IMG/VR virus record: IMGVR_UViG_3300045988_106851
Coordinates: 1 to 64,000 of that record
Length of the DNA stretch: 64,000 nucleotides
Reading direction: 5' to 3' (one strand)
Origin: a virus
Position numbers and translations under genes: made by a program. Below are positions 1-64,000 of the stretch, piece after piece. The notes beneath the pieces were generated by a model, which was not told the origin of the DNA, searched no databases, and saw nothing but the letters and a program-made list of their open reading frames with translations. How positions within the stretch are numbered: position 1 is the first letter of the stretch; the number at the start of each line of letters is the position of its first letter.

Positions 1-91
1 ACATACATAAGAGATGCAAAATCCTCGGATTATACACATCTAATTGCCGTGTCTATGGATATGTGCGAAGAACTTAACAACAAGAGATAAT

Positions 92-496
92 ATGAAAAGC
101 ATCTACCACATTCACAAGTCATCCAATTCTTATTGGGATAGCCACTGGACTGACACCGATTATTATCTTTGCGACAGCGAGGAAGAATACCAAGAATTGC
201 TGCAAGAGTACCGAAAGAAAAGAGAGGACGTGGAACAACGTTATCGAGCTAACAGACACGACAGTTCAGCGGAATGGTGCTACCTTAACTTCATTTTTCA
301 TCCAGAAGGCAAGATTCATGCGAATGAGTATTATTATGCGCATGAATGGTGTGGCAAGGAGTTCGATGCATTCGGCTTCGGTTGGCACGAGAATTTAGAG
401 AGAAGTTCACATTACAAGTATTTTCTAAAGCCAGGCTCTGTGACCAACGAGAGCGTTAGCTCAGCCGTTGGCAAGTTCACGGGATATGGAAGTTAA
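92..496 (+). CDS. hypothetical protein
   Basis: The track ORF 44-496 opens with TTG; the first in-frame ATG is at 92 (MKSIYHI...). No recognisable motif. Confidence 0.4.
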   Translation: MKSIYHIHKSSNSYWDSHWTDTDYYLCDSEEEYQELLQEYRKKREDVEQRYRANRHDSSAEWCYLNFIFHPEGKIHANEYYYAHEWCGKEFDAFGFGWHENLERSSHYKYFLKPGSVTNESVSSAVGKFTGYGS

Positions 497-505
497 GACA
501 AGAAC

Positions 506-796
506 ATGGTACATACAGGAGCAGGAAAAAGTTTCTTTATCGAAACAAGTAAGGAGATGCCTTACTACATTAAGACATCAACAGGTTGTGAGATTTATAG
601 CAATGACAGGCGATTGCGCATTGTTGCTTCAAAGGTCAAGATTGCCAACGACGAACGCTGCAATATTGCCTACTTCGTGCGCTCTGGCGAACTTTGGGAG
701 ATGGGCAGCAATGGCCTCTATGTAGATAGCTTGGAGAGGTACATTTCCGATTTAAAGAACTCACCCTCTTTTACCAAGGCAACAACAGAGATGTGA
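506..796 (+). CDS. hypothetical protein
   Basis: 96-codon ORF starting with ATG, 10 nt after the previous stop. No motif recognised. Confidence 0.4.
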   Translation: MVHTGAGKSFFIETSKEMPYYIKTSTGCEIYSNDRRLRIVASKVKIANDERCNIAYFVRSGELWEMGSNGLYVDSLERYISDLKNSPSFTKATTEM

Positions 797-861
797 AGAG
801 AGTTAAGCAGGCAACAACGAAAAAAAAAATCTAAAAATTGATTATCATGGAAAATAATGAT

Positions 862-869
862 TACCTTTG
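862..869 (+). promoter_or_regulatory. Bacteroidota-type -7 box candidate (TACCTTTG)
   Basis: Matches TAnnTTTG, 25 nt upstream of the ATG at 894. Confidence 0.35.
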
Positions 870-893
870 TAAAAAATTAACACATGGCACGAT

Positions 894-1673
894 ATGTTAG
901 GAGCAATTATAGGAGATATTGTCGGCTCAAAATATGAGTTCAACAATACGTTCGATTATAACTTTGAAATGTTCAGCGATGGATGTGACTTCACCGACGA
1001 CACCATTTGTACAGTGGCCATAGCCGATGCCATACTGAACAAGCGAAGCTATCAAGAAAGCCTACACGACTGGTGCCGCCGCTACCCTAACCCCAAGGGA
1101 GCATACGGCGGAAGATTCGCAAGGTGGATTCATTCGGCTTGCCCTCAACCATATAACAGTTGGGGCAACGGTGCTGCCATGAGAGTAAGCCCGATAGGTT
1201 GGGCTTTTAATGAGCCACATACCATTATTCGGGAGGCGGTGAATAGTGCCAAGGTATCACACGACCATGTGGAGGGGTTAATCGGTGCGTCCGCCGTCGC
1301 AATGGCAATGTATGAAGCAAAACTGTTTCCAACGGCAAAGAAAGCAAAACCGCACATATCATCAATCACAAGATGGTATTATGGGGATGACTTCAAGAAG
1401 GATCTACCTCGACAAGGGGTATTCGATGAGACTTGCCAAGGGTGCGTACCCCTTGCGTTATACATCATATTGGAGAGCGACGACTTCGAGGATGCCATCC
1501 GAAAGGCTATATCATACGGAGGCGACAGCGATACGCTTGGAGCAATTGTCGGCTCCATAGCGGAACCTTTATTCGGCATACCTCCGTACATGAGAGAAAA
1601 GGCTCTTGATTACCTCCCGTCAGAAATGTTAGATGTTGTAACTAAATTTGAAAAGAAATATGGCAACAACTAA
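894..1673 (+). CDS. ADP-ribosylglycohydrolase family protein (ARH/DraG-like)
   Basis: N-terminal GAIIGDIVGSKYEF and C-terminal GGDSDTLGAIVGSIAE match the two metal-binding signature segments of ADP-ribosylglycohydrolases. 259 aa. Confidence 0.85.
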   Translation: MLGAIIGDIVGSKYEFNNTFDYNFEMFSDGCDFTDDTICTVAIADAILNKRSYQESLHDWCRRYPNPKGAYGGRFARWIHSACPQPYNSWGNGAAMRVSPIGWAFNEPHTIIREAVNSAKVSHDHVEGLIGASAVAMAMYEAKLFPTAKKAKPHISSITRWYYGDDFKKDLPRQGVFDETCQGCVPLALYIILESDDFEDAIRKAISYGGDSDTLGAIVGSIAEPLFGIPPYMREKALDYLPSEMLDVVTKFEKKYGNN

Positions 1674-1986
1674 GAAAGACTTACTTCCTTTCTGCCGATA
1701 TTACAAGGGAGAGAAGGAACGACCGAAAGATGCTCCACTTTGGTGGGGGTATGAAGAAAAATGGGTAGAGCTGTCTGAAAACCCACAAGAAGGTAGTATA
1801 AATTTCAATATGCTTGGCGAGTATATAGATAACTATCTTAGAGCAGGATTAAGAACATTTGAGCAAATGGACGATACTCCAGCTACCTTAAAAGCATTGC
1901 TATTTGACCGACATACTCATTTCGGTGGTGATGCCGAGAGCTTCAAAACATGGTACGAGAATGAATACAAAAAGGGCAAGGATTAA
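1660..1986 (+). CDS. hypothetical protein
   Basis: The ATG at 1660 (MATTKKDLL) overlaps the end of the ARH gene, suggesting co-transcription. No motif recognised. Confidence 0.5.
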   Translation: MATTKKDLLPFCRYYKGEKERPKDAPLWWGYEEKWVELSENPQEGSINFNMLGEYIDNYLRAGLRTFEQMDDTPATLKALLFDRHTHFGGDAESFKTWYENEYKKGKD

Positions 1987-2005
1987 TTTCCTTGCCCTTT
2001 ATTTT
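1972..2005. terminator. bidirectional intrinsic terminator between convergent genes
   Basis: 11-bp stem AAGGGCAAGGA / TCCTTGCCCTT with loop TTAAT(T), flanked by A-rich and T-rich runs. Lies between the + gene ending at 1986 and the - gene ending at 2007. Confidence 0.6.
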
Positions 2006-2006
2006 A

Positions 2007-5000
2007 TTATGGGGTATTTGCGATAGGTGTAGGCTGGTCGATAACCTCAATATCAACAAACCATCTATATGCACCATTGTTATATTTGCGCTCAACCTTT
2101 AATATACGGAATTTTGTTCCTCGTTGTAAGATAACCTCCAATTCTTTTGTGCTTCCAAAATGGTGCGCTCCACTTTTTCCATCCCAGTTATATCCGTCTG
2201 AACGGAGACTGCCAAACCTTGAATAAGGTTCAGCATAGATGCCCTTTGTTCCTTTAGGGCAATAAATGTTATATACAAATGAAGAGATAACATCTTTTTC
2301 GCCGTCTCCAACAAATCCATAGCCCTTTGTGTGAGCTGTTGACATAAAAGGCTTATTTGTTCCCTCTTTGCCTATAACTTGTGAAAGGTCTGTTGTTATC
2401 AAACTCTTTTCTTTTGTAGCAAGTTGATTTTTTAAGTCGGAAATCTCTGTATTCAATTTACTTATAAGACTTTTGTCGGATGCGAATTTTAGTCTATGTT
2501 CCTTGTCGCTAATTTCATTTGCTATCATTTCGCACGTCCTCTCTATATCGTAATCATAATCGAGGTTCACGCCGAACTGAGCACTAAACTCTCCTAAGCT
2601 ACCACCTCTATTAAGCCATACATCACGTGTGAATGGTTTGGATTCGTCAATCATTTTTGAGAGGGTATTTATATCCTTCCAACTATCTCTGACTTCGTTA
2701 TGTACACCATATTTCTTACTATAATAAGTTGTGTAGCAAGGTTCGTTGATATATGAACTTCCACTTGTGTAGTTAAAAGCAACCTCTTTCTCATTCTGAG
2801 ACCATCGTTTCCAATCAGCCTCGGCAAAAGGTCTAAAGTAATCGTCGGCAACATCAGGGTTTCTTGCCCAAAGTGCAGCATCTTTCCTTGCTTTAGAGTA
2901 AGCATCAGCATCGAAAGGAATAGAGCCACTTTTTTTGTTAGTCGCTCTTTTTAGCTTTATATCAATGAGAGACTGCTTCTTTTGCATCGTCTCAGCAAGC
3001 AGTTTGTCGGCGAGGTCTTTATCCTGTGCGATAATCGCATTGTTGAGGTCATAGACGAGCTTGTGATATATCTTGCTCTGTGTCTTATAGCCCTTTACAT
3101 CGCCATAGGCTTTATTGATATTCACCCAATCAATCGCCGTATTTACCTCATCGAGCTTTTTGAGATATGCCGCTTGCGATACCTCCCAAGTGGCATACTT
3201 CTGCTGAACTCCGTGCATATTTCCACCAAGGAAATCAACCGCCTCAAATTGCAATTTGCTTGCTTGCTTTTCAAGCGTCAAGCTTTGCCATTGAGCCAAC
3301 TTCGCTTCTACGGCATCATATACTCCGTGCAACTCTTGTGAAGAGAACAGCTTATGCCATTTATTGACATCAGGGATGAGAGCGGAAAGCGAAGCCTCGT
3401 CCATCTGTATCGCCTTGATGCTCTTTGCAAGCGTTTTCGCTGCCTCTCTTGCCTTCGCATAGTCAGCCGCCTGTAATAATGCCTGGACGTAAGAAAAGTC
3501 CGTCTCGCCGTATTGCTGAGCGGTTTTCAGCACATTCATTGCTACCTTACGGTCAGTCCACAAGAGCTTCGTCTCATAGCCTTGCTTGAAGCGATTGAAT
3601 ACCTGCATCACCTCATCACTGCTCTTCTTGTCAGCTATCGCATAGCGGATTGCGAAGTATCGCTTGTGGAGTGCTTCGCTTTTAATATTAGTAATAGCCT
3701 GTCCTTCGAGCAAATCTTTCGCCATGCCATAATAGTAATTACGACGATAATTATTCCATCGAGACTGTATCTTGTCAATCTGCTCCTGCGTGCGTTGGAT
3801 GTGGCGAGCCTTTGCTTTCTCCAATATTTCATCCTTGCGAGAAATCGCGTTTAAGCCCATTTGCGCGCGATTTTCGGTGCTTAAAAGCCCTGTCCAGTAC
3901 TTTGTGTTATCTCGCAAATGCCACGCCAATTTTCCGCTCTTACCAGCGGTAACGATGGCATCGGTATTGTCTCTTATATATTGTTTAAACTCGTCGGGTA
4001 CGTCTGTAACGGCAAAGGGCGAGACATAATTACTCATGTCCTCACCTGCCATAAGTCGTTTGTAAAATTGTTTTTTTTCATCGCCTTGCAAAGTAATAGG
4101 GTCGCTCGTGCATCGGCATTGAGGGTGCCAGTTCAGCCAAACAAAATCCTTTGGGTATCTGCCTTGAAGTTCATCGCATATATCATGGTGCTTCTCTGGG
4201 TCATGCTCTGGAGAGACGTGAATCCACTGCCCTATGACAAACGGTTCTTTCCGCCACCTCTCGTTGTGCGCTTTAAGGTATGCGGCGTTTATCTCCGTCC
4301 TCGCCACTCGCAACGCATTCTTGCGTGCCGAACGATACACACCCGTGCCGACCGCCTCCAATGGCTCATCAACAAAACGAACCTTACCGTTAATCACCTT
4401 ACGCTTGTACCATTTGACAACATCCTTTTTCGTGCCGTTCTTTAGCACCTTGACAGTGTGATAACGCCGATACATCATGTCGGGATTATTGAGGTACTGC
4501 CTTAACTTGGAGCCTATCTGTTCTGCCGATTCACCAGCCTTAATTCCATCGGCAAGCACATTAGACATTGCCATTTCAAATTCCCCCTTGCTTTGTTGAC
4601 AATAGTTCCATACAGTCTGCGCGAGGTTCAGCCCTTCCTTGGAATGTAGTCTATTCGCGATAAAAGTCTTGGCCGCCGTTGCCCTTGCCACTTTAAGGGC
4701 GTCATTCGATAATATCGTAAAAGTACCAAGGTCTTCTTTGTCGTGGTTGTAAGCCAGGGTCACTCCGTCCGTGATTCCGTTCTCGTAGCACAGCAGACTG
4801 TTTTGAAAATAATCATTAAAAATATTGTTAAGCCTTGCCTTTAATTTGGGGAAATTGTCAAAATTAAATAAAGCATCGTCATCCAGCACACCCTCATCAT
4901 AACCAAGAGATAACAATCTCTTGATGTAGTCACTATATAGCCTGCCCAACCGCTTGTTATAAACGGCGAACAGATAATTCATTTGTTCTTTCTGCTGTTT

Positions 5001-5021
5001 TGATGTGAGCTTCTTTGACAT
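2007..5021 (-). CDS. minor head protein (SPP1 gp7 / Mu F family) with C-terminal ADP-ribosyltransferase domain
   Basis: Mu-F motif ARTEINAAY...ICDELQGRY...WHPQCRCT in the N-terminal third. The C-terminal part has an R-S-E ART triad: WLNRGG, FMSTAHTKG and STKELEVILQRG (ExE). Sits directly downstream of the portal gene. Confidence 0.85.
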   Translation of the reverse strand: MSKKLTSKQQKEQMNYLFAVYNKRLGRLYSDYIKRLLSLGYDEGVLDDDALFNFDNFPKLKARLNNIFNDYFQNSLLCYENGITDGVTLAYNHDKEDLGTFTILSNDALKVARATAAKTFIANRLHSKEGLNLAQTVWNYCQQSKGEFEMAMSNVLADGIKAGESAEQIGSKLRQYLNNPDMMYRRYHTVKVLKNGTKKDVVKWYKRKVINGKVRFVDEPLEAVGTGVYRSARKNALRVARTEINAAYLKAHNERWRKEPFVIGQWIHVSPEHDPEKHHDICDELQGRYPKDFVWLNWHPQCRCTSDPITLQGDEKKQFYKRLMAGEDMSNYVSPFAVTDVPDEFKQYIRDNTDAIVTAGKSGKLAWHLRDNTKYWTGLLSTENRAQMGLNAISRKDEILEKAKARHIQRTQEQIDKIQSRWNNYRRNYYYGMAKDLLEGQAITNIKSEALHKRYFAIRYAIADKKSSDEVMQVFNRFKQGYETKLLWTDRKVAMNVLKTAQQYGETDFSYVQALLQAADYAKAREAAKTLAKSIKAIQMDEASLSALIPDVNKWHKLFSSQELHGVYDAVEAKLAQWQSLTLEKQASKLQFEAVDFLGGNMHGVQQKYATWEVSQAAYLKKLDEVNTAIDWVNINKAYGDVKGYKTQSKIYHKLVYDLNNAIIAQDKDLADKLLAETMQKKQSLIDIKLKRATNKKSGSIPFDADAYSKARKDAALWARNPDVADDYFRPFAEADWKRWSQNEKEVAFNYTSGSSYINEPCYTTYYSKKYGVHNEVRDSWKDINTLSKMIDESKPFTRDVWLNRGGSLGEFSAQFGVNLDYDYDIERTCEMIANEISDKEHRLKFASDKSLISKLNTEISDLKNQLATKEKSLITTDLSQVIGKEGTNKPFMSTAHTKGYGFVGDGEKDVISSFVYNIYCPKGTKGIYAEPYSRFGSLRSDGYNWDGKSGAHHFGSTKELEVILQRGTKFRILKVERKYNNGAYRWFVDIEVIDQPTPIANTP

Positions 5022-5458
5022 TATTTACCTAATAATATTTTTATTTTTTTATCACCTTTAAGTATAGCCGCTGCTGCTCTATGATGACCATCAATTATAT
5101 AAACATTTCCATTACGCTGTACTCCATAAGGAACATCATTTGCATCAAAATTAATAGATGCAATCGTCTTTAGATTATTCGCTCCTATATATTCTTGTGT
5201 TGGGTGTATCTTATCAACCGACACATATTCGTACTTTCCTGTTGGTTTGCTAAATGACGATACAGTTTCTACGCTTGCCCTAACTTTTTCTGATTCCTCT
5301 TTTTGATATTTCTGCTTAAACACATCATTGGTTTTAATCGCCATAGTGCTTGTATTGCCGAATAAAGGAAATGATAATGAATCAATGGTATTGTTAATGG
5401 AAGCCTCTTTATACTTTACGCTATTAATTTTTCTTGTTCCTCCGCTTGCTTTTGCCAT
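5021..5458 (-). CDS. ParB/sulfiredoxin-like nuclease domain protein
   Basis: IHPTQEY...VYIIDGHHRAAAA matches the ParB-N DGHHR signature. Confidence 0.65.
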   Translation of the reverse strand: MAKASGGTRKINSVKYKEASINNTIDSLSFPLFGNTSTMAIKTNDVFKQKYQKEESEKVRASVETVSSFSKPTGKYEYVSVDKIHPTQEYIGANNLKTIASINFDANDVPYGVQRNGNVYIIDGHHRAAAAILKGDKKIKILLGK

Positions 5459-5460
5459 AT

Positions 5461-6984
5461 TTATTCCTCCTCTTCTTCATTTGAAACTGACTGACTTCCA
5501 CTTGCGGCACTACCAAGTCCCGAAAGGGCTGCTTGCTGCGCCAACGCTTCTTCCTGTTCACTCTTCATTTCTTCCTCAACCTTATCAGGGTCATCATTGA
5601 GAGGGTTAAGCTCAATGCTACGCCGCTGCGAGGTTGAAGGATTGCCACCGTTGCTTTGAGTAATAAGTTGCATCAGCTCAACATTATTTTTAGGGATGTA
5701 AGGCTCAAACACAGGCTCGAAGTCAATATCCTCAGCAACGCTTTCGTCTATACCTTTCACATAAGCACCTGTATTGCAGATGCCATTGGCCACGATATTG
5801 CTCCTGCGTGTGAACATCTCCCCATAAAGCTCCGTTTTATTGCCAACTTTCAAAAATGGGTCTGTGAACATTAAGCGAATGGCCGCGCCACTGGTGTTAT
5901 TGCCCAATGTCTTCATATTCTCAAATGAAATATCAGGCGTTTGTGTGAAGGAGAAGATAATATTAAACAGATAAGCAATCTCGCCCTTCACCGACTCTGG
6001 CGAGTGGTCCCAAGACAGGACGCTCATGTGCGTTTCCTTGCCGCCTTGGAATACCGCGCCCTGCTCGCCTTTCTCGGCGAAGCCTTCCAAACGCCCTTGT
6101 ATGAAGTATTTAGGCGTGCCGAAATAGTCGTTAGTATCACCCCAATTGGAGATGCACTCCTCCGCACGGTCTGCCGCCCACTGAACGTCTGCCCACTCTG
6201 ATTTGTACTGGTGATAATACACAACAGGTATCTTCGTAAAGCCGTGGGCCTTTACATCAACAAGCGTCCATCCTGAGCCATTGTTGATATACTTATACAC
6301 ATAACGGTCGGTGTATACATCAAAATGAAGTTCAGAATTGCCTTGCTCATCAAAAATATAGTATTCGCGCCCAAAGCCATCCATGCGATGCCAGTCGTTG
6401 AAGTGCGGATATAGCTTGTCGCCATTGGCAGGAGAAAGCAACTGCACACGTATCTCGCCGCCAAGTCGTCCGTTATCGTCCGTGGTCATGTACCACAACT
6501 CCGCTGCCTCACACTGTGAGGAAACGGTGCGAACGAGTTGCTTGTCAAAATACTTCATCTTGTTATCGTGATAGCAATGCATGATGGCATCATAAAGCAG
6601 TTGTTGCTTTCCGTCAAGCGACTTCACATCCACACCATGCGAATTAGCCTTATATGTCACGGCATTGGTAAGCAAGAAACCGACAAGCCTCTCTACGATA
6701 ATATACTGTATGGGCAGAGCTATCCTTACCCTGTCAACTAACACCGTCTTGTAGATTACCTGTCCCGTGATGGGGTCTTTTTGGTCGGTGGGGACTTTTA
6801 TTCGCTTTTTTTTACGCTTATCGATGTCAAACACGTCATGCTTGTATGGATCCCATTGGCGCATGAGCGTTTCAAAGTTGTCATGCAGTGGCAATTTGCG
6901 AGCTGTAAGCAATGTATGCACGGTGTTGGCATCATTGCCCGAGAGTATTTCAGTTATATTCCTCATTTTTTGTGGCTTTGCCAC
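5461..6984 (-). CDS. portal protein
   Basis: 507 aa with an acidic C-terminal tail (SNEEEEE). Located between the large terminase and the gp7-like minor head protein. Confidence 0.75.
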   Translation of the reverse strand: MAKPQKMRNITEILSGNDANTVHTLLTARKLPLHDNFETLMRQWDPYKHDVFDIDKRKKKRIKVPTDQKDPITGQVIYKTVLVDRVRIALPIQYIIVERLVGFLLTNAVTYKANSHGVDVKSLDGKQQLLYDAIMHCYHDNKMKYFDKQLVRTVSSQCEAAELWYMTTDDNGRLGGEIRVQLLSPANGDKLYPHFNDWHRMDGFGREYYIFDEQGNSELHFDVYTDRYVYKYINNGSGWTLVDVKAHGFTKIPVVYYHQYKSEWADVQWAADRAEECISNWGDTNDYFGTPKYFIQGRLEGFAEKGEQGAVFQGGKETHMSVLSWDHSPESVKGEIAYLFNIIFSFTQTPDISFENMKTLGNNTSGAAIRLMFTDPFLKVGNKTELYGEMFTRRSNIVANGICNTGAYVKGIDESVAEDIDFEPVFEPYIPKNNVELMQLITQSNGGNPSTSQRRSIELNPLNDDPDKVEEEMKSEQEEALAQQAALSGLGSAASGSQSVSNEEEEE

Positions 6985-7102
6985 AAAGTTATGAAACCAA
7001 CGATACTTTTACGAAATATTCTTAGTTCCTGTGTAAACACCCCAAAAAAAAGAAATTGGATATGTTAAAATTCAAATGGACTGACACAATAATAATTTGC
7101 GC

Positions 7103-7110
7103 TATCTTTG
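7103..7110 (+). promoter_or_regulatory. Bacteroidota-type -7 box candidate (TATCTTTG)
   Basis: Matches TAnnTTTG, 44 nt upstream of the ATG at 7154. Confidence 0.35.
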
Positions 7111-7153
7111 CAGTTACAAAACACAACACAAATAAACCACAATTGCCAAATTT

Positions 7154-7504
7154 ATGAAAGGTTGTTTTTTATCCCTTGCCGTGCTAATCTTTGGGTTCTT
7201 CGCAGTGCTCGCAATTGCAAGAAGCGAGAACGCAGCAGAGACGGAAAAACTGGCGAATATGCCATTGTATGAAAATGTCGAGTATGTTCAAGTTGCCGCT
7301 GGCGATTTGATACAGCAAAGACTTAAAGACCCTGATAGCTACAAGTTTGTGGATATGCAAGAGCAGCCGTCAACAAAACAAGGTGAAAAACTGTTCGTTG
7401 TTACATACAGAGCCAAGAATGGCTTTGGTGGTTATAATGTCGGCGAGGCTTTATTCTCTTGCGATAAAGACAATCTGACTTTACTATCTATAAAAGGACG
7501 ATGA
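7154..7504 (+). CDS. secreted or membrane-anchored small protein (moron candidate)
   Basis: N-terminal hydrophobic signal-like segment MKGCFLSLAVLIFGFFAVLAIA. Opposite strand to the surrounding packaging genes, with its own promoter-like box. Confidence 0.6.
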   Translation: MKGCFLSLAVLIFGFFAVLAIARSENAAETEKLANMPLYENVEYVQVAAGDLIQQRLKDPDSYKFVDMQEQPSTKQGEKLFVVTYRAKNGFGGYNVGEALFSCDKDNLTLLSIKGR

Positions 7505-7516
7505 TATAGTCCTTGA

Positions 7517-7705
7517 CTACCTTTTCCCAATATGCCAATGGTTGCACCCGGGGCAGAGGTAGGCAGAATAGCCTCGTAGTCGCCTCCTTGCGATATACCT
7601 TTGTGCATCCTCCTCGCATGGGAACGCTTGCTTGGCAGTACCCTTGCGGTTGTAGTGGGAGCGTTTGCGATGCTCCCATGGTTGCTTGTCATATATTCGT
7701 TTCAT
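7517..7705 (-). CDS. small zinc-ribbon-like protein (YLCxxCxxWHIG family)
   Basis: The ATG at 7705 (MKRIYDK...) lies 4 nt after the TerL stop. The C-terminal YLCPGCNHWHIGKR is paralogous to the 62484-62711 product. Confidence 0.5.
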   Translation of the reverse strand: MKRIYDKQPWEHRKRSHYNRKGTAKQAFPCEEDAQRYIARRRLRGYSAYLCPGCNHWHIGKR

Positions 7706-7709
7706 AGGC

Positions 7710-8897
7710 TCAGAGGATTCCGAGGATTTCAGACGCGGACATACCGCTGCCGTATGCCCCCAATACCTTCTCAAGTACAACATACCTGCAACCATCTATT
7801 ATATGGTTATACATATCAATCGGCACGTTTAGCCATTTGCCGTCCTTGTCTTGCCGCCAAGTATAGTTATTAAATTCCTTCTTTGCGTTTACGGAACGAT
7901 TAGTTATATGTATAGTATATTCCAACATTTTCATAATGCCAGCCTGAATAGAACCAGGAAATTTCTTAACAGGTTTTATATCAATGCCAGCATTGTATAT
8001 TTCGTCAACTAAGCGAGGGTCGGCAGATTCGGAGATGATTTCAGTATTTTCTTTATCCTCCTTCAATATTCTAATTATATCAGAAGAAAGCATGTGCGTT
8101 TGGTAGCAAACTTCGTCTATGTAAATATCTTTGCCATAAATATATACGTCCACGATTGCAGTCGGGTCTGACGCATAGCCAAAGTCCATCGCTCGATAAT
8201 GGTGTCTTCGCGCTTCTACTGGTATATAGTCGTCAATGACCACGTTTTTAAATATCAAGCCCTCAACCATTGAGCGCAATCCCAGACCATAGATACGCCA
8301 AAGGCTCGGATTCTTCCATCTAAGGCTCTCAATCTCAGCGATAACCTTTGGTTCAAGGAAAGGGTTATCCTTGTAAGTGGAAATGAACCAATAAGTGCTT
8401 TTTTCCTCATTTACCTGATTAATCCAATGGTCTTCTGAGAAGGAAGGGTTGTAGTCAAGGATAGAGAACTCCGTTGTACGCATCTGTAGCTGCTGCCATT
8501 CGATAAAAGAAAGCTCATTCGCCTCATTTACGAAAAGCACCTTACGCTTAGAACCACGCACCTTCTGCTCATTGTCGGTGGAGAAGAACTCAATCCAAGA
8601 GCCGTTAGGAAAAGAGTAAACGAACTCTGATTTATTCATGCACTTATCATTCCACCAACCAAAGTTGAGCATTATATCCTTGAAGTCACGATAGACAGTT
8701 CGCTTGATGGAAGGCATACCAACACGAATGATGGAAACAGTCGTTCCAGCATGGTTAAAGCAAAGCATACATAGGAACTGCACAACCGAGTAGGTTTTGG
8801 CAGAGCGTGAGCTTCCTTGAAGAGAGCAAGTTGTAAACCCTGCTTCCTTCGCTGCTCTTACCCTCATGTAGTTCTTTGCAAAAAATACGTGTGGCAT
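7710..8897 (-). CDS. terL: terminase large subunit
   Basis: Walker-A-like GSSRSAKTYS, then a nuclease-domain-like C-terminal half ending ...DGCRYVV. The ATG at 8897 (MPHVFF) is 10 nt after the TerS stop. The longer ORF reaching 9041 overlaps TerS. Confidence 0.85.
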   Translation of the reverse strand: MPHVFFAKNYMRVRAAKEAGFTTCSLQGSSRSAKTYSVVQFLCMLCFNHAGTTVSIIRVGMPSIKRTVYRDFKDIMLNFGWWNDKCMNKSEFVYSFPNGSWIEFFSTDNEQKVRGSKRKVLFVNEANELSFIEWQQLQMRTTEFSILDYNPSFSEDHWINQVNEEKSTYWFISTYKDNPFLEPKVIAEIESLRWKNPSLWRIYGLGLRSMVEGLIFKNVVIDDYIPVEARRHHYRAMDFGYASDPTAIVDVYIYGKDIYIDEVCYQTHMLSSDIIRILKEDKENTEIISESADPRLVDEIYNAGIDIKPVKKFPGSIQAGIMKMLEYTIHITNRSVNAKKEFNNYTWRQDKDGKWLNVPIDMYNHIIDGCRYVVLEKVLGAYGSGMSASEILGIL

Positions 8898-8907
8898 CCT
8901 TTCTATT

Positions 8908-9411
8908 TTATACCTCCTTATTTTTATCTGGTTGCGCATCCTTGCGCTCTTTCTCTTTTTGTATCTCCGCAAGGACCTTGTTGTATTCTTCACTATTTGA
9001 TACGAAATGCACCTGCAATGGGTCTTGCTTGATTTGCTCACCCTTGCTCGTGAGGTCTATGCGCTGTGTCTTACCGTAGGCTCTATCAATGATGCGGTCA
9101 AGTACATCAATGCCCTTCTTGTCAAGCACTCCCTTGGCGATGATACGTTGCATCATAGGGCGTGACTTATCGTTCAGCACCGCTTTCAGCTCTTCCTCTG
9201 GCAGTGTCGCAATATACAGAAATGACTCTGCAATAATCTGAGAAGATGGCACTTCGTAGCCTTTCGCCTTCATTTCCTCAATGAACAGCGACATCGTCTT
9301 GGGTCTTGGCGGTTTACCTCTCGGATTACCCGACTGCCCCTTTTTGAATGTTCCTTTTTTGAGGTTCTCAAGTTGTTTTGCTCGTTGTACCTCATTATGT
9401 GACAATGGCAT
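8908..9411 (-). CDS. terS: terminase small subunit candidate
   Basis: Immediately upstream of TerL. Has an N-terminal basic GQSGNPRGKPP motif of the kind seen in small-terminase-like proteins. Confidence 0.6.
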   Translation of the reverse strand: MPLSHNEVQRAKQLENLKKGTFKKGQSGNPRGKPPRPKTMSLFIEEMKAKGYEVPSSQIIAESFLYIATLPEEELKAVLNDKSRPMMQRIIAKGVLDKKGIDVLDRIIDRAYGKTQRIDLTSKGEQIKQDPLQVHFVSNSEEYNKVLAEIQKEKERKDAQPDKNKEV

Positions 9412-9676
9412 GATATTACATATTTAATACGTTGAACATACGTTGCATATGGCTTTTATTCCAAAAGACCTCATTTTCATGTATTTCTCAGTCAGTGTAT
9501 TTTGTTGTTATGGGAATTATTTATAACTTTGTTGTATTTATCTTTTCGGGTAACTCGGTATGCGAGAGCTCGATTCCGGCACTTGTTGCAGATGAACCCA
9601 AGTTAGGGCAGCATATCTGCCGCTAACTATTTAATCTGGCTGACTTTTCTTTTCTAATGTCCTGGCTACGAACGTG

Positions 9677-10465
9677 TCAGAACAATCCCCACTCTGCGAA
9701 TTTCTCGGAACCACCAACCTTGTTGATATAGTTTCGTGCAATCTCGACAATCTCCGAGTAAGGCTTCCCATCAATCTCTGTATCACCAATGGCACAGAAT
9801 AACTCCACAGGCTTGCCTGTTTTTTGAGCTTTCAAGAAAGCGTAGATGTTGACGGAAACATCAGCTTTGCTTAGGTCCTTGCCCTGCACTCCACCGCCCG
9901 AAACAGATTGAGCCATATCAGAGCCAAGTTTGCGGTTTGTAGCACCCGCGTCAACGTCTGTTCCACCTGTCCAATCTCCAAGAGGATTGATAACAGCATT
10001 TGGATAGAGCTTCTTTAAGTCCTCAGTCTTGGCGTTACTTTGACAGATAATCAATTTACCGTCAGCTAATACATACTTGCCATCTGAAGGATAACGCTCA
10101 TAGATGTCGTGGGCTATTTTGCTGAGGGTACGCTCCTCCTCTGTGAGTGGAACGCCTCGGAAAATACCATTGTCGCCACAACGAATAGCTCCGTCTTGGT
10201 TGCTTGCAAGGATAGGGTCTTGAGCTACCATAACGAGAGATACTTTCAAGTCTGTTCGTTTAGTGATACGCCAAACAATAGCCTCAGCCTCAGCGTCTGA
10301 AATGTTCACGCTACTCTCAATGATGATGTTTACTACACCATGTCCAAGCAGTACTTCAACTGCTATTTTCGGATTCTCTTCTTTCTTGTACGCAAGGTCA
10401 ACGATAGCACCAGCAATGCGGTCTGCCACCTTGTCGGGGTGTTGCGGGTTTACTTTTTCTATCAT
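9677..10465 (-). CDS. compact S-adenosylmethionine synthetase (MetK) homologue
   Basis: QHPDKVADRIAGAIVD (MetK GHPDKIADQISDAVLD), GDNGIF (GAGDQGLMFGYA region), GGTDVDAGATNRKLG (GGPMGDCGLTGRKI) and SGGGVQGKDLSKADVS (HGGGAFSGKDPSKVDRS). Only 262 aa. Confidence 0.8.
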   Translation of the reverse strand: MIEKVNPQHPDKVADRIAGAIVDLAYKKEENPKIAVEVLLGHGVVNIIIESSVNISDAEAEAIVWRITKRTDLKVSLVMVAQDPILASNQDGAIRCGDNGIFRGVPLTEEERTLSKIAHDIYERYPSDGKYVLADGKLIICQSNAKTEDLKKLYPNAVINPLGDWTGGTDVDAGATNRKLGSDMAQSVSGGGVQGKDLSKADVSVNIYAFLKAQKTGKPVELFCAIGDTEIDGKPYSEIVEIARNYINKVGGSEKFAEWGLF

Positions 10466-10475
10466 TTCTTTTAGT

Positions 10476-10886
10476 TTAAATTTTTATTTTATATTTGGCA
10501 ATGTTAAAGTTTCGTGGGAATATAATTTCATCTTCTGCGCCTCCTATTACAAGACAGTGAGTACCCTTGGGAATGCGGTACGCATACATGTGCTTAGAAC
10601 CGTACATTCCCGAAGAAAAGTGCTCTGCTACGGTTGCCATACGGGAGGTGCTTGTGTATCCTTTATTTGTTGCAGTCGGTTTATTCTGTGTACCACGAAA
10701 CACTGTTACGTCCTTAGAAAGAGTTGTCCTTTGTATTATCTTGTCAAGCTGTTGTTTTACGGCCTCTTCTTTTTTGTCAAGAGGTCTGTTGCTGCGCAAT
10801 TTTTCGTTAATGCTTTCAAAGCCCCATCTTTGATATTCTGCCACAGCGTTCTTTTCGTCTTCGTTTTTGAGCTTAGTAGGCATCAT
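10476..10886 (-). CDS. stand-alone ADP-ribosyltransferase (R-S-E type)
   Basis: VTVFRGTQ (Arg), GYTSTSRM (STS) and GGAEDEIIFPRN (ExE), in canonical order and spacing. 136 aa. Confidence 0.8.
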   Translation of the reverse strand: MMPTKLKNEDEKNAVAEYQRWGFESINEKLRSNRPLDKKEEAVKQQLDKIIQRTTLSKDVTVFRGTQNKPTATNKGYTSTSRMATVAEHFSSGMYGSKHMYAYRIPKGTHCLVIGGAEDEIIFPRNFNIAKYKIKI

Positions 10887-11058
10887 TGAATATTGTTTTT
10901 GCTCCTCGTCGTAAACTTTATCAAAGACTTCTCTATACCTATTTTGGTTCTTCTCGGATCATCCTTCCTTTTGGACCATATTTAATAAAGCTAACACATT
11001 TGTACCAATGTGAGATTTGACGTTGTACCTTTTAGGTATTCGTGTCGAGCCACTTCCT

Positions 11059-12405
11059 TTACTCATTTTCGTTTTCCTTTATTTTTTCGGCCTTTTTGCC
11101 TGTGTAGGTTTCCCAACGGTTGATGATAACATCGCAATAATGTGGGTCAAGCTCCATTGAGAAACCCTTGCGGTTGAGTTGTTCGCACGCCATGATTGTT
11201 GTACCGCTACCACCGAAGCTGTCGTATACATTCCAGCCTTCCTGTGATGAGTTCTGAATAAGATATGCGAAGAGTGGAATAGGTTTCATGGTCGGATGTT
11301 CGACACTCTTGGTCGGTCGGTCAAACTCCATAACGGTAGTTTGTTTTCTGTCACTGAACCAATTATGGCTTGCTCCCTTTTTCCAACCATACAAGCAAGG
11401 TTCATGTCGCCATTGGTAGTCTTGTCTTCCGAGCACCATAGAGTTCTTAGCCCATATAAGGTTCTCACGTAACTCCAAATCAACAGTATTAATAAGGGCT
11501 TTTCTGAACCAATAGGAGTAGCCATCACTGTGGAATATATAGAAGGAGGCCCCTTTCCTCATGTTGGCGTTTGCAGCATTAAAGGCGTTTGTCAAGAACT
11601 GCTCGAACTTGTCGTTATCCATTTTGTCATTCAAGACAACAAGCCCGTCTTTACGATGGCCTTCAGTTGCACTGTTGTCGTATCCATAGGCTACATTATA
11701 AGGAGGGTCGGTTAGGTAGAGTTGTATCTGCTGACCATCAAGAAGCAATGCCACTTGCGCGGCATCCGTTGAGTCGCCGCACATAAGGCGATGTTGCCCT
11801 AACTGCCAAATGTCTCCAAGTTTGCACTTAGTCTCAATTTCATGCTCATTCTCATCATAGTTGTCATCTTCTGTTTCTTTGCGCTCTGACATCTGTTCGA
11901 CAGGTTCTGTGTCGGTTAAAAAGGAGCAATCCACTCCCCAATCTTGCAACTCATCGACTGTCCAGTCGCCGTTAGCAAGCTCATCCCAATCCCAGTTACC
12001 TGCTTGTACGTTGTCCTTGATAGCATACTCCTTGATTTTCTGAATTGGGGTATCGGTCTTCAAGACGAAACAAGGCAGCTTATCGAAGTTCGTATTTCCA
12101 CCGATGCGTAACTCGTTAGCCACTCTGAGGCGCATATTACCGCAGATGGTGACGTATGTACCATCCTCCAAGCCATAAACCATCAAAGGCTTGTACTCTA
12201 AGAACTCTGGGCTATCGGCGAGTGACTTGACGAGATTGTCGTGCTCGCTCTCCTTTAAGTAGCGAGGGTTCTTTGGAACGCCATCAATCTGCCCCTCATT
12301 ATAGAGGAGCTTTGTAATGTCAATCATTTCACGTAAACCCAGCTTTACAAGAAGCTCATCCTTTGCGATGTATGGGTTCTGAGAGATTTTCTTTTCTCTT
12401 GACAT
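11059..12405 (-). CDS. ParB-N domain-fused DNA N6-adenine/N4-cytosine methyltransferase
   Basis: N-terminal ParB-like ICGNMRLRVANEL. Catalytic LYLTDPPYNVAYG (DPPY) is followed by SAM-binding DSFGGSGTT, which is the beta-class motif order. Confidence 0.9.
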   Translation of the reverse strand: MSREKKISQNPYIAKDELLVKLGLREMIDITKLLYNEGQIDGVPKNPRYLKESEHDNLVKSLADSPEFLEYKPLMVYGLEDGTYVTICGNMRLRVANELRIGGNTNFDKLPCFVLKTDTPIQKIKEYAIKDNVQAGNWDWDELANGDWTVDELQDWGVDCSFLTDTEPVEQMSERKETEDDNYDENEHEIETKCKLGDIWQLGQHRLMCGDSTDAAQVALLLDGQQIQLYLTDPPYNVAYGYDNSATEGHRKDGLVVLNDKMDNDKFEQFLTNAFNAANANMRKGASFYIFHSDGYSYWFRKALINTVDLELRENLIWAKNSMVLGRQDYQWRHEPCLYGWKKGASHNWFSDRKQTTVMEFDRPTKSVEHPTMKPIPLFAYLIQNSSQEGWNVYDSFGGSGTTIMACEQLNRKGFSMELDPHYCDVIINRWETYTGKKAEKIKENENE

Positions 12406-12424
12406 AACTTTTCGTGTTTAATAA

Positions 12425-13189
12425 TTATTTTCCCTTAATCCGTTCACATCCATCAGTCATTCTAAAGTCCTCCATTTGTCTACTGAAAGGAGTTAACTTA
12501 TCAATTTGTTCTTGAATAGAAAAATCCTCATTGAAGAAAGCAATGCCCTCGTGTATCTTCTTTATCGCCTGTATCTTCTTTTTAGTAGTCACAACAGGGT
12601 TTATATATATGCAGCCATGCTGTTGGGCAAAACGCCTACAGCTATTGCCTCCACCATATATGACGAACAACGGCTTCTCCCCCTCTGCCCAGTCCTCAGC
12701 AATGGATAGCTCAAAGGCGAGGTTACTGAGGCGGTCAGAATAGCCACGAGTAGCGAATGCACGCCACCCACGAGGCACTCCTATCATGTTAAGTTGATAA
12801 TATTTCTGTGCCACGTTCAGGTCAACGAATATGCCTATGCCTCGTTGTTGCATTGCTCGCCCAATCCAACGTTTCTTATAAAGAGCTTGCATTCCAAATG
12901 CTATTGGCATCTCGTTGAAAAGCGAGAAATTTGGTTCTACAATATTACTTGGGTGATGTCGCAAAATCTTATCTGGGTGTTCATACACCACACTGAAGCG
13001 ATAATCATCCGTGTAGAAATGTAGCGTACCTTGCCCGTTAAGATTGAAAGTCCTGGTCTGTTCACCGAAGCATAAGAAAGGAATATCACAAGTTTGCGCT
13101 TGCATATTCAAATCCAATGTCGGGATTTCCAAGTCGTTGTCGCATGGGAATAACTGGTCTGGTATTAAGGGAGTGTAGCTGTCATTCAT
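12425..13189 (-). CDS. DUF4417-like protein
   Basis: TLHFYTDDYRF...NFSLF...KKRWIGRAMQQRGIGIFVDL resembles DUF4417, which is commonly next to phage ParB-methylases (recollection-level match). The ATG at 13189 overlaps the upstream stop. Confidence 0.5.
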   Translation of the reverse strand: MNDSYTPLIPDQLFPCDNDLEIPTLDLNMQAQTCDIPFLCFGEQTRTFNLNGQGTLHFYTDDYRFSVVYEHPDKILRHHPSNIVEPNFSLFNEMPIAFGMQALYKKRWIGRAMQQRGIGIFVDLNVAQKYYQLNMIGVPRGWRAFATRGYSDRLSNLAFELSIAEDWAEGEKPLFVIYGGGNSCRRFAQQHGCIYINPVVTTKKKIQAIKKIHEGIAFFNEDFSIQEQIDKLTPFSRQMEDFRMTDGCERIKGK

Positions 13190-13475
13190 ATTGTTGAATT
13201 TTGTCGTTAATCGCCGTGTATAACATCGTGACGTATTTATCCCTGCTGTCCAAATAGCCGCCATACCTATTAGCTTGATTTATCACGTTCCCTCGCGAAC
13301 GCCCAAGCCTCTCTCCAGCTAAGGTAGGGTGTATTCCGTCTCTCCTCGCCATAAAGCAAAAAATTCCCCTAAGGCTATTGAGAAGAACTGTCTTCTTACG
13401 CGAGCACAATTGTTCAGGTGAGATTCCCCCAACCTCACAAACGGCTTGTTCAATAGTTGATAAGCTATGCTCCAT
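13182..13475 (-). CDS. DnaA C-terminal-like helix-turn-helix protein
   Basis: ISPEQLCSRKKTVLLNSLRGIFCFMARRDGIHPTLAGERLGRSRGNV resembles the DnaA domain IV pattern. The ATG at 13475 begins MEHSL. Confidence 0.5.
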   Translation of the reverse strand: MEHSLSTIEQAVCEVGGISPEQLCSRKKTVLLNSLRGIFCFMARRDGIHPTLAGERLGRSRGNVINQANRYGGYLDSRDKYVTMLYTAINDKIQQYE

Positions 13476-13602
13476 TTTTAATCCTATTAATAACCGCCAC
13501 AAAATTAACAATAAACTATCAATAAACAAGGGTTGATTCCTTAAAATATATTAAATCCTAAATTTTATTCTTAGTATATTTTTTTATCTGAACAGTTTTT
13601 AT

Positions 13603-13610
13603 TATCTTTG
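13603..13610 (+). promoter_or_regulatory. Bacteroidota-type -7 box candidate (TATCTTTG)
   Basis: TAnnTTTG in an AT-rich divergent intergenic region at the head of the long plus-strand early operon. Confidence 0.4.
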
Positions 13611-13784
13611 CAATGTGTTTAAGAGAAATGACTATTAGTCAGACACCTCGATACACCACCAAACAAGAGACAGGTCAAGTCTTGCGAGGCGCATAACTTA
13701 GGATTTACGTGAGGTCGGAAGACCTACTAAATACGGAGCGGCAGAAAAACTTGACCTTTTCTGTCGCTTTTGCTTTTTGGTAAG

Positions 13785-14543
13785 ATGCAAATAAGAAAGA
13801 AGATATTGGATGAAATATATCGCAATCCCGAGTTAAGGAAGGCAATTGCATTCTCCCTCTATATGAAGTCAAGGGTAGTATCTTCTTCCGTCCCACATTT
13901 TACTATCAATAAATTACACGAGATAAGTGGCGTAAGCGCAACAACTATTAAAAAAAGATTGCGCATACTCAGACAACATAATATGGTTTCTTTCACAGGT
14001 AAAGGAGGCCATTGTATTGTCTTCAATTCTTTAAGAAGTCACACTTCTCATAGGAATATCTGTATTAAAGATATTGACTTTATCGCAGACCATTGCTCAC
14101 ATAAAAACACAAATGCTCAAAATGTAAAATTCATAGATGATATATTAACGGCATTACTTATAATTGAAATCCAAAATCACAAGAATTTCGCAAGGCAAAT
14201 GATTCAGCAGTCGGAGCAACCTAAAGGCTTGAATGAACTAAAGATAGCTAAGAAAGCTTGCAATCTTTTTGGCTACAGCGATAAATTCTCGGACAATGGC
14301 ATTTCTTACAAGTATATGGCTCAAAAAATAGGATGTGGTCTTCAAAAAGCATTTGATATTGTTAAGTTCGCCACAAAGGAACAGATTTTAGTCAAGTTTA
14401 GAAACGTGCAAAAATTTTATTTCCCTGGCGCAAAATTTATCAAAGAAGAATTACTTAGAATATACACATATATAAAAGGTAACACTGCCTATAAAGTTAG
14501 TGCTAATCGCTATCAACTCTGCGATGGTATGGTATTTATTTAG
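13785..14543 (+). CDS. putative winged-helix DNA-binding / replication-associated protein
   Basis: N-terminal HTH-like INKLHEISGVSATTIKKRLRILRQHNMV. First gene of the early operon. Function is inferred from position only. Confidence 0.4.
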   Translation: MQIRKKILDEIYRNPELRKAIAFSLYMKSRVVSSSVPHFTINKLHEISGVSATTIKKRLRILRQHNMVSFTGKGGHCIVFNSLRSHTSHRNICIKDIDFIADHCSHKNTNAQNVKFIDDILTALLIIEIQNHKNFARQMIQQSEQPKGLNELKIAKKACNLFGYSDKFSDNGISYKYMAQKIGCGLQKAFDIVKFATKEQILVKFRNVQKFYFPGAKFIKEELLRIYTYIKGNTAYKVSANRYQLCDGMVFI

Positions 14544-14567
14544 ATTATGAAAAAGTAAGATTAAAAA

Positions 14568-14882
14568 ATGGCAAAAATAAAAAATATGGTAACGAAAACA
14601 ACTATCGCCGAGACCCTTAAAGAGGTCATGGCAAAAAAGGACATCAAGCTCACGGTTGCGGAGAGCAACCTCTGTGTGACTACGGTCTTCCAGGCCGTCA
14701 AGAACGCTCTCGTCAACGCTGGCGAGGTACGCATCGACGGCTTCGGAACGTTCAAGAGCGTTGACAAGCCAGAGCGTACCGGAAGGAACCCTCGAACGGG
14801 TCAATCTATCACAATAGCAGCGCACAAAGATGTCGTATTCAAAGCAGCAAAAGCCTTGAAGATTACTGTGAACAACAAGTAG
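14568..14882 (+). CDS. hup: HU/IHF family DNA-binding protein
   Basis: GEVRIDGFGTFKSVDKPERTGRNPRTGQSITIAAHKDVVFKAAKALK is the canonical HU beta-arm signature. Confidence 0.9.
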   Translation: MAKIKNMVTKTTIAETLKEVMAKKDIKLTVAESNLCVTTVFQAVKNALVNAGEVRIDGFGTFKSVDKPERTGRNPRTGQSITIAAHKDVVFKAAKALKITVNNK

Positions 14883-14969
14883 ACGTTATTTATTTAGTTC
14901 ATTTTTTATTTTTAATGTTATATTTTTCATTCCATCTGTAAAGGGCCTGGGAGTTTTATTCTGATACGT

Positions 14970-15329
14970 ATGAAGATATTTTATGATACCTACAAAGACA
15001 TCTTTGCCTTCGCAAAAAAGGCGTTCAAAGGCACAGCCCTCGGCATATCTCGTTTACTGTGGACGGTTGTCTTACTCGTGGTCAACAGTGCGAGGTTCGC
15101 GTTCCTATGGCTTTCTGAGGTTATCAGGAAGAAGCCGATGGTGACGCTGCTCGTGTTCGCGGGGTTGCTCCTTGCGACAAACAGCGTGAACTACGCTTCC
15201 ATGAAAGCCAAGCTCACCACGGCCGAGTGGCGTTACGACCGTCTCCGCATCCACATGGATAGCGTCTACGAGGCATACAACATCCACAGCTCCTATTCCC
15301 GTATCGTCTCCTACGAGGAAGCGAAATAA
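14970..15329 (+). CDS. membrane protein, hypothetical
   Basis: Two hydrophobic helices (LLWTVVLLVVNSARFAFLW and MVTLLVFAGLLLATN). Confidence 0.5.
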   Translation: MKIFYDTYKDIFAFAKKAFKGTALGISRLLWTVVLLVVNSARFAFLWLSEVIRKKPMVTLLVFAGLLLATNSVNYASMKAKLTTAEWRYDRLRIHMDSVYEAYNIHSSYSRIVSYEEAK

Positions 15330-15353
15330 TCGACCCACAAAAACATTAACCAA

Positions 15354-15590
15354 ATGGAAATATCCGATGACATACAGTTAGGCACGCGCATCACCTTGCA
15401 GGTTTCCGAGGGCAGCTGCGATGATTGCTTCTTCGCCAAGCTTGACTACGACCTCCGCGTAGATTGCTGCTACCGCATAAAATGCCAGGCTGCGCGTCGC
15501 AGAGACAAAAAAAACGTGGCATTCAAATTGGTCGAGGGCAGTGCCACCGAGCCGAACATGCCCATTGAACATAAAAAAACACAGCAATGA
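15354..15590 (+). CDS. hypothetical Cys-rich protein
   Basis: 78 aa containing CDDCFF...DCCYRIKC. The stop overlaps the next ATG (ATGA). Confidence 0.45.
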   Translation: MEISDDIQLGTRITLQVSEGSCDDCFFAKLDYDLRVDCCYRIKCQAARRRDKKNVAFKLVEGSATEPNMPIEHKKTQQ

Positions 15591-15826
15591 ACAGTAAAAA
15601 GCACAATAATAGGGAACAGGCGATACAAGGGTTCTTGAAGGACTTATGGCATCCCGCCAATGAGCAACCGAAACATTCCAAGTGGATTATGACACAGTTT
15701 CTCGACGATGACAATGATATTGCCTTTGAGATAGACATTGCCGGGCCTCTTATAGAGTGGAGGGAATATGCCAAGAAGTACAGAATCGTAAAGTGGCTAT
15801 ATGTCGATGACATCTTGCCACAGTAA
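15587..15826 (+). CDS. hypothetical protein (FLKDLWH / WLYxDDxLP family)
   Basis: Shares AIQGFLKDLWH...KWLYVDDILPQ with the C-terminal half of the 17715-18062 product. Confidence 0.5.
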   Translation: MNSKKHNNREQAIQGFLKDLWHPANEQPKHSKWIMTQFLDDDNDIAFEIDIAGPLIEWREYAKKYRIVKWLYVDDILPQ

Positions 15827-15858
15827 GGAGATAAGAAGTTTAACGAAATATAAACAAT

Positions 15859-16083
15859 ATGGCATGGGTATGTGTAGGATATAGTGGTGAAGAACTTGTG
15901 TTCGTCAATAAGCCGCATAGAAGAATTAGCAAAAACGAGTTCTTTTTTGATGAAAATGACATATATAAACACGAATGGATAGATGATAAATATTGTGGCT
16001 GCATAAATCTTCCCAAAGGCAGCATCAAGAAGCTCATCGGAAAGGACTTGTCTTGGGACGATGAGCCTGTAGAACTTAAATAA
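15859..16083 (+). CDS. hypothetical protein
   Basis: 74-codon ORF in the operon orientation. Confidence 0.4.
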   Translation: MAWVCVGYSGEELVFVNKPHRRISKNEFFFDENDIYKHEWIDDKYCGCINLPKGSIKKLIGKDLSWDDEPVELK

Positions 16084-16091
16084 GAGTAGTT

Positions 16092-16379
16092 ATGGTTAAA
16101 CCCTACAGAATCAAACACAAAGCAAGTAGATATTATTATCAACGTTACAACGGAAGTAACCTTGGCAAGAAAGGTAAGGTGTATATGAATAATCAATCAC
16201 CACTTACAATGTGCGATAATGAGAACTTTATACGTATTCAGATCCGTCACAACACTTTAGCTTATAAAGCATTGAGAAATATGCTTTCCAAATATGCTAT
16301 AGGGAAAGATGATGAAAATGAATGGCATAGTACATCTTACAGAGTTCCGAAAAGTGAATTTGAAAAAGAAGAATTATAG
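16092..16379 (+). CDS. hypothetical protein
   Basis: 95-codon ORF in the operon orientation. Confidence 0.4.
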   Translation: MVKPYRIKHKASRYYYQRYNGSNLGKKGKVYMNNQSPLTMCDNENFIRIQIRHNTLAYKALRNMLSKYAIGKDDENEWHSTSYRVPKSEFEKEEL

Positions 16380-16382
16380 TTT

Positions 16383-16460
16383 ATGAAAATAGAAGATATT
16401 AAGTTCAAGGCTAAACGTCTTGATACTGGAGAATGTGTAGAAGATGACTTAAAAATATAA
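16383..16460 (+). CDS. 25-codon mini-ORF with a YopX-like N-terminal motif (possibly a remnant)
   Basis: MKIEDIKFKAKRLDTGECVEDDLKI. The IKF(K/R)xK..D.GE pattern is typical of YopX-family N-termini. A paralogous mini-ORF is at 18609-18695. Confidence 0.3.
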   Translation: MKIEDIKFKAKRLDTGECVEDDLKI

Positions 16461-16464
16461 TAGT

Positions 16465-16803
16465 ATGGAAAAAGAACAATTACATTCAGCCTTACTTCTT
16501 CTAATGAGTAAATTAGAAGATATTAAGAGCAATCCAATGCACGACAAAACGTTCGTTGTTGCATTAACGGAAGTACTACGATACTTTCGTGACAATGGTG
16601 AATTAAGGGAGGCTTATAAACAACATAAAGCTATAATAGCTGATATGGAAAAGCAACCTTTCTGTAAAGCTATCATGGATATGTTCTGTGCGAAGATTAC
16701 CACTGAGCATCCAGAACTTCCTCCTCTTAATATGAAAGAAACTATAGAGAAATTATCCTCAGATGAGTTTATTGACAATAAAATTAAAAATGTGTTAGGG
16801 TGA
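16465..16803 (+). CDS. hypothetical protein
   Basis: 112-codon ORF in the operon orientation. Confidence 0.45.
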   Translation: MEKEQLHSALLLLMSKLEDIKSNPMHDKTFVVALTEVLRYFRDNGELREAYKQHKAIIADMEKQPFCKAIMDMFCAKITTEHPELPPLNMKETIEKLSSDEFIDNKIKNVLG

Positions 16804-16860
16804 ACTACCCAAAAGCTAAAGACTTGCAGGTTTTACGACACTGATTATAAACAATTATAA
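16804..16860 (+). repeat. conserved intergenic cassette, copy 1 (hairpin plus T-run plus TATAAA)
   Basis: ACTACC..GCTAAAGAC(T)tgcaGGTTTTACGaCACTgAtTATAAA aligns with 18554-18608. The stem keeps pairing through a T/C change. Confidence 0.6.
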
Positions 16861-16869
16861 ATATAGCTT

Positions 16870-17718
16870 ATGAGATACATGAGAAAAACGCCAGTAGAGG
16901 CTATCCAGTGGAAGGGGGACAATCAGAAAGAAGTCTCTAATTTTATCAGTCCTACTACCGAGTCCTATTGTACTACGCTGGACGACCGTTACGGCAACCT
17001 TGATATATCCTACGCAGACCTTAAGGGGCGTAATTTTAATGCTGTCGTTCCTAAGTTCGGATGGGTTGTGAGAGATGGCAAAACCTTTCAGTTCTACAAG
17101 GATGCCACATTTAGAAAGACCTTTGGAAAAGTGCAGAAAGACGATTACAAAGGCATTGACAGGGAAGGCATGAGCAATACCCTCAAGGAGGCTCTTGACG
17201 GTTGTGATGAGCTTTTCAAAGGCTTTAAGGATGTCTTTAGAGCGGAGCCATACAAGGAGACTTTGGGCGCAGGAGTATGTATCACCCCCGACCATATAAA
17301 GATTGACAACCTTTACAAAGGCTATGAAAAGACCCACGAGGAAGTCAAGCTCTCTGATGGATTGAAAGAGATGGCAAGCAACAAAGAGAAAGAGTACTCG
17401 CATGGCAAAGCAAAAGGTATCGAATCCGACACCTTTGAGTCCGTTCTCAACGAAATGAGAAACCTTCACGCCAAGAAGAACAAGGACTACGGTGACGCGT
17501 TCCACAAGAGCTTCGAGGAGTTCGGTGTTACTGCCGGTGTTGTACGCCTTAATGATAAGATGGAGCGTGTGAAGAGTCTTGTGAAGAATGGCAAGGCGGA
17601 AGTCAAGGACGAGAGTCTGATGGACACGTTGAAGGACATGGCAAGCTATGCTGTCATGTTGTATGTGGAACTTAAAAATAAAGAACGGAGAATTTGTAGT
17701 AGCGGAGAATTATTATGA
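16870..17718 (+). CDS. protein with a C-terminal all-alpha MazG/DUF1599-like domain
   Basis: NLHAKKNKDYGDAF...GVVRLNDKMERVKSL...LKDMASYAVM fits the KxxDYG...RxxDKxxR pattern of MazG-like/DUF1599 domains (recollection-level match). Confidence 0.45.
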   Translation: MRYMRKTPVEAIQWKGDNQKEVSNFISPTTESYCTTLDDRYGNLDISYADLKGRNFNAVVPKFGWVVRDGKTFQFYKDATFRKTFGKVQKDDYKGIDREGMSNTLKEALDGCDELFKGFKDVFRAEPYKETLGAGVCITPDHIKIDNLYKGYEKTHEEVKLSDGLKEMASNKEKEYSHGKAKGIESDTFESVLNEMRNLHAKKNKDYGDAFHKSFEEFGVTAGVVRLNDKMERVKSLVKNGKAEVKDESLMDTLKDMASYAVMLYVELKNKERRICSSGELL

Positions 17719-18062
17719 TTGACGAAAAGACAATAGACGAGGGTGCAAGAGATTATATCAACAAAAACGGTTATTTTGTCAAGTATGACGAAGACCCTTG
17801 TGTTGATATAGAGTTTGCTTATAAAGAGGGTGCTATGTGGGCTATCAATGAGTTCTTGAAGGACTTGTGGCATAACAATAGTGAGAAGCCTGTAATGAGT
17901 GAGCATGGTATGATACTTGTTGAGCTTAATGATATTACCGCTTGCAAATACTCTTTGTGGCGTAGTACTACAACCTACGAAAGCCTTTGCAACAACGCAG
18001 GATATGTTCACCGTTGGCTCTATATAGATGATTTGCTTCCAAAGAAAGGAGGTGCTGAATGA
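17715..18062 (+). CDS. hypothetical protein (FLKDLWH / WLYxDDxLP family)
   Basis: AINEFLKDLWH...HRWLYIDDLLPKK is paralogous to the 15587-15826 product. Confidence 0.5.
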   Translation: MIDEKTIDEGARDYINKNGYFVKYDEDPCVDIEFAYKEGAMWAINEFLKDLWHNNSEKPVMSEHGMILVELNDITACKYSLWRSTTTYESLCNNAGYVHRWLYIDDLLPKKGGAE

Positions 18063-18265
18063 AACCAGAAGCTATCCTATCCATCATTACATACCTGACT
18101 TTAACGTACATTCTCTATAATACCTTACTTGGATATGCAGACGTTGGCAAAGAGAGCACCATTGGAATACTACTCCGCTTCCCTGCAATGATTTCAGCCC
18201 TATGGATATGCAACCAATTAGCTGACATAAATACTAAGGATGGAGGCGACGATGGACAAGATTAG
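18059..18265 (+). CDS. small membrane protein
   Basis: 68 aa with two hydrophobic helices and an ATGA overlap with the upstream gene. Confidence 0.45.
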   Translation: MKPEAILSIITYLTLTYILYNTLLGYADVGKESTIGILLRFPAMISALWICNQLADINTKDGGDDGQD

Positions 18266-18383
18266 CGAATTGTCATACCTTCACCTTATAGCACAGCTCG
18301 AAGAAGAAAACAGGCTCTTGCGAGACGAGGCAAAACACCTACGCCTCACGATAAAGGATTACTTAAACAAAAAAAACGCATGA
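18252..18383 (+). CDS. 43-aa coiled-coil mini-protein
   Basis: Not in the ORF track because it is under 60 aa. ATG at 18252 gives MDKISELSYLHLIAQLEEENRLLRDEAKHLRLTIKDYLNKKNA. The stop overlaps the next ATG. Confidence 0.35.
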   Translation: MDKISELSYLHLIAQLEEENRLLRDEAKHLRLTIKDYLNKKNA

Positions 18384-18553
18384 AAATCAGACTGGCAAAG
18401 AAAATAATGAACACGAGGACAGACCGCCTTGCCGCATATTGGTATGACAGGTTGGTTGATACCTTGGTCGCTCAAACAAGGATAGACCATCGAATCAAAA
18501 AGGCGGCAAGGCTAATAAGCAAGTACAATTACAAAAAATTCAACAAGCAGTAA
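18380..18553 (+). CDS. 57-aa protein (MKIRLAKKIM family)
   Basis: Not in the track. MKIRLAKKIMNTRTDRLAAYWYDRL...HRIKKAARL is paralogous to the 25600-25812 product (MKIRLAKKIMAQQ...HRLIKAMKML). Confidence 0.45.
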   Translation: MKIRLAKKIMNTRTDRLAAYWYDRLVDTLVAQTRIDHRIKKAARLISKYNYKKFNKQ

Positions 18554-18608
18554 ACTACCTACAGGCTAAAGACCTATGGGTTTTACGGCACTCAATATAA
18601 ATGATAAT
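18554..18608 (+). repeat. conserved intergenic cassette, copy 2
   Basis: ACTACCtacagGCTAAAGACCtatgGGTTTTACGgCACTcAaTATAAA aligns with 16804-16860. Confidence 0.6.
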
Positions 18609-18695
18609 ATGAGAACAATTAAGTTTAAGGCTAAGACATTGAAGGATGGCGAATACTTTAAGACTGAAGAAGAAAAGGAGGCCGACAATGATTAA
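18609..18695 (+). CDS. 28-codon mini-ORF with a YopX-like N-terminal motif (possibly a remnant)
   Basis: MRTIKFKAKTLKDGEYFKTEEEKEADND. The stop overlaps the ATG at 18688 of the following reading frame. Confidence 0.3.
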   Translation: MRTIKFKAKTLKDGEYFKTEEEKEADND

Positions 18696-19149
18696 AGCAG
18701 AAGACCTTAGAATAGGCGACATTGTGCAGACAAACAAAGACTGCATGTTTCCGAAAGACACATTGTGCATCGTTACCGAAATCCATCCCGACCGACAGTT
18801 TAATGACAAAAAGGGAGTCGTCAGTCTGAAGGCTGTCAACGACGAAGACGACGGTCCCTGGGGGACATGGTGCTGCAACATCGATGGCGTGCCCATCACG
18901 CCCGAAATACTTCGCAATAATGACTTTAAGGAAGAAGTCGAAGGCAAATACTTCACAAGGCCAATCAAAGTCAGAGCAGGCAGTTCCCTTGCCAGATATT
19001 TGGCTGTAGAACGAAAAAAATACGCTTGGGCAATATTCATAAAGTATTACAACGTGACAGGCTATGCACTCTTATGTCATGTAAAGTACGTTCACGAACT
19101 ACGGCTCGCCCTTAAAATAGTAAAATTTAATCCGGAAATGAAAGTATAA
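18646..19149 (+). CDS. hypothetical protein
   Basis: 167-codon ORF. An alternative ATG at 18688 (MIKAEDL) is translationally coupled to the mini-ORF at 18609-18695. Confidence 0.5.
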   Translation: MANTLRLKKKRRPTMIKAEDLRIGDIVQTNKDCMFPKDTLCIVTEIHPDRQFNDKKGVVSLKAVNDEDDGPWGTWCCNIDGVPITPEILRNNDFKEEVEGKYFTRPIKVRAGSSLARYLAVERKKYAWAIFIKYYNVTGYALLCHVKYVHELRLALKIVKFNPEMKV

Positions 19150-19177
19150 TGTGGATGAATAAGTAAGTAACAAAACA

Positions 19178-19312
19178 ATGACTGACATTAAGATTTCGGT
19201 GCATCCGTTTGGCCATAAGCTCGAATGGCGAGGATGGGGGGGTAACTTCTCGCCTGCTCTACGAGCCACCGACTACAAATGCCCTCACTGTATAATGATT
19301 GAATATGACTAA
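19178..19312 (+). CDS. C5-methyltransferase TRD-like mini-protein (module a)
   Basis: 44 aa: ...WGGNFSPALRATDYKCPHCIMIEYD. Has a TRD-like xPxLRAxDYK core and an IEYD-stop tag. The next ATG is embedded at 19305. Confidence 0.55.
   Translation: MTDIKISVHPFGHKLEWRGWGGNFSPALRATDYKCPHCIMIEYD
19236..19242 (+). repeat. coding G7 homopolymer (in frame)
   Basis: TGG GGG GGT encodes WGG in module a. Confidence 0.9.
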
Positions 19313-19439
19313 GCAACACCCATTCGATGATTTTCATCAGCGCATTCATTGGGACGGCAACTCCATCGGAACCGTTACCCAGCAATGGGGCAATCCTGCG
19401 CCGAGGCACGGATGGCGAATAATGACAGAATATGATTAA
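19305..19439 (+). CDS. TRD-like mini-protein (module b)
   Basis: 44 aa: ...NSIGTVTQQWGNPAPRHGWRIMTEYD, ending in EYD-stop. The next ATG is at 19432. Confidence 0.5.
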   Translation: MTKQHPFDDFHQRIHWDGNSIGTVTQQWGNPAPRHGWRIMTEYD

Positions 19440-19758
19440 CCCTCACACGCCCCGCTACAAGCGCGGCACCATCACCAAGGACGGCAAGCTATACGGACGC
19501 TATCCCGACGGTTCGCTCTACCGCATCTACTCCACCTCTGACCGACCCTTCCTTCAGATTGTTGACCGCAAGGGCGAGACGTTCCTTCGCATACGCCAAG
19601 CCACCGAGCAGGGCTATACCGACTGCCCTTGCCCTGGTGCTGCCGACCTCAGCTATTCCTCCTCGGCTCTAAGGCGCAGCAGGACGGTTGGGGGGGGTAA
19701 GCTGGTGAACGCTCTGACCGCAGCAAGCGGAGGGGCGTGCGTGTTTGTTGAATTATGA
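19432..19758 (+). CDS. TRD-like protein (module c)
   Basis: 108 aa: ...TVGGGKLVNALTAASGGACVFVEL, carrying the VEL-stop tag shared with modules f and o. Confidence 0.5.
   Translation: MINPHTPRYKRGTITKDGKLYGRYPDGSLYRIYSTSDRPFLQIVDRKGETFLRIRQATEQGYTDCPCPGAADLSYSSSALRRSRTVGGGKLVNALTAASGGACVFVEL
19690..19697 (+). repeat. coding G8 homopolymer (in frame)
   Basis: GTT GGG GGG GGT encodes VGGG in module c. Confidence 0.9.
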
Positions 19759-19765
19759 CTTGAAT

Positions 19766-19942
19766 ATGCTTAGAGCAAAGGCAATATCAATAATGGTGAA
19801 AAAGGTGGAGCAGACCATGGTGTTTCAGAACATGCAAGCCAAAGGTCTGATAACGCCTCGCTCGCTTGATGGCGAATGTTTTACTCTTACGTCTGCAATG
19901 GGATTAGGGGGGGCAAACGCCTGTAATAGTAAAGGTATATGA
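19766..19942 (+). CDS. TRD-like mini-protein (module d), C-terminus probably out of the conserved frame
   Basis: ...GECFTLTSAMGLGG then ANACNSKGI-stop as assembled. One fewer G gives GGQTPVIVKVYD-stop at 19944-19946, which recreates the canonical TATGACTAA junction. Confidence 0.5.
   Translation: MLRAKAISIMVKKVEQTMVFQNMQAKGLITPRSLDGECFTLTSAMGLGGANACNSKGI
19907..19913 (+). repeat. coding G7 homopolymer (breaks the conserved frame)
   Basis: See module d. G6 or G9 would restore the Y-D-stop tag. Confidence 0.8.
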
Positions 19943-20070
19943 CTAAATACGACCTCTACCAATATCCTCGTGGCTACAACGACGGAGGTAGATTAGGCAC
20001 TGACGTTTGCCCGACCTTGACAATCAATTCGTGGCAGCAAAATGTATTTCTGATTGAAGAATATGAATAA
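19939..20070 (+). CDS. TRD-like mini-protein (module e)
   Basis: 43 aa: MTKYDLYQYPRGYNDGGRLGTDVCPTLTINSWQQNVFLIEEYE, with a classic PTLT TRD core. Confidence 0.6.
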   Translation: MTKYDLYQYPRGYNDGGRLGTDVCPTLTINSWQQNVFLIEEYE

Positions 20071-20082
20071 AGCAAAGACAAT

Positions 20083-21418
20083 ATGATCACAAAACTCAAT
20101 TTCACCGACCGCACCATCAAGAGCTATGCTATCCGTAAGCTCACGCCAAAGGAGTGTTTCCGCTTGATGGGCGTTCGCGACAACGTAATCGGCACGATGC
20201 AGAGCAGCAATGCCCAAGCAGCCGAACGTTTGCCCGACTGGAAGGGCAAGGGCAAACCCGAAGACATGGCTATATCTGCCTCACAGCAGTACAAGCAAGC
20301 CGGAAACTCAATCGTGGTGGACGTGTTGGCCCACATCTACGAGCAACTTTTCTATCCCGCACCGCCCAAGCCCCGCAAGCAGGAACAGCTCACGCTCTTC
20401 GCCGACCTTGATGACTCGCTGCCCGCCATGCCACCAACAGCCGGAGAACGTGGTAAGGAAAATCTTTTCCTCACCACGTTCTCCGGCTACGACTCGCAGC
20501 TCATGGCAGCCGACGTGCTATGCGAGTGGCATCCCGACTTCCGATGGACATGCGTAGGATGGAGCGACATCGACAAATACGCCTGTCAGATGCACAACCT
20601 CGTCTTCCCTCAGTTTGCCGACTGCGCCCTTGGCGACATCACCAAGATTGACTGGCATGAGGTGAAACGCTCGCTCCATGGGCGCGAGGTTGACATCTTC
20701 ACCTATTCCTCGCCTTGCCAGGACATCAGCCAAGCCGGAAAGCAAATGGGACTGAAAGAGGGTAGCGACACACGCTCCGCCTTGCTTTGGCGTGTGGCGG
20801 ATGCCGTGGAGGTGCTTCGCCCGAAGTATCTCTTGCAGGAGAACGTGGCGGCACTGGTAAGCCAGAAGTTCATGCCCGACTTTCAGAAGTGGCTCGACAA
20901 ACTCTCGTCGCTCGGCTACGTCTCTCGCTGGGCTCGTCTCTCGCTGGGCTCGTCTCAACGCCAAGAACTACGGTGTGCCGCAGAACCGCGACCGTGTGTT
21001 CTGCATCTCCATGCGCCAGGACGTAGCCTTCGACTATCAGTTTCCCGAACCCTTCGAGCTGCGCACCCGACTGGAGGACGTGTTGGAAAATGAGGTAGCC
21101 GACCGTTATTTCCTAAAAGACGATGCCGTGAGCAAATCCCTCAAGGCTAACGACTCCGACAACGCCCTCTTCGTGCAGTTTGATTTGCCACCGACACACG
21201 AGGCAGCAATGTTCTTGAAAACGTGGCTCACGTTGTGGATGCAAGCAGCCGATGGTTGGAAAATGACATCTACAAGTCTTCAGCTCGCCCTTTATTCGGC
21301 AAAGCAGAAAATGGAGCTGTCTTATTCCGTGTTCACGGATAAGGGAGTGGCTGCGTTAGGCGATGAGTTTCAATTGTTGTTCAAGGAGAATATGGAGAGG
21401 AAGAAGGATGCGAACTGA
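20083..21418 (+). pseudogene. dcm: circularly permuted cytosine-C5 DNA methyltransferase core, frameshifted by a 16-bp tandem duplication
   Basis: Motif order: IX (RKLTPKECFRLMG), X (YKQAGNSIVV), linker, I (LFLTTFSGYDS), IV (YSSPCQDIS), VI (LLQENV). The frame then breaks at 20920-20951, and motif VIII (GVPQNRDRVFCIS) continues in another frame to 21418. Confidence 0.8.
20920..20951 (+). repeat. perfect 16-bp tandem duplication (GTCTCTCGCTGGGCTC x2)
   Basis: Read directly at 20920-20935 and 20936-20951. Deleting one copy gives the continuous sequence ...LGYVSRWARLNAKNYGVPQNRDRVFCIS. Confidence 0.95.
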
Positions 21419-21599
21419 CAACCCGCCCGACCGTGTAATCCGTATCATAGCTGATATGATTAGGGGTGGTAGGTTGCTCACCTGCCCTGCCTCAATGTTC
21501 AGCGCAGAGCGTTTCAACGGAGCCTTTCACGGCATAGCAATAACCATCATGTCGCGCACCGATTGCAGCGACGTATTCTTTGTAGCAGTAGAATTATGA
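21408..21599 (+). CDS. TRD-like mini-protein (module f)
   Basis: 63 aa: ...HGIAITIMSRTDCSDVFFVAVEL. The ATG overlaps the core stop. Carries the VEL-stop tag, with the next ATG embedded at 21596. Confidence 0.5.
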   Translation: MRTDNPPDRVIRIIADMIRGGRLLTCPASMFSAERFNGAFHGIAITIMSRTDCSDVFFVAVEL

Positions 21600-21742
21600 C
21601 ACTCCCTTTCAACACCGAATCCGACGGTACATCACATACTATTAAATCCCAATATTTCAAAATGGGAGCAGCGAATGTGCTCGACATTTCGTTTGACGGT
21701 GCCAACTTTAAAGCCACTGGCGCAATCGTGATATATGAATAA
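21596..21742 (+). CDS. TRD-like mini-protein (module g)
   Basis: 48 aa: ...GTSHTIKSQYFKMGAANVL...ATGAIVIYE. Confidence 0.55.
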   Translation: MTLPFNTESDGTSHTIKSQYFKMGAANVLDISFDGANFKATGAIVIYE

Positions 21743-21887
21743 CAACCCTCGACCCATCATCCTCGGCTCCTACAGCCCCTCGCAGAACGGCATCATCGTG
21801 TCACCACACGGCATAGCCTTGTGCATAGCCGGGGGTGGTAAGGGCCACGATGTGGACAAACCGAAAATACTGATAGAATATGATTGA
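21735..21887 (+). CDS. TRD-like mini-protein (module h)
   Basis: 50 aa: ...SPHGIALCIAGGGKGHDVDKPKILIEYD. Confidence 0.55.
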   Translation: MNNNPRPIILGSYSPSQNGIIVSPHGIALCIAGGGKGHDVDKPKILIEYD

Positions 21888-22062
21888 CCGTTCCGTCCTC
21901 GTCCACTACCGCACCGAAGAGGCGAAAGCCTACCGCCGCGAGCATGGCGACCGTGGAGGGTGCAAATACCAAGACAAACTGCATCTCCCCAGTCCGTGGC
22001 CGTGGAGTAATTCGATAACAACAGTAACAAAAGACAACCTCCTATGCGTAATATTCAGATAG
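21880..22062 (+). CDS. TRD-like mini-protein (module i)
   Basis: 60 aa: ...RTEEAKAYRREHGD...NSITTVTKDNLLCVIFR. The next ATG (22044) lies inside its 3' end. Confidence 0.5.
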   Translation: MIDRSVLVHYRTEEAKAYRREHGDRGGCKYQDKLHLPSPWPWSNSITTVTKDNLLCVIFR

Positions 22063-22218
22063 CTGCCTTCCGAGGTCGCGACCCCGACAACCCGTCCGAC
22101 CGCAAGCATCCCTCCTGCGGTCGTTTCCGTCAGCGCATGGAGATAAACGGGGGGGGGTACAACCAACACGCTTACGTCAGTAGGCAAGGATAATATGGCA
22201 TATATAGAGTATGAATAA
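22044..22218 (+). pseudogene. TRD-like module j, frameshifted at a G9 tract
   Basis: As assembled: ...QRMEINGGGYNQHAYVSRQG-stop at 22193. With G8: ...EINGGGTTNTLTSVGKDNMAYIEYE-stop at 22216-22218, with the canonical junction. Confidence 0.7.
22149..22157 (+). repeat. coding G9 homopolymer (breaks the conserved frame)
   Basis: Counted directly: gg + ggggggg. Confidence 0.9.
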
Positions 22219-22360
22219 TCAAATCCCATTCGTGCAACGCCTCTCGCGTTTCTGCCCACGTCGGGGCTACTCCACCGCCCTGTCCGCACGCTACGACGGA
22301 TGGGCAGGACTCTACGACGAGCACGGACAGCACACCATTGTATTGATAGAGTATGAATAA
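22211..22360 (+). CDS. TRD-like mini-protein (module k)
   Basis: 49 aa: ...RRGYSTALSARYDGWAGLYDEHGQHTIVLIEYE. Confidence 0.55.
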   Translation: MNNQIPFVQRLSRFCPRRGYSTALSARYDGWAGLYDEHGQHTIVLIEYE

Positions 22361-22493
22361 GTATATACTAAATTGCTCGTCAGGTATCTGTTGCGTTTTG
22401 GCCTCTCATTACGCAAGAGAAGGATGGGCGAACATAGCAAATAATACAACATCACAATGTAAAGCACCCGCAATATTGATAGAGTATGACTGA
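22353..22493 (+). CDS. TRD-like mini-protein (module l)
   Basis: 46 aa: ...SGICCVLASHYAREGWANIANNTTSQCKAPAILIEYD. Confidence 0.55.
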   Translation: MNKYILNCSSGICCVLASHYAREGWANIANNTTSQCKAPAILIEYD

Positions 22494-22665
22494 CAAGTAT
22501 TACATTGGCTGGGTACGCAGCGGCAAGGACGGCAAGGGCCTCGTAAAGAGCCGACCGTGCAAGCGGATAGCCAATGCCGTGACGACAATGGTCGGAAGAG
22601 GTATTGCCGACCCTCGCGACGGACTCGGCAACACCACACCGCATATAGTATATGAATATGAGTAA
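22486..22665 (+). CDS. TRD-like mini-protein (module m)
   Basis: 59 aa: ...RIANAVTTMVGRGIADPRDGLGNTTPHIVYEYE. Confidence 0.5.
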   Translation: MTDKYYIGWVRSGKDGKGLVKSRPCKRIANAVTTMVGRGIADPRDGLGNTTPHIVYEYE

Positions 22666-22685
22666 CCAATAAAACAAAAAAAACA

Positions 22686-23138
22686 ATGGAAAAAGAAACA
22701 AATAACCGTATGGAGGCACTTGCCTACATCATAGCCGACCTAAAGGCAGAGAACATAGAGCTGGTGCAGCGTGTGCATCAGCTTGTGGAGGATTACAACG
22801 ACGTAGCACGTCAGTTGCGTGGAATGGAGAAGCGTAAGGACGAAGACCAGTCAAGGCAGACGCTCGGCGAAATGATGCAGATGCGCGACCATTGCGACAA
22901 ACTGGAGGTTGAAAACAACAATTTGAAGACGTGCTTGATAGCAGTCAGCTCGTTTCTGCGAGACAAAAATCTGTATATGGCTAATGGCACATTATGTTCT
23001 TATGGGTCTGGCAATCCAGAAGTATGTCCTGAGTACTGCAAAAAATGTAACTCCTACCTAAGTACTTTAAAGGATGTTGGTGTGGTTTGCAGCAGAAGAC
23101 TTGCAGAAGCTTCCGTAATTTTTGCGAAGAGTAAATGA
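22686..23138 (+). CDS. coiled-coil protein with a Cys-rich C-terminus, hypothetical
   Basis: 150 aa with heptad-like N-terminal two-thirds. Inserted between TRD modules m and o. The stop overlaps the module-o ATG. Confidence 0.5.
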   Translation: MEKETNNRMEALAYIIADLKAENIELVQRVHQLVEDYNDVARQLRGMEKRKDEDQSRQTLGEMMQMRDHCDKLEVENNNLKTCLIAVSSFLRDKNLYMANGTLCSYGSGNPEVCPEYCKKCNSYLSTLKDVGVVCSRRLAEASVIFAKSK

Positions 23139-23297
23139 CACCAACAAAAACCCTCGTGGTCGGCATGATGCAGACGCCACCCTATGACCGCATGTTTGAG
23201 CAGAGCCGCCGCGTGTACTCCGCTCAGGGAATATCGCCCACGCTGCATACACAAGGGGGGGGGTGATAGAGAGATTAAGGTATTGGTGGAGCTGTAA
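23135..23297 (+). pseudogene. TRD-like module o, frameshifted at a G9 tract
   Basis: As assembled: ...RVYSAQGISPTLHTQGGG-stop (23264-23266). With G8: ...GGGDREIKVLVEL-stop at 23295-23297. Confidence 0.65.
23255..23263 (+). repeat. coding G9 homopolymer (breaks the conserved frame)
   Basis: Counted directly: gggggg + ggg. Confidence 0.9.
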
Positions 23298-23419
23298 GAA
23301 TGTCCGCTCCATATCGCCGACAACACCTATCTTTGTACATATCACTGATATGATACGAATGAGACTAACATCGTTTTCATTTGTTTCGTTTGGTGACAAA
23401 CAAAAACAACATTTCATCT

Positions 23420-23773
23420 ATGATACAACATCAGCATTGGGAAGACTCCACTCACATACTCATTACCGACGAGCAGCATCATGGCAGCATACAGGTGTTC
23501 ATCCCCAAGCGCACCGAAGACAAGCCCTTGGATGGCGAGGCTGACGCTCTCGTCTATTCGCTGTGGGTGGGCGAACGGCACCGTGGCCGTGGGGTGGCAA
23601 AACTCCTGATGGAGACAGCCGAAAGGGAACTGAAGCGCTGCGGCATAGCGACCGTCGCTATATCGTGGGATGGACGCGACTCTCCCCAATGGGTGTTGCA
23701 ATGGTATGAAAGGTTGGGCTACGAAGGAAAAGCGTTCGACTACCGCTGCTGCACGCTTCTTAAACGGTTGTAG
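23420..23773 (+). CDS. GNAT family N-acetyltransferase
   Basis: VGERHRGRGVAKLLMETAERELKRCG is the acetyl-CoA-binding (Q/R)xxGxG/A motif A. The first ATG is at 23420; the track ORF opens with TTG at 23381. Confidence 0.7.
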   Translation: MIQHQHWEDSTHILITDEQHHGSIQVFIPKRTEDKPLDGEADALVYSLWVGERHRGRGVAKLLMETAERELKRCGIATVAISWDGRDSPQWVLQWYERLGYEGKAFDYRCCTLLKRL

Positions 23774-24014
23774 CCAAACAAAAAAACTCATTCCGAAGGC
23801 CAAAGGACCGTACTCAGTGTGTCGCATGTCGCCACTCCGTCCAACGTATTTAACGGGCTCTGGTGCAGACGAGCGAGGAGAAGGAAAACCTCAAAAGCGT
23901 TCTTTGACTTGTTGGAATACCGCGAAAAAACAAGAAATTGTAAAACATTCCGCAAATTCCGCGCCGTTTATGTTTATATAACAATACAAAGTTGCCAGTG
24001 TGGTGATTTTCCCA

Positions 24015-24022
24015 TACCTTTG
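24015..24022 (+). promoter_or_regulatory. Bacteroidota-type -7 box candidate (TACCTTTG)
   Basis: TAnnTTTG, 47 nt upstream of the ATG at 24069. Confidence 0.35.
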
Positions 24023-24068
24023 CAACGCAAAATATACATAGCATAATACACTTATAGAATTTCGGCTT

Positions 24069-24596
24069 ATGAAAACAAACGCGCTCTCCGTCGCCAACTA
24101 TTTCATAGAGTTGTCTATAAAGGACAAGAAACCCATACACTTGCTTGGGCTTGTCAAACGTGTTTATATTGCACATGGATTCGCCTTGGCATTACTACAT
24201 CGTGGTTTAATAAACGAAAGGTTTGACAAGGTGGAGGCATGGAAATACGGACCGGTCATACCGTCCGTTTACCATTCATTCAAACAGTATCGAGCAAGGG
24301 AGATAACGGGGAAAACTGTTGTTATGGAATGGGACGAGAGAGAAAAATGTCCAATATTTGAAACTCCAAGCCTAACTGCCAAAGATGAGAAAAGAATAGT
24401 AGAGATGGTATGGAGAAGGTATATTTCATATTCAGATAGCGAGTTGGTAAGTTTAACCCACATGAAAGGTACTCCGTGGGACATGTGTTTCATTGAGGGG
24501 GAAAATGTAACGATTCCAGATATTCTTACAGAAGACTATTACAGAAGGCTAATTGAAAGAGTCGCGTCAAGAAAGGGTATCTCATGGGAAAATTAG
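24069..24596 (+). CDS. Panacea/DUF4065 (SocA/GepA-like) antitoxin-domain protein
   Basis: ALSVANYFIELS...HLLGLVKRVYIAHGFALA...VEAWKYGPVIPSVYHSFKQY matches the DUF4065 N-terminal pattern. Confidence 0.65.
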   Translation: MKTNALSVANYFIELSIKDKKPIHLLGLVKRVYIAHGFALALLHRGLINERFDKVEAWKYGPVIPSVYHSFKQYRAREITGKTVVMEWDEREKCPIFETPSLTAKDEKRIVEMVWRRYISYSDSELVSLTHMKGTPWDMCFIEGENVTIPDILTEDYYRRLIERVASRKGISWEN

Positions 24597-24967
24597 ATTT
24601 AATAGATGCTCTTGAGGAAAGTAATGATAAAAATATCGAATTATCTGATGAGCGCGCAATACAAGTAGAACCTATAAACGGTGATGGAAATGCCATTCTT
24701 GCTATACAACAAAAGAAAATCCAACGACTGGATGAAGAGATAAAAGACCTGAAACAGGACAGGGAACAGAGAAAAGTATTAAGCTATGCCTTATTTGGCT
24801 TTATGTGTTTCTATATGCTTGTGGCATTGTTTATTGTGTTCTGCTGTGGCTTCGGATGGATGTATCTTTCTGACAAGGTGCTAATAACGCTAATGACCAC
24901 GACATTGGCAGACGTTATAGGCATATTTGGTTTTGTTGCAAAATATCTATATCATAACAAACCATAG
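24584..24967 (+). CDS. small membrane protein, candidate toxin partner of the Panacea-domain gene
   Basis: Overlaps the upstream gene by 13 nt. Has a coiled-coil N-terminus and two C-terminal TM helices (LSYALFGFMCFYMLVALFIVFCC and LITLMTTTLADVIGIFGFV). Confidence 0.45.
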   Translation: MGKLDLIDALEESNDKNIELSDERAIQVEPINGDGNAILAIQQKKIQRLDEEIKDLKQDREQRKVLSYALFGFMCFYMLVALFIVFCCGFGWMYLSDKVLITLMTTTLADVIGIFGFVAKYLYHNKP

Positions 24968-25068
24968 TTAGGGAGCTTCGCTTCGCATTGCCCCCCTTTC
25001 TTCTTTTCAAGCGGTATTCCACTCATCGGAGTGCCGCTTTTGTCGTACAATACAAATTGAAGAACAAC

Positions 25069-25356
25069 ATGAAATACAAGAGACTATTGGAATACTACGT
25101 CAACAAAAGGCTTGAAGCCTTGACCGACGTCGATGACTACGCCCCCGAGAAGCTAACCCTATCAAACCTGCGATGGTTTCTGAGGCACGTGGACAGTGTC
25201 GACGTGGTGTTGGCCAAGCTACGCACGATGGTTGACGCTGGCAAGAAGAGAAAGGCGTACCTGTCAAGGTTCGGCGTAACCGATGACGGATTAGAATACG
25301 TCGAGGCAGAAGACAAGATCGGCAGGGAATGCCTGGGCATCCTGCAAGTGAAATAA
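25069..25356 (+). CDS. hypothetical protein
   Basis: ATG at 25069 (MKYKRLLEYY). The track ORF opens earlier with a non-ATG codon. Confidence 0.45.
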   Translation: MKYKRLLEYYVNKRLEALTDVDDYAPEKLTLSNLRWFLRHVDSVDVVLAKLRTMVDAGKKRKAYLSRFGVTDDGLEYVEAEDKIGRECLGILQVK

Positions 25357-25381
25357 AAGACTTATAAAAAAATGGGAAAAC

Positions 25382-25603
25382 ATGAAAAAGTTTGAGTACA
25401 GATTAGAGTTGTACCAATTCAAGGTCAATAACGACTTAGCCTCCAACATCGAGAAGGCCTTTCGCAAGGAGGGGCTGAACGGTTGGGAGCTGGTACAATG
25501 GGAAGGAGCGCAAGGCACGATAGGGGGCTTACGTTCTTTATGTGACCTCACCGCAGACACCGTGTCTATTATCGCCACTTGGAAGAGGGAGGTGGAACAA
25601 TGA
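25382..25603 (+). CDS. DUF4177-like protein
   Basis: MKKFEYRLE...FRKEGLNGWELVQWEG resembles DUF4177 (recollection-level match). Confidence 0.45.
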   Translation: MKKFEYRLELYQFKVNNDLASNIEKAFRKEGLNGWELVQWEGAQGTIGGLRSLCDLTADTVSIIATWKREVEQ

Positions 25604-25812
25604 AAATCCGTCTCGCTAAGAAAATCATGGCGCAACAGCCTTACGGCTGCGGCGGGAAGATGGTCAACAAGCACCCCATGCGCTATTGGCACTGGCGATG
25701 GCTCGAATGGTACAACAAGCTGCATCGAACACCATACAAGCTGCGAGGGTTGGTGCTGGACCACCGTCTCATAAAGGCAATGAAAATGTTGAGAAGAAGG
25801 TCTGGAGGATAG
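25600..25812 (+). CDS. small protein (MKIRLAKKIM family)
   Basis: ATGA overlap with the upstream gene. Paralogue of the 18380-18553 product. Confidence 0.45.
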   Translation: MKIRLAKKIMAQQPYGCGGKMVNKHPMRYWHWRWLEWYNKLHRTPYKLRGLVLDHRLIKAMKMLRRRSGG

Positions 25813-25820
25813 CTACATGA

Positions 25821-25865
25821 AAGGGCATGATTGTCTTTCGATAGTCTTGCCCTTACTTTTTATTA
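25821..25865 (+). terminator. intrinsic terminator closing the early plus-strand operon
   Basis: Stem AAGGGCA (25821-25827) / TGCCCTT (25848-25854) followed by ACTTTTTATT. Overlaps the integrase stop codon. Confidence 0.5.
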
Positions 25866-27022
25866 TAAAGCACGTAATCTATCACTTTACGATTGGCCTC
25901 ATCTATTTTATTCTGGTCTTTCTTGATATATACATTTGTTATTTTATGTCCGCCTTTATGGCCTAAGCAGTCTGCTATAATATCAATACTGATACCAATT
26001 TGATAAGCTATGGTCGCAAATGAATGCCTTGCCCAATATGTCGTAATCTTAGGCAAGCCGAGCTCAGAGCTTATATTGCGCAACATCTTGTTTATATTAA
26101 TTTCAAAGTTCTTGCAATCCTTTTCGCCATCAAAGACATTTAAGAGATGCTTTTCGCCTTTGTAACGGTTGATAATTTCAAGTGCCTCTGGTTCTACCTT
26201 AATATCATAAAGCGTCCCAGTCTTTGACCGTCGATAAATTACCCTCCCATTCTCGATTGAAGATAAACCGAATAAATCAATTATGTTAATTCCCATCAAG
26301 AAAAATACAAGAAAGAATATATCACGATATTTTGTGCGTAACCGAGAAAGTTTCGCATTATATAAAGTTCTCAACTCTTCGACGGTTAACGCTCTTTTTT
26401 TCGTCTCTTCCATCCGTATGGTGTACATATCAAAGACATACTCTTTTAGTAATCCTTTTTTGCGAGCAAAGTTAAGGACGGCACGAATATTCATTAGCCG
26501 TATGGCGATGGTATTTTTGGAATTACCATTTTTTTTCAAAAAAGAGACAAAACTATTAATCCAGTCTATATCAATGTCCGAAAGCAACAGGCTATCGTAA
26601 TCACAGAATGCAGAAATTTTTGATTCTGTGTATAAATAGATATTCTTTGTCCCTTGCCTGTCTTTTGTAGAGAGCAACTCTTGGAATTGGGTCTTAAGCA
26701 AATAATCATTATCTGGCTCGCCTTCGCCAGACAAAAATTGAGCAAGCCGCCTATTTGAAAAGCTACGAAGTTTTCCTTCCTCTCTAAGTTCTTCAATTTT
26801 ATCGTTGACGTAAGTCACCTTTTTTGATAGTCTTAGATTGTCTATGCGCTGGCTTTGCCTTTTCTTTATCTTACTATTAGCCACATCCCATTCTTTCTCT
26901 TCAAGTTCAAAACCTGTAGAGAGGTAAAAAGCACCGCCATTCCGAGCGACCTTGATTTTTAATGGATATTTACCATTTTTCAAGCGATACCTCTTATCCA
27001 ATTTTACTGTAACTTTTATCAT
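25853..27022 (-). CDS. int: tyrosine-type site-specific integrase
   Basis: N-terminal arm-binding-like MIKVTVKLDKRYRLKNGKYPLKIKV. C-terminal catalytic region ARHSFATIAY...CLGHKGGHKITNVYI contains R, H-x-x-R-like and Y elements. Confidence 0.85.
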   Translation of the reverse strand: MIKVTVKLDKRYRLKNGKYPLKIKVARNGGAFYLSTGFELEEKEWDVANSKIKKRQSQRIDNLRLSKKVTYVNDKIEELREEGKLRSFSNRRLAQFLSGEGEPDNDYLLKTQFQELLSTKDRQGTKNIYLYTESKISAFCDYDSLLLSDIDIDWINSFVSFLKKNGNSKNTIAIRLMNIRAVLNFARKKGLLKEYVFDMYTIRMEETKKRALTVEELRTLYNAKLSRLRTKYRDIFFLVFFLMGINIIDLFGLSSIENGRVIYRRSKTGTLYDIKVEPEALEIINRYKGEKHLLNVFDGEKDCKNFEININKMLRNISSELGLPKITTYWARHSFATIAYQIGISIDIIADCLGHKGGHKITNVYIKKDQNKIDEANRKVIDYVLYNKK

Positions 27023-27296
27023 TTTGCTCTTTACTATTTTGCATTATATTTGCACGTTTGTTTGTACGAAATGAACACAATTGCCCAAAAATGGCAAAAG
27101 CGATAAAGAAGGTATGTGGTAGCAAAGATAAGCATTTCTCGTGTTTTTTCGCCTATTTATGCCAATTAATATCAAATTCAAAGGCATATCTTGAAGAAAA
27201 GCTGCACAAAAAGTATATCTTACTAAGTACCAGCGCATTACTTCCTTTAGCTACAAAGTCCTTGCACGTTTTTCACATCTTTCTTTAATTGGAAAA

Positions 27297-27932
27297 TTAT
27301 TTAATGGTAATACAGCAGCGTACACGATACCAACCTTTTATATCCTTGAAGGACACGGAGAAATCTGCGAAATTGGGGTTCACAGAACGGCACACGACTT
27401 CAGCTTGGTTATCCTTGCTGGGGTATATGTCTTTCAAAATTGGACCATTAATAGTGTCGAGCACATACGAATGCCCCCATTCGATGAATGTCTTTTCATC
27501 GATTTTCTGAACGAGCACCTTGCTACCATTAGGGAACTCAGGAGACATACTGTCACCCATAACGGCAAGCGCAAGGTTCACACTCTCAACGGGCGACAGT
27601 ATCATCTCACATTTATGCTTCGCTATCTGTTGCTCAAAGCTCTCGGAAGAACTACCTTGTGAAGCTATAGGCAAAAGAGGTACATAATAAGAGTTGACGT
27701 TACTTGCCATTTTCGGCAGCACACCCTCGTTAAGCATATTGCCATTACCAGACGCAAGCCAGTCTATATTTATCTCTGGGTATGTCTGCTCCATTGCCCT
27801 TGCGACCTTCCGAGTTAAATATTTCGTGTTATAGAAATGGCTTATGCTCAGCCCAAGACTTTCCTGGAACCGCACCATAGACATATTTTTATACTTGGCG
27901 ATTTCTTTCGCTCTTTCAGTTAACGTACTCAT
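27297..27932 (-). CDS. CI/LexA-like repressor (HTH plus S24 peptidase domain)
   Basis: N-terminal HTH-like segment and C-terminal S24 signature AVMGDSMSPEFPNGSKVLVQK (Ser-Lys dyad context). Confidence 0.8.
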   Translation of the reverse strand: MSTLTERAKEIAKYKNMSMVRFQESLGLSISHFYNTKYLTRKVARAMEQTYPEINIDWLASGNGNMLNEGVLPKMASNVNSYYVPLLPIASQGSSSESFEQQIAKHKCEMILSPVESVNLALAVMGDSMSPEFPNGSKVLVQKIDEKTFIEWGHSYVLDTINGPILKDIYPSKDNQAEVVCRSVNPNFADFSVSFKDIKGWYRVRCCITIK

Positions 27933-27991
27933 ATAATATTAAAAATAATATAAATAATAATAGTTATTAATAGTATCTGAAATATTTTTAT

Positions 27992-27999
27992 TAATTTTG
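27992..27999 (+). promoter_or_regulatory. rightward early promoter candidate (TAATTTTG)
   Basis: TAnnTTTG in the AT-rich divergent region between the repressor and the early genes. Confidence 0.35.
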
Positions 28000-28031
28000 C
28001 TCTCGAAATAAGAGATAAGTATTTTACGTTG

Positions 28032-28039
28032 CAAATATA
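28032..28039 (-). promoter_or_regulatory. leftward repressor promoter candidate (TATATTTG on the minus strand)
   Basis: CAAATATA on the plus strand equals TAnnTTTG on the minus strand. It lies to the right of the rightward box, so the two transcripts would overlap. Confidence 0.3.
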
Positions 28040-28079
28040 CGTAATATATATTATTCAATATATTAATTTATAGTTAATT

Positions 28080-28253
28080 ATGGTTATTAAATCACAAAAA
28101 GAAAAAGAGAAACTTATCTGCGCCGCCATAGACAAATACCTTGGGAACGGCTTGAAGAAGTCAGAGGCAGTTCGCCGCGTAATGTCTGATTTTAACTATT
28201 TGACAGAAGCAGCGATTTACAACATTTACAAACGTAACAAGAAAGGAGTATAA
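28080..28253 (+). CDS. 57-aa early protein (Cro-position)
   Basis: Not in the track. ATG at 28080 gives MVIKSQKEKEKLICAAIDKYLGNGLKKSEAVRRVMSDFNYLTEAAIYNIYKRNKKGV. First gene transcribed divergently from the repressor. Confidence 0.4.
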   Translation: MVIKSQKEKEKLICAAIDKYLGNGLKKSEAVRRVMSDFNYLTEAAIYNIYKRNKKGV

Positions 28254-28254
28254 C

Positions 28255-28452
28255 ATGATTAATGAGCCCCCTGACGTAAGACCGAAAGGACGCTACTCTA
28301 TTAGCGAGACTGCGAAGAAACTACAGATAAGCGTCACAACAGTTTATCGCTACATTAAGAACGGAGTGATAAAAAATATGGCTCGTGCTAATGGAAGGAC
28401 TGTTATTATGGGTTCTGAAATCACACGATTCTGGGGTGGAGAGTATCTTTAA
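28255..28452 (+). CDS. helix-turn-helix (excisionase/MerR-like) DNA-binding protein
   Basis: YSISETAKKLQISVTTVYRYIKNGVI is a typical HTH_17-type segment. Confidence 0.6.
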   Translation: MINEPPDVRPKGRYSISETAKKLQISVTTVYRYIKNGVIKNMARANGRTVIMGSEITRFWGGEYL

Positions 28453-28463
28453 AAAATATACAT

Positions 28464-28832
28464 ATGGAAGAAAAGGTCAAGAATGCCATCGACTTCTTAA
28501 CATCTCTCGGGTATGAGATTATAGAGCCGCAATCTATAAGCGTCATAAACCAAGAGTTTGAAACATGGTGGCAGATTTACAACAAGAAAAGAGGCAAGAG
28601 CAAATGCATGCGGAAGTGGGCACACATGCCTAAGAAAGACAGGAGGGCATGTCTTGAAGCGACACCAAGATACGTTGCGTCTATTACGAATAAGGTCTAT
28701 CAGAAAGACCCTCTGACGTATCTTAACGGAAGAGCATGGGAAGATGAAGTCTACACCGAATTTGGAGAACAACAAAAGCATGATGGATTTATCTTTGCAA
28801 AAACAGCAGCAGCGGTATTTAACGCGGACTGA
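28464..28832 (+). CDS. hypothetical early protein
   Basis: 122-codon ORF. Contains WWQIYNKKRGKSKC...YLNGRAWEDE. Confidence 0.45.
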   Translation: MEEKVKNAIDFLTSLGYEIIEPQSISVINQEFETWWQIYNKKRGKSKCMRKWAHMPKKDRRACLEATPRYVASITNKVYQKDPLTYLNGRAWEDEVYTEFGEQQKHDGFIFAKTAAAVFNAD

Positions 28833-29337
28833 CGATGAACAATTGATTGTAAAAAAATTTCCGCTTCTAAGCAAGCGGAAAGAACCAATCCCATCTTTAT
28901 CTGAAGCCGTAAAAGATATGAACTCGCTAATATGTATTGACAGAAGTTTTGGTGATGGTGTCTCTTTAAAATGGATAAAGGCGCAACTACTTGACCTCTT
29001 TAGAATATGTGGAGCAGGAAATGTTATCTCAGATTATCAAATTGTGATTATCGCGAGACGAATAAGGAAGGTTTACTTCTATCTATCGTTAAGTGAACTC
29101 ACTTATTTCTTCGAGTCATTCATTGGTGGGTGTTTCGGGATGTTGTTCGTTGGTAAGACAGTTAATCCGCAAAACCTTATGATTGCTTTAAGGAATTTCG
29201 ATAACGAACGAACCAACTTTTTTACAGAATCTCAACAAGAGCAACATGACGTTACAGGGGAGGCAGCGAAAGCTAACAGAAGCATGATTAATGAAATATG
29301 TGAAAGGATAAAGAAGAACTTAACAAAACGTATTTAA
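28744..29337 (+). CDS. hypothetical early protein (start uncertain)
   Basis: The ORF overlaps the previous gene. Candidate ATGs are at 28780 and 28918. Confidence 0.45.
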   Translation: MKSTPNLENNKSMMDLSLQKQQQRYLTRTDDEQLIVKKFPLLSKRKEPIPSLSEAVKDMNSLICIDRSFGDGVSLKWIKAQLLDLFRICGAGNVISDYQIVIIARRIRKVYFYLSLSELTYFFESFIGGCFGMLFVGKTVNPQNLMIALRNFDNERTNFFTESQQEQHDVTGEAAKANRSMINEICERIKKNLTKRI

Positions 29338-29355
29338 TAACTCAAACTTATAATT

Positions 29356-30198
29356 ATGGAAGCAACACAAGTAGCAAAAAAAACAAGCAATATGACATTG
29401 GGTGAGTTGATGCACTCCCCGGCCGTAGTCGGAAAACTTAACGAGGTGTGGGGAAGTCCACAGATGGCTAACAGCTTCTTATCATCCGTCATCTCTGTGG
29501 GCAATGGCACTCCGAAACTCCGTAAGGCAGAGCCAATGAGCATTATCGGAGCGGCCATGGTAGCGGCAACCATGCAACTGCAAGTCATACCGACTTTGGG
29601 ACAGTGCTATATCATCCCTTACGGCAACAAGGCACAGTTTCAGATTGGCTACCTCGGCCTCCTCCAGCTCTGCCAACGCAGCGGGCAGTTCAAGAAAATC
29701 CTCGCCGCTCCTGTACACGAGGGCGAGTACGTCTCTGGCGACGAGTTTGATGAGGATTACGTCTTCGACAGGAAGCAACGCAAGTCCGACAAGGTTATCG
29801 GCTATATGGCCAAGTTCGAGCTTCTTAACGGCTTCACCAAGGTCGCTTACTGGGATGTTGACAAGGTTAAGGCCCACGCGCAGAAGTTTTCGCAAGCTCT
29901 CCACTCTGGTTATGATACACCGTGGAAGTCCGATTTTGACGCCATGGCAATGAAAACGGTTCTCAAGTCCATCTTGAAGTTCGCCCCAAAGTCCATCGAG
30001 ATGCAAGCGGCTGTCACGTTCGATCAAGCGGTCGTCAACACCAATACTCCCGCCACCTCTGACGTGCAAGACCTCGACATCGACGCTTTCACGCCCGAGT
30101 ATGTTGACAATATCGAAAGGGAGAAGAAAGAGAATATCGCTGCCAAGGCCGCCGAAGCAGCCAAGGCGGAGATTAAGAATGAAAGCAAGAAGGCATGA
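29356..30198 (+). CDS. recT: RecT-family single-strand annealing protein
   Basis: GQCYIIPYGNKAQFQIGYLGLLQLCQRSGQFK is the RecT core signature. Confidence 0.85.
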   Translation: MEATQVAKKTSNMTLGELMHSPAVVGKLNEVWGSPQMANSFLSSVISVGNGTPKLRKAEPMSIIGAAMVAATMQLQVIPTLGQCYIIPYGNKAQFQIGYLGLLQLCQRSGQFKKILAAPVHEGEYVSGDEFDEDYVFDRKQRKSDKVIGYMAKFELLNGFTKVAYWDVDKVKAHAQKFSQALHSGYDTPWKSDFDAMAMKTVLKSILKFAPKSIEMQAAVTFDQAVVNTNTPATSDVQDLDIDAFTPEYVDNIEREKKENIAAKAAEAAKAEIKNESKKA

Positions 30199-30887
30199 TT
30201 AACACTTCCGACAGCCAGCACGATATATCTTGGTATCGTGCGAGGCTGGGTAATTTGACAGGCTCCAAGATTTCTGACATCATGAAGTCTGGGCGCAAGA
30301 AGGGCGAGGCGTTTTCCGATACCGCCAAGACATACCTTTATCAAGTGGCGGGCGAACGCCTCTTCAACCCCGACTTCCTTAACGACGATGAGGTGTTCTC
30401 TGACTACCTCGACGAGACAAGCGTCACCTCCAAGGCGATGCGATGGGGAACAGAGCAAGAGGATGCGGCACGGCGACTGACATCCGACATCCTCGGCTAC
30501 GACATCGAGGAGGTGAGCCTTTGCGCCCACGACACCATACCACACTTCGCCGCCTCACCCGATGGCATGATACGCAACATTGATGGCGAGGGGCACCTTG
30601 GGGTGCTCGAAATCAAGTGCCCCAACATCGGCACGTTCATGCGCTACAAGGCTCTCGTGCATGATGCCGCCTCGCTCAAGGACACTAAGCCTGAATACTA
30701 TTGGCAGATGATGGCGGAGATGGATTGCACGGGGGCTGTAAGCGGTGTGTTCGCCACTTATTGCCCATGGTTATCCAAGCCGTTCCATTACGCCAACATA
30801 GAACGAGTGGAAGACGACATCAAGCTCATGGAAGAGCGTGTCCTGCTCGCTAACGAGTTCATAGGCAAGATTATTAATTCTTTATAA
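30195..30887 (+). CDS. YqaJ-like viral recombinase exonuclease (PD-(D/E)XK)
   Basis: WYRARLGNLTGSKISDIM...WGTEQEDAARR...ASPDGMI...LEIKCP. ATGA overlap with recT. Confidence 0.85.
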   Translation: MINTSDSQHDISWYRARLGNLTGSKISDIMKSGRKKGEAFSDTAKTYLYQVAGERLFNPDFLNDDEVFSDYLDETSVTSKAMRWGTEQEDAARRLTSDILGYDIEEVSLCAHDTIPHFAASPDGMIRNIDGEGHLGVLEIKCPNIGTFMRYKALVHDAASLKDTKPEYYWQMMAEMDCTGAVSGVFATYCPWLSKPFHYANIERVEDDIKLMEERVLLANEFIGKIINSL

Positions 30888-30889
30888 TG

Positions 30890-30923
30890 ACAAAGGCGAA
30901 ACGCATTCTTGTTTCGCCTTTGT
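30890..30923. terminator. bidirectional intrinsic terminator between convergent genes
   Basis: Perfect 13-bp stem ACAAAGGCGAAAC / GTTTCGCCTTTGT with an 8-nt loop. Confidence 0.7.
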
Positions 30924-30929
30924 TAAATT

Positions 30930-31427
30930 CTATTCTTTCTCAGACAATAATCTCCACGCTTTTTCCCCGTGGAATTGTGAATCATCGTCATTAAGCCAGT
31001 TAACAGCGAGCTCACAATATTTAATTAACAAAAACTCGTCCTCTTCATTATACCACCATGCGTGTAATAAGTTGTGGAAATTTGCGATGGTATCGTTAAG
31101 AACCACAGCAAAATCATGCTCATTATACCCTGCCAAATGCTCTTGATAGTCCTCGTAAAGCTCACGACATTTCGTCTCAGAAATGAAAGGGGCGTAATTA
31201 GTCGTTCCGTCTTCTGACACATAATACATACGAGAAATACGCTCTTTTGCGCTTGCATGGTCAAAATGCTTACCTAACAAAGCTTCTCGAATAATGGAAG
31301 CTAAAGTCATTTCCTCTTTCTTAGACATTTTGCTATCTAAGACATTTGCAAGAATAGCAATTACCCTATTCTTCGCTTGTGCATCTTTACTTGAATACAC
31401 AGTTTGCAATAATTCAATCATAAGCAA
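30930..31427 (-). CDS. hypothetical protein
   Basis: 165-codon ORF, visibly AT-richer than the genes upstream of it. Confidence 0.45.
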   Translation of the reverse strand: MLMIELLQTVYSSKDAQAKNRVIAILANVLDSKMSKKEEMTLASIIREALLGKHFDHASAKERISRMYYVSEDGTTNYAPFISETKCRELYEDYQEHLAGYNEHDFAVVLNDTIANFHNLLHAWWYNEEDEFLLIKYCELAVNWLNDDDSQFHGEKAWRLLSEKE

Positions 31428-31443
31428 TCTGTAATTTAAATTG

Positions 31444-31842
31444 TTATTTTGCCCAAACTACCATCATCTCTTCGCATAGTTTCCCCATTACATAGCAAGG
31501 CTCCTCTTCCTGCATGTCTATGCCATCGTTACCGCAGACGTGCGCTACGACATGGAACAGCTCATGCCCTATGGTGTTGGCCATGCTCGCTTGGGATGGA
31601 GACCGCCCGATTGCTACCACGCTTTGCCGAAGCCTCACGTTGGAGTATGTAAGCCCACGCTCGTCGCTGTCCTTGGCGAGATGTCTTCGTGCCTCAAGGA
31701 GTGCGTCCACTTCACAGCCGATAACTTCAAGGGCATTGCATATCTCATCAACGTCTTCCTCGTCATAACCGATGAAGCACGTCACACCCCACTCGTACCT
31801 GTCAAGGGTTATCTCGCTCCTTGTCATAGCACGTCGTCCCAC
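31444..31842 (-). CDS. HExxH-motif protein (putative small metallopeptidase-like)
   Basis: NTIGHELFHVVAHVCG contains HELFH. Confidence 0.4.
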   Translation of the reverse strand: MGRRAMTRSEITLDRYEWGVTCFIGYDEEDVDEICNALEVIGCEVDALLEARRHLAKDSDERGLTYSNVRLRQSVVAIGRSPSQASMANTIGHELFHVVAHVCGNDGIDMQEEEPCYVMGKLCEEMMVVWAK

Positions 31843-32255
31843 GGTATCGGTAAACCGTTATGGCAACAGTCGGCGTAGAAGCGGTTGAACACGAATCCGT
31901 CCTTCTGGTCAACGTCATCAACCACATCTTTTATATACTGTGCCATGCCTACCTCGTCCTTGATGGAGCTTCCCCAGAAGTCAGCCTTCACCATATTCGC
32001 CACATAAACGTGGTCATAGCCGACAAGGTTATCCAGCTTTACGGAGTTGGCGGCAAGCATATCCTCCACCTTGTCTTTCGTAAGCGGCTCTATTGGCTCT
32101 TCCTTGCCAGTAGCCTTGCCGACCTTGCGCATGAGGCTCACCGCCCAGTCGCACATCTTCTTGTTGAAGTGATAGCCATTGTAGCGCAGATAGGCTATCA
32201 TGCCTTCTGGCTTCATGTCGTACACGTCCAACGGCATTCTGCATCTTCCTCCCAT
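31824..32255 (-). CDS. hypothetical protein
   Basis: The first ATGs are at 32255 and 32237. The track ORF opens with TTG at 32339. Confidence 0.4.
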   Translation of the reverse strand: MGGRCRMPLDVYDMKPEGMIAYLRYNGYHFNKKMCDWAVSLMRKVGKATGKEEPIEPLTKDKVEDMLAANSVKLDNLVGYDHVYVANMVKADFWGSSIKDEVGMAQYIKDVVDDVDQKDGFVFNRFYADCCHNGLPIPWDDVL

Positions 32256-32314
32256 AGTTTGACTATTTTTTAAGACAGGTAAGGAAACAGATTTCCCTAC
32301 CTGTCGGTTATTAC

Positions 32315-32584
32315 TTAGTAGCGGTCGCTGCCATGCCAACCGCCACCACGACGTTCTCCATAACGTCCGCCATCGTCGTAGTCCATGCCACGCTCATAGC
32401 GTCCGCGTCCATTATCACGTCCCCAGTCCCGATAGTCGGGCATGGGTTCGCGCTCGCCCATGCGTCCCTCACCGTTCCTCAGGCTGTCAATACACGACAT
32501 CACCTTGCCGCCATACCTCAGCATCTTCTCGGCGTTCTCGGCAAGTTCGTCCATCTTGTTCTCCGTTATCTCTATCATGTACAT
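32315..32584 (-). CDS. hypothetical protein with an RG/GY-rich tail
   Basis: C-terminus RDWGRDNGRGRYERGMDYDDGGRYGERRGGGWHGSDRY. Confidence 0.45.
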   Translation of the reverse strand: MYMIEITENKMDELAENAEKMLRYGGKVMSCIDSLRNGEGRMGEREPMPDYRDWGRDNGRGRYERGMDYDDGGRYGERRGGGWHGSDRY

Positions 32585-32596
32585 AGTCTTGTCTCT

Positions 32597-33151
32597 TTAG
32601 TCGCTTCCGCTTGACTTCTTCAACGCTTTGTGAAGCATCGCCTCAATGTTCGACAACGTGCCCTCCATGCCGCAAACCTTGCTTTCGAGTTGCGTTATCT
32701 TCTCCTGTTGTGCCTTGTCCTTGGCTATCTGTGGGTTGAGCACGCACAGCATGCTCTCGCAGCTCTTAACCACTTTCTCGTGGTATGCCTTGCTGTCAAG
32801 AACCTCTTTCGAGTGCCTTAGCATGGCCTCCACTTCCGACATCATCGCTTCCCTGCTTTCCGACACCACCACGTTGCCCGTGTTGGCTATCTGCCCATTG
32901 GCAGGGAGTTGCTTAAACTCCAGCTCGCCGTTGTTGGTCTTAACTTTCACGTCCACCGTCGTCTCCATCGGTTGTGGATTGTACTGGCCCGGCTGATACG
33001 TCGGGAACTTGGGCTGTGGGTTGCTCACGCTCACCACTTGGCCTATCGTCAGCGTCGGCTCGCCCGTCTTGTCGAGCACGTAGAATATTGAGTTTTGCCT
33101 TAATCCTTGAAACATGTTGAAGTCCTGTTTTAGCGTTCTGTTATAATACAA
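32597..33151 (-). CDS. hypothetical protein with a coiled-coil C-terminus
   Basis: 184-codon ORF. An alternative ATG is at 33115 (MFQGLRQ). Confidence 0.45.
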   Translation of the reverse strand: MYYNRTLKQDFNMFQGLRQNSIFYVLDKTGEPTLTIGQVVSVSNPQPKFPTYQPGQYNPQPMETTVDVKVKTNNGELEFKQLPANGQIANTGNVVVSESREAMMSEVEAMLRHSKEVLDSKAYHEKVVKSCESMLCVLNPQIAKDKAQQEKITQLESKVCGMEGTLSNIEAMLHKALKKSSGSD

Positions 33152-33488
33152 TGCCCGTCATAAGTTGAAGGGTGTTGGTGTCTCTCTCGAACCATAACTG
33201 GTACACTCCCGTACCTGCCACGTCTGCCACGGTCAACGCCGCGCCGCCGATTTTCGTCACGGCTTGCGTCACGCCGTTGGTCTCGAAGAGGATAGGCAGC
33301 GTAGGTGTCGTGCCTGTCGGTATCGCCTGTCGCAGGTTCACGAACACCGTGCCTTTGTAATTTGTGTTCACGAAGGCGTGGTTCCTGAAAGAGAACACCA
33401 CTGCATCCGTCTGTACCTTCACGGCAGTTGAGCCCACCGCTGCTGAACCTCTTCGATTGACCCATGAAAATGGATAGCCCCAAATCAT
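33141..33488 (-). CDS. hypothetical protein
   Basis: Its 115 aa have plausible composition, whereas the overlapping 33130-33573 frame is Arg-rich junk. Confidence 0.45.
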   Translation of the reverse strand: MIWGYPFSWVNRRGSAAVGSTAVKVQTDAVVFSFRNHAFVNTNYKGTVFVNLRQAIPTGTTPTLPILFETNGVTQAVTKIGGAALTVADVAGTGVYQLWFERDTNTLQLMTGIVL

Positions 33489-33509
33489 AGTCGTTCCTCC
33501 TATTGCTTA

Positions 33510-34457
33510 TTAACCCCAGAAGCCGTTCGCGGCTGCATTGTAGCCATAAAGACCATATTGAGCTGCTACACAATTAGGAATAGCCTGAAATGGTTGATAT
33601 GGTACCGTCGCCGTTTCGGGCAGCTTGCACTTTATGCCGTCAACATCCTTTTGTAAATTCGCAAGGAACGCATTGATAGGAGCAACGGCTTGGCCGACAA
33701 TCTGATTAGTCATGGCCGACTGCTTGAACGTAGAGTTTTCCTCTCTGAGGTTGTCTATCTTGTTCTGAAGCTCCCTCATTTCTGCGGCTCTTTGCCCGTC
33801 AAGTATCTGTTGTGTAGAGTTCTTGATGGCGCCTTGTATGTCGCACGTCTGCCTCTGTGTCTCGTAGGCCACGTTCGCAAAGCCTTTCTCCTGCTCGTTC
33901 AATATCGCGTTGATGTTGTTCTGTAGCGCGGTCGTCTGCTGGGCGATGGCCATCTTGTTGTCGCAGCAGCACTGGGCCAGCTGGCTTGCCAACTGCATGT
34001 TGCCCTGTTGCAAGGCGTTGATGACCTGTTGTCCGCTCATGCCCACTTGGTTGCCCACGTTGCCCACTTGTGCCGTAAGCGCGGAGATGGCTCCCTGTAT
34101 CTGTCCTTCGGTGCAGTTGAGCTGTGTGGCGAGGTTGCTAATCGCGTTCCTATTGCCGCCGATAGCGTCCATCAAAAGCGAGCGCCCGTAGTCGTTGTTT
34201 AGCTCGTTGGCTATACCACCACGGCCGTTATTACCGAAACCGCCCCAGCCGTTGCCGCCCCAGCCCATGAGGAAGAAAAGGAATATCACCCACATGAACC
34301 AGCCGCCTTCGCCGAAGCCGCCATTGCCCTTGTTCATCGCTAAAAGCAGATTAGGGTCAAGCCCCCTCTGTTGAAGCAGTGGGGCGAGAAGCGACATCAT
34401 GCCACCCTGCCCTGAAGAACCGCTGTCGTTACCGAATACATAAGTCTTTGAATCCAT
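33510..34457 (-). CDS. Gly-rich membrane protein with a Q/N-rich coiled coil, hypothetical
   Basis: N-terminal GNGGFGEGGWFMWVIFLFFLMGWGGNGWGGFGNNGRGG (one TM helix flanked by Gly/Trp). A long Q/N-rich helical region contains CCCD. Confidence 0.5.
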   Translation of the reverse strand: MDSKTYVFGNDSGSSGQGGMMSLLAPLLQQRGLDPNLLLAMNKGNGGFGEGGWFMWVIFLFFLMGWGGNGWGGFGNNGRGGIANELNNDYGRSLLMDAIGGNRNAISNLATQLNCTEGQIQGAISALTAQVGNVGNQVGMSGQQVINALQQGNMQLASQLAQCCCDNKMAIAQQTTALQNNINAILNEQEKGFANVAYETQRQTCDIQGAIKNSTQQILDGQRAAEMRELQNKIDNLREENSTFKQSAMTNQIVGQAVAPINAFLANLQKDVDGIKCKLPETATVPYQPFQAIPNCVAAQYGLYGYNAAANGFWG

Positions 34458-34609
34458 TGTTTTAAGTTTTAGATTTACATGTTTACACTCTCTATTGTAA
34501 CGTTACGCCCACAAATTTAGCGAGTTGCCGCCACAAAGGCCGCAACTCGCTCACACTTTTTATTACTCGCTGAATGTCAGTTATTTAAGATGATAGGAGG
34601 TTCTGTCAA

Positions 34610-34676
34610 GTTAACAAAATGGGAATTTGTTAACACATTGCATAGCTCATGTTAAAAAAAACTTTTTTGGTTAACA
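34610..34676. promoter_or_regulatory. three GTTAACA boxes (candidate operators)
   Basis: GTTAACA at 34610, 34629 (within the palindrome TGTTAACA) and 34670, upstream of the 33510-34457 operon. Confidence 0.3.
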
Positions 34677-34750
34677 CGTCCACCAGACGTTCAAGCTGAC
34701 AGGAGGTGCTATCACGGACGCTCTGAACCGTAAAGGAAGGGTTCTGTTCG

Positions 34751-34784
34751 CAAAGAAAAAGCCTATCCTTGCGAGAGATAGGCT
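34751..34784 (-). terminator. intrinsic terminator after the XRE/P63C gene
   Basis: Minus strand reads AGCCTATC-tctcgcaag-GATAGGCT followed by TTTTTCTTTG. Confidence 0.65.
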
Positions 34785-34800
34785 GACATGGCACAAGGAT

Positions 34801-35880
34801 TCACCTCATTTCAAATTCGTCAAATAGCGCAAGCTGTTGATATTGCTTTGGGAAAGCCTTGTCGAGCAGATACATGAAACGAGGCCAGTTGTAATCTGAG
34901 GCGACGACAAATGAGTGGATTATGGCAAGGTGCCTCTCCAATGCCGGACGGCCAATGTCAGACGTGAGAAACTGATGGTTCTTGAACCGTCTGTTACCCT
35001 TCTCGTTCTTGGGGTTCAGCCTGTTAATCTCGTTATACACAAGAGGGGCAAGACGCTCATACACGATGTCGTTGATAATCTTGCCGACAAACCCCGGACG
35101 AGCAGTGGTTTGCGCCCACGTCCAGTTGCGCATCCTGTATATGTCCTCAAAGAACTGGTCGTTAAAAGTCTTTATCCAGGCACACGCATCATGGTTGATG
35201 AACGTGGCGAGAAATTTTTGCAGTTCATCCTTGGCCCGCCCTTTCTCCTTGTTATAGCCTGTCACCTCGTCAACAAGTGCGATTATTCCAGTCTTTGCGA
35301 CAGCCCTGATTATCGTGTCACAATTAAACTCCGACACGTAGTTTGCGTAAACGCCGGCACGACTCGCGTCAATAATCGCAGAGCAAATGTCAATCAGCAG
35401 AGTAGCCTCATAGCCGTAAGTCATTGATTGCGAGCCTCCTGCCGTATTACGTTTGAAAGTAATGGGATTGAACAGCCTGTCAGTTATGCTGTTTTCCCCG
35501 GCACGAAGATACGGGGCAAGGCCATCTTGGTTGCAAAACGATCTTATCCATTGCCCGCTTTTGCTTTCGTTCCCAATGGCCCTTTGTATTCCTCTTCCCG
35601 AAAAGACACGCATCCCATTATTAAGCACATAGCAAGGTATCGCAATCTCGCCGAGCTTCAAAGGCGTTTTCTCAGCCGAATACTTGGCGTAAAACACGCC
35701 ATCTTCGGTCAGGTCTTCGTATTTCACGCATAAGGCCGCAGCCACTTTCTCCAATGTGACCTTGGAGGCACTCCCGTTAATCGCCTTGCTAAGCCCAGCC
35801 TCAGACATGCCAATCTTCGCACACAATTCCTTTTGCGTGACACCTTTCTTCTTCAAGACTTCTTTAATTCTGTTCTCCAT
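34801..35880 (-). CDS. XRE-family HTH protein with a P63C-like C-terminal domain
   Basis: N-terminal KKKGVTQKELCAKIGMSEAGLSKAINGS. The central segment GIIALVDEVTGYNKEKGRAKDELQKFL resembles the P63C domain (recollection-level match). Confidence 0.55.
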   Translation of the reverse strand: MENRIKEVLKKKGVTQKELCAKIGMSEAGLSKAINGSASKVTLEKVAAALCVKYEDLTEDGVFYAKYSAEKTPLKLGEIAIPCYVLNNGMRVFSGRGIQRAIGNESKSGQWIRSFCNQDGLAPYLRAGENSITDRLFNPITFKRNTAGGSQSMTYGYEATLLIDICSAIIDASRAGVYANYVSEFNCDTIIRAVAKTGIIALVDEVTGYNKEKGRAKDELQKFLATFINHDACAWIKTFNDQFFEDIYRMRNWTWAQTTARPGFVGKIINDIVYERLAPLVYNEINRLNPKNEKGNRRFKNHQFLTSDIGRPALERHLAIIHSFVVASDYNWPRFMYLLDKAFPKQYQQLALFDEFEMR

Positions 35881-36009
35881 TTCATTATTTTGGTAAATTA
35901 TTATACTTGCAAAGGTAATATTCTTGTTTTAATCCACCAAAAATTAAATCAGAAAATTTATCAATAAAGACATACTCACCTTATTATTTATGAGGTGAGC
36001 ACCATTGCC

Positions 36010-36348
36010 TCATTTCCTCTTGCTCCGCAGGTAGTGCAATATGTCCCACTTCTTCCAATATCTCGTGTGCCCGCGCTTCTTGTGCTCGCCATTGGGCAGG
36101 TCTCCTCTCGCCACCATACGATTGAGTGTAGCATCAGAAACGTGAAGCTTCTCCTTGACTTCCTCTGTGCTCATCATCGGGTTGAGCATGTCGGGAATGA
36201 TGTCGCACAATCTATCCAGGTCATCATCGCTCATGCCGCATGCCGTCACCTTCTCGCCTTTCTTTTGTTGCTCGTCAGCCTTAAAACAAGCATCACTCAA
36301 TGACTTCAAAGCCGTGCCGAGCAGCTTATAATTTAGTATCTTTCCCAT
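36010..36348 (-). CDS. helix-turn-helix DNA-binding protein
   Basis: C-terminal STEEVKEKLHVSDATLNRMVARGDLP is an excisionase/MerR-type HTH. Confidence 0.5.
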   Translation of the reverse strand: MGKILNYKLLGTALKSLSDACFKADEQQKKGEKVTACGMSDDDLDRLCDIIPDMLNPMMSTEEVKEKLHVSDATLNRMVARGDLPNGEHKKRGHTRYWKKWDILHYLRSKRK

Positions 36349-36866
36349 TACGCACAGATTTTACGTCCTAACTTGGTTCTGCTAATAAACATATCTACAA
36401 ATCCATATAGATAAAACATTGCCGTTATTATCATTACGGTAAAGCAGGAATCTATCATATCATTTGTTGTGTACCAACTCCATTCCACGATATGAGCCGC
36501 ATTGACACCGAAAAAATAAAAGAATGGGATGCGGTATCTCCAGCAAAGGAAGAAAAATCGGCTTGCTAATATCAAAACCATTGGAAGAACATACACCATG
36601 AAATATATGTAGAGATAACAAGGCATATTCTCTGCATAAGGAATGAACATGTCTCGTGGATGCTGAGAAAAATCCCACATCCCGTATGCGTGGAAGCACA
36701 TGATAATTATTGGAACGTACTTGCAGAACCAGCGAAAGAACTTCAAAATTCTCCTTGAATACCTGTTACCATGTTTCATCAGCAACGATATAATCTCGCT
36801 GACGTCTTTGCCTTGCAACCACCTTAGGAGGTTGTCCTCGTCATCCTTTGTCATAAGCGTAAACAA
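36348..36866 (-). CDS. multi-pass membrane protein, hypothetical
   Basis: About four hydrophobic helices. The stop overlaps the next start. Confidence 0.5.
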   Translation of the reverse strand: MFTLMTKDDEDNLLRWLQGKDVSEIISLLMKHGNRYSRRILKFFRWFCKYVPIIIMCFHAYGMWDFSQHPRDMFIPYAENMPCYLYIYFMVYVLPMVLILASRFFFLCWRYRIPFFYFFGVNAAHIVEWSWYTTNDMIDSCFTVMIITAMFYLYGFVDMFISRTKLGRKICA

Positions 36867-36889
36867 TAGTTAGTTAGTATGGATAATCG

Positions 36890-36897
36890 CAAAGTTA
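36890..36897 (-). promoter_or_regulatory. -7 box candidate (TAACTTTG on the minus strand)
   Basis: CAAAGTTA on the plus strand, 24 nt upstream of the ATG at 36866. Confidence 0.3.
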
Positions 36898-36950
36898 GGC
36901 AATTCTCTGATAACCACGCCTCTCTCAACGGCCTTTAACACTTCAAAGCA

Positions 36951-37002
36951 CCCAAAAAAACAACGGATGCCGCCCCTGTCTATCACGACAAGACCGGCAT
37001 CC
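36951..37002 (-). terminator. intrinsic terminator (minus strand)
   Basis: Minus strand reads GGATGCCG-22 nt-CGGCATCC followed by GTTGTTTTTTTGGG. Confidence 0.55.
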
Positions 37003-37268
37003 GCAGGTTCTCTAACCACATAACTCAAAAAAAACATTTACATAATCGTTAAAATCATAACAATCTTTAACTTTCTAATCAATATGAACCAAAACCGCAG
37101 TTTCCCGTGCTGTCGCAGCACTCGCGTTAACCACGTTGGCAAGTAGCTCTTCTGAATTATTATTAGATATTCCTGAAAGAAAGAATGCTACCTGCCCAAG
37201 TCTCTTGTTACTTACACAACTTTAGCCTTTACACATTAATTCACTAAAAAGAGAGTTCTTTATATCCA

Positions 37269-37276
37269 CAAAGATA
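37269..37276 (-). promoter_or_regulatory. -7 box candidate (TATCTTTG on the minus strand) inside a non-coding island
   Basis: CAAAGATA on the plus strand. No ORF longer than about 12 codons lies between it and the terminator at 36951-37002. Confidence 0.3.
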
Positions 37277-37390
37277 CGGAAAATACTTCTATCCCACAAA
37301 CTTTTTCCGAAATATTTTACTTAAATACTTTCACTCTATCCAGACAATCTGCCTACCACCATTCCACCTGTCAACCATCTATTACATCCA

Positions 37391-37429
37391 AGAAACAAAA
37401 CCGTGGCAGGCCTTCACGGTTTGCCACGG
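37391..37429 (-). terminator. intrinsic terminator closing the late (structural/lysis) operon
   Basis: Minus strand reads CCGTGGCA-13 nt-TGCCACGG followed by TTTTGTTTCT. A second hairpin CAGCCGTC/GACGGCTG lies at 37441-37460. Confidence 0.65.
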
Positions 37430-37603
37430 CTTCGAGAAGCCAGCCGTCTCCCGACGGCTGACCCCTCATCTGTTTAATTAACCTTTTACTCAAAAATAAA
37501 ACCAAAAACTAAATCAAATACGTTATCCTGAATAATCTCTTTTACCTTTGGCCACCATGCCTATCTTCTTTCCTCTTCTCTTCGTTCCTCTCTTTCCTTT
37601 CCT

Positions 37604-38134
37604 TCACTTCGTCCACAGCGTCAGCCACACGTCCGCGAACCCTGCCACCTCGGCCCAGTAGAGCCTGTGGAAGTACGACTTGCCCCTGCTCATGTACCAT
37701 ACGTTATCCAGTATCTTGTACGCCTCCGCCACGGCCACATAAGCCGCATACGTGGACGCCACAAGCACCGTAGGCCACCAGTTCACGCTCGTCGCCCAGC
37801 CCACGCAGCCAATGGCCGCCACCATCGCGCCGCCCTTGTGTACAGGGTAAGTGTCCTTGTCGCAGTAGTTAGGTGCGACACCCACTATCATGAGCCCCAC
37901 GCAGCCCAGGAACGCCAGCGGTTGCGCGCCGCCTGCCTCCAGCATCACGGGCAGCATGGCGAGCGCGCTGCACATCATCACCAGGGAGAACACGAACCCC
38001 GTATTCTTCCTCCAGTCCTCAAGCTGATAGAACGTGTCGCTCACCATTTCGGGCAGTCCGAATTTCCATGCCATAATCACAAAATACGCGGCCAGCACCG
38101 CGAAAGCTATAATTGAAATCATCATAATCGTCAA
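37604..38134 (-). CDS. multi-pass membrane protein, hypothetical (last gene of the late operon)
   Basis: 176 aa with about five hydrophobic helices. Confidence 0.5.
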   Translation of the reverse strand: MTIMMISIIAFAVLAAYFVIMAWKFGLPEMVSDTFYQLEDWRKNTGFVFSLVMMCSALAMLPVMLEAGGAQPLAFLGCVGLMIVGVAPNYCDKDTYPVHKGGAMVAAIGCVGWATSVNWWPTVLVASTYAAYVAVAEAYKILDNVWYMSRGKSYFHRLYWAEVAGFADVWLTLWTK

Positions 38135-38205
38135 TCTTTTTTTACCTTAAAAATCTATATCAGTCTATAATAGTCTATAAAGGCCTATCGCCCTCAAATC
38201 CGTCA

Positions 38206-38823
38206 TCACTGAAAAATTCTCCACGTGCATCCCACGCCCACCCACACGTCGGGCTTCCTCGTGAAGACCCCATACCCGAAGCCACCCGTCAGCCCCACGT
38301 TGAAGCGCCTGTTCTTCACTCTCCCCTCTACTCTTTTCGTTACGACCACCGTCTTCTGATATACCTCAATGCTGTCCAGCCTCGGCTCATATCCGCTAAT
38401 CCACGCCGTGTAAGTGCTGTCCTCGTATCGCTTCTGCGTCCGTGGCACAACGGCCCATACCGTGTCCTTCCGGGCAATTTTGCCCGTTTCCTGCGCCTTT
38501 GAGCCACCTTTATTAACCGTATGTCCGTCCATGACCTCAGACAGGCGGCACGGCTCAAAGACCTTTATCTCTGCCTTTGGAACAGTCGGCTCTGTGGGGA
38601 GTACCATTGGCACCCGTATCACCCCTGTCACCACGCTATCCTTGGCCATCGGCATCGTCTGCCTCACAGTGTCCCTTATCGTCACCGTGTCCACGGTCAC
38701 CATTCCCTTGCCGTCGCGCGAATGGTAGTTGCAGTGGTTAGCCAGCCCAGCCCCAAGGCAGAAGCCAGCGAACGCCACCGCCGCCATCACCCCGACAATA
38801 TTGTCTTTCTCTTTCTTGCTCAT
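38206..38823 (-). CDS. membrane-anchored protein downstream of the endolysin (spanin-position)
   Basis: ATG at 38823 (MSKKEKDNIVGVMAAVAFAGFCLGAGLA) gives an N-terminal anchor. The longer ORF reaching 39000 overlaps the endolysin. Confidence 0.5.
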   Translation of the reverse strand: MSKKEKDNIVGVMAAVAFAGFCLGAGLANHCNYHSRDGKGMVTVDTVTIRDTVRQTMPMAKDSVVTGVIRVPMVLPTEPTVPKAEIKVFEPCRLSEVMDGHTVNKGGSKAQETGKIARKDTVWAVVPRTQKRYEDSTYTAWISGYEPRLDSIEVYQKTVVVTKRVEGRVKNRRFNVGLTGGFGYGVFTRKPDVWVGVGCTWRIFQ

Positions 38824-38852
38824 GTCTTTATTTCTATTAAAGTTTATTTTCT

Positions 38853-39377
38853 CTAAACCTCCGATATGCAGCTGTTCGCCTTCTTCAGCCACGCCAAGCG
38901 GTCGGCCATGCCGTTCGTCCCGCCGTTGATACGCTTGGTGAGAGCCGTATAAGCGTCCTTGTCCGCGTAGATGTTCAAGTTGTTCCGCCGCCAGAACCAC
39001 AGGGCCGACAGTATCGCGTATTTCGGCCGCTCCAGCAGCTCAGGGCACTCAAGGCACTGTATCCCCGTGTCCGCTTGCAGCAGCGTGTAGTTCTTCCTGC
39101 CAGTTACCTGCAAGTAGCCACGGCCCTTATACCTCACCCCGTCACCGGCATACACGTTCCCAAGGTCTTTCCTGCCCTCATACGCCTTGCCCGACGCTAT
39201 CTCCTTAGTGTACGTCAGCCCCGCGCTCTCGTGCCCAATCTGCGCCAAGAAGTATCTCAACCTCCTCACCGTATCGAATCCATATTCCGCCATCAACGGG
39301 TTCATGGTTCTCACAATCTCGAATATCTGCCTTTCCTTTCCTTTTCCGTAAAGGCTAACCAGTTCACTTGCCAGCAT
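38853..39377 (-). CDS. endolysin, glycoside hydrolase family 19 / chitinase-like lysozyme
   Basis: FLAQIGHESAGLTYTKE...GRKDLGNVYAGDGVRYKGRGYLQVTGRKNY is the GH19-type phage lysozyme signature. Confidence 0.8.
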   Translation of the reverse strand: MLASELVSLYGKGKERQIFEIVRTMNPLMAEYGFDTVRRLRYFLAQIGHESAGLTYTKEIASGKAYEGRKDLGNVYAGDGVRYKGRGYLQVTGRKNYTLLQADTGIQCLECPELLERPKYAILSALWFWRRNNLNIYADKDAYTALTKRINGGTNGMADRLAWLKKANSCISEV

Positions 39378-39411
39378 CTTTCCTGCCTCCTGTTTTTTAT
39401 CGTTATCGTTG

Positions 39412-39939
39412 TTATTGCCTATCCAGCCCGGATAGGTTTATCTCCAGCTGCTTCGGGTAGCCTTCCTTAATGTCATACTTCTCAACCTCTTCCACTGTCT
39501 TTAGCTCAGCCACCTCAGCCTTGTGCCTTGCCGTCGTGTTGAAGCATTCCAGCGCGTACAGCTCTATAGCCGACAGCAGCTTAATCACCGTGTCGCAGGG
39601 TATCGTCAGCTTCACGTCGCCCATCCACAGGTCGGTCGTCTCCTGCCCTGTCGCTTTCGTTATCTCCGTCGAGTTCATCAGCCCGACCCTCGTCGCCTTG
39701 TCCAGCCAAAACACCGTGCCGTTCAGCTTGAAGCCATTAACCTTGTCAGAGATGTCGTATCGCTCTATCTCCTGCGTCTTGGTTTCCTTGGCCTGAGCCA
39801 GCAGTTCCTTCTCGCTTGGCACGTAAGGCTCATACCCAGCCTTGCGCAGCATCTCGTCCGTGGGGTTGCTCACCACCCTGCCGTCAATCTCCATCGTCAT
39901 GTCGGCGAATACGCCGTCCTTAATCCATCTTTCCGTCAT
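39412..39939 (-). CDS. DUF4376-like protein (fibre-associated, chaperone-position), copy 1
   Basis: DKVNGFKLNGTVFWLDKATRV...ELYALECFNTTARHKAEVAELKTVEEVEKYD parallels the 43139-43618 product. Confidence 0.5.
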   Translation of the reverse strand: MTERWIKDGVFADMTMEIDGRVVSNPTDEMLRKAGYEPYVPSEKELLAQAKETKTQEIERYDISDKVNGFKLNGTVFWLDKATRVGLMNSTEITKATGQETTDLWMGDVKLTIPCDTVIKLLSAIELYALECFNTTARHKAEVAELKTVEEVEKYDIKEGYPKQLEINLSGLDRQ

Positions 39940-40023
39940 AGTCTTATTGCCGTTTTTTTTTATTGTCCATTCCTCTCGCCCATAGAGCCTAATACGCCCA
40001 ATGAGCCTAAAAACTTTCTCTTA

Positions 40024-40740
40024 TCACTCATCAACCCACTCGCTCATGGGGTGTATCTTGGAGGCGAGGCCAGACCAAATGTCAGCCGCCTTGTACGCCT
40101 CCACGCTCTCGTCGGGCACGTACATCTGCGGCCAACTCGTGTAAACAAAGGCCTCTTTACTACGCAGCGTCGGCGGAGTTTTCGCCAACACCCTCAGCTT
40201 CTTAATCAGTGGCGAGGAGAAGCACCAGTGCCCCACGAAGGTCAGCGTCTCGGGCCACTCCGTCATCTCCAGCACGTTGCATCCATCGAAGGTGTTGTCG
40301 TTGAACTTCGCCATGCCGGGCGACAACCTCACGCGCTTGAGCTGCGCGCATTCCATGAACATCGAGACGACGGTGCTCGTCGCCGCCAACGGGAACTCGA
40401 AGAACGTCAGAGCCGAGCCGCTAAGGTCGCACGCCGACCTCGTGACGCATGTCCAGTGCTCGGGGTAGCGTATCTCCACGAGGTTTTTCGCGTTATTCAG
40501 CCCGCCCCAGGCCCATTGGGGGGCGTTAACGAACCACCTCAGCTCCGGCCAATACCTCACGGTGCTCTTCGGAAATCCGTCTCCGCTTTTGCCCGCCATG
40601 GCCTTCTTGTACCCCATAACGTCACGTCGAGTTGTCAGCTCTTTGCCTTTCGCCCATTCCGCCACGGCATCGTCCTTCCACTCTATCGGTATGTCGAGGT
40701 TGGCGTACGTCCGCATCAACCTCCTCCTTATCCTTCTCAT
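40024..40740 (-). CDS. BspA-type leucine-rich-repeat protein (putative receptor-binding accessory)
   Basis: FNDNTFDGCNVLEMTEWPETLTFVGHWCFSS..LKKL...MYVPDESVEAYKAADIWSG matches the LRR_5/BspA repeat pattern and its characteristic C-terminal VP..SV..YK....W. Confidence 0.6.
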   Translation of the reverse strand: MRRIRRRLMRTYANLDIPIEWKDDAVAEWAKGKELTTRRDVMGYKKAMAGKSGDGFPKSTVRYWPELRWFVNAPQWAWGGLNNAKNLVEIRYPEHWTCVTRSACDLSGSALTFFEFPLAATSTVVSMFMECAQLKRVRLSPGMAKFNDNTFDGCNVLEMTEWPETLTFVGHWCFSSPLIKKLRVLAKTPPTLRSKEAFVYTSWPQMYVPDESVEAYKAADIWSGLASKIHPMSEWVDE

Positions 40741-40752
40741 GCTCGCGTCCTC

Positions 40753-42075
40753 CTATTCCTTGTCCCACACGTACACCACGCCATACTTCTTTCCGCCTAC
40801 GTCCCTGACGTTGAACTCATAATGCCTGCCATACTTCAGCGTTGGCATGTCCGCCCATTGCACGCCCTCCGGCCACGTCACGGTCGGCACTGCGTTATCG
40901 TCGGTGTCGAACCCGCCCTCGTAGTCATGCGCGTGCGTCGTATCATCCGTGGCTTGCAGCGTCAGTGTCAGCGTGTTCGTGCTTGCCAGCGTGATGTCGT
41001 AATACTTGTTGGCCTCCAGTTCTATATCTTCCGCTTGCACGCTCACGCACTCCGCCTCCGAGAGGTATTCCTTGGCCGCGCTCATCGTCGCCTCGCAGTC
41101 AGCCATGAACTTGGCGTTGCTCTCCTCGCGTTTCCCTTCCGCCTCCTGCCTCACCTGTTCCGCTTGCGCCCTTGCGGTTTCCGCCTCGGCTCGCCTTGCT
41201 TCAGCCGCTTGTCTCGCTTGCTCCTGCTCTGTTCGCTCGCTCTCGGCTTCCGCGCGTGCCGTCTCAGCCGCCACTCTCGCCTCTTCGTTGCCAGCTCTCG
41301 CAGCCTCGGCGTTGTCGAATGCCGCCTTGTGCTCATCCATGCTCGCGATGGCCGAGTCTGTCTTTGTCTTCATCGCGCTGATGGCCGACGTGGTATCCGT
41401 CTCTCGCTTCTCCTCGGCTATCTGTCTTGCGGTCTCGTTATCCTGTCTTTTTGCCTCGTTATTCTTCCTCGTCAGCTCATTGGCCTCACGCCCTATCTCT
41501 GTCTTGGTTCGCGTGCCCTCGGCTTGCACTCTTTCGGCCTCTTGGCTTACACGTGTAAGCTCAGCTTGTACCCTCGATTCCTCACTCTTCGCTCTTCCCT
41601 CTTCACTTACCGTCACCTGCTCGTTGAGTGCCGTCACCGTCTTCACGGTCTCTTCCGCCTCCTTTACCAGCGCTTCCAGCTCCCTGTCAGGCGGCAGTAT
41701 CACCACGGCCGTGTCCATCTCCACCGAATCCTCGCCCTCGTCGGTCTCGCCCAGCTCCGTGTCGGCGTCAGCGTTCCTGTCAACGATAGCCACCTGCTCA
41801 TACTCGTTGCTTCGCCAATCATTCCCGAATATCTTTCCGCGCACCTCCAGCGCGTAAGTGCCAAAATGTATCCGGTCTCCCTCGACCCTCGCCACTATCA
41901 CGTTGTCCTCTTTCGCGTCAATTGTGTGAGCCAGCTCCAGCCGCCTGTACGCCGAGCACAACCTCACCACGATGTCGGTACAGCCCGGCAACGGGAACGC
42001 CACCTTCTCGCCATCAACTATCTTCACTACGGGTATCCTCATGGTGAAGTCATTACCTCTTACTATCCTTTTCAT
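40753..42075 (-). CDS. tail-fibre-like protein with a long Ala/Glu/Arg coiled coil
   Basis: Central section of roughly 200 aa with repeats of the type EAARAGNEEARVAAETARAEAESERTEQEQARQAAEARRAEAETARAQAEQVRQEAE, flanked by beta-rich ends. Confidence 0.55.
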   Translation of the reverse strand: MKRIVRGNDFTMRIPVVKIVDGEKVAFPLPGCTDIVVRLCSAYRRLELAHTIDAKEDNVIVARVEGDRIHFGTYALEVRGKIFGNDWRSNEYEQVAIVDRNADADTELGETDEGEDSVEMDTAVVILPPDRELEALVKEAEETVKTVTALNEQVTVSEEGRAKSEESRVQAELTRVSQEAERVQAEGTRTKTEIGREANELTRKNNEAKRQDNETARQIAEEKRETDTTSAISAMKTKTDSAIASMDEHKAAFDNAEAARAGNEEARVAAETARAEAESERTEQEQARQAAEARRAEAETARAQAEQVRQEAEGKREESNAKFMADCEATMSAAKEYLSEAECVSVQAEDIELEANKYYDITLASTNTLTLTLQATDDTTHAHDYEGGFDTDDNAVPTVTWPEGVQWADMPTLKYGRHYEFNVRDVGGKKYGVVYVWDKE

Positions 42076-42118
42076 GTCAAGTTTTTTGTTAAGTCACTCG
42101 TTTACCTACATTGATTCC

Positions 42119-42715
42119 TCACTTTTCCTTCTCCTTTCCCACCTTCTCGAACGCCTCCTCCACGGCCTCGCCCATGGCAGGGTCTTTCTGCCTTGCCAAC
42201 GCCACGGCGAAACCCTTGCCAAAAGCCATCAGATACCCCTTGATGGTGCGCTTCTCTATCCTCACGTTGTGTATGTAGAGGAAGTGGCCACCTATGGAGC
42301 TTATCTCGCACAGGCAGGCTATCACGCCGCCGACCCACGCGCCGAAGATGTAGTTTATGCCCACGAGCGGCAGAAAGCCAGCGCCTATCGCTTCCGCCAC
42401 CATCATGAGCATGAGGTAGTCGATAAACTTGTTCAGGCTACGCCGCCACGCCCGCGAGCGGTGGAACTTATACACCTCCGCCAGCACCTTGTCACCTTGC
42501 TTTAACGCCTTGTCGCGCCTTAGCCTGCTCTCCTTGCAGCCGAAGCGGAAGTCGAGCATACATAGCAAGCCTATCGCTATCCAAATCCACTTGGAGTCCG
42601 TCAGCATCTGCGTTATCTCCGAGGAGAACAACGTCATGCCGAAAGCTCTTACCCCTGTATGCACGCTGTTCCCCGTCAAGAAACTTGTCTGTAATACCGA
42701 GCTGCCCATCGTCAT
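42119..42715 (-). CDS. membrane protein, holin-family candidate
   Basis: Three or four TM helices with a charged central loop (HRSRAWRRSLNKFIDYLMLMMVA). Confidence 0.4.
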   Translation of the reverse strand: MTMGSSVLQTSFLTGNSVHTGVRAFGMTLFSSEITQMLTDSKWIWIAIGLLCMLDFRFGCKESRLRRDKALKQGDKVLAEVYKFHRSRAWRRSLNKFIDYLMLMMVAEAIGAGFLPLVGINYIFGAWVGGVIACLCEISSIGGHFLYIHNVRIEKRTIKGYLMAFGKGFAVALARQKDPAMGEAVEEAFEKVGKEKEK

Positions 42716-42801
42716 ACCTTACCTGTTATTGTCGTTATCGTTCTTTTCGTTCTCACGATTCTATATTCTTCACTCTTCGTCCTTCACTCTAAGGGAGGGG
42801 T

Positions 42802-43098
42802 CTACATCATCCACAACCAGCAACCAATCACGCCGCCAATGCACGTGAAAGCCCAGTCCAGCGCGTTGCTCTCACCCTCATAGGTCTGGTCGGCGACCTC
42901 CTTCAAGATGCCCACCACCACTGTCACCATCATCGAGAAGCCGACGCACGTCCAGCGTCCCTCGCCAGCCACGCCCTGCATCAGCATGGCCGTGAAGAAG
43001 GCTATCACCAAGCCAGCCAATAAGTGCAAGTACCTGTCAGCCCCTGCCTTTGCCAGCCACTCACCAATAATCTTAAACACATTGTAAACCTTTTTCAT
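42802..43098 (-). CDS. small 3-TM membrane protein, holin candidate
   Basis: 98 aa with TM segments YLHLLAGLVIAFFTAMLM, WTCVGFSMMVTVVVGIL and WAFTCIGGVIGCWLWMM. Confidence 0.4.
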   Translation of the reverse strand: MKKVYNVFKIIGEWLAKAGADRYLHLLAGLVIAFFTAMLMQGVAGEGRWTCVGFSMMVTVVVGILKEVADQTYEGESNALDWAFTCIGGVIGCWLWMM

Positions 43099-43138
43099 AA
43101 TCTCTTTGTTTTTAATCGTTATCGTTGTTATTGTCTAT

Positions 43139-43618
43139 TCAGCCCACCAAGCTATCCTTGCCGCCCTGTTCTCCGCCACCCTCGGCGGAACCTGTGTCCT
43201 CTTCGCTGGAGCCCTTGTCAAAGTCAATCATCTCCGGGTAGCCTGTGGTGTAGTCATAGTCGCACACCTCCTCCACGGTCGTCAGTTTCTCCACCGCTTG
43301 CAGGTGCTTCTCCGTCGCGTTCTGACATTCCGAGGCATACTGCTCAATCTTGGCCAGCATATCCCTGTAGGTCTCTATCGGCATCTTGTATTCCGTGCCG
43401 TCCCACATCTTCGTCATCATCTTCTCCCCGTTGTGCTCGTAAGCGTCCAGCGCGATGGCCACCGCCTGCCTCTCTTGCAGCGTCAGCCACATCCGCTTGC
43501 CGCCCAGCTTAAAGCCGTTGACGGCCTCTGAATCGTTGTAGCCGTTAATCTCCGTTATCGTGTCGTTCTTCGCGCCTTGCAAGTAGCGCGCCTTCATTGC
43601 CTCACTGTCCCTTGCCAT
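43139..43618 (-). CDS. DUF4376-like protein (fibre-associated, chaperone-position), copy 2
   Basis: EAVNGFKLGGKRMWLTLQERQ...IEQYASECQNATEKHLQAVEKLTTVEEVCDYD is paralogous to the 39412-39939 product. Confidence 0.5.
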   Translation of the reverse strand: MARDSEAMKARYLQGAKNDTITEINGYNDSEAVNGFKLGGKRMWLTLQERQAVAIALDAYEHNGEKMMTKMWDGTEYKMPIETYRDMLAKIEQYASECQNATEKHLQAVEKLTTVEEVCDYDYTTGYPEMIDFDKGSSEEDTGSAEGGGEQGGKDSLVG

Positions 43619-43650
43619 AATCTGTCCGTTTTTATTAAGTCTATCATTGT

Positions 43651-46600
43651 CTATATCTCGTAATAGCTCCCGGCGTACTCAAACTTCGACACCAGTTGAC
43701 TGCTCGTTGTGCGCTTCATGTACGCCCTCACCGTCCTTGCCACCTTGCCGCCCTCGTAGTAGTAGAACGTCTGGTAATACACCGTCTGCGTCGGATCGAG
43801 CACGCCCTCATTATCCACCATGTGCAGCTTCATGGGCAGGTTGCCGTCGTTAGGCTCGGTGTACCAACCATTGGGCAGAAGGAAATTCGGGTTAGGCCAG
43901 CTCACGCTGTTCGTCGTGTTGTAATAGTTCTTGGTGAACACGCAGCCGTCATAGATGTCGTAATTCTTGCTCGCGTCCGTCGTCGGTATCTGCTTGCGCC
44001 ATATGTAGCGCAGGTCGGCCTGTTGCCCCTTGGCCACGTAGAGCCAGTCGAAACTCAGTGCCGAGTTATAATCTTTTACCGCGCTCGTCGCCAGCCTCAA
44101 ATACGCCGTGTCGCTGTGTGCCTGTTGCGTCGAGCTTATCAAGCTCTGCAAGCCGCTCGGCCCGATGTCGTACTTCTGCTTGCCGTCCGTGCCGTAAAAG
44201 GCGAGATGGGGCACGCCTGCCGCGTCGTAAAACACCGCTATTCCCGGCGTCACGCCGTCTTTTTGGAACCACACGGTCGAGTTGCCGCTTATCTCGGTGT
44301 GGCCTCCGCCGTTGTCCGTCGTGGCTATCTTCGTGGCCCGCAAGCCGTCATGGTCTATCACCGCCATCTCATTGCCGTCGTTGTCGCGGAACTTGGTGTT
44401 GCTCGCAGTCAGCGTTATCTCCTTGATGTCTATGTTTATCCCCGTGGCGTACAACGCCTGCTTGTCAACCATGTCGCTCCGCTTCTCCGTCCACTCCGTC
44501 ATCGTCGCGCCCACCTCAAGTTTCGGCCTGGAGAGGCTTATCCCGTACCATGTCGCTTCCCAGTAAGACGATGATGACGACGGCGTGTTGCCCTGTCCTG
44601 CCTTTATGCAACGATAGTAAGTGCCGCCATACAGCACCACGTCTCCCACGTTGTAGCTCGTGGATGAGTCGTAACTCTCCTTGTTCGTGCCGGGTCTCAG
44701 CAAGCGGAACAGTATGTGTTGTGGGACGTTCCCCATCGGCCTCCAATGCACCCAGTAGCGTTTCCATGCCGTCGTCGGCGTGATGTGGGTGTGCAAGTCC
44801 CCATCGCCTGGATTCCACAAGAAATCTAACTTCTCATGACTGCTTTCCGTCAAGACGATTCCCGTGCTTGGAGAGTAGAGATAGCATTGCAGCTCGCCGG
44901 GCGCGTAGCCGCTCGCCGCCCTCGCGTAGAACGACAGCATGCAGTCCTCGCCGACTTTCAGCCCCATGTCCTTCGTGGAGTATTGCAGGAAGTCGCCAAT
45001 TTTCATGGTAGGCAGGAGTATCGCTTTCACGCTCGCGCTCTCGTTGTTGTAGCCGTCGGCGTTCACGGTCGTCTCGTCCAGCACCTCCACGTTTCCCGTC
45101 TTCGTCAGCGTGCCCGTGCCGTCCAGCAGGTTACCGCCCACGTAGTCATAGTCCTGCTCCGAGAGCGTCCAGCCATTATACTCCTCGCCCTCCTCAAGCA
45201 TTGGCTTGCAGATATAGCCGTCAACGAAAAAGTCGCTCGCCGCCCTCGCGAAGATATTTATCTCTTCATACTCATACGGAGCATCAGATGGAACAGAAAC
45301 CTTCACGGTAAACAATTCCCACTTATTGGCTTCTGATACAGAAAAAGTCGTGCTATAGCCTGTAGGACCATCATATTTAGCAGGGCGAGAAGTGTCTATT
45401 TTGGAACCTTGGTATAGAACTTCCGCAATGAAATAAATATCATTTGGTGTAGGCGTCTTGGCATAGAACGAGAGAACATAGTTCTTCCCCCTCTCCAACT
45501 TGACATTGCCTTGTGGCGAAATACCACACCACTGAAAACCAGACAAGAGATAGATGTCCGTTCCTGTCCGTTTGGTGCGGCAATGGATGCAATTAACGCC
45601 ATCAATGCCACTATTTATGGCTATCTGTTCTAATGGATAGTCATCATAATACTGCGTCTCCGAACCGCTCATGTACGTAAATCCGTCCCCATATTTACGG
45701 CACGCGCTTCCCACAAGCATATTTCTTCTGCCCACTGACTTCTCGCTCACCTTCAGGCTTATCTCCTTGGCCGTCTGCAATATCTCGCTCTTATACTCGA
45801 CTAAGCTTGTTACCGAGCCGTTGTTTGTCAACTGCGAGTATTGCGATTGCAACTTCTTGTTGTCGGCCTTCAAGCCTCCCGTGTACTTCGCCACGTTCAC
45901 CGTGAACGGCACGGTCTTCGTGTACGTCACGCCCGTGGCGTTCTCCGTCACGCTCACCGTCACGCTTCCGCTCGTGCAGCTCACCGTCACCGTGTTGCTG
46001 TCAATGGTCACCGTTTGCGTGTTTACCTTGGTTATCTTCACCACGCCGACATTATTCACCTTGGCCTCGCAGTTCACCGTGTCGTGTTCGCCTATATTGT
46101 ACGTCACGTTGTCCACCACCTTGCCGTCCCTCACGCACATCAGTGCGGCCCAGGCGTTAGAGGTGTCATTCACAAGTCCGTTGTCGTCGGTGTCGAGCAC
46201 TATTGTCTCCGGGTCGCAGATAATCTCCAGCGCGCCCTTGCCGTCCGCGCCCTGCTTGCCGTCACGCACCACGGGAAGCATCACGGTCTTGAGGAACGTG
46301 CCGCCGACGTACAGGGCGAAGTTCCATGTTTTCACGCCCTGGCCGAACGCCTCGAATTCCGTGACGGTAAACGTACCCGACGGCCAGTCGGGTACGAGGT
46401 CACCGTTGTCCATCGTCCTCGAGATGGTAAAGTACGCCTTGTTCTTGTCCGTCACCTGCACTGCCGTCCCGCCGGTTATCTTCACCACCTTCGCCGTCAC
46501 GCGCACCGTGTCATTGCCGTTGAGCTTACCCGTGCTATCTCCCTTTAGCACACTCGCAGACAGATAGATGTCGTAGGCCGAGCCGTCTTCGCCTTTGTCT

Positions 46601-47046
46601 CCTTTTACGTACACCCACTTGGCCATTTTGACGGCTTCGTCCGCCGTGTCCTCCTTGGTCTCGCTGACCCACGTGCCCATATAAGCATAAGCGTTGCCGT
46701 CTGTATTGCTCAGCACTATGTCATCTATCGTGTGGTTCTTCTGCTTGTTGCTCCACGCCACATGCACATAGTTGTTCTTGCCTGCCTCGCCGCTCACCTT
46801 ACCGCAGTCCGTAAAGCCATTACGATGCGTTGCGTCGCTTGCCGTACCACCCGTGTAAGTCCACAGATGCCCGTCGATGATGTAAGAATCACCGATGCTG
46901 GCTCCTGACGATGGAAGCGCGTCCGGCGAGCTGACACCCGTCTTCATATTTATCGATGTGCCAGCTGCGCCGTCCTTCACGATGCACAGCGTGATGGAGT
47001 CGCTCATCTCCACATATTTCGAAGTTTCTCTTACTATCGCTGACAT
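43651..47046 (-). CDS. large tail fibre / receptor-binding protein
   Basis: 1131 aa and beta-rich. Contains a CBM5/12-like segment YNVGDVVLYGGTYYRCIKAGQGNTPSSSSSYWEA. Follows the Tal-like gene. Confidence 0.7.
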   Translation of the reverse strand: MSAIVRETSKYVEMSDSITLCIVKDGAAGTSINMKTGVSSPDALPSSGASIGDSYIIDGHLWTYTGGTASDATHRNGFTDCGKVSGEAGKNNYVHVAWSNKQKNHTIDDIVLSNTDGNAYAYMGTWVSETKEDTADEAVKMAKWVYVKGDKGEDGSAYDIYLSASVLKGDSTGKLNGNDTVRVTAKVVKITGGTAVQVTDKNKAYFTISRTMDNGDLVPDWPSGTFTVTEFEAFGQGVKTWNFALYVGGTFLKTVMLPVVRDGKQGADGKGALEIICDPETIVLDTDDNGLVNDTSNAWAALMCVRDGKVVDNVTYNIGEHDTVNCEAKVNNVGVVKITKVNTQTVTIDSNTVTVSCTSGSVTVSVTENATGVTYTKTVPFTVNVAKYTGGLKADNKKLQSQYSQLTNNGSVTSLVEYKSEILQTAKEISLKVSEKSVGRRNMLVGSACRKYGDGFTYMSGSETQYYDDYPLEQIAINSGIDGVNCIHCRTKRTGTDIYLLSGFQWCGISPQGNVKLERGKNYVLSFYAKTPTPNDIYFIAEVLYQGSKIDTSRPAKYDGPTGYSTTFSVSEANKWELFTVKVSVPSDAPYEYEEINIFARAASDFFVDGYICKPMLEEGEEYNGWTLSEQDYDYVGGNLLDGTGTLTKTGNVEVLDETTVNADGYNNESASVKAILLPTMKIGDFLQYSTKDMGLKVGEDCMLSFYARAASGYAPGELQCYLYSPSTGIVLTESSHEKLDFLWNPGDGDLHTHITPTTAWKRYWVHWRPMGNVPQHILFRLLRPGTNKESYDSSTSYNVGDVVLYGGTYYRCIKAGQGNTPSSSSSYWEATWYGISLSRPKLEVGATMTEWTEKRSDMVDKQALYATGINIDIKEITLTASNTKFRDNDGNEMAVIDHDGLRATKIATTDNGGGHTEISGNSTVWFQKDGVTPGIAVFYDAAGVPHLAFYGTDGKQKYDIGPSGLQSLISSTQQAHSDTAYLRLATSAVKDYNSALSFDWLYVAKGQQADLRYIWRKQIPTTDASKNYDIYDGCVFTKNYYNTTNSVSWPNPNFLLPNGWYTEPNDGNLPMKLHMVDNEGVLDPTQTVYYQTFYYYEGGKVARTVRAYMKRTTSSQLVSKFEYAGSYYEI

Positions 47047-47136
47047 TTTTCCTCTGTTTTGTTTGCGTGAATCTATTATTTTGTCTACCTTTGCCGACGT
47101 GGGTAGAGGGCTTTCGCTCCACCCTTTTTTTTGTGC

Positions 47137-50100
47137 CTACACGGACAGGCTTGCAGTCCCCGTTGTTGACGTGTCGCTGTCCGTCTCCACGTATATTTTG
47201 CATTTTGCGACAGTGCTGACCGGTGTGTAGTTGCTGCCGTCAGCGAGCCACACGCCATAGCGTCCCCATGCGTGATATTTTCCGTCGGCTCCTTGCTTCA
47301 GCCAGTATGTGTGTTTCCCGTGTCTCAGTGCCGTCTTTTCCGTCGTCACCTTCGCGGTCTTGTGCAGCACGATATTGTGCGATTCCACAAAGCTCAAGAG
47401 CTGCGACATATCCACGGAATAGTTGTTGTCGCCAAGAGACGTGAACGAGAGGGGTGTAGGAAAGTGACACTCTCCGTCATGTACCATGTCGTGGAACCCC
47501 CACGCGTTCCTGTTGTTGATACCAAGCACCTTTCGTATTCTATAATACCTCTTCCAGCAAGGATATAACGTCATCCTGGAAATATCCTCCGAGGCGTGGA
47601 ATATGAGGTTGTTTCCATCCGCCCTCAGTGCCGTCAGCTCGATAGGCTCCAACAACCGTTTGGGAATTTTCACGCTGCACTTCCACAAGTCGAGCGCGTC
47701 GGAGCTGCTCGCCGAGCGGTAACGGTAGCCTATACTCGACAATATTTCATGTCCGTCTCTTGTCCATGAGAAATTATCTCGCGGTATTCTTCCGCCCATG
47801 CTCTTTCCGTCTATCTCAACACTGCATCGTAACAATACGTTATTATAGCTGCCGTTAAACACCGTGCCTTTGTTACTCGTCAAGTTGACAACAGCCGTGC
47901 GTCTTGCGCTCTTTCCGTCCTTTCCGTCCTTTCCGCCGCTAATCTCCTTCCTCCAATCTGTAGAGGTGTCGCTCGGTTCCGCGTTAGTCGTATCGCCTTT
48001 CTCCACTATGCACGTCCAAATGGAATCGTTGTGGCTCACTTGGTCGTAGTAGCCGTATTTCGTCCCCTCTGCCCAGTTACCTCTGAAGTTCACTAAGGTT
48101 ATCGGGTCGCCGCTCGCGCTCATAAACTTGAAGCTCGAAGACACGAACACCACCTCCTTGGGCGACAGTATGAACACCGTGTTCGAGTATTGGTTCACGC
48201 CGTCCCAGTGCCTGTAGTCCACGATGCCAGTCAACGCCACTATTCTCGGCAATGTGCCGTCCTCCGTGCCCGTTGTCTCCAGCATCATCACGTTCGTGCG
48301 GCTCTCGTCGTTGTATTGGTCACGTCCCTCAGCGTCATCGCTCGCGAACATCCTGTGGCCGTCCAGCACTATCGTGTCCCCTGCCTTCGGAGCGTCGTTA
48401 GTCGTGCTCTCGCAGTCCGTCTTCGACAGCACCACCCAGCCAAACTTCTTGCCGTCATACAAGTCCACGGTCACCTCGCGCGTCTTCGTCACCCCGTCAT
48501 CATTCACGTAGGTTTCCGTCCGCGTCTCCGTTATCGTCTCGTTCTTCGTGGACACGTCAGCCACCAGTCGCCAGTAATAGGTATTGCTCACGCCCTCATG
48601 CGCCCCGGCCTCAATGTCAAACGTCTGACACTTCGCCTGGTCATACCTCGCCCAGCCGTTCTGCGTCGCCGTCGTCCCGTCGTCGTTCAGCGTGTAGCAC
48701 TTCCATCCCTCGCAGTCAGCGTCGCCCTCAGCGCACGCCTCCCACGTCTCGCTCGCGTCGCCTCCCGTAGAGCTTGCCGCAGCGGTCGCCTTCTTCACTG
48801 GCACGGCCCTCACAATCTTCGAGCTCGCGCCGCTCAGATACACGTTGCCTCCCACGGCATAGAGCTTCCTAATCTCCAGCGAGTTGAACACAGCCTTGCC
48901 CCACACCATCAAGTCCGTGACCGACAGCGTGTATTTCCCCCGCGAGTTCTTCGTCACCCCGAAGCCCCTCTCCAGTGCCTCGTCAAACGACAGCGAGCTT
49001 AACGCGTCAACCACCACGTTGCCTTTCTCGTCAAACTTGTAGCCGCCAGTCCCGAACGTCGCCCCTCTATTCAGCTTAGCAAGCATGTCGGAGATTAATC
49101 CCTTGGCAAAGGTTATAAACCCCTGCGCCGTGTCATTAAACTGTTTAGAGAGGAAATAACTCGTTCCGTATCTTGCAATCAGATTCCTTAACTGTGCCTC
49201 TGTATAGCTGCTACCGCCAGAACCATTCTCTCCACTTGCTATAATACTTTGTACATCATCTCTGAGTTGCGTAATAGTGCCTTTTATAGCTTGATTTCCT
49301 ACCGTAATTTCCTGTATGAAGTCATAGTCAATATTAGTCGATAGCTTTAAGACGCGAGTGCTGAGCGTATATCCATTACCATCATCATAGGTTACTTTCT
49401 GTCCGATTTGCAAGCAAGGATTTTGCTCGACGAATACTTGCGGATAAGATTTAATGGTATAGTTATTTAAGTCAGACCGTAATCTTTGTATTTCTTGTAT
49501 TGCAGCGTCAAGCAACCTTTGTTGTGCGTCTTTAATATAGATGCTATCAGCCATTGCAATATTATAGAGTACCGTAATATTGCACTTCAATGAAGGTAAT
49601 GTCTCTCCCTTAGGCACAATCATTTCCGCTACATTTGTTGGTATAATAAGGTCGTTATCTTCTTGGTAAACGATTTCATAATCACCAGCAAGCACAGCGA
49701 AATCCTTGTCACTTACGTCATCCGAGGAATGTGAAGAAGAAGCATCTCTGTGATAAGTAAGTTCAAAACCGACATAACTACCGTTAGAGCCACGACCTGC
49801 GAGCGGAGAGGGAAGAGCGTCTTTATTAAAGTTAGCTTCAAATGAGCACCCAATATTCTTACCATTAACGAGCAAGCTATCGGTAATCTCGAAGTCATAC
49901 CAATAATGAGTAACACCGTCGTCAATAGTTGTATTGATAATTTTCTTTCCTTCTACTTTTTCTGTTGTAGGATAAGCCAATCTCATATACCATATAGTGA
50001 AGGTCTTGTATTCCTTAACAGAATCATCTGTATTGTATGAGATAGGAATTTTCTCATTGTTTTTATCAAGCACATACTTAACTCGCCCACGCACATTATA

Positions 50101-51030
50101 TACATAAGTGTTGAGCGAAGGAAAAATCTGAGAAAAATCAAGCACCTTCGTAAAGAGAGGTTCTTTCGCTTTATCCGCTCTAAGGTCAAAGGTTGAATAC
50201 TTGTCAATAGAGTAGGGGCATTCCTTACCATCAATAGTTATAGTACCATTACCTTCATCTAATTGCAGACGAATATCGCCAGATGAAACATTCTCACCTT
50301 TGCTATTTACTTGTGTGATATTTCTTGTACCGCCGAAGATAGAGAAAGCGTTATAGTAGCCTTCTTTGCTAATATTGATACTTGGTACACCTACATTCTT
50401 TCCAACCTCTAAAACGACAGGAGTCGCGCCAATTAAGACCTTACCGATGTAGATAATTTCATCATCATAGTCAATGTGCCATTCGCAATTATCTCCTATG
50501 GCATTTACTATAGCAGACAGTGCAGATATAAAATCGTTATCGCTAAACGACACATTGATTGTGTTCGAGTTCGTTTCATCGTAATGTACCGTCCATCCAG
50601 CGTTCCCAAACTTAACTTCTTTGTTTAAGAAATCCTGCAACTGCTCGGCAATTGTGTGCATCGTGCCGACAAACGACCAGACATGTTGTTTAATTTCTTC
50701 ATCTTGCGAGTTTCTTGTGCGCACGTAGAAAGGCACCTTGGAGAGTATCATCTTAGGGTGCTGAAATTCAGGCGTGTACTTCCAAGACATCTCATCTGTC
50801 TGTGTCGGCTCGTATGCTTCCAAGAGGAGAAACTGGCGGGTAACTTCTCTTACTTTATCTATCTTATAAGTATGATTGATATATGCGCCAACTGGCAAAA
50901 TTACCTTCTCGGTACTATTCCAAGAGAGTGAGATATAGTCTGATTTGGACAACTCTTCCTCTCGTTTAGCAGAGCTGGTAATTTCTGCTTGCATCAGCAC
51001 ATTACCTTCTACATCATATATGTCAATCAT
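47137..51030 (-). CDS. tail-associated lysin-like / baseplate hub protein with a fibre extension (Tal-position)
   Basis: 1297 aa immediately after the Dit-position gene. The N-terminus has the character of a phage minor structural protein. The C-terminal half carries a CBM5/12-like segment GNWAEGTKYGYYDQVSHNDSIWTCIVEKGDTTNAEPSDTSTDW. Confidence 0.7.
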   Translation of the reverse strand: MIDIYDVEGNVLMQAEITSSAKREEELSKSDYISLSWNSTEKVILPVGAYINHTYKIDKVREVTRQFLLLEAYEPTQTDEMSWKYTPEFQHPKMILSKVPFYVRTRNSQDEEIKQHVWSFVGTMHTIAEQLQDFLNKEVKFGNAGWTVHYDETNSNTINVSFSDNDFISALSAIVNAIGDNCEWHIDYDDEIIYIGKVLIGATPVVLEVGKNVGVPSINISKEGYYNAFSIFGGTRNITQVNSKGENVSSGDIRLQLDEGNGTITIDGKECPYSIDKYSTFDLRADKAKEPLFTKVLDFSQIFPSLNTYVYNVRGRVKYVLDKNNEKIPISYNTDDSVKEYKTFTIWYMRLAYPTTEKVEGKKIINTTIDDGVTHYWYDFEITDSLLVNGKNIGCSFEANFNKDALPSPLAGRGSNGSYVGFELTYHRDASSSHSSDDVSDKDFAVLAGDYEIVYQEDNDLIIPTNVAEMIVPKGETLPSLKCNITVLYNIAMADSIYIKDAQQRLLDAAIQEIQRLRSDLNNYTIKSYPQVFVEQNPCLQIGQKVTYDDGNGYTLSTRVLKLSTNIDYDFIQEITVGNQAIKGTITQLRDDVQSIIASGENGSGGSSYTEAQLRNLIARYGTSYFLSKQFNDTAQGFITFAKGLISDMLAKLNRGATFGTGGYKFDEKGNVVVDALSSLSFDEALERGFGVTKNSRGKYTLSVTDLMVWGKAVFNSLEIRKLYAVGGNVYLSGASSKIVRAVPVKKATAAASSTGGDASETWEACAEGDADCEGWKCYTLNDDGTTATQNGWARYDQAKCQTFDIEAGAHEGVSNTYYWRLVADVSTKNETITETRTETYVNDDGVTKTREVTVDLYDGKKFGWVVLSKTDCESTTNDAPKAGDTIVLDGHRMFASDDAEGRDQYNDESRTNVMMLETTGTEDGTLPRIVALTGIVDYRHWDGVNQYSNTVFILSPKEVVFVSSSFKFMSASGDPITLVNFRGNWAEGTKYGYYDQVSHNDSIWTCIVEKGDTTNAEPSDTSTDWRKEISGGKDGKDGKSARRTAVVNLTSNKGTVFNGSYNNVLLRCSVEIDGKSMGGRIPRDNFSWTRDGHEILSSIGYRYRSASSSDALDLWKCSVKIPKRLLEPIELTALRADGNNLIFHASEDISRMTLYPCWKRYYRIRKVLGINNRNAWGFHDMVHDGECHFPTPLSFTSLGDNNYSVDMSQLLSFVESHNIVLHKTAKVTTEKTALRHGKHTYWLKQGADGKYHAWGRYGVWLADGSNYTPVSTVAKCKIYVETDSDTSTTGTASLSV

Positions 51031-51473
51031 AACTTAATTCTATCATTTGGATTAGATTCCGTGAATTTGATTGTAAATTTACCCTTTTTCAGACCGTAAT
51101 CACCAAATTGCGAGCACTGTGAATAAACAAGCTTGAATACACGTCTTAAACAAGGTACTTTCAGGCAAAATTGCCCCGAATAAGCTATCTTATCCAAGAA
51201 AGACTCGTATTTTTTCAAATAATCTTCTTGCGAATTGCCTTCAAGAAAGAAAGAGATACTTACGTCACGCTTATCTTTCTTGGCATACTTCGATGTGGCG
51301 ATAACCGATTGTCCATGCTCTAATCGGCTATTGTTCGTCACATAGCTTTTTACTGGTGCCGGTGTCAGCAAGGCTTCTCGCCAACCCCTTACCAATGTAA
51401 TACCGAAAGTATCAAGGTCAACGTAAGCGGAATCCGCTTCATCGACCAATTTAACAAAAGCATCATTCTTCAT
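51027..51473 (-). CDS. distal tail protein (Dit)-position protein
   Basis: Lies between the tape measure and Tal genes, with an ATGA-type overlap with the downstream gene. Confidence 0.5.
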   Translation of the reverse strand: MKNDAFVKLVDEADSAYVDLDTFGITLVRGWREALLTPAPVKSYVTNNSRLEHGQSVIATSKYAKKDKRDVSISFFLEGNSQEDYLKKYESFLDKIAYSGQFCLKVPCLRRVFKLVYSQCSQFGDYGLKKGKFTIKFTESNPNDRIKL

Positions 51474-51476
51474 AAC

Positions 51477-54400
51477 TTAATACTTATCCTTCATTAATTT
51501 ATACATACTCGCGATATCCTCACGTATCAATATAATAGGTGCGGTATTCTTATTAATTGCTTCCAACTGCTCTAACCCCTGATATTGAATATCTCGCATT
51601 TCTGAGATATTATTATATGTCTGTTCGGCAAAGATGCGCAAAAAAGAAACATCAACGGCGATAGCTTTACGCACCTCGTTACCTTGCTCTTGGGCAATCT
51701 GCACCGCATAACCGATACCGATAAGGCTGCTTGCTTGGTCTGCGGTGATAGCTTCGATACCTTTACCCGTTGCTGTCTGCTGAGATTGCGCCTCTTTATA
51801 CCCTGTTATTGCGGCAATATTATCTCTTATCTTCAAACCTTCATTAACGATATTATCATACTCTTTTTTAAGTATATCCAAATCGTCATTAGAGAGCTGT
51901 CCTTGCTTCATTTTATCTGCCCATTTTCCATAAAGGGCTTTAAGTCTCTTATTAGCAAGGTCATCAACGGCAAAGTTAAGCATAGACTTATTGAGCATCG
52001 TTGTGAAATCATTTGCGAAATCTTGCGCCGATTTACTCATATCCATAAGATTGCTGATAAAGTTGTCCTTTAACGAATCGAAGGTTGTCTGCGTAAGATT
52101 CTGATTGATTTTATCAGTCAGTTCTTCAAGCTTCTCAGCAAGGTTGGTATAGTTCTCCCAATACTCTGTTTTATCATACTTGCCCTGGTCAGTCATATTC
52201 TTCCATACATCTTGGTTGTATGTGCGAATATCCTTCATCTGCTCTGGAGTGAGCTTATAAATATCCTCCAAAGAGCTTACCTTGTTTATCGTAGAATTAA
52301 CATAACCACCTCTTATCGCTGATTGCTGTGCTAACGTGCGATTGATAGCAGCATAGTCTTGCGCCGACAGATTCCAATAGTAAGCGTTAGAGTGATGCGC
52401 GCCGTGATAACCCATCTGCGATTGTAGAATTTCCATACTCTGCTTATAGATTTGCTTCTGTGCATCATAGGCTTTTTGATAATTGCTGACGGCACTCATT
52501 CCCGAAGTCTTATCAATCGAACTCTTCAACTGCTCAATAGAGTATTGTAATCGCTCGTTTGATTCCGTAAGGCGATTAGTAGTCTCCGCAACCTCCTTCG
52601 CATTACTTCCATTACCGATACCAAGAGCACTACCAAGCGATTTGATAGCACTTACGCCTTTGATAGCTGCCCCGATATAGTTGCCCGTAGCAAAGTCTGA
52701 TACCGCTTGCGAACCCTTATTGAATGCGTCTGCACCACTTTTAAGCTTCTTCCCAAGCTCTGAATCACCGAAGCCGAGAGCATCAATTAATTCGCTTGCT
52801 TCTTGTAGCTTCTTAGCAACGTTACCGATGCTTTCTGCCCATTCATTAGCAATCTCCTTAATGGACTTTCTTGCCTTATCTTGTGATATATTTGCATCCT
52901 CCTGTGCCTTCTTTACTTCCTTTGTTGCTTTTCCGACCTTTACCTCAGAAATAGCGAGCTCATCAAAGAGTTTCTTTAATTTTTCAAGCTGTTTATTGCT
53001 GAGGTTTGTCTTATTCTCATTGAAGAGTGTGCTCTTATTCTGAGAAGTTATCTTATCGGTACTTACAGATACTCCCGTCTCCGCAAAGACTTTCTGGATA
53101 GCAAATTTCGTAAAAAACTGCTGCTCTTGTGCGCTAAATTGCTCAACTGTGACTTTTTTTAAACGCTCTTGTGCGTCAGTAGCTTCTTGCAAGAGCCGAT
53201 TATATTCACGCACCTTCTCGTTAGACCATCCCCACTTATCGGTCTGCTCTGAAATTGCATTATCAATCTTACCAATTTGTTCAGACACAACCTTCATATC
53301 ATCAATATCAAGAGTACCCGAACCGAGAAGGTCTTTGAGCTTTTTTCTTAGCTCTTCGAGATAAGATTTGCTCAATCTCCCCATATCAGAGAAAACAGAA
53401 TCCCAGTTGATAGAATCCTTGAAATCATTAAAATTAAGTTTCTTTAGCTGCTCTCCAAGGTCAGTTTTTAACTTTGCTTCCTCGAAAAGATTACCTTTTG
53501 CCCTTGCTTCTTTGATTTTCTCATTATACTCCTCAACGATGACGAACTTCTGCTGTTCGAGGTCGCCATACTCCTTCAGGTATTCACGATATGATTTCAA
53601 TTCATCGGCATAAATCTCATTATTATATGATTCTACAGTCTTTTGCTCAATGATGGTATACTGCTCGGTAATCTTCTTAATATTCTTTGAATCAAGATGT
53701 TCCTTATCATTCCAAGTCTCAGCCTTGCCACCCTTTGCCTTTATAACCGATTGCTGTGCGTCAAATTCAGCTTTCTGTCGGTCACGCTCTGCCTTGATAG
53801 CTGCATTCTTTCGTTCTTCAATCTGCTCAATCTCTTTGGATAGCTCTCTTTTGTGCTCGGCAATGACCTTCTCTTCACCTTCCTTCATTGCCTTAATCTT
53901 TGCATCGGTTACTTCTTGTTCCAAAGATTGCCAAGCTTTTGCTCTTTCATAGGCATTCTTGTAGATTACTTCATCAAGCTTCCCCTCTGCTGAACTAATC
54001 TGCTTCTGCTGGGTAGCATCCTTCTTTGCATCGGTTTTACTTTTGTTTGCAAGTGAGCGTTTTGCTGCTTCCTCTTGTCTGATAAGCATTCTTTGCTCGC
54101 TATTCTGCTGAACCTGTGTTCTAAGAACCTGCATTCTAAGTTCACGCTCTGCGGCAATATCTTTCAAAGATTGAGTATGCAATTTAGTTTGCTTCTCATG
54201 TAGTTCAACGAGCTGTTGTTGCTGCTTTATCTGAAAATCGTATTTCTGTCTAATAAGAGCCTTTGCCTCCTCAATGGCAGCGATTTTCTCCTTTCCTTGT
54301 AAGGTATATATTTTATTTCTTACCTCGGCTATTTTTCCATCAAGTTTGAGCTGAGTTTCTTTATTCTTATTGATAGCTATCTGTGTTTCTTGAATCTTAC

Positions 54401-56618
54401 CTGCAAGGGAAGCAGCTTGCTCTGCCTTTGTAAGTATTCCATTGAATGCCGCTCCTAACTTCTTTGATAAATCTTCATTGGTAAAAGCATCATAAGCTGT
54501 CTTAACTGCGCCTATTGCACCTGACATACTCGTTTTAAATGCACCAATAACAGTTTCGCCAGCACCTTTAATTCCATCCCATGTTTTTTTGAGACCAGCA
54601 GTAAAGGTGTCCCAATCCATATTTAATACACCTTTTATGGTTGTTCCGAGGCCACCAATAAGATTCACCGCAGCTTTTACGGCGGTTCTGAACGTCTTGA
54701 CGAAATTATTACCGAAGTCACGAAGAGGACCGTTTGGCTTGGTGAAGCACTTGTACAGGTATTCTCCGAAGATAATCACAATATCAGTGATAGACTTAGC
54801 AAGAGAACCGAAGTAAGCCATCAGCTTAGTATAGACCTTCTGACCCTCTGCGGATTTAGTCATCCATGTATGCACCGCCTTAAAAGCAAGAGCGATAGCT
54901 GCAATCACCGCACCCACAGGTGTTGCACACATTCCCCATAGTGCTTTTGTAACCGCCTTTATACCTGAAAGTGCGCCGCTTAAAGGTAGCCCAAATCCTC
55001 CGATAGCTTTAATAAGGTTACCAAAATTTTCTTGCAACTTCCCATTTGCTGTGATAACATTAATCGCACCATCTTTGAAGTCCTCCATACCAGCCTTGAC
55101 TTGCGAGAACTCTGCGGAAAAACGTTGCCCGAAGCTACTATTGCCTATCTTGTCATTTAAGGCAGTGAATGGAGCTTCAATTTTAGACTTGACATTGCTG
55201 CCAAACTCTTCAACCTTATCTTTTAGTTCAGAAAGCTGATTGCGAAATCTGCCAATAAATGTTTCTTCGTTCTTTTCTTTTATCGCATTTTGCAGAGCTT
55301 GTATCTTATCTTTCGTTTCATCTATCTTGCTATTAAGCTCGTTGAGCTTCTGTTTTTGAGTATCGCCAAGAGACTTGCCATTGAATTTATCAGCTTCTGC
55401 TTGTAAGTCTTGCAATTTAGATTTGCTGTCGCTGAGCTGAGAACGTAGGTCGTCTAACGATGTACTGCTTACATCTATTGATACGCTCTGTGTCTGCGGT
55501 TCAGTAGGTATTATAGTTTCGCCGCCTTGTATCTGTTTCGCCGCGCCCAGCAAAGTGTTATATTCTTCTAAATCGGCATTAAGTCGTTGCTGAGTATCTT
55601 GCCAGTTTTCCATTTGCGATTGCAAGTCTGCAATCTTCTGCTGAGCTTCATTTATCAGATTGTTGTAATAGTTAGTGCCTTCTCCAGTCGCGTTGTCGTC
55701 TGGAGTAAGGTTAGCTAAGGCTTGTTTATACTTTTCAATTTTCTCCTGCTGCTTGGCTATTGCATCAGAAGCATCAGATATTTTCTTCGCAAAATCTGTA
55801 CCATCAAGTGTTGCTTGTATCTCTTTGATACTTTCCTCGTACATTTTAATGTCCGAACGTAAATCCTTTGAATTTTCAGATTGCATTCGTTCAATCTCAG
55901 CACGACCCGAAGCAACAGAAATATACTGCTGCAAGGCTTCTGTCAGATTTTTAGTTGCTTCTACATTCTGATTCTCGGCTTCTGCATTCTGTGTTGCTGC
56001 CTCGGCATTAGCCACGTGTGCCGCTGCTTCTGCTGATGTAGCGGTTGCTGCCGTTGCTGCCGTAGCCCCTACAGCAACATTTGTTGCAGACTGAACACTA
56101 TTTGCACTCGTGCTTGCAACAGAAAAAGCACTTAATGCTTGATATGCACCATTTACCTGAGAGATAGAATTTTTAACCCCATCATAAGATTCAACGAGGT
56201 CTTTTACATCACCTTTCGCAAGTTCCAAAGAATGCTTTTGAGCATCAATCTGCTTGGTAAGCGAATCGAATGCCTCTGAACCTTTTTCAGTCTTAGCTAA
56301 CTGCTCGTTAAGTTTACCGATAGTGCCTTCAATGGTTTCAACTCGTTTATTGGCGGTATCAATCATTTCAGGTACTAATTGAATCCCCTTAGTAGCTTCA
56401 TCCATAGCAGATTTGAGAACCTGCATAGCCTTGGTGGTCTTTGTCGCAAGGTCTTCATCGGATTGCGCCACATCGTTAAGTGCCTTATTCATTCTATTAG
56501 ATAAGGCTTCTGTATCAACGCCGACACGGTTCAAACCATCACAAAGCTTATCAAGTGATGCTTGAATATCGGAAATATCCATCTGTCCGCTGATGCCAAG
56601 TATCTCTTCTGCTGCCAT
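51477..56618 (-). CDS. tail tape measure protein
   Basis: 1713 aa, highly helical. Has a hydrophobic/Gly-rich central segment (GGFGLPLSGALSGIKAVTKALWGMCATPVGAVIAAIALAF). Follows the chaperone pair. Confidence 0.9.
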   Translation of the reverse strand: MAAEEILGISGQMDISDIQASLDKLCDGLNRVGVDTEALSNRMNKALNDVAQSDEDLATKTTKAMQVLKSAMDEATKGIQLVPEMIDTANKRVETIEGTIGKLNEQLAKTEKGSEAFDSLTKQIDAQKHSLELAKGDVKDLVESYDGVKNSISQVNGAYQALSAFSVASTSANSVQSATNVAVGATAATAATATSAEAAAHVANAEAATQNAEAENQNVEATKNLTEALQQYISVASGRAEIERMQSENSKDLRSDIKMYEESIKEIQATLDGTDFAKKISDASDAIAKQQEKIEKYKQALANLTPDDNATGEGTNYYNNLINEAQQKIADLQSQMENWQDTQQRLNADLEEYNTLLGAAKQIQGGETIIPTEPQTQSVSIDVSSTSLDDLRSQLSDSKSKLQDLQAEADKFNGKSLGDTQKQKLNELNSKIDETKDKIQALQNAIKEKNEETFIGRFRNQLSELKDKVEEFGSNVKSKIEAPFTALNDKIGNSSFGQRFSAEFSQVKAGMEDFKDGAINVITANGKLQENFGNLIKAIGGFGLPLSGALSGIKAVTKALWGMCATPVGAVIAAIALAFKAVHTWMTKSAEGQKVYTKLMAYFGSLAKSITDIVIIFGEYLYKCFTKPNGPLRDFGNNFVKTFRTAVKAAVNLIGGLGTTIKGVLNMDWDTFTAGLKKTWDGIKGAGETVIGAFKTSMSGAIGAVKTAYDAFTNEDLSKKLGAAFNGILTKAEQAASLAGKIQETQIAINKNKETQLKLDGKIAEVRNKIYTLQGKEKIAAIEEAKALIRQKYDFQIKQQQQLVELHEKQTKLHTQSLKDIAAERELRMQVLRTQVQQNSEQRMLIRQEEAAKRSLANKSKTDAKKDATQQKQISSAEGKLDEVIYKNAYERAKAWQSLEQEVTDAKIKAMKEGEEKVIAEHKRELSKEIEQIEERKNAAIKAERDRQKAEFDAQQSVIKAKGGKAETWNDKEHLDSKNIKKITEQYTIIEQKTVESYNNEIYADELKSYREYLKEYGDLEQQKFVIVEEYNEKIKEARAKGNLFEEAKLKTDLGEQLKKLNFNDFKDSINWDSVFSDMGRLSKSYLEELRKKLKDLLGSGTLDIDDMKVVSEQIGKIDNAISEQTDKWGWSNEKVREYNRLLQEATDAQERLKKVTVEQFSAQEQQFFTKFAIQKVFAETGVSVSTDKITSQNKSTLFNENKTNLSNKQLEKLKKLFDELAISEVKVGKATKEVKKAQEDANISQDKARKSIKEIANEWAESIGNVAKKLQEASELIDALGFGDSELGKKLKSGADAFNKGSQAVSDFATGNYIGAAIKGVSAIKSLGSALGIGNGSNAKEVAETTNRLTESNERLQYSIEQLKSSIDKTSGMSAVSNYQKAYDAQKQIYKQSMEILQSQMGYHGAHHSNAYYWNLSAQDYAAINRTLAQQSAIRGGYVNSTINKVSSLEDIYKLTPEQMKDIRTYNQDVWKNMTDQGKYDKTEYWENYTNLAEKLEELTDKINQNLTQTTFDSLKDNFISNLMDMSKSAQDFANDFTTMLNKSMLNFAVDDLANKRLKALYGKWADKMKQGQLSNDDLDILKKEYDNIVNEGLKIRDNIAAITGYKEAQSQQTATGKGIEAITADQASSLIGIGYAVQIAQEQGNEVRKAIAVDVSFLRIFAEQTYNNISEMRDIQYQGLEQLEAINKNTAPIILIREDIASMYKLMKDKY

Positions 56619-56637
56619 ATTGCTATCTTTTATTTTT

Positions 56638-56862
56638 TTACATCATATCCATAAAGAAGTCATTAGCATGAATAGCCTTGTCAACTCTATGATATTTCTT
56701 TTGAGCTAATCTAAGCTCATTATCTCTACTTTTACCACTTCCGCTGGTCGCTTCTTTCTCATCCACTTTAAAAGATGGAATGGAGCGATTAAGTAACATT
56801 ATCGTTAGGTATGAGCGATTAAATACGACCTCCTCGTAACTCATACGAAAATATTTCATCAC
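56638..56862 (-). CDS. tail assembly chaperone, T-part candidate (-1 frame relative to the upstream ORF)
   Basis: Lies in the -1 frame relative to 56859-57305 and overlaps its end. Located between the major tail and TMP genes. Confidence 0.45.
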   Translation of the reverse strand: MMKYFRMSYEEVVFNRSYLTIMLLNRSIPSFKVDEKEATSGSGKSRDNELRLAQKKYHRVDKAIHANDFFMDMM

Positions 56863-57305
56863 TCCTCCGATTGTTGCCCAAGGGGAGTCGTTCTCGGCTC
56901 CGTCATTATTTTTGTCTGGGTCAGGAAAGTGATAGAGGTTAAGAAAAAATTTGCATTAAACGAACCGCTGATAAACTTTACAAGTTCATTGAATGCGACA
57001 ATATCCAAATGCTTACAGATATACCTGTGCCATAGCTTGCGAGCCCATGCCTTGCGGAATGCGCAAACAATGAATATTTCGCACATTAAACGCGCATCAT
57101 TGTTGCGCTCAAACAGCTTTTGAATAATATTGATTTTTTCACCGCCTTGCCAAGATGGTTCGGGCATATCGTTTGCATAAACGCCCATCTCATAAATCTG
57201 CATTAAGGTAAGGGGTTTCACCTTGAACGAAAATTTACCTACTTTAATCTTAACTGTTGCTTCACTTAGAGTTTTTGCAATCTTTTCTTTATCTCCCGTA
57301 TTCAT
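56859..57305 (-). CDS. tail assembly chaperone (G-position)
   Basis: Sits directly after the major tail protein gene and before the TMP gene. Confidence 0.55.
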   Translation of the reverse strand: MNTGDKEKIAKTLSEATVKIKVGKFSFKVKPLTLMQIYEMGVYANDMPEPSWQGGEKINIIQKLFERNNDARLMCEIFIVCAFRKAWARKLWHRYICKHLDIVAFNELVKFISGSFNANFFLTSITFLTQTKIMTEPRTTPLGQQSEE

Positions 57306-57390
57306 TTCTATAATGTAAAACGGCGGTGTGGCTTAGGGGGAACACCTGTCGCCTCACCGCCGTTGCGATATTTTACTTTTTACTTGCTTT

Positions 57391-57933
57391 TTATCCAAGT
57401 TTTACATCGGAAGTCAGAGCCCAGCGATGGCCGCTAACCTTATCGCCCTTGGAGTCAAACACGGCCATCTGTCGGCATACGATATTAAGATTAGGAAGCC
57501 CAGATTTGCCTATGGAACCGCTACGGGTGACAGTGAGCTTCATCTTCGACCATTGGAACGTCTTAGATGGGATGTCGTCCAAGTCCTTTGTCACTATCTG
57601 AATAGCTTTATAACATTCATTCTCCGTTGGAGCTTCATTCTCCCACTTGCTCTCATCTGCCGTATATCCAAGGAGGCTTTCAAAATTCTCCTTGGATAAG
57701 TCGTAGGTCTGTACAGTGAAGCCCTTTGTTGCAGCACTTGACGTAAGTACCGCGTATGGGTCTTCTGAATCCTCAATCTCTACATCGGAAGTTTGGGCTG
57801 CTTGGTCGTTAAATGTCAAGCTTCCTGTGACAATAGCCTTTATCGCATTTGCAAACGATGTTGGATAGCCACCGTTAGCCACACAGTCAGCAAAAGAGAA
57901 ACTCTTTATGCCGAATACTCCATTTTTTGCCAT
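57391..57933 (-). CDS. major tail protein
   Basis: 180 aa, beta-rich. First gene upstream of the chaperone pair. Confidence 0.6.
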   Translation of the reverse strand: MAKNGVFGIKSFSFADCVANGGYPTSFANAIKAIVTGSLTFNDQAAQTSDVEIEDSEDPYAVLTSSAATKGFTVQTYDLSKENFESLLGYTADESKWENEAPTENECYKAIQIVTKDLDDIPSKTFQWSKMKLTVTRSGSIGKSGLPNLNIVCRQMAVFDSKGDKVSGHRWALTSDVKLG

Positions 57934-57936
57934 ATT

Positions 57937-58344
57937 TTATTCCTTTAAGTTATTGTATGTTACATTAAATTTCATGTTCACGTAATAAGTATCATCGTTA
58001 TCTTTAGTCGGTCTTGAAACTGCGTAAAGGTCGAAGTAACACCCTCCAAGATAGATTTCTCCATCATTCAACAGCCCCATAATATTATGCGTATAACTTT
58101 TTAATTTTGCCGTATTCGGCAAATTTTGAGCGGTCTTAGGGCAATGTATGTTCACGTTGATAACACCCTCGCTCACAGCTTCGTCATACACGAATGGAAG
58201 ATGATTAATAACTATGTAATCTCCAGTTGGAAAATCCTCTGGCACTTCATATTTGTAAAGCCTTCCTTTTCCCAACCCTATTTCCTTATTCTTTGCAACA
58301 AGGAATTTATACAAAGCCGTTAGTACATCATCTCCTAATATCAT
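57937..58344 (-). CDS. tail completion / tail terminator-position protein
   Basis: Synteny between the gp10-like gene and the major tail gene. Confidence 0.45.
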   Translation of the reverse strand: MILGDDVLTALYKFLVAKNKEIGLGKGRLYKYEVPEDFPTGDYIVINHLPFVYDEAVSEGVINVNIHCPKTAQNLPNTAKLKSYTHNIMGLLNDGEIYLGGCYFDLYAVSRPTKDNDDTYYVNMKFNVTYNNLKE

Positions 58345-58346
58345 GG

Positions 58347-58829
58347 TTAACCATCAGAATTAATCGTGTTAATTACCTCTTCAAATATTCCCTTCATTTC
58401 CTCTCTCAGGTAATGCTTCGTCAATTGCAGTACATTATAGCTATGGTTCTCCTCGACATACTTACCGTATCGCATTCCTGCGACAATAACAAGCGAGTAA
58501 CCTTTTGGTGCGACAACGCCTTCCTTTTGTGCATATTCGGCAAGCGCATTACTTACTCCCTGCTGTCCTTCTTCTGTAGCTTCGGGTTTCGGAAGCTGTC
58601 CTTCTTGCGAAGTAATAAGTTCCCCGTCAAGATATAAGGCAAAAGAAATGGAATTTTTTAGATTCCCAGTCCTATCTTTATAGCCTTTATTATCCTTTGA
58701 ATATACAACGGCATCTTCGGCAAGATGCAATAGCCGTATATTAAGATAAGATATTAGCTTATTCCTTTTCTCTTTGAGTCTTCCCTGTAACGCTTCACGT
58801 CCTTTTAACTTTATCTCAACATTAGCCAT
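58347..58829 (-). CDS. HK97 gp10-family tail/neck component
   Basis: YKDRTGNLKNSISF resembles the gp10-family TGxLxxSI motif. Synteny supports the call. Confidence 0.5.
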   Translation of the reverse strand: MANVEIKLKGREALQGRLKEKRNKLISYLNIRLLHLAEDAVVYSKDNKGYKDRTGNLKNSISFALYLDGELITSQEGQLPKPEATEEGQQGVSNALAEYAQKEGVVAPKGYSLVIVAGMRYGKYVEENHSYNVLQLTKHYLREEMKGIFEEVINTINSDG

Positions 58830-58833
58830 GCTG

Positions 58834-59259
58834 CTATAACCACAATTTTAGGTATCGGCTTTTCAATGTCACAAAACCTTTGACTTCCATCTCTCGGTCT
58901 ATCGTCCCATCTTTTTTGGCTATCCACACCTTGTCTCCCTCTTTAGGAAGCAAACGGTAACGCTTCATGTTAAGAGGTGCGATAACCTCGTATGAATAGA
59001 CATATCTTTGACCATCGAGTAAAGTGATAAAGTTCGCCCTTGAATTTGGCAACAAGATACATTTACCAAAATCTATGTACCTAATACCGACAGGTTGTAA
59101 TGAATCTCCATTTTCATCAATTGTATCATGTGGTTCGTTCTCGTTATCATCGAAATTAATAGAGCCATCATCGTTCATGTAGTAGCACCTACCACCGATT
59201 TCAAGATAGCCAGGATTAAAGACCTTCGCACATACTTTCAACGAATCCTCGAAGTTCAT
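58834..59259 (-). CDS. head-closure / head-tail adaptor-position protein
   Basis: Synteny only. Confidence 0.4.
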   Translation of the reverse strand: MNFEDSLKVCAKVFNPGYLEIGGRCYYMNDDGSINFDDNENEPHDTIDENGDSLQPVGIRYIDFGKCILLPNSRANFITLLDGQRYVYSYEVIAPLNMKRYRLLPKEGDKVWIAKKDGTIDREMEVKGFVTLKSRYLKLWL

Positions 59260-59260
59260 C

Positions 59261-59614
59261 TTACCAAACCTTTAGAGCCGTAAAACCGTAATCATCCGAA
59301 TCATTATCCATAACGAGGTCAGCATCCAACCCAGCGTCTTTAGCAATTGACTTAACCATGCCATCAATCAGCGTTTGCTTCTCCTTATAAGACTGTGAGA
59401 TGCCGCCAACGTTCTCACTTGACAGTACTCGCATCTTATAGAGCAGTCGCATTGCAGCATAGGCAACAGGCTTCTTTAATTCGACAGAATATTCTCCATC
59501 AACGGAGGCTTTCACGTCAAACCTTGCCGCAGCGTCAATGAACATTTTTTCCAAGGCTTCATCGGAAGTGGAAAATGGTTGAATTTCGCTTGCTATAGCC
59601 TCTAAGATTGTCAT
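59261..59614 (-). CDS. head-tail connector (gp6-like)-position protein
   Basis: 117 aa directly downstream of the capsid gene. Synteny only. Confidence 0.45.
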   Translation of the reverse strand: MTILEAIASEIQPFSTSDEALEKMFIDAAARFDVKASVDGEYSVELKKPVAYAAMRLLYKMRVLSSENVGGISQSYKEKQTLIDGMVKSIAKDAGLDADLVMDNDSDDYGFTALKVW

Positions 59615-59668
59615 GCTTCCCTCATTATATTATGCGAACATATTTATTTATACTCTCAAGTCTCCGCT

Positions 59669-60763
59669 CTAATCATTGGTAGTCTTGAGAATAAAGAGGT
59701 CGTTAAGACCATTAAATACAGGCTGTGCCCACATGTCGTAGTTGATGTGATAGCCGGTCTTATCGCGCCAGTAGCCCACAAGGTTATCGTCATGCGTAGA
59801 ATACGACACATTAGGAATCGGGTCTACCAACTCCAGGGGGTCGGAAATCTTGATAATGGCAACATTATCAGCACACTGTGCAACAACGCGGTCATCGGCG
59901 ATAAGGTTGACATTCGTACCGTCTGGGAGAGTAACGAACTGGTCTTCATCAATTTGTATTGTCGGAAGCAGCGTAGAACGCAGATAGGTGTTCACTTGGT
60001 CAACCGTAAGCATTGGCACGGCAGGGTTTACCTGTACAGTGCCAAGGTTGAGCTTGAACGTGTCCTTAATCTCCTTTGCCTTGCACATCTTGTAAAATGT
60101 GTTTTCGGACATACGAAGTTTTAGAATCTTGCGGCCATGCTTTTTCGTTTCCTCCTTGAGCTTCTTAATATCAGCGATAGGGGTAGAGTTATCCTCGCCC
60201 CAGTTGGTGGTTACCGCGAGCTGCTTGATACCGAGGTCGAAAGTGTAGGATACATTGGCCTTGGCATTGTTGCTGCGCGAAACGGTCTGAGTGCCTTTGT
60301 AAAGACCCTCGTAGTAGAGCATATCTATGCGCTTGTGCGGTGCGATAACGGCACGCTCAAACGGGCGGAAAGAGAACTCAATGAGCTTGTCGTACTGCGC
60401 GTTGAGTTGCGCCTGTGTATAGTTGCGACCTTGTAAGTCACGGTAGCGACCTTCAAGCTGATGCATCTGGTCGAGATAGTCGTTGTCAAGCTCCCACTCA
60501 TCGCCATAACGGCCTATTGAACCTGTCAATTGACCGAAATCTGGCATGTGATGTACAGGCTTCTCAGCGTTCTTGGCGATAACAGAACCCACCATTGCTG
60601 CTGTGTATTCGGCGAGATTTGCTTGATAGACTTTTGCAGCGCAATAGTCCACCTGCTTAATCTCGTCTTTCCACAGAGCCTTATAAGTCGAGGTCTTCAT
60701 ATTCTCGTCAATATAGGTCTGAAAAGACTTCGGGTCTAACAACTGCTTCAATATGTTGTTCAT
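59669..60763 (-). CDS. major capsid protein
   Basis: 364 aa, preceded by scaffold-like and decoration-like genes and followed by connector genes (lambda E-like arrangement). Confidence 0.65.
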   Translation of the reverse strand: MNNILKQLLDPKSFQTYIDENMKTSTYKALWKDEIKQVDYCAAKVYQANLAEYTAAMVGSVIAKNAEKPVHHMPDFGQLTGSIGRYGDEWELDNDYLDQMHQLEGRYRDLQGRNYTQAQLNAQYDKLIEFSFRPFERAVIAPHKRIDMLYYEGLYKGTQTVSRSNNAKANVSYTFDLGIKQLAVTTNWGEDNSTPIADIKKLKEETKKHGRKILKLRMSENTFYKMCKAKEIKDTFKLNLGTVQVNPAVPMLTVDQVNTYLRSTLLPTIQIDEDQFVTLPDGTNVNLIADDRVVAQCADNVAIIKISDPLELVDPIPNVSYSTHDDNLVGYWRDKTGYHINYDMWAQPVFNGLNDLFILKTTND

Positions 60764-60794
60764 ACCTTTTCTATATTAATATTATTGTTTGTGT

Positions 60795-61373
60795 TTACTG
60801 AACCTTGAACAAGGCGATGCCATTAGCATTAAGTCCTGCCTTAATCTCTTTATTAATAGGATATGGGAGTGAAGCCTCTTCGACTTCCATAACGCGGAGT
60901 GTCGGCTCTACCTGCTGCGATGCGTCCTTGTCGAGTTCCTTTGTGGCGTAAGTAAAGCCGAGGATAACGTCTTTGCTTGCATCGAAGTCGGAAATGACGG
61001 TATTTGCCTCAATGTCCGCGTCGAGAGCTGTCGAGAGAGTAACGGTGTCGAATGTTGCAGTTCTTGCGATTGATGCGATTTTCTTGCCACCGATAGTGTC
61101 ACCCTCTTTGTAGAGTGAGCCTGCTGCGAGTTTTACGGTCTTTGTGGTACTTGATGCTTTCTCCGTAACCTTTGCAGTCTTTATCACAATGGCCTTGCCG
61201 CCAGTACCGAGTTTTACAACAGTACCTTTGGGAAGCCACTTCAAGCTATCTGGCAGATTGCTCTGGTCAAGGTCATAGCCACCCTGTCTGACGATGCACT
61301 GCTCTTCCCACCAGGAACCCTCCTTAATGTCGGTCGGCACGGTCTTTTTGAGGTACATTCCTTTATAAGCCAT
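60795..61373 (-). CDS. head decoration / auxiliary capsid protein candidate
   Basis: 192 aa between the scaffold-like and capsid genes. Confidence 0.4.
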   Translation of the reverse strand: MAYKGMYLKKTVPTDIKEGSWWEEQCIVRQGGYDLDQSNLPDSLKWLPKGTVVKLGTGGKAIVIKTAKVTEKASSTTKTVKLAAGSLYKEGDTIGGKKIASIARTATFDTVTLSTALDADIEANTVISDFDASKDVILGFTYATKELDKDASQQVEPTLRVMEVEEASLPYPINKEIKAGLNANGIALFKVQ

Positions 61374-61409
61374 ACTTTACTGATTTTTGATAGTCATTAC
61401 TTTTGTTTA

Positions 61410-62111
61410 TTACTTTGCCGCCGCGCCTTCGGGCTTTGGAGCGTTGCGCTCGGCATATCCCTCCATGCGCTTGACGAAATCATCTTGCTCGTTCTGAGGA
61501 GTGCTTGTTGTCGGGGCTGCCACAAACGTACCGCTTGCGACAAGCGACTGCTTCAAAGCGGTATAATCATTGCTTATCTGCTCCACGACACTGTTAAGGT
61601 TCTCCTCTTTATCGAGCGTGTAACGCGAGCGGAATACTTCGGGGATGTCTTTCAGTTTCTCGTTGCCTTGCAGCAATGCGGAGAGCCGTGTTTTCTCCTC
61701 TCGTTCCTTGTAAGGTGCAAGAGCTGCCGTTACTGCCTCGTTGATGGCCTTCTGCTGTTCAGCCTTTGCTTCGGCAATCATCTTGGTCACGTCATCAGCA
61801 GTAAGCGGTGTTGTGGGAGGTGTCGGCGGTGTCGGTGGGGTAAGAGGTCCTGTTGGTGGTACGGTTGGCTTTACATAGCCTTTGTACTTCTCCGTTGTCT
61901 CGCTTACCGCACGGTTGAACGCCGATTGCATCATGCCCACATACGGCTCAACGGCTGTAATGGCGTTTGTAACGTCCTCGTCTTTTGACTCATCTGTTAG
62001 ACTGCGACTTGCTATAATCTGGTCTACCAGCTTGTTGAGTTCGTCCTTCTTCAAACCGTACTTCGCGAATGACGTTTTGCAAGAAGCAAGCACTCTTTCT
62101 TTTATTGTCAT
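61410..62111 (-). CDS. scaffolding protein candidate
   Basis: Helical and charged, with a Pro-rich linker PTVPPTGPLTPPTPPTPPTTP. Lies upstream of the capsid gene. Confidence 0.55.
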   Translation of the reverse strand: MTIKERVLASCKTSFAKYGLKKDELNKLVDQIIASRSLTDESKDEDVTNAITAVEPYVGMMQSAFNRAVSETTEKYKGYVKPTVPPTGPLTPPTPPTPPTTPLTADDVTKMIAEAKAEQQKAINEAVTAALAPYKEREEKTRLSALLQGNEKLKDIPEVFRSRYTLDKEENLNSVVEQISNDYTALKQSLVASGTFVAAPTTSTPQNEQDDFVKRMEGYAERNAPKPEGAAAK

Positions 62112-62278
62112 AGTATTCTCGTTTATGTTATATGGTATTTTTCACCTCAAAGTTATTTATATATTTCAATAACAAGATACGATCTATTGACATTGTATAA
62201 ACAGAGGCGACTCCGTGTATAAACACAAAGCCGCCTCCGTTTGTTGTCATTACGCAATTCTTAGCAAATCACAACGGA

Positions 62279-62500
62279 TTACTTCTTGCGAAGAATCTTC
62301 TCTTTGCCGTTGTTAATCTCGGATATATAGCCGACATTTATTTTATTAAACAAATTATCGGCAAGCGATTTGTCGCTCATGTGACGAGCTTCGTCAGTTT
62401 GCGCGTTAAAAACACAATATACCTTTGTCTCCATTATTTTCTTTTTGTTTACTATTTTCTCTCTTTCCATTTGATTGTATGTTTTAATGATTCCTTCCAA
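62279..62500 (-). CDS. hypothetical protein
   Basis: 73-codon ORF. Confidence 0.4.
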   Translation of the reverse strand: MEGIIKTYNQMEREKIVNKKKIMETKVYCVFNAQTDEARHMSDKSLADNLFNKINVGYISEINNGKEKILRKK

Positions 62501-62711
62501 TGTGCCATTTGCTGCAAATTTCGCAGAGGTACGGGTGCTCGCCCAATACTTTCAATCTCGGGTTCTGATTTAGAAACTCCCACGCCTCGTCTTCCGTGTC
62601 GTAGCCGACCTTCTGCTTCCACGAATTACCGTGCTGCTTGCGCGTCCAATGCCGTTTGTCTGGGCGCAGCGTGTGATATGGTGCTTTATTCCTGTATTTG
62701 CCAATATACAT
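62484..62711 (-). CDS. small zinc-ribbon-like protein (YLCxxCxxWHIG family)
   Basis: C-terminal YLCEICSKWHIGRNH is paralogous to the 7517-7705 product. Confidence 0.5.
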   Translation of the reverse strand: MYIGKYRNKAPYHTLRPDKRHWTRKQHGNSWKQKVGYDTEDEAWEFLNQNPRLKVLGEHPYLCEICSKWHIGRNH

Positions 62712-62717
62712 AGCTTA

Positions 62718-63323
62718 TTATATCCAGTCGTCTTGTATATAATCCCGTTTCTTTTCTCCACGTCCGTTCTTCCACAGCTCAAAACCGTATTCTCGCATTC
62801 TTTGCTCACCGCCTTTTGCAAGATAAAACGTCGGCTGTCCTCCAGCATCAGTTCGTATTATTGCCGCGACGCTACCAAGTCTAAGGGCTCTTTTCGCATT
62901 TGTATATGCTTGTTTAACCATATTGTTGGTAATATGTGCATCCGCAAAATCATTAGAGGTCTCATCAAGATATTTCTTGCTTCCGTCTTTATAAAGAACA
63001 GTCCATGATATATCCTGTATTTGGTGCCCCCACATTTCGTTTACGAGGTCATCTTGAAACCAAGCCACCATATTGTCTTTGCTTTCGGGCAAATACAATG
63101 TGGCATCACCTAAATCATCAGAAATAGCTCCTGTGAATCCTGCTTCCATAAGCGCAAGTTCTTGCTGCTCTTGGTCAAGCTCTTGCCATTGGTCATAATC
63201 AATGTCCCCTGATTTGGCTATACCGCTTACAATCGCGTCCCATTGCCTTTGCGACAATCCTTCTTGTTCGTTTACCGATGTTGAAGGATTCTTGCGTCTG
63301 GTGTTTCCGCTATTTTTGGCCAT
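62718..63323 (-). CDS. hypothetical protein
   Basis: 201-codon ORF. Confidence 0.45.
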   Translation of the reverse strand: MAKNSGNTRRKNPSTSVNEQEGLSQRQWDAIVSGIAKSGDIDYDQWQELDQEQQELALMEAGFTGAISDDLGDATLYLPESKDNMVAWFQDDLVNEMWGHQIQDISWTVLYKDGSKKYLDETSNDFADAHITNNMVKQAYTNAKRALRLGSVAAIIRTDAGGQPTFYLAKGGEQRMREYGFELWKNGRGEKKRDYIQDDWI

Positions 63324-63678
63324 AAAGTTTTCTTTTTATGAGTTCTAATTTTGCTTCTACTTTTTTAATGTCTCGTGCATCGTGGTTACTCAATCTAACG
63401 ACGTGATAGCCCATGCGCCAAATTCCTGCGGAGCGGTTGCTGTCTTTGCGCTTTTGGGTTTTGGTGTAGTGATAACCTCCGTCGAGCTCAAGGATAGTCT
63501 TTAATTCTGGAATATAGATATCGGCAAAGTACAGCTTCATTCCCGTTACGATGGGTTGTTGATGAACAATCTCATACCCAAGTAACATGCAATTCTTCGC
63601 TGCCGCTTTTTCCGCTTCGGTCGTATGAGATAGTAGGTCGCAGCGCATCTGCCTTATCAAAGCTTTACTTGGTTTCAT
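63310..63678 (-). CDS. DUF559 / Vsr-like PD-(D/E)XK endonuclease domain protein
   Basis: YFADIYIPELKTILELDGGYHY...RDSNRSAGIWRMGYHVVRLSNHD matches the DUF559 core (D...E-x-D...H). Confidence 0.65.
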   Translation of the reverse strand: MKPSKALIRQMRCDLLSHTTEAEKAAAKNCMLLGYEIVHQQPIVTGMKLYFADIYIPELKTILELDGGYHYTKTQKRKDSNRSAGIWRMGYHVVRLSNHDARDIKKVEAKLELIKRKLYGQK

Positions 63679-64000
63679 TTACCATTTTTCTTCCCAAATA
63701 ATAGCTGAAAGACTTTCTTGCCCTTGACGGTTATCCAAGTCCGCACTCCTGCATGGTCACTGTGGAAACTCTTGAAGTCTTTTAATTCGAAGAGGTCATT
63801 GGCATACTTTGCAATCGGGCGCAGTTCTCCTTTCGGTGTGCGATAGATATATCCTTTGTCTATAAGCAGGTTTATGAACTCGCTTTGCTTCAGTCCGATT
63901 TCCTTCGCTGTATCACGGAAGCCTGTGAGCAGGGAACGCTCCACAAGTTCATCGAAGTATTGCGCCTTTGGTTGCAATTCTTGGTTTTTCGCTACGAGAG
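63675..64000 (-). CDS. antirepressor, KilAC domain (5' end lies beyond the window)
   Basis: PKAQYFDELVERSLLTGFRDTAKEIGLKQSEFINLLIDKGYIY is a KilAC signature. The frame stays open upstream to position 64000 (...LVAKNQEL). Confidence 0.65.
   Translation of the reverse strand, partial: LVAKNQELQPKAQYFDELVERSLLTGFRDTAKEIGLKQSEFINLLIDKGYIYRTPKGELRPIAKYANDLFELKDFKSFHSDHAGVRTWITVKGKKVFQLLFGKKNGK

Follow-up and report, generated by a model that had tools for sequence, protein, structure and literature searches.

The window analysed here, a stretch of 64,000 nucleotides of viral DNA, carries on its plus strand, between positions 19178 and 23297, the gene for the catalytic core of a circularly permuted cytosine-C5 DNA methyltransferase (MTase), which is flanked on both sides by 14 mini-ORFs of 43–108 codons, as is apparent from the ORF listing and the sequence (modules a–m and o; table 1). 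The carrier is a temperate, tailed gut phage. The ending Y-(D/E)-stop is shared by ten modules (a, b, e, g, h, k, l and m without correction, d and j once their frame is repaired), and V-E-L-stop closes three more (c and f without correction, o once repaired), with module i being the exception. Modules d and j stop early as read because their poly-G tracts are one G too long. Both the layout, i.e. about 14 mini-cistrons resembling target-recognition domains (TRDs) around a single core, and this tally of endings with d, j and o corrected had been claimed in an earlier note made from the sequence alone, and both claims held, with the corrected frames all lying at poly-G tracts. What that note had left unstated is that ORF n, which is located between modules m and o, is not a TRD.

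Table 1. Coordinates and properties of the MTase core, the modules and associated features
Feature	Position	Strand	Description
Module a	19178..19312	+	44 aa, ending IEYD; G7 at 19236-19242, in frame here; dN/dS 0.17
Module b	19305..19439	+	44 aa, ending TEYD; ATG 5 nt ahead of module a stop; dN/dS 0.08; HMM matches in variable region
Module c	19432..19758	+	108 aa, ending FVEL; G8 at 19690-19697, in frame here; dN/dS 0.09
Module d	19766..19946 (as read 19766-19942)	+	G7 at 19907-19913; VYD-stop at 19946 with G6
Module e	19939..20070	+	43 aa, ending EEYE; final module 5' of core
C5-MTase core	20083..21418	+	circularly permuted, without TRD; motif order IX-X-I-IV-VI-VIII; family-specific C-terminal helical region
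16-nt tandem duplication, 2 x GTCTCTCGCTGGGCTC	20920..20951	+	frameshifts core
Module f	21408..21599	+	63 aa, ending AVEL; 11-nt overlap of ATG with core ORF end; dN/dS 0.13
Module g	21596..21742	+	48 aa, ending VIYE; ATGA overlap with module f
Module h	21735..21887	+	50 aa, ending IEYD; dN/dS 0.09
Module i	21880..22062	+	60 aa, ending VIFR-stop; SNSITTVTKDN type
Module j	22044..22218 (as read 22044-22193)	+	G9 at 22149-22157; with G8 reads ...GGGTTNTLTSVGKDNMAYIEYE-stop at 22218
Module k	22211..22360	+	49 aa, ending IEYE
Module l	22353..22493	+	46 aa, ending IEYD
Module m	22486..22665	+	59 aa, ending YEYE
ORF n	22686..23138	+	150 aa, coiled coil and Cys-rich C-terminus; stop overlaps ATG of module o (ATGA)
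Module o	23135..23297 (as read 23135-23266)	+	G9 at 23255-23263, directly followed by the stop as read; with G8 reads ...SPTLHTQGGGDREIKVLVEL-stop at 23297

In the window, the core is divided by the duplication into two frames (20083-21093 and 20975-21418). The repaired protein of 439 aa matches Pfam PF00145 with an E value of 2.4e-51 and has at least 120 homologues of 435–491 aa, mostly 438–439 aa. As these proteins cover 99–100% of the query, a core ORF that closes without a TRD is the normal case. In line with this, the AlphaFold2 model of a core homologue, P0091 (pLDDT 75.8), contains no TRD-like fold within the core, and Foldseek relates the model to M.HhaI (E 1.6e-14), with M.HhaI, M.MpeI and M.HaeIII all being found at about E 1e-14.

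Homology of the modules to target-recognition domains

Not one of the modules is recognised by Pfam, a point on which the earlier note had likewise been silent. For 10 of the 14, however, BLASTP matches fall within long conventional enzymes, in the stretch from motif VIII to motif IX, or within permuted enzymes, next to motif IX; one of the matched proteins, P0195, has 777 aa and roughly 10 tandem TRDs. HMMs built from the module families gave 697 domain matches for 12 of the 14, and 634 of these fall into the variable region; the family of module a, for instance, maps to the VIII–IX variable region of conventional MTases. Module j is 55–63% identical to TRD segments of conventional MTases (HMM E 2.5e-21), with 55–60% identity to the TRD of a Streptococcus phage MTase. 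The profile of the o family gave only weak PDB matches (E 0.4–0.8), i.e. to residues 239–257 of M.HhaI (the TRD with its T-L loop) and to the TRD of M.MpeI, and nothing beyond these two, and in the family HMM searches the k family alone among the 14 yielded no fused homologue. The 90% identity cluster of module h has 261 members, and every named one is a 'hypothetical protein'.

Module homologues also occur covalently joined to relatives of the same core. Single-chain relatives of the window core carry 5–10 tandem TRDs homologous to the modules, and TRDs are joined N-terminally to motif IX in P0132, P0271, P0272, P0165 and P0172, the last of which, a permuted relative, has a TRD 34% identical to module f (pairwise E 7e-6). 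The family of module m is found in two arrangements, as a C-terminal extension of the core in P0091 and in locus L060, and N-terminal to motif IX in P0165. Thus, the mini-ORF modules are homologues of TRDs, as the earlier note had proposed and as the profile searches, which place them in MTase variable regions, bear out, and modules fused to one or the other end of the core occur naturally.

Separate reading frames and their conservation among relatives

An obvious objection is that a once continuous multi-TRD methyltransferase has been broken by stop codons and frameshifts, such that the mini-ORFs are mere pseudogene fragments. Decay of this kind could appeal to the state of this very genome, with its frameshifted core and modules d, j and o out of frame, as well as to relatives in which up to about 10 tandem TRDs lie in a single chain. 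Yet every module is under purifying selection in its own frame (dN/dS 0.08–0.28). ORF lengths and the positions of starts and stops are conserved over 80 related contigs, i.e. they remain the same in dozens of genomes with core identities of 67–92%, while the identity of the stop codon varies, with TAA, TGA and TAG all being used. Module b has 44 aa in all of 20 orthologues, module h is present at 73 of the 80 loci and measures 49–50 aa in 62 of 65 orthologues, and the orthologues of module d have 60 aa and the ending [VI]YD. The C-terminal end of the core is likewise fixed to one residue in most of 120 homologues.

Selection is also visible at the level of single codons. At 393 of 742 module ends, an ATG lies 5 nt ahead of the stop. 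The penultimate Tyr codon at such an embedded ATG is TAT in 460 and TAC in 60 cases, as against 791 : 815 in the rest of the modules, and thus the embedded ATG is itself under selection. ATA makes up 211 of 283 Ile codons at position -4, versus 37% elsewhere. Moreover, the junction ATAGAATATGAMTRA places stops in all three reading frames around the next ATG, a closure that the earlier note had missed: 371 of 471 junctions have an upstream stop within four codons in the frame of the downstream ATG, and a third-frame stop is found at 461 of them. The sequence GARTATGAMTRA occurs six times in the window, five of them inside the array, as against 0.11 copies expected by chance. Decay can therefore be practically ruled out and, with lengths and endings conserved, low dN/dS and a selected ATG, simple decay—the third hypothesis of the earlier note—is rejected for the family. 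The separate reading frames, starts and stops of the modules are conserved under purifying selection across a large phage clade.

Could these frames nevertheless be joined during translation? Frameshifting or readthrough at the junctions would then yield a polyprotein resembling the SPR and phi3T enzymes, with all TRDs and the core in one covalent chain. A shared frame is indeed seen for the core and module e, which are separated by one TAA and 12 nt, and fused forms are found in nature. However, the shift from one module to the next is +1 at some junctions and -1 at others, or the next module begins only after a gap of 8–20 nt, and most junctions close all three frames within about 20 nt. There is no slippery motif and no known recoding RNA (Rfam gave no matches), the in-frame relation of e and core is lost in relatives such as L002, and thirteen such events in succession would leave almost no full-length product. 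We therefore regard recoding as highly improbable.

Module arrays are kept in at least 77 of the 80 related viral contigs, in some 60 different cassette combinations, with modules gained and lost as cassettes. Another reading would be a silent cassette store, with modules that are untranslated in place and are recombined at junction repeats into a core-fused expression site. Several observations would fit: conserved direct repeats of 15–21 nt at the cassette borders, presence or absence of cassettes in many combinations with occasional displacement, a hybrid in L002 that combines modules a and c across their poly-G tracts, the existence of core–m fusions and a tyrosine integrase gene 2.5 kb downstream. 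However, start codons are specifically kept, which silent cassettes would not need; all cassettes have direct orientation, such that recombination would delete rather than switch them; there are no inverted repeats around the modules; and a fused expression form is present at only one of the 80 loci. A mere store is thus very unlikely.

Alternatively, the mini-proteins could act independently of the core, either as small DNA-binding decoys or regulators or as partners of a host or another phage methyltransferase. One locus (L050) has a core with no modules within 5 kb, the strain persists with a broken core in at least three further metagenome assemblies, and an isolated TRD failed to complement an engineered core (PMC5944983). 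Against this stands that the arrays directly adjoin the permuted core at all but three of the 80 loci and do so again in L085, a second, unrelated phage lineage with the same split layout and a core only 46% identical. In addition, the TRDs to which the modules are homologous function only within the small domain of C5-MTases, and natural fusions to the same core exist. Core-independent action thus appears improbable, if less so than recoding or a silent store.

Poly-G tracts and the state of this copy

Only five poly-G runs of at least 7 bases occur in the 64 kb, every one of them inside modules, and the frames of d, j and o are each repaired by removing one G from such a tract, a frame logic confirmed across relatives. 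Among orthologues, tract lengths of 6, 7, 8, 9 and 11 are found and vary in step with the frame; in module c of relatives, the frame is kept with G8 and G11 but lost with G6, G7 and G9. Where a tract is interrupted, the module is nearly always in frame. The confinement of poly-G to modules and its length tracking the frame had escaped the earlier note, and this polymorphism lends support to its second hypothesis, a switchable repertoire.

The 16-nt duplication in the core is absent from the 80 related loci, but is present in three further metagenome assemblies. Two of these are 100% identical to the window over the covered part of the array, including the duplication and the poly-G lengths there; the third has the same frameshifted core product, and its sole differences from the window lie upstream of the array. 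Because separate assemblies match the window, these features are not assembly errors, and stops arising as assembly artefacts, which would have refuted the earlier reading, are not borne out, with the junction stops also being conserved in the 80 related contigs. Since its core carries a frameshifting duplication and d, j and o are out of frame, the copy in the window is probably switched off or inactive at present. In the three further assemblies of this strain, the poly-G tracts show no difference from the window wherever covered, and no within-strain switching is therefore seen.

A putative split, multispecific methyltransferase and known systems

We lean towards the interpretation, on balance and without assay data, that the locus encodes a multispecific methyltransferase whose TRDs are exchangeable subunits acting in trans, each of them individually switchable; assembly and methylation are inferred. 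In this model, a TRD-less catalytic gene (motifs IX–X, linker, motifs I–VIII, helical C-terminus) and about 14 one-TRD mini-genes would together form a split cytosine-C5 MTase. The whole array would be one message. At every junction, ribosomes would terminate one module and begin the next at the embedded ATG, which lies 5 nt (or 1 nt) ahead of the stop. Without a covalent bond, each mini-protein would dock on the core at a site flanked by the end of motif VIII and by the N-terminal hairpin preceding motif IX, with the shared C-terminal strand [IVL]-[LMIV]-I-E-Y-[D/E] (or V-E-L) probably taking part. Docking would complete the small domain, and every module would confer a methylation specificity of its own. 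Phage DNA may be protected against many host restriction enzymes by the broad 5mC pattern that results, and poly-G slippage within some modules would turn single specificities off and on while the enzyme stays alive. If true, this would allow switching of single specificities, which is impossible for a single-chain multispecific enzyme.

Trans-acting subunits, the first hypothesis of the earlier note, are the most economical reading, although one inferred only indirectly, and the closest engineered analogue failed: permuted M.MpeI or M.SssI, split into [IX-X-I-VIII] and an isolated [TRD], was inactive in E. coli (PMC5944983). This failure indicates that docking in trans is no simple matter and would depend on evolved interfaces. 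Its geometry remains inference only, because AlphaFold2 did not confidently place the fused TRD of P0091 (residues 439–491, pLDDT < 50).

In the literature searched, we found no description of a TRD-less core with separately translated one-TRD genes, but known systems share parts of this organization. M.SPRI, M.Phi3TI, M.Rho11sI and M.H2I, the multispecific C5-MTases of temperate Bacillus phages studied by the Trautner laboratory, are likewise phage-borne and combine one catalytic core with several independent, exchangeable TRDs of about 40–60 residues. All of these TRDs, however, reside in one polypeptide between motifs VIII and IX, whereas the window has a permuted, TRD-less core with modules on both sides, each TRD having a start and a stop to itself. 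Natural circularly permuted C5-MTases, i.e. M.BssHII, M.Alw26I, M2.Eco31I, M.Esp3I and M2.BsaI, have motifs IX–X ahead of I–VIII and are permuted within the variable region (PMC5944983), just like the window core. M.BssHII is also reported to be multispecific (title of Schumann et al. 1996), but enzymes of this type keep their TRD(s) in the same chain.

In Type I restriction–modification systems (HsdS) and phasevarions, a specificity subunit acting in trans sets the target of a shared catalytic subunit, and either specificity or expression is switched through simple-sequence tracts. The parallel is one of logic, however, without any relationship in sequence or fold: HsdS serves N6-adenine enzymes, and switching affects whole enzymes or occurs by hsdS inversion rather than concerning single TRD cistrons of a C5 enzyme. 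Naturally split C5-MTases are M.AquI with its alpha and beta chains (PMC5944983) and the two-gene enzyme of Streptococcus phage Javan179 found in the present searches. M.EcoHK31I, with an alpha and a 61-aa beta polypeptide, is another. In these enzymes, the active form is assembled from separately translated polypeptides, as proposed for the window system, and the chain is divided within or next to the variable region. They also illustrate that even a polypeptide of very small size can be indispensable as a subunit. Yet they consist of two pieces, each with conserved motifs, whereas the window system has up to 14 alternative TRD-only pieces, which would compete for one core.

The core and its surrounding modules

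The array (table) comprises fourteen short ORFs of 43–108 codons, here called modules a–m and o, together with an interposed ORF n of 150 codons. Y-(D/E)-stop closes ten modules, namely a, b, e, g, h, k, l and m directly and d and j after repair; V-E-L-stop closes c and f directly and o after repair, and module i has the C-terminus VIFR. In d, j and o, the repair consists in each case of the deletion of one G from a poly-G tract. The G+C content of the array region (0.46–0.54) is above that of its flanks (approximately 0.39–0.43), and GARTATGAMTRA is present in five copies in the array versus 0.11 expected across the whole window. Homologues of ORF n (149–233 aa) occur in 48 of 80 related loci, often immediately upstream of an o-type module.

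Features of the array, its core and the surrounding genome
Feature	Position	Strand	Remarks
Mini-ORF array, core and ORF n	19178-23297	+	from ORF listing and sequence
C5-methyltransferase core	20083-21418	+	surrounded by modules
24-nt inverted repeat	20439-20488		96% complementary, 2-nt loop; inside core ORF, in linker just ahead of motif I
16-nt tandem duplication	20920-20951		GTCTCTCGCTGGGCTC x2, flanked by GTCTC repeats; frameshifts core
G7 tract needing repair	19907		module d
G9 tract needing repair	22149		module j
G9 tract needing repair	23255		module o
ORF n	22686-23138		150 aa, coiled coil and Cys-rich C-terminus; not a TRD; stop overlaps ATG of module o
GNAT acetyltransferase	23381-23773		downstream of array
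SocA/Panacea-domain protein	24069-24596		downstream of array
Tyrosine integrase	25853-27022	-	downstream of array
Second DNA methyltransferase	11059-12405	-	ParB-like N-terminal domain (phrog_498)
Head-morphogenesis protein	2007-5021	-	1004 aa; fused to Bxa-type ADP-ribosyltransferase domain

C5-methyltransferases of the PF00145 family are marked by motifs I (FxGxG-like), IV (PCQ), VI (ENV), VIII (QxRxR), IX (RxLTxxE) and X (GNS) and have an AdoMet-dependent methyltransferase fold. With one copy of the duplication removed, the core encodes 439 aa, matches PF00145 (E 2.4e-51) and in translation shows IRKLTPKE, AGNSIV, FSGYDS, PCQDIS, ENV and QNRDRVF, i.e. the motif order IX-X-I-IV-VI-VIII. By its motifs, and by the modelled fold of a homologue, the repaired core is a C5-methyltransferase, and it is circularly permuted, with IX-X N-terminal to I-VIII and the permutation point in the variable region; the Pfam match falls in two separate stretches. 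At least 120 homologues (88–94% identity) cover 99–100% of the repaired core and are 435–491 aa long, mostly 438–439 aa. Thus, the core ORF normally ends without a target-recognition domain (TRD), and a TRD in the same chain is found only in rare natural fusions (protein P0091 and contig L060).

For P0091, which is approximately 91% identical to the family consensus, an AlphaFold2 model was obtained from an alignment enriched with sub-sequence rows from conventional enzymes. It shows a confident catalytic fold (mean pLDDT 75.8), for which Foldseek returned M.HhaI at E 1.6e-14, with M.HhaI, M.MpeI and M.HaeIII all near E 1e-14, as well as an N-terminal beta-hairpin ahead of motif IX (residues 2–15) and a family-specific three-helix C-terminal region (residues 366–440, pLDDT 60–70). 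No TRD-like fold is present in this model outside of the fused module, which itself was left unresolved (pLDDT below 50), and the model provides no docking geometry. In P0091 (491 aa) and L060, an m-type module is joined to the C-terminus of the core, and fused TRDs lie N-terminal to motif IX in the proteins P0132, P0271, P0272, P0165, P0172 and P0256. Fusions at both ends of the core agree with the positions of the modules upstream of IX and downstream of VIII in the array.

The modules themselves resemble the variable regions of such enzymes. BLASTP matches of ten modules (E 1e-4 to 1e-15) are to full-length methyltransferases and fall between motifs VIII and IX in conventional enzymes or, in permuted enzymes, beside IX; in many of the conventional ones, tandem TRDs build up a variable region of 300–550 residues (e.g. 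P0365 and P0195). Family HMMs extend this to 12 of the 14 modules; of their 697 domain hits, 634 lie inside the variable region. In a pairwise comparison, module f aligns with the N-terminally fused TRD of P0172, a permuted single-chain enzyme. Module j is 55–60% identical to the TRD with which the smaller subunit of a two-gene enzyme from a Streptococcus phage begins, and k is the sole module without a fused counterpart among the proteins sampled. In M.HhaI, residues 239–257 form the T-L recognition loop; against the whole PDB, the o-family profile hit only these residues and the M.MpeI TRD, if weakly (E 0.4–0.8). Searched against the PDB as a single sequence, module o matched only a designed repeat, a spurious hit, and none of the modules had a significant match in Pfam. 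Fourteen otherwise unrelated families share the C-terminus [IVL]-[LMIV]-I-E-Y-[D/E], and TRDs of single-chain relatives close with a similar strand, e.g. GVMEV; we infer, without docking data, that the TRD fold ends with this strand, which might also serve in docking. The earlier note, made from sequence alone, had claimed fourteen TRD-like modules with ten Y-(D/E) and three V-E-L endings. These counts and endings held on the ORF listing and sequence, and the TRD-like identity held in the profile check for the 12 modules matched by HMM and for f by pairwise comparison.

Conservation of the modules and evidence for their separate translation

Conservation was assessed in 80 related viral contigs with 67–92% core identity. 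Each module family recurs in 19–73 of these, and every module starts at an ATG and ends at a stop of its own, which are conserved in up to 73 of the 80 loci. Orthologues of module b have 44 aa in 20 of 20 cases and those of module h 49–50 aa in 62 of 65, and module ends are conserved yet TAA, TGA and TAG all serve as stops. In every module, dN/dS is 0.08–0.28 (Nei-Gojobori). Gene order is mostly kept (a–e, core, f–o), with module cassettes occurring in approximately 60 distinct combinations of presence and absence; the 80 loci and the window together hold 24 recurrent mini-ORF clusters of at least three members each, most of them TRD-like. These mini-proteins are annotated only as 'hypothetical protein', even in the case of the module h cluster with 261 members on hundreds of contigs. 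One relative, L050 (IMGVR_UViG_3300045988_175279), has at 5001-6314 a core 78% identical to that of the window, and the 5 kb to each side of it are free of TRD modules.

The short ORFs could also be fragments of a longer gene, broken up by assembly errors or by decay. When the junction stops were looked up in related genomes, as the earlier note had recommended, they were found to be conserved, and both readings fail: independent assemblies agree with the window across the array, which rules out an assembly artefact, and gene decay is rejected for the family. Reassignment of a stop codon is ruled out by all three stops sharing the junction positions and by frame changes. An inversion shufflon is likewise excluded, since the modules are all in direct orientation and have no flanking inverted repeats. 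The interpretation that TRD mini-cistrons form a conserved array is supported.

The junctions between modules have a distinctive geometry. Among 742 module ends, the next ATG begins 5 nt ahead of the stop (TATGAMTRA) in 393 and overlaps the stop as ATGA in 53. The Tyr codon that bears this ATG is TAT in 460 cases versus TAC in 60, against 791:815 elsewhere in the modules, which shows that the embedded start codon is selected. A stop within four codons upstream closes the frame of the downstream ATG in 371 of 471 overlapping junctions, 222 times as the TAG of ATAGAATATG, and the Ile codon that creates this TAG is ATA in 211 of 283 cases versus 37% elsewhere. A stop in the third frame is present in 461 of the 471 and is the TGA of ATGA in 260 of these. 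Thus, most junctions close every reading frame, and any ribosome, whatever its frame, would be expected to terminate here and then to restart at the embedded ATG. Separate translation of the modules is supported by conserved lengths and stops, by dN/dS and by the codon bias at the embedded ATG, with association of the resulting subunits being an inference. Searches for known RNA elements and tRNAs found none, and scans for sigma-70 promoters and terminators remained at or below shuffle expectation and are uninformative.

Poly-G tracts and the state of the window's copy

The window contains only five poly-G runs of at least 7 bases, all of them within modules. Among orthologues, tract lengths of 6, 7, 8, 9 and 11 are found and the reading frame tracks the length: module c is in frame with G8 and G11 and out of frame with G6, G7 and G9 (13 of 55 loci are out of frame), module a has an out-of-frame G8 allele in 15 loci, and interrupted tracts (at most 5 G) are nearly always in frame. 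A strain-variable homopolymer tract which lies inside the coding sequence and sets its frame fulfils one criterion of simple-sequence-repeat phase-variable methyltransferases, and a frame that tracks tract length is the signature of contingency loci. As to the other criterion, reversible switching within a population, three further assemblies of the window's strain showed no poly-G difference from the window, with only assemblies and no reads being available for this comparison. With TRDs split into cistrons, a single slip would drop one specificity rather than the whole enzyme, which may aid a phage that faces both methylation-sensitive and methylation-dependent restriction. In the related contig L002, a chimeric module at 4152-4274 consists of the N-terminal part of a and the C-terminal part of c, joined exactly at the poly-G tracts (MTRICISVHPVSHRLEWRGWGKLVNALTAVSGGVYVFVEL), and these tracts thus are also points of recombination or deletion.

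The window's genome does not have an intact core ORF, as the frame is shifted ahead of motif VIII by the 16-nt duplication. This duplication was not found in any of the 80 related loci and recurs in three further metagenome assemblies, which indicates the circulation of a phage lineage whose core is disabled. Two of these assemblies are 100% identical to the window across the covered part of the array, including the duplication and the poly-G lengths, and the third departs from it only upstream of the array; the exact frameshifted product of 336 aa is recorded on five contigs. With the core frameshifted and three modules off, the window's copy of the system is probably inactive. In the core ORF there is also an inverted repeat, with one arm reverse-complementary to the sequence that encodes motif I; five related loci have a shorter version of 12 nt.

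Occurrence in other phages and relation to known systems

Portal, large terminase, tape measure, major head protein and integrase genes surround the array, and from these the window belongs to a tailed temperate phage. Among genome contigs, the family turned up only in metagenome-assembled genomes (MAGs) with mixed bin labels, and the host, probably Prevotella, is therefore tentative. An unrelated phage contig, L085, encodes a TRD-less core of 357 aa, only 46% identical, directly followed by overlapping i-like and b-like mini-ORFs with the ends ...WIEYI and ...LLIEY.

Among deposited phage genomes, megablast with the region gave no match, and neither megablast nor tblastn with the core found the split architecture in any genome searched. 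The only collinear tblastn matches of at least 80% turned out to be two adjacent conventional methyltransferase genes in Bacillus phages. In Bacillus phage Deep Blue (L093, 2436-4718), gene 1 ends with IX-X and the adjacent gene 2 starts with I-VIII, and because this pair is collinear with the permuted core, the latter could possibly stem from a fusion across such a tandem pair. Streptococcus phage Javan179 (L081, 567-1845) has a two-gene C5-methyltransferase, with a 264-aa subunit (motifs I-VIII and a TRD-like C-terminus ending in VIELIE-stop) and a 128-aa subunit (a j-like TRD and motifs IX-X). The same two gene annotations occur in several Javan prophages, and this enzyme may represent a simpler split between TRDs. 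P0153 (750 aa), a conventional multi-TRD relative, carries an intein-like insertion of approximately 310 residues within motif IV (FPC|...|CTDISSAG).

Overall, we slightly favour a multispecific C5-methyltransferase whose TRDs are subunits that act in trans, translated by termination and restart and partly switched by poly-G slippage. Assembly is inferred here in the absence of assembly data, and the lack of any test of it is the chief uncertainty of this trans-TRD reading. An [IX-X-I-VIII] protein combined with the isolated TRD of M.MpeI or M.SssI, i.e. the exact engineered analogue of the model, was inactive (PMC5944983). That each TRD confers a distinct methylation specificity is also inferred, without methylation data.

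A bolder reading, which we regard as falling a little short of an even chance, is that C5-methyltransferases can work like Type I systems, with a library of independently switched TRDs acting in trans. A TRD-less catalytic body would be served by up to approximately 14 interchangeable subunits of 45–60 residues, made from one message via three-frame stop-and-restart junctions and each switched independently by poly-G slippage, and such systems would be common in human-gut (probably Prevotella) phages and present in at least one further lineage. If so, this would be a C5-enzyme counterpart to HsdS-type specificity subunits and an unusual instance of a phage anti-restriction system in which specificities are switched independently of each other, and it would account for a group of 'hypothetical' mini-proteins that is very common in gut phages. 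A structural account of how many TRDs serve one catalytic domain in multispecific C5-methyltransferases has been lacking so far; TRDs that are free subunits would suggest reversible docking on the core and open the question to direct tests. Programming 5mC specificity through a small TRD plugged into a common core would also be attractive, and the three-frame stop-and-restart junction is a compact genetic part for making many small proteins in organisms whose translation is independent of Shine-Dalgarno sequences.

The full-text literature searched contains no description of individually cistronic TRDs, and within this literature the initial claim that no such case is known held. Multispecific, permuted and split C5-methyltransferases are already known, and the array is a variation on these. 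Split enzymes of the M.AquI type consist of separately translated polypeptides that need to associate to be active; for the array, the separate translation is supported and the association is inferred. With the multispecific SPR/phi3T type it shares several TRDs homologous to C5-methyltransferase variable-region modules, but in that type these are arranged in tandem in one polypeptide between VIII and IX, which is not the case in the array. Natural permutations occur in the variable region, and this defines the circularly permuted C5-methyltransferases (PMC5944983). The M.BssHII type has the same permuted motif order as the core, but it keeps its TRD in the same polypeptide, whereas the window's core family, except for rare fusions, does not.

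Follow-up and report, generated by a model that had tools for sequence, protein, structure and literature searches.

The window, a 64,000-nt stretch of viral DNA, encodes a C5-cytosine methyltransferase (MTase) on its plus strand at 20083-21418, in which motifs IX-X precede motifs I-VIII in one frame. On either side of this core lie overlapping minigenes of 43-108 aa, 14 in all, with A-E upstream and F-N downstream. We read the locus, at about even odds, as a modular, combinatorial C5-MTase in which a variable set of free-standing ~50-aa target-recognition domains (TRDs; 14 in the window), each with a poly-G switch, programs the core in trans, yielding a phase-variable, multispecific methylome against host restriction. 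The permutation alone is of an already known kind, represented by M.BssHII and ~26 other enzymes. The unusual part is the detached TRDs, as the core apparently has none.

A circularly permuted C5-MTase core in a single chain

All six C5 signature motifs are present in the core (TTFSGYDS, SSPCQDIS, LLQENV, PQNRDR, RKLTPKEC and AGNSIVV). In the frame from 20083, motif IX reads RKLTPKECFRLMG and motif X reads YKQAGNSIVV, followed by motif I (TTFSGYDS), motif IV with the catalytic Cys (SSPCQDIS) and motif VI (LLQENV), while motif VIII, GVPQNRDRVFCIS, lies downstream of a break in the core frame. Motif I is an FxGYxSQ variant common to the entire subfamily. Pfam PF00145 matched the core in two stretches (E=2.4e-51), and phmmer against the PDB aligned core residues 17-34 with M.HhaI 271-288 (motif IX), residues 65-86 with M.HhaI 294-315 (motif X) and residues 157-331 with M.HhaI 35-198 (motifs I-VIII); M.MpeI was also aligned to the core. 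An earlier note on this DNA had placed IX-X ahead of I-VIII in one frame, and every motif that it quoted was found, with the PF00145 and M.HhaI alignments supporting the order. On this sequence evidence, the circular permutation is genuine and far above chance.

When one copy of a short duplication is removed, the core becomes a 439-aa ORF ending at 21418, and this repaired product matches hundreds of proteins of 435-442 aa at 89-94% identity and 100% query coverage. In 71 of 81 related loci the core ORF is intact as one continuous gene. Purifying selection was seen in frame 0 throughout, with pN/pS of 0.14 for IX-X, 0.35 for the linker and 0.11 for I-VIII; in the other two frames the linker gave 0.64 and 2.36. 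The homologues of 435-442 aa come from ~100-kb Bacteroidota/Prevotella phage contigs.

The same data bear on whether 20083-20430 (IX-X) and ~20430-21418 (I-VIII) are two genes encoding a split enzyme, the outcome that would have overturned the earlier reading. Split C5-MTases such as M.AquI exist, and one related protein found in some contigs, P0125 (329 aa), consists only of I-VIII and the tail. Against a split stand the absence of any stop codon between motifs X and I, both in the window and in the 71 relatives with one ORF, the hundreds of full-length homologues covering the entire query, and the selection on the linker in frame 0. We regard two separate genes as barely conceivable here, and have hardly any doubt that 20083-21418 is a single-chain, circularly permuted C5-MTase core with its breakpoint in the variable region.

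The Pro-rich, flexible linker between motifs X and I (20350-20457, plus strand, ~residues 90-125) was modelled at a pLDDT of only 53-60. It is stop-free, as had been proposed, but measures ~35-40 residues rather than ~50.

The core chain appears to lack a TRD

We modelled P0091, a close relative in which an M-type minigene product is naturally fused to the C-terminus of the core, using AlphaFold2 with 33 core homologues (run 1) and with 46 M-type cassette sequences added (run 2). The core was predicted confidently, with pLDDT >90 over the motifs, and the best Foldseek matches of the model were 4dkj and 2zcj (M.MpeI and M.HhaI). In the model, the chain starts 16 residues before motif IX and forms a beta-hairpin at residues 2-15. 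The segment after motif VIII (21100-21418, plus strand) contains a highly conserved stretch, FLKANDSDNALFxQFDLPPTHEAAMFLKT, predicted as helix, strand (residues 355-359) and helix, followed by a variable helical tail; the helices at 366-441 form a three-helix bundle. The suspicion that this region does not look like a normal TRD was thus borne out by the model, which contains no TRD fold there. In both runs, the fused TRD of P0091 remained unfolded and undocked, with pLDDT <50.

From the model and the sequence, without experiment, the core does not meet the definition of an in-chain TRD of type H or J (PMC5944983), and we consider it likely that the core chain carries no TRD of its own. The label M.BssHII-type therefore fits only in part: the permutation does lie in the variable region, but a core without its own TRD is not simply an M.BssHII-type enzyme.

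Minigenes on both sides of the core

All minigenes lie on the plus strand. Upstream of the core, A (19178-19312, 44 aa, containing SPALRATDYKCPHCIMIEYD) has a G7 run at 19236 that leaves it in frame, and its stop overlaps the start of B (19305-19439, 44 aa, ending MTEYD) by 8 nt. C (19432-19758, 108 aa, RRSRTVGGGKLVNALTAASGGACVFVEL) is also in frame across a G8 run at 19690. D (19766-19946) is out of frame at a G7 run at 19907, and a G6 or G9 run would give a product ending GLGG(G)QTPVIVKVYD. E (19939-20070, 43 aa, CPTLTINSWQQNVFLIEEYE) stops 12 nt upstream of the core ATG.

Downstream, F (21408-21599, 63 aa, GIAITIMSRTDCSDVFFVAVEL) overlaps the core stop and is followed by G (21596-21742, 48 aa, ending AIVIYE), H (21735-21887, 50 aa, PIILGSYSPSQNGIIVSPHGIALCIAGGGKGHDVDKPKILIEYD) and I (21880-22062, 60 aa, SNSITTVTKDNLLCVIFR). 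J (22044-22218) is out of frame at a G9 run at 22149; its G8 version is 100% identical to P0391, a 57-aa protein found on 20 contigs. K (22211-22360, 49 aa) ends VLIEYE, L (22353-22493, 46 aa) ends ILIEYD, and M (22486-22665, 59 aa) ends HIVYEYE. The last, N (23135-23297), is out of frame at a G9 run at 23255, and G8 restores GISPTLHTQGGGDREIKVLVEL.

Several features indicate that these cassettes are genes. They are under purifying selection (pN/pS 0.15-0.43), their stops are kept in nearly every ortholog and most cassette types have ATG starts. The next ATG overlaps the cassette stop by 8 nt in 295 of 567 cases and by 4 nt in 49. M-type sequences form 153 protein clusters and J-type sequences 195, nearly all of them free-standing proteins of 53-61 aa. 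Since nearly every copy ends in a conserved stop, the array does not represent tandem TRDs in one polypeptide of the SPR/phi3T type. The cassette repertoire is mosaic across the 81 loci, with at least 14 sequence clusters by single linkage and probably more types among the relatives. The same layout recurs in L082 (64% identity) and in L083, an unrelated GC-rich phage.

Two ways of joining the minigenes to their neighbours were rejected. Fusion of E to the core by read-through or frameshifting would require an arrangement, the same frame 12 nt apart, that occurs in only ~15 of 82 loci. Programmed +1 frameshifting at the cassette junctions was dismissed by sequence reasoning, as the ATGs are conserved and the P-site codon cannot re-pair in +1. 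A scan of 16.5-25.5 kb for σ70 promoters and terminators gave fewer hits than shuffled sequences and is therefore uninformative; Bacteroidota promoters are outside its coverage.

The minigene products resemble TRDs

No family was found for the cassettes in Pfam or PHROG, a phmmer search of C and J against the PDB gave nothing relevant, and the array had no blastn match among 50,697 phage records. The relationship to TRDs instead came from comparison with related MTases. Homology links cassette J to the covalent TRD that P0264 carries downstream of motif VIII (residues 272-312, E=9e-10), and cassette N to a tandem pair of covalent TRDs in P0261 (5e-8 and 3e-7). At the F position in locus L001, a cassette of a related but distinct type is homologous to the TRD at the N-terminus of the permuted P0241 (3e-6). 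Cassette I aligns to P0132, where it matches the N-terminal fused TRD. A profile of the H/N type also aligned with part of the M.HhaI TRD (residues 224-257), but this hit is weak (E ~1.8), ranks behind spurious beta-repeat hits and is not significant. We are highly confident that the cassettes are translated TRD homologues. As a separate observation, P0125, P0261 and P0264 look split in the manner of M.AquI.

Natural fusions occur at either end of the permuted chain. P0173, P0241 and P0132 have the architecture TRD, IX-X, I-VIII, and P0091 has the core followed by an M-type cassette. A TRD slot open at either end of the chain, as the earlier note suggested, accordingly finds its counterpart in nature, N-terminally in the first three proteins and C-terminally in the fourth.

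These fusions also speak for a rival reading in which the core is an ordinary M.BssHII-like enzyme reading DNA via its N-terminal hairpin and post-VIII tail, with the minigenes serving as a TRD reservoir or persisting as relics, that is, as recombination donors or remnants of fused enzymes that do not act in trans. The many frameshifted cassette copies and the undocked TRD in the AlphaFold2 models point the same way, as does an experiment in which an engineered class-J permuted M.MpeI or M.SssI large domain combined with a TRD-only fragment gave no methylation, the free TRD failing to complement (PMC5944983). However, the cassettes are selected in frame with conserved starts and stops, and proteins of 53-61 aa are called from them in hundreds of clusters. 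The core itself has no beta-rich TRD, its ends fall right at the TRD boundaries and it offers no expression slot for a cassette; the cassettes all lie on one strand and no nearby recombinase was noted. A reservoir or a set of relics thus remains possible but unlikely.

The mini-proteins might also be TRD mimics with a target other than the core, binding or poisoning host C5-MTases or restriction systems or competing for their DNA sites, so that the linkage to the core would be merely operonic. Their small size, large number and diversification recall anti-defence genes, and no function is annotated for them. Yet in divergent phages the cassettes sit close to the permuted core and exclusively there, and in nature they are covalently fused to this same core at its topologically correct ends, which leaves the mimic hypothesis with little support. 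We favour, with modest confidence, a single TRD-less permuted core on which free-standing TRD mini-proteins act in trans; this is inferred, and there is no direct evidence of an interaction.

Frame breaks and variable G-runs

In the window, the frame of the core is broken between motifs VII and VIII by an exact 16-bp tandem duplication at 20921-20952 (plus strand, two copies of TCTCTCGCTGGGCTCG), so that the gene is now split into ORFs 20083-21093 and 20975-21418. The copy does not meet the requirement of an intact core ORF because of this shift, and we infer from the sequence that it is probably inactive. The duplication is seen in the window alone; we searched for the allele in IMG/VR and the JGI metagenomes, and it was absent from both. 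With the core knocked out and cassettes D, J and N out of frame, the window genome probably does not methylate with the core-cassette system.

Ten of the 81 relatives have an inactivated core gene as well, through independent nonsense or frameshift mutations. We rejected stop-codon reassignment as an explanation of their in-frame stops, which comprise TAA, TAG and TGA and occupy single sites in genes that are normal elsewhere; owing to this mixture, they are ordinary nonsense mutations. Because the core is inactivated in these ten relatives and in the window, the system is dispensable, and such frequent loss hints at counter-selection, for example by methyl-dependent restriction.

All five runs of at least G7 in the window fall in cassettes, namely A, C, D, J and N. 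The loci together contain 172 G-runs vs 20 C-runs, restricted to the arrays, and orthologous G-runs vary over 4-8, 5-11 and 6-9. When loci with identical flanks were grouped, G5 runs differed in length in 0 of 28 groups and G9 runs in 9 of 9. In the near-identical segments shared by the window and its near-identical relative L043 (the core and most cassettes), the only indels are in G-runs and the 16-bp duplication. The cassettes thereby show one hallmark of phase-variable MTases, an in-ORF repeat tract with frame-changing length polymorphism.

These differences come from consensus assemblies without reads, in which error and true switching cannot be distinguished. Errors of assembly or sequencing could therefore conceivably have produced the frame breaks (the 16-bp duplication and the additional G in D, J and N), in which case the real core and cassettes would be intact and there would be no switching. 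Homopolymers are error-prone, and no other IMG/VR or JGI metagenome contig has the duplication. On the other side, the window keeps its large genes intact, and the core of ten relatives is hit independently by nonsense or frameshift mutations. The variability of G-runs, in assemblies of several origins, grows with length and exceeds that of equal-length A-runs. That G-runs cluster strand-specifically in cassettes is moreover a property of the genome, whether or not there are errors. We consider artefacts an improbable explanation, albeit one to be kept in mind, and lean with reasonable confidence towards the G-runs being hypermutable switches.

A proposed methylation module of detached parts

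Taken as a mechanism, the locus would be a phage anti-restriction methylation module made of detached parts. Each TRD mini-protein of ~50 aa may, by inference, bind the core non-covalently and supply one sequence specificity. The likely contact would be its conserved strand (I/V)x(I/V)E(Y/L)(D/E) at the C-terminus, which would extend the predicted N-terminal hairpin of the core and strand 355-359. The stop/start overlaps (ATGAnTAA or ATGA) could couple translation along the array, and slippage of the G7-G9 runs, inferred from population data, would switch single specificities on and off. In this way, the phage would gain multispecific 5mC protection from one catalytic subunit.

Relation to known systems

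Natural circularly permuted C5-MTases include M.BssHII, M.Alw26I, M2.Eco31I, M.Esp3I and M2.BsaI, with 27 in REBASE (PMC5944983). The core resembles this group in having IX-X before I-VIII in one polypeptide with the permutation point between VIII and IX. In that group, however, the TRD is kept in the chain (type H: TRD-IX-X-I-VIII), while the TRD homologues here are separate genes.

The multispecific C5-MTases of Bacillus phages from the Trautner laboratory (M.SPRI, M.phi3TI, M.rho11sI and M.H2I) combine several TRDs of ~40-60 aa with one framework, in tandem between motifs VIII and IX, and inactive 'pseudo' TRDs occur among them. The present system is likewise phage-encoded, with one catalytic framework and several short TRDs, presumably for protection against many restriction systems. 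It differs in that every TRD forms a separate cistron closed by a conserved stop; the core, moreover, is permuted and has cassettes both upstream and downstream. The assembly that we propose, a C5-MTase built from non-covalent pieces cut in the variable region, has parallels in M.AquI (alpha/beta) and in engineered, mutually complementing fragments of M.HhaI, M.SssI and M.MpeI. In contrast to M.AquI, where both subunits carry catalytic motifs, a single chain here carries all ten motifs and the detached part is the TRD alone; the core is thus not a split MTase of the M.AquI type.

Like phasevarions (Type III mod, Type I hsdS/hsdM), the array has coding homopolymer runs; genomes that are identical elsewhere differ in run length, and this length sets the frame. 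Unlike the phasevarions, which are bacterial, involve N6-adenine and switch the whole enzyme or HsdS, the units here are single TRD minigenes of a phage C5 system, and reversibility has not been demonstrated. A separate polypeptide giving specificity to a catalytic MTase, with a varying repertoire, also recalls Type I HsdS in concept, but neither the fold (coiled-coil HsdS) nor the chemistry (N6-adenine) is related, and no homology was found. To our knowledge, the TRD of a characterised C5-MTase always lies within the catalytic polypeptide or within one of two motif-bearing halves. In the literature searched, neither free-standing genes for C5 TRDs nor phage C5 systems switched by poly-G are described, which is not proof of absence.

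If the proposed reading is true, the system would show how a module of ~50 residues docks on and programs a C5-MTase, and it would provide a ready toolkit for designing MTases with swappable specificity. The poly-G switches would extend the phasevarion idea from bacterial adenine MTases to phage cytosine methylation. The phage may thus vary which DNA sequences are methylated, and this would account for the ability of the abundant Bacteroidota/Prevotella phages of the gut to withstand the great diversity of restriction systems in their hosts.

Permutation and integrity of the core

Translation of the core C5-cytosine methyltransferase (MTase) gene (20083-21418, + strand) gives MITKLNFTDRTIKSYAIRKLTPKECFRLMG...QQYKQAGNSIVVDVL, then a Pro-rich stretch, LFLTTFSGYDSQ, TYSSPCQDISQAGK and YLLQENV. 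ORF calling split the gene as assembled into two pieces (20083-21093 and 20975-21418, both +) because the 16-bp unit TCTCTCGCTGGGCTCG, present twice in exact tandem at 20921-20952, shifts the frame. With one copy removed, the repaired core is a 439-aa ORF that continues through ...LGYVSRWARLNAKNYGVPQNRDRVFCIS... to a stop at 21418. The core matched PF00145 in two stretches (Pfam, E=2.4e-51), and phmmer against the PDB, where M.MpeI was the best solved relative, aligned core residues 17-34 and 65-86 to M.HhaI 271-288 and 294-315 (motifs IX and X) and residues 157-331 to M.HhaI 35-198 (motifs I-VIII). Judged from the split match and these alignments, the core is circularly permuted, with motifs IX-X ahead of I-VIII. 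The earlier note had proposed this order, and its interpretation as a whole was essentially right; the linker, which it put at ~50 residues, is about 35-40 residues long.

The permuted reading would fail if the parts on either side of the linker were two independent genes. Searching with the repaired core retrieved hundreds of proteins of 435-442 aa that are 89-94% identical with 100% coverage; the contigs encoding them reach ~105 kb and bear the label Caudoviricetes or uncultured Prevotella. Among 81 related loci fetched from ENA and IMG/VR, 71 carry an uninterrupted core ORF of 432-467 aa, and the 16-bp duplication was found in none of the 81, nor in any other IMG/VR or JGI metagenome contig. 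Codon analysis of 15 distinct close alleles gave frame-0 pN/pS ratios of 0.14 for IX-X, 0.35 for the linker, 0.11 for I-VIII, 0.11 for the conserved post-VIII segment and 0.43 for the tail; ratios in the two alternative frames exceeded 1, except for frame 1 in the linker (0.64) and in the tail (0.58). By the intact ORFs, the absence of the duplication elsewhere and the frame-0 ratios, the core is one permuted gene rather than two; provided that the assembly is correct, the copy in the window represents a knock-out allele.

In the other 10 loci (L011, L035, L048, L055, L056, L070, L073, L074, L079 and L081; core at about 5001-6320 in each) the core is broken by independent nonsense or frameshift mutations, namely TAA/TAG/TGA codons and 1-2-bp indels; L055 and L056 have a 33-bp in-frame insertion together with in-frame stop codons. 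These ten independent knock-outs suggest recurrent loss, perhaps caused by methyl-dependent restriction. Separately, Phe replaces the catalytic Cys at residue 212 of P0006 (SSPFQDIS vs SSPCQDIS), the representative of a 781-member cluster, a substitution read from the representative sequence alone, and the core of locus L052 reads SPCPD.

The carrier of the locus is a ~100-kb siphovirus-like Bacteroidota phage. A 1713-aa ORF (51477-56618, - strand) resembles Bacteroides phage tape-measure proteins along only part of its length, with 28-36% identity, and blastn with the cassette array found no nucleotide-level relative among 50,697 deposited phage genomes.

Predicted structure of the core

We modeled P0091, a relative 90% identical to the window's core, with AlphaFold2. 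Residues 1-440 were predicted with pLDDT mostly >90 over the motifs. The model starts with a β-hairpin (2-6 and 11-15) immediately ahead of motif IX, has a disordered linker at about 100-120, and continues past motif VIII with a helix (340-350), a strand (355-359) and helices at 366-382, 390-408 and 413-441. Nothing in this core model resembles the β-rich small domain of M.HhaI, and its Foldseek matches, M.MpeI and M.HhaI, were limited to the large domain. On the model and the alignments, we are confident, short of certainty, that the core has no target-recognition domain (TRD) of its own. The FLKANDSDNALFxQFDLPPTHEAAMFLKT stretch is as conserved as the catalytic motifs, while the final ~60 residues differ between subclades.

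Flanking TRD-like minigenes

The core is flanked on the same strand by five short ORFs upstream (cassettes A-E, 19178-20070, +) and nine downstream (F-N, 21408-23297, +). Most of the 14 end in (I/V)x(I/V)EY(D/E) or VEL, and the stop is overlapped by the following ATG in GAATATGAnTrA or GAATTATGA; over all loci, the overlap is 8 nt at 295 of 567 cassette stops and 4 nt at 49. Intact orthologues have pN/pS of 0.15-0.43 per type, the stop is kept in nearly every copy, and the ATG is kept in most types. The M and J types account for 153 and 195 protein clusters, respectively, almost all 53-61 aa and free-standing, annotated 'hypothetical protein' at most. By these sequence criteria, the cassettes are genuine genes.

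Cassette J aligns to P0264 residues 272-312, past the motif VIII of that protein (E=9e-10), cassette N to both C-terminal tandem TRD repeats of P0261 (5e-8 and 3e-7), and SNSITTVTKDNLL is common to cassette I and the N-terminal domain of P0132. A profile of H/N-type cassettes aligned without significance (E about 1.8) to M.HhaI 224-257, the segment with Gln237, Arg240 and the Thr250-Leu251 motif. We thus assign the cassettes as TRDs, by homology.

Between M and N lies an unrelated, non-TRD-like 150-aa ORF (22686-23138, +) with a predicted coiled-coil N-terminus, a Cys-rich C-terminus and only a weak PHROG match (phrog_2921, E=0.003). A YopX-like ORF (18646-19149, +) lies just 5' of the array and a GNAT acetyltransferase-like ORF (23381-23773, +) just 3'; both assignments come from Pfam matches on genes in corresponding positions of locus L001, and both ORFs seem to belong to a single long block of early genes.

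Natural TRD fusions at both ends of the core

Among 1.84 billion representatives, we found permuted relatives with a TRD fused ahead of motif IX. P0173 and P0241 have the junction ...VTLE-(8-9 aa)-MIAQIN...FDIRKLTPREC, and in P0132 RIRKFTPREC comes after two TL-type TRDs. In L001 the F position is taken by a cassette of a different, though related, type, which aligns to residues 8-54 of P0241 (E=3e-6). At the other end, the stop of P0091 is lost and its reading frame continues into a cassette of M type (...ENMERKNMNNKQYIGW...TTPHIIIEYD). These N- and C-terminal fusions indicate that, in the sequences compared, TRDs attach naturally at both ends of the permuted core, in agreement with the earlier topological argument for a TRD slot open at both termini.

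The arrangement extends to more distant phages: P0121 (locus L082) is a TRD-less permuted core with flanking minigenes at 64% identity, and in L083, the P0173 locus of an unrelated GC-rich phage, free cassettes lie upstream of a fused one. Among relatives with the canonical order, P0127 and P0128 come closest, at 56-58% identity over I-VIII. Many related 230-350-aa proteins consist of I-VIII with one or two TRDs and end just before motif IX (e.g., ...TYILE*, ...ETKILV*); the relatives noted were P0178, P0179, P0261 and P0264, together with P0125, which has I-VIII and the tail only. In this clade of phage MTases, the TRD/IX boundary seems to be a frequent point of breakage.

Variable repertoire and poly-G runs

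Cassette presence is mosaic across the 81 loci, with at least 14 multi-member cassette clusters, and frameshifted copies are frequent for A (22/53), C (14/59), F (10/37) and K (11/67). All five G-runs of ≥7 in the 64-kb window (19236, 19690, 19907, 22149 and 23255) lie inside cassettes, whereas C-runs of ≥7 are absent from the window. Across loci, G-runs outnumber C-runs (172 vs 20) and are confined to -1500 to -1 and +1000 to +3000 relative to the core ATG. They encode a Gly-rich loop past the TL motif, and orthologous runs span 4 to 11 G, with G22 in one locus. In the window, D (G7, 19907), J (G9, 22149) and N (G9, 23255) are out of frame and regain their consensus C-termini with one G fewer; with G8, J matches P0391, a protein present on 20 contigs, at 100% identity.

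Among groups of loci sharing identical 60-bp flanks, G-run length differed in none of 28 for G5, 2/6 for G6, 3/9 for G7, 4/7 for G8 and 9/9 for G9, and A-run length in 0/181 (A5), 1/58 (A6) and 0/10 (A7). Locus L043 and the window match almost exactly over 18.6-20.9 kb and 22-23.5 kb, and the indels that separate them there are confined to three G-runs and the 16-bp duplication. This pattern is the signature of slipped-strand hypermutation, although consensus errors cannot be excluded without reads. Elsewhere within 15083-26418, the neighbouring segments are only about 70-80% identical to L043, or replaced. This mosaic relationship indicates recent recombination shuffling cassette blocks between phages.

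Discussion

The multispecific enzymes of Bacillus phages SPR, phi3T, rho11s and H2 serve several short TRDs with one core; the logic is the same, but theirs is a single chain whereas the window's TRDs are separate genes. M.AquI is split, but each of its halves bears motifs. The phase-variable methyltransferases known to us are bacterial adenine systems, and none of the literature searched describes free-standing C5 TRD genes. Permutation itself is already known: PMC5944983 lists 27 natural C5-MTases that have it, in every case within the variable region, and most of them are of type H (TRD-IX-X-I-VIII). The window's core shares the permutation but not the resident TRD. What is new is the pairing of a core that lacks a TRD with a variable array of detached TRD genes carrying poly-G runs.

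Our analysis establishes that the catalytic chain is permuted, that the minigenes homologous to TRDs are separate and under selection, that natural fusions occur at both termini and that the frame-setting G-runs vary. We envisage that the mini-proteins, translated by reinitiation at the stop/start overlaps, would bind the core non-covalently and each confer one specificity, which the G-runs could switch individually. The conserved IEYD/VEL strand of a detached TRD may add onto the N-terminal hairpin and strand 355-359 of the core, as suggested by the N-fused relatives, in which a short loop leads from the last TRD strand to the first strand of the core's hairpin. On balance we favour TRDs acting in trans on the core, and hold with slightly more conviction that the G-runs are hypermutable switches. 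Two results speak against action in trans: AlphaFold2 did not yield TRD docking on the core for the P0091 fusion, and Slaska-Kiss et al. (PMC5944983) found no activity on combining a TRD-only fragment with the large domain of M.MpeI or M.SssI in an engineered, class-J permuted form. For the natural system to work, additional docking features must have evolved; candidates are the N-terminal hairpin and the conserved segment after motif VIII. In the window's genome the system is probably switched off. The combination of a TRD-less core with an array of detached TRD genes nevertheless offers a mechanism that is testable and potentially useful.

Follow-up and report, generated by a model that had tools for sequence, protein, structure and literature searches.

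The locus described here raises the question of whether a run of nine G residues that shifts the reading frame of a small phage gene is a mistake of the assembly, one step in the decay of that gene or one position of a genetic switch. The window, by which we mean the whole stretch of 64,000 nucleotides that was analyzed (positions 1 to 64,000 of the IMG/VR record IMGVR_UViG_3300045988_106851), is that of a temperate tailed phage, since it encodes a tape-measure protein, a portal, a large terminase, a major head protein and an integrase. The explanation that we favor, and that we regard as likely, is that G9 arose by slippage as a real and inherited +1 allele of a hypermutable poly-G tract within a minigene, which we call module j, for a target-recognition domain (TRD) of the circularly permuted C5-cytosine methyltransferase of the phage. 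The features of module j and of its junction with the next minigene are the following.

22044 to 22193, + strand: module j ORF as assembled, 49 aa, truncated; the exact product is present on 6 contigs.
22044 to 22218, + strand: full coding region of module j, a 57-aa stand-alone TRD minigene with G8.
22149 to 22157, + strand: G9 homopolymer of module j.
22204 to 22218, + strand: stop/start overlap junction ATAGAGTATGAATAA, with the TAA of module j at 22216-22218 (G8 frame) and the ATG of module k at 22211.
22211 to 22360, + strand: module k, the next minigene, 49 aa.

The tract is one base longer than the in-frame G8, occupies codons 36-38 of the minigene and codes for a Gly-Gly-Gly loop immediately ahead of the TNTLT recognition motif; it is a mononucleotide repeat of at least 7 within a coding region. 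As assembled, the ORF encodes MRNIQIAAFRGRDPDNPSDRKHPSCGRFRQRMEINGGGYNQHAYVSRQG* and loses the conserved end, as it reads MRNIQIAAFRGRDPDNPSDRKHPSCGRFRQRMEINGGG, next 11 out-of-frame residues after GGG and then a stop. If one G is deleted, the frame runs through ..EINGGGTTNTLTSVGKDNMAYIEYE* to the TAA at 22216-22218, and the C-terminus of the resulting 57-aa protein (..TTNTLTSVGKDNMAYIEYE*) lies at the stop/start junction with module k. The conserved product of 57 aa is obtained with G8, truncated products of 45-55 aa are obtained with G9, G7 and G6, and the TNTLT sequence, which is the conserved Thr-Leu recognition loop and aligns with TSNTIT of phage Javan179, is confined to the G8 frame. 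The junction 15-mer ATAGAGTATGAATAA recurs at 22346-22360, where it closes module k. In the G9 state the stop of module j sits 17 nt 5' of the module k ATG and does not overlap the start of that gene. The first-pass annotation had proposed that G9 displaces module j from its conserved frame and that G8 restores both TNTLT and the junction carrying the ATG at 22211; the assembled ORF does stop at 22193, and translation confirms both points.

That annotation also placed the conserved information in the G8 frame, a claim that is now strongly supported by the lengths of the homologs, by the recurrence of the exact 57-aa product, by pN/pS values and by the intact tails of the shifted alleles. All module j homologs in the related loci, whether or not they carry a homopolymer, have an 8-nt-equivalent length at the tract, and in-frame tracts that are not homopolymers include AAC GTT GGA GGT ACA, AAC GTG CTG GGT ATT and AAC GGT GGG GGT ACA. 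The exact G8 protein (P0001) is encoded on about 20 other contigs, and the related protein clusters, of which there are about 195, are nearly all exactly 57 aa long and lie on Caudoviricetes contigs of 50-100 kb. Among 31 distinct intact alleles pN/pS was 0.28 in the G8 frame versus 1.85 and 1.16 in the other two frames. In comparative terms, G8 is shown to be the ancestral, selected frame of module j.

In tblastn searches module j matched annotated cytosine methyltransferases from Streptococcus phages and from Dulem virus 39 at 53-60% identity, and the matches fell within their variable region, the TRD segment that lies between motifs VIII and IX in C5-methyltransferases. When module j is joined to the N-terminus of the methyltransferase core encoded upstream of it, the two are collinear with the TRD-IX-X segment of Javan179_0020 (E = 5e-33). 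Judged from these alignments, module j is a TRD of a phage C5-cytosine methyltransferase. It is a stand-alone ORF with its own ATG and stop and does not share a polypeptide with the catalytic motifs. A search of 1.8 billion representatives returned stand-alone proteins of 50-76 aa as its close relatives and segments embedded in proteins of 200-500 aa as its distant ones. None of the nine minigene modules that were tested alone was recognized by Pfam, PF00145 included, and phmmer found no match for module j alone among the PDB sequences; an alignment to a PDB sequence was obtained only with a module-plus-core concatenate, for module n against M.HhaI.

Module j is one of fourteen small TRD-like ORFs of 43-108 aa, five upstream and nine downstream of the methyltransferase core. 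The features that define this arrangement are listed below.

19178 to 20070, + strand: upstream minigenes with overlapping stops and starts, namely module a (19178-19312), b (19305-19439), c (19432-19758), d (19766-19942 as assembled, ending at 19946 if its tract is G6) and e (19939-20070).
19236 to 19242, + strand: G7 tract in module a, in frame here; G8 to G11 in relatives.
19690 to 19697, + strand: G8 tract in module c, in frame here; G7, G10 and G11 in relatives.
19907 to 19913, + strand: G7 tract in module d, out of frame.
20083 to 21418, + strand: circularly permuted C5-cytosine methyltransferase core (PF00145, E = 2.4e-51).
20919 to 20950, + strand: 16-nt tandem duplication CGTCTCTCGCTGGGCT, two exact copies, by which the core is frameshifted between motifs VI and VIII.
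21408 to 22665, + strand: downstream minigenes, namely module f (21408-21599), g (21596-21742), h (21735-21887), i (21880-22062), j, k, l (22353-22493) and m (22486-22665).
23255 to 23263, + strand: G9 tract in module n (23135-23266 as assembled), +1.

The motifs of the core follow the order IX-X-I-IV-VI-VIII and read IRKLTPKEC (IX), QAGNS (X), FSGYDS (I), SSPCQDIS (IV), ENV (VI) and QNRDRVF (VIII). The protein would be 439 aa long once repaired and is split in the window into ORFs of 336 aa and 147 aa; with one copy of the 16-nt duplication removed, the frame continues through ..GYVSRWARLNAKNYGVPQNRDRVF.. and the protein of 439 aa shares 93% identity with the intact core of contig L019. The duplication is specific to one clone (the window, L006, L008 and L122) and is missing from all other relatives, and the broken core allele was found on five contigs. 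This lesion had gone unmentioned in the first-pass annotation. More than 7,500 homologs of the core exist, and those among the best 120 listed are nearly all 434-449 aa long, which indicates that the cores end before the modules begin. Other lesions were found in the cores of relatives, namely nonsense codons at positions 216 and 285 (L002, L064) and 2-nt insertions (L001, L003), so that cores are also inactivated by ordinary mutations and their loss of function appears to be tolerated or favored without a switch. The pattern suggests a repeated loss of core methyltransferase activity in nature. A natural covalent fusion of core and TRD exists in L014 (9250-9260), where an A3-to-A4 change at the stop/start overlap, relative to L011 (9520-9530), joins the core in frame to the next minigene and yields a protein of 481 aa instead of 433 + 48. 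AlphaFold2 gave a pLDDT of 34 with a 16-sequence alignment of the core; the homologs that could be retrieved were all >77% identical.

Further observations on these methyltransferase genes can be recorded here. A 24-nt near-perfect inverted repeat lies within the core gene (20439-20488 of the window), its 5' arm being an inverted copy of the motif-I coding sequence that stands where relatives have another sequence; the repeat has the appearance of a template-switch (quasi-palindrome) mutation confined to the lineage of the window. Some relatives carry an intein with Hint and LAGLIDADG domains near residue 212 of the core (L005 6290-8680; L009 3-2327), which lengthens the protein to about 796 aa. 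The unrelated Streptococcus phage Javan179 (L073 567-1845) has a C5-methyltransferase of conventional motif order that is likewise split, into a first ORF with motifs I-VIII and the TRD-like end ..GGAVIELIE* and, after a gap of 100 nt, a second ORF that contains a module-j-like TRD followed by motifs IX-X.

The TRD-like units are separate ORFs in alternating frames. In most of them the C-terminus is ..IEYE/D* or ..VEL* and the stop is overlapped by the following ATG, and several carry hallmarks of C5-methyltransferase TRDs (SPALRA, CPTLT, SPTLHTQGGG and TNTLT). We rejected programmed frameshifting, or hopping, as an account of the IEYE*/ATG junctions, since these are simple overlaps of stop and start (ATGA, ATGAATAA) in which no slippery heptamer is found, and the length of 57 aa is conserved as a separate ORF. 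A scan for promoters and terminators inside the array gave nothing above shuffled sequences.

All five G runs of at least 7 in the 64 kb of the window are inside this 4.1-kb array, between 19236 and 23263, and the window has no C run of that length. Dinucleotide-preserving shuffles predict 0.17 G9/C9 runs per window by chance versus the two that are observed. The glycines that the tracts encode have functional positions, as in module n, where the GGG aligns to residues 255-257 of M.HhaI, directly past T250-L251, within recognition loop II of that enzyme. With G8, module n yields a 53-aa product (..SPTLHTQGGGDREIKVLVEL*); nine relatives have G8 and the 53-aa ORF, and one has G7. In module d, G6 is found in L019, L063, L068 and L071 and restores ..GGQTPVIVKVYD* together with the stop/start junction, and G8 is found in L003, L004 and L007. 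With the relatives included, the tracts range from G7 to G11 in modules a and c, from G6 to G8 in module d and from G7 to G9 in module n, and the combinations of tract lengths differ between close relatives.

The enrichment extends to the phage family as a whole. In about 1 Mb of related loci, coding-strand G runs of at least 7 occur at 0.576 per kb in the module regions versus 0.028 per kb elsewhere, a density about 20 times higher; the core genes in that set contain none, and its module regions show no excess of C, A or T runs. The 168 G runs fall into 38 flank clusters spread over many different modules, including homologs of window modules f, h and k, whose versions in the window are interrupted at those places. 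Sites that were seen at least 4 times nearly all vary in length, with a maximum of G12 and, once, G15. Outside the array GGG, at 14.6%, is used for glycine less often than any other codon, and GGG-GGG does not occur among 68 Gly-Gly pairs. Across these related loci, poly-G tracts are shown to be a strand-specific hallmark of the minigene arrays.

The variation of the module j tract was examined in 112 non-redundant related loci, which were gathered by looking up exact proteins and by scanning with gapped patterns. A 23-mer containing at least 8 G's had no exact match in IMG/VR, and the gapped pattern was required; megablast and blastn searches of 50,697 GenBank phage records with the array found no nucleotide match. 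The alleles at module j are distributed as follows.

Pure G run: G9 in nine loci, G8 in 13, G7 in six and G6 in three; 13 in frame, 18 out of frame.
Interrupted tract: various alleles; 77 in frame, 4 out of frame.

The difference in frame status between pure and interrupted tracts is significant both by locus (Fisher's exact p = 3e-9) and by distinct haplotype (p = 4e-7), and each of the four interrupted alleles that are out of frame is one G short within a G run. G8 and G9 both occur on identical flanks of ±150 nt in the group to which the window belongs, G7 and G8 both occur on such identical flanks in two further haplotypes, and G9 is found on at least 4 separate sequence backgrounds. From these alleles, which run from G6 to G9 among related phages, the module j tract is shown to be hypermutable in nature. 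The tail (GTTNTLTSVGKDNM..Y[E/D/F/L]*) is intact in the shifted frame in 15 of the 15 out-of-frame alleles checked, which argues for recent or reversible events and against old pseudogenes. Two findings limit how the tract is to be viewed. The window and L008 are identical over 9.7 kb, array included, and have identical tract states, which suggests that switching is not extremely fast; and most lineages have interrupted, stable tracts at module j, which indicates that a pure tract is not required there.

The strongest competitor of the slippage-allele explanation, which we nevertheless consider unlikely, is that the methyltransferase system was killed by the 16-nt duplication and is decaying neutrally, so that G9 is one frameshift among several and frameshifts appear fastest at the most mutable sites, the poly-G tracts having no selected role in switching. 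The state of the window genome is what such decay would produce, with the core frameshifted throughout the clone and three of the five tracts out of frame; on the identical flanks mentioned above, G9 goes with a broken core and G8 with an intact one, and the nonsense codons and small insertions in the cores of relatives indicate that loss is tolerated. Against this, module j is OFF beside an intact 439-aa core on five contigs (L039, L076, L045, L094 and L099), and in the phasotype table tracts are likewise OFF beside an intact core in L063, L071, L068, L070, L004 and L007. The version in which decay begins only after the death of the core is rejected, since OFF alleles are found together with intact cores. 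Neutral decay also fits poorly with a downstream frame that is undamaged in every shifted allele, and the roughly 20-fold, strand-specific enrichment of pure G tracts at 38 sites in many non-homologous modules, made of the rarest glycine codon, is not readily accounted for unless there is selection or a highly specific bias of mutation.

A further possibility, to which we give very little credence, is that decoding is leaky: slippage of RNA polymerase or a +1 ribosomal shift on G9 would still yield some 57-aa TRD, and G9 would be a state of low expression and not a null. The perfect preservation of the downstream frame in all shifted alleles and the persistence of G9 in a clone found in several samples are what this would predict, and long homopolymers are known sites of transcriptional slippage. 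Such slippage is documented mainly for A/T runs, however; the tract has no stimulatory structure or conserved shift signal, and the G6 and G7 alleles would require different shifts. Some leaky decoding is compatible with G9 being a slippage allele and does not exclude it.

It is highly improbable that G9 is a sequencing or assembly error over a true G8 with module j intact, for although several platforms are error-prone on long G runs, one extra G being the typical error, and the same -1 correction would be needed at three tracts of the window, the identical G9 product occurs on six contigs from six different metagenome samples, the window, L006 and L008 agree at all five tracts (7/8/7/9/9), other assemblies with the same local sequence have G8, so that the effect is not systematic for the context, two of the window's G tracts preserve the frame and long ORFs remain unbroken across four A/T runs of 8, and shifted lengths are also seen in high-coverage assemblies such as L076, which carries G6 at 940x. 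Of the two origins that the first-pass annotation had left side by side, a contingency homopolymer and a sequencing error, the second is not supported and the first is borne out at the level of the population by the G6 to G9 alleles on the several backgrounds described; the reading of the module j tract as a contingency locus is, on genomic grounds, supported at that level. Frameshifted minigenes in such arrays should be neither corrected automatically nor dismissed as assembly errors.

According to the slippage-allele explanation, slipped-strand mispairing during replication would toggle each TRD minigene ON or OFF independently, and a phage population would carry mixed methylation specificities. 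The small TRD proteins would be translated by termination-reinitiation at the ATGA/ATGAATAA stop/start overlaps and would complete the TRD-less core in trans, the C-terminus and N-terminus of the core being expected to flank the natural position of a TRD; the core-module fusion of L014 fits the idea that, in topological terms, the module comes after the core. The product of the G9 allele lacks the TNTLT loop and the terminal beta-strand and is presumably inactive, and the loss of the stop/start overlap may lower the expression of module k as well. The benefit could be one of bet-hedging, since the mark would be required in the face of Type II restriction in some hosts and would itself be the target of methyl-dependent restriction in others. 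Of the five modules with tracts in the window, a and c are in frame and d (G7), j (G9) and n (G9) are shifted; the core being broken by the 16-nt duplication, the G9/OFF state probably makes no difference in this genome as long as the duplication does not revert, and the switch in this genome is probably silent at present, with no phenotypic effect of G9.

We offer a broader proposal more tentatively, as a possibility that falls somewhat short of an even chance, namely that this widespread family of temperate phages of gut Prevotella/Bacteroidales carries a combinatorial library of stand-alone TRD mini-proteins that are translationally coupled and fit in trans into the TRD-less, circularly permuted core, each minigene having a hypermutable poly-G switch of its own, and that these together form a multi-locus 'phasotype' system. 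One phage clone would then keep generating subpopulations with different sets of m5C specificities, and evasion of Type II restriction would be balanced against exposure to methyl-dependent Type IV restriction.

Switching of methyltransferases by simple sequence repeats is known from the phasevarions of Haemophilus, Neisseria, Helicobacter and Campylobacter, in which Type III mod and Type I hsd genes are affected (PMC12707154, PMC4889913). As in those systems, a homopolymer in a coding sequence slips in length, the frameshift would turn a methylation specificity ON or OFF, and tract length is polymorphic between close relatives. Unlike in phasevarions, the genome here is that of a phage, the repeat lies in a 57-codon stand-alone TRD minigene and not in a methyltransferase gene, and what would be toggled is one of many C5-methyltransferase specificities and not the whole enzyme; no role in a regulon is implied. 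Hypermutable polyG tracts are also described in Campylobacter phages (Sorensen et al. 2021, Cell Rep 35:109214, as cited in PMC12823448). The likeness lies in phage-encoded poly-G tracts, which in that case reportedly give rise to phenotypic subpopulations; the tracts of the Campylobacter phages are placed there in receptor-binding/tail-fiber genes, whereas those described here are in methyltransferase recognition modules of temperate phages of Bacteroidales (Prevotella-type).

Two other groups of enzymes can be compared with this arrangement. The Bacillus phages SPR, phi3T, rho11s and SPbeta reportedly encode multispecific C5-methyltransferases. In these enzymes several TRDs of about 40-60 aa stand side by side with one catalytic core, each TRD has a T-L type recognition loop, and the role is to protect the phage DNA from restriction. 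The arrays share with the SPR/phi3T type the use of several short adjacent TRDs with a T-L type loop for one core. In the SPR/phi3T type, however, a single polypeptide contains all the TRDs, placed between its motifs VIII and IX, whereas here each is an ORF of its own, the minigenes lie on both sides of a permuted core and have individual poly-G tracts; the separate ORFs and the permuted core indicate that the system is not a member of the multispecific family. Split or permuted C5-methyltransferases are represented by the two-subunit M.AquI and the circularly permuted M.BssHII. Like these, the present system indicates that the catalytic motifs and the TRD need neither one chain nor the canonical order, but M.AquI and M.BssHII have one fixed partner and one specificity where an array of TRD units is found here, and we know of no interchangeable array of TRD subunits and no repeat-mediated switching in either.

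In our literature search we found no account of arrays of stand-alone TRD minigenes, nor of phage methyltransferase modules that carry poly-G tracts. Phase variation of methyltransferases through repeats is known from bacterial pathogens, and switching by poly-G from the tail fibers of Campylobacter phages; here the same mutational device is found in the tiny stand-alone DNA-recognition modules of a phage cytosine methyltransferase, and it recurs at dozens of sites across a family of phages that human gut metagenomes commonly contain. Were the switches to operate as we infer, these phages could vary their own epigenetic camouflage module by module. This would bear on host range, on conflict between prophage and host and on the reading of gut methylomes, and the modules would provide a natural set of interchangeable specificity subunits for C5-methyltransferases.

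Some observations concern the genome around the array. Contig L006 matches the window at 100% identity from 17401 to 27202 and, past that point, consists of Bacteroidales host genes, which indicates that the element also occurs as a prophage. The identity of the window with the prophage contigs L006, L008 and L019 stops at about 27202, beside the integrase gene (25853-27022); beyond this point the window has phage DNA where the prophage contigs have host genes, and it therefore seems to be the excised or circular form, with a putative attP near 27202. The window encodes a second, intact DNA methyltransferase on the - strand (11059-12405), with a ParB-like N-terminus and an N6/N4-type domain (phrog_498). 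Downstream of the array, about 1.1 kb 3' of module n, relatives (L001-L005, L007, L009 and L010) carry a GNAT acetyltransferase gene and one for an RNA ligase of the RtcB family (about 392 aa). The acetyltransferase gene is retained in the window (about 23420-23773), whereas the place of the RtcB gene is taken by a SocA/Panacea-domain gene.
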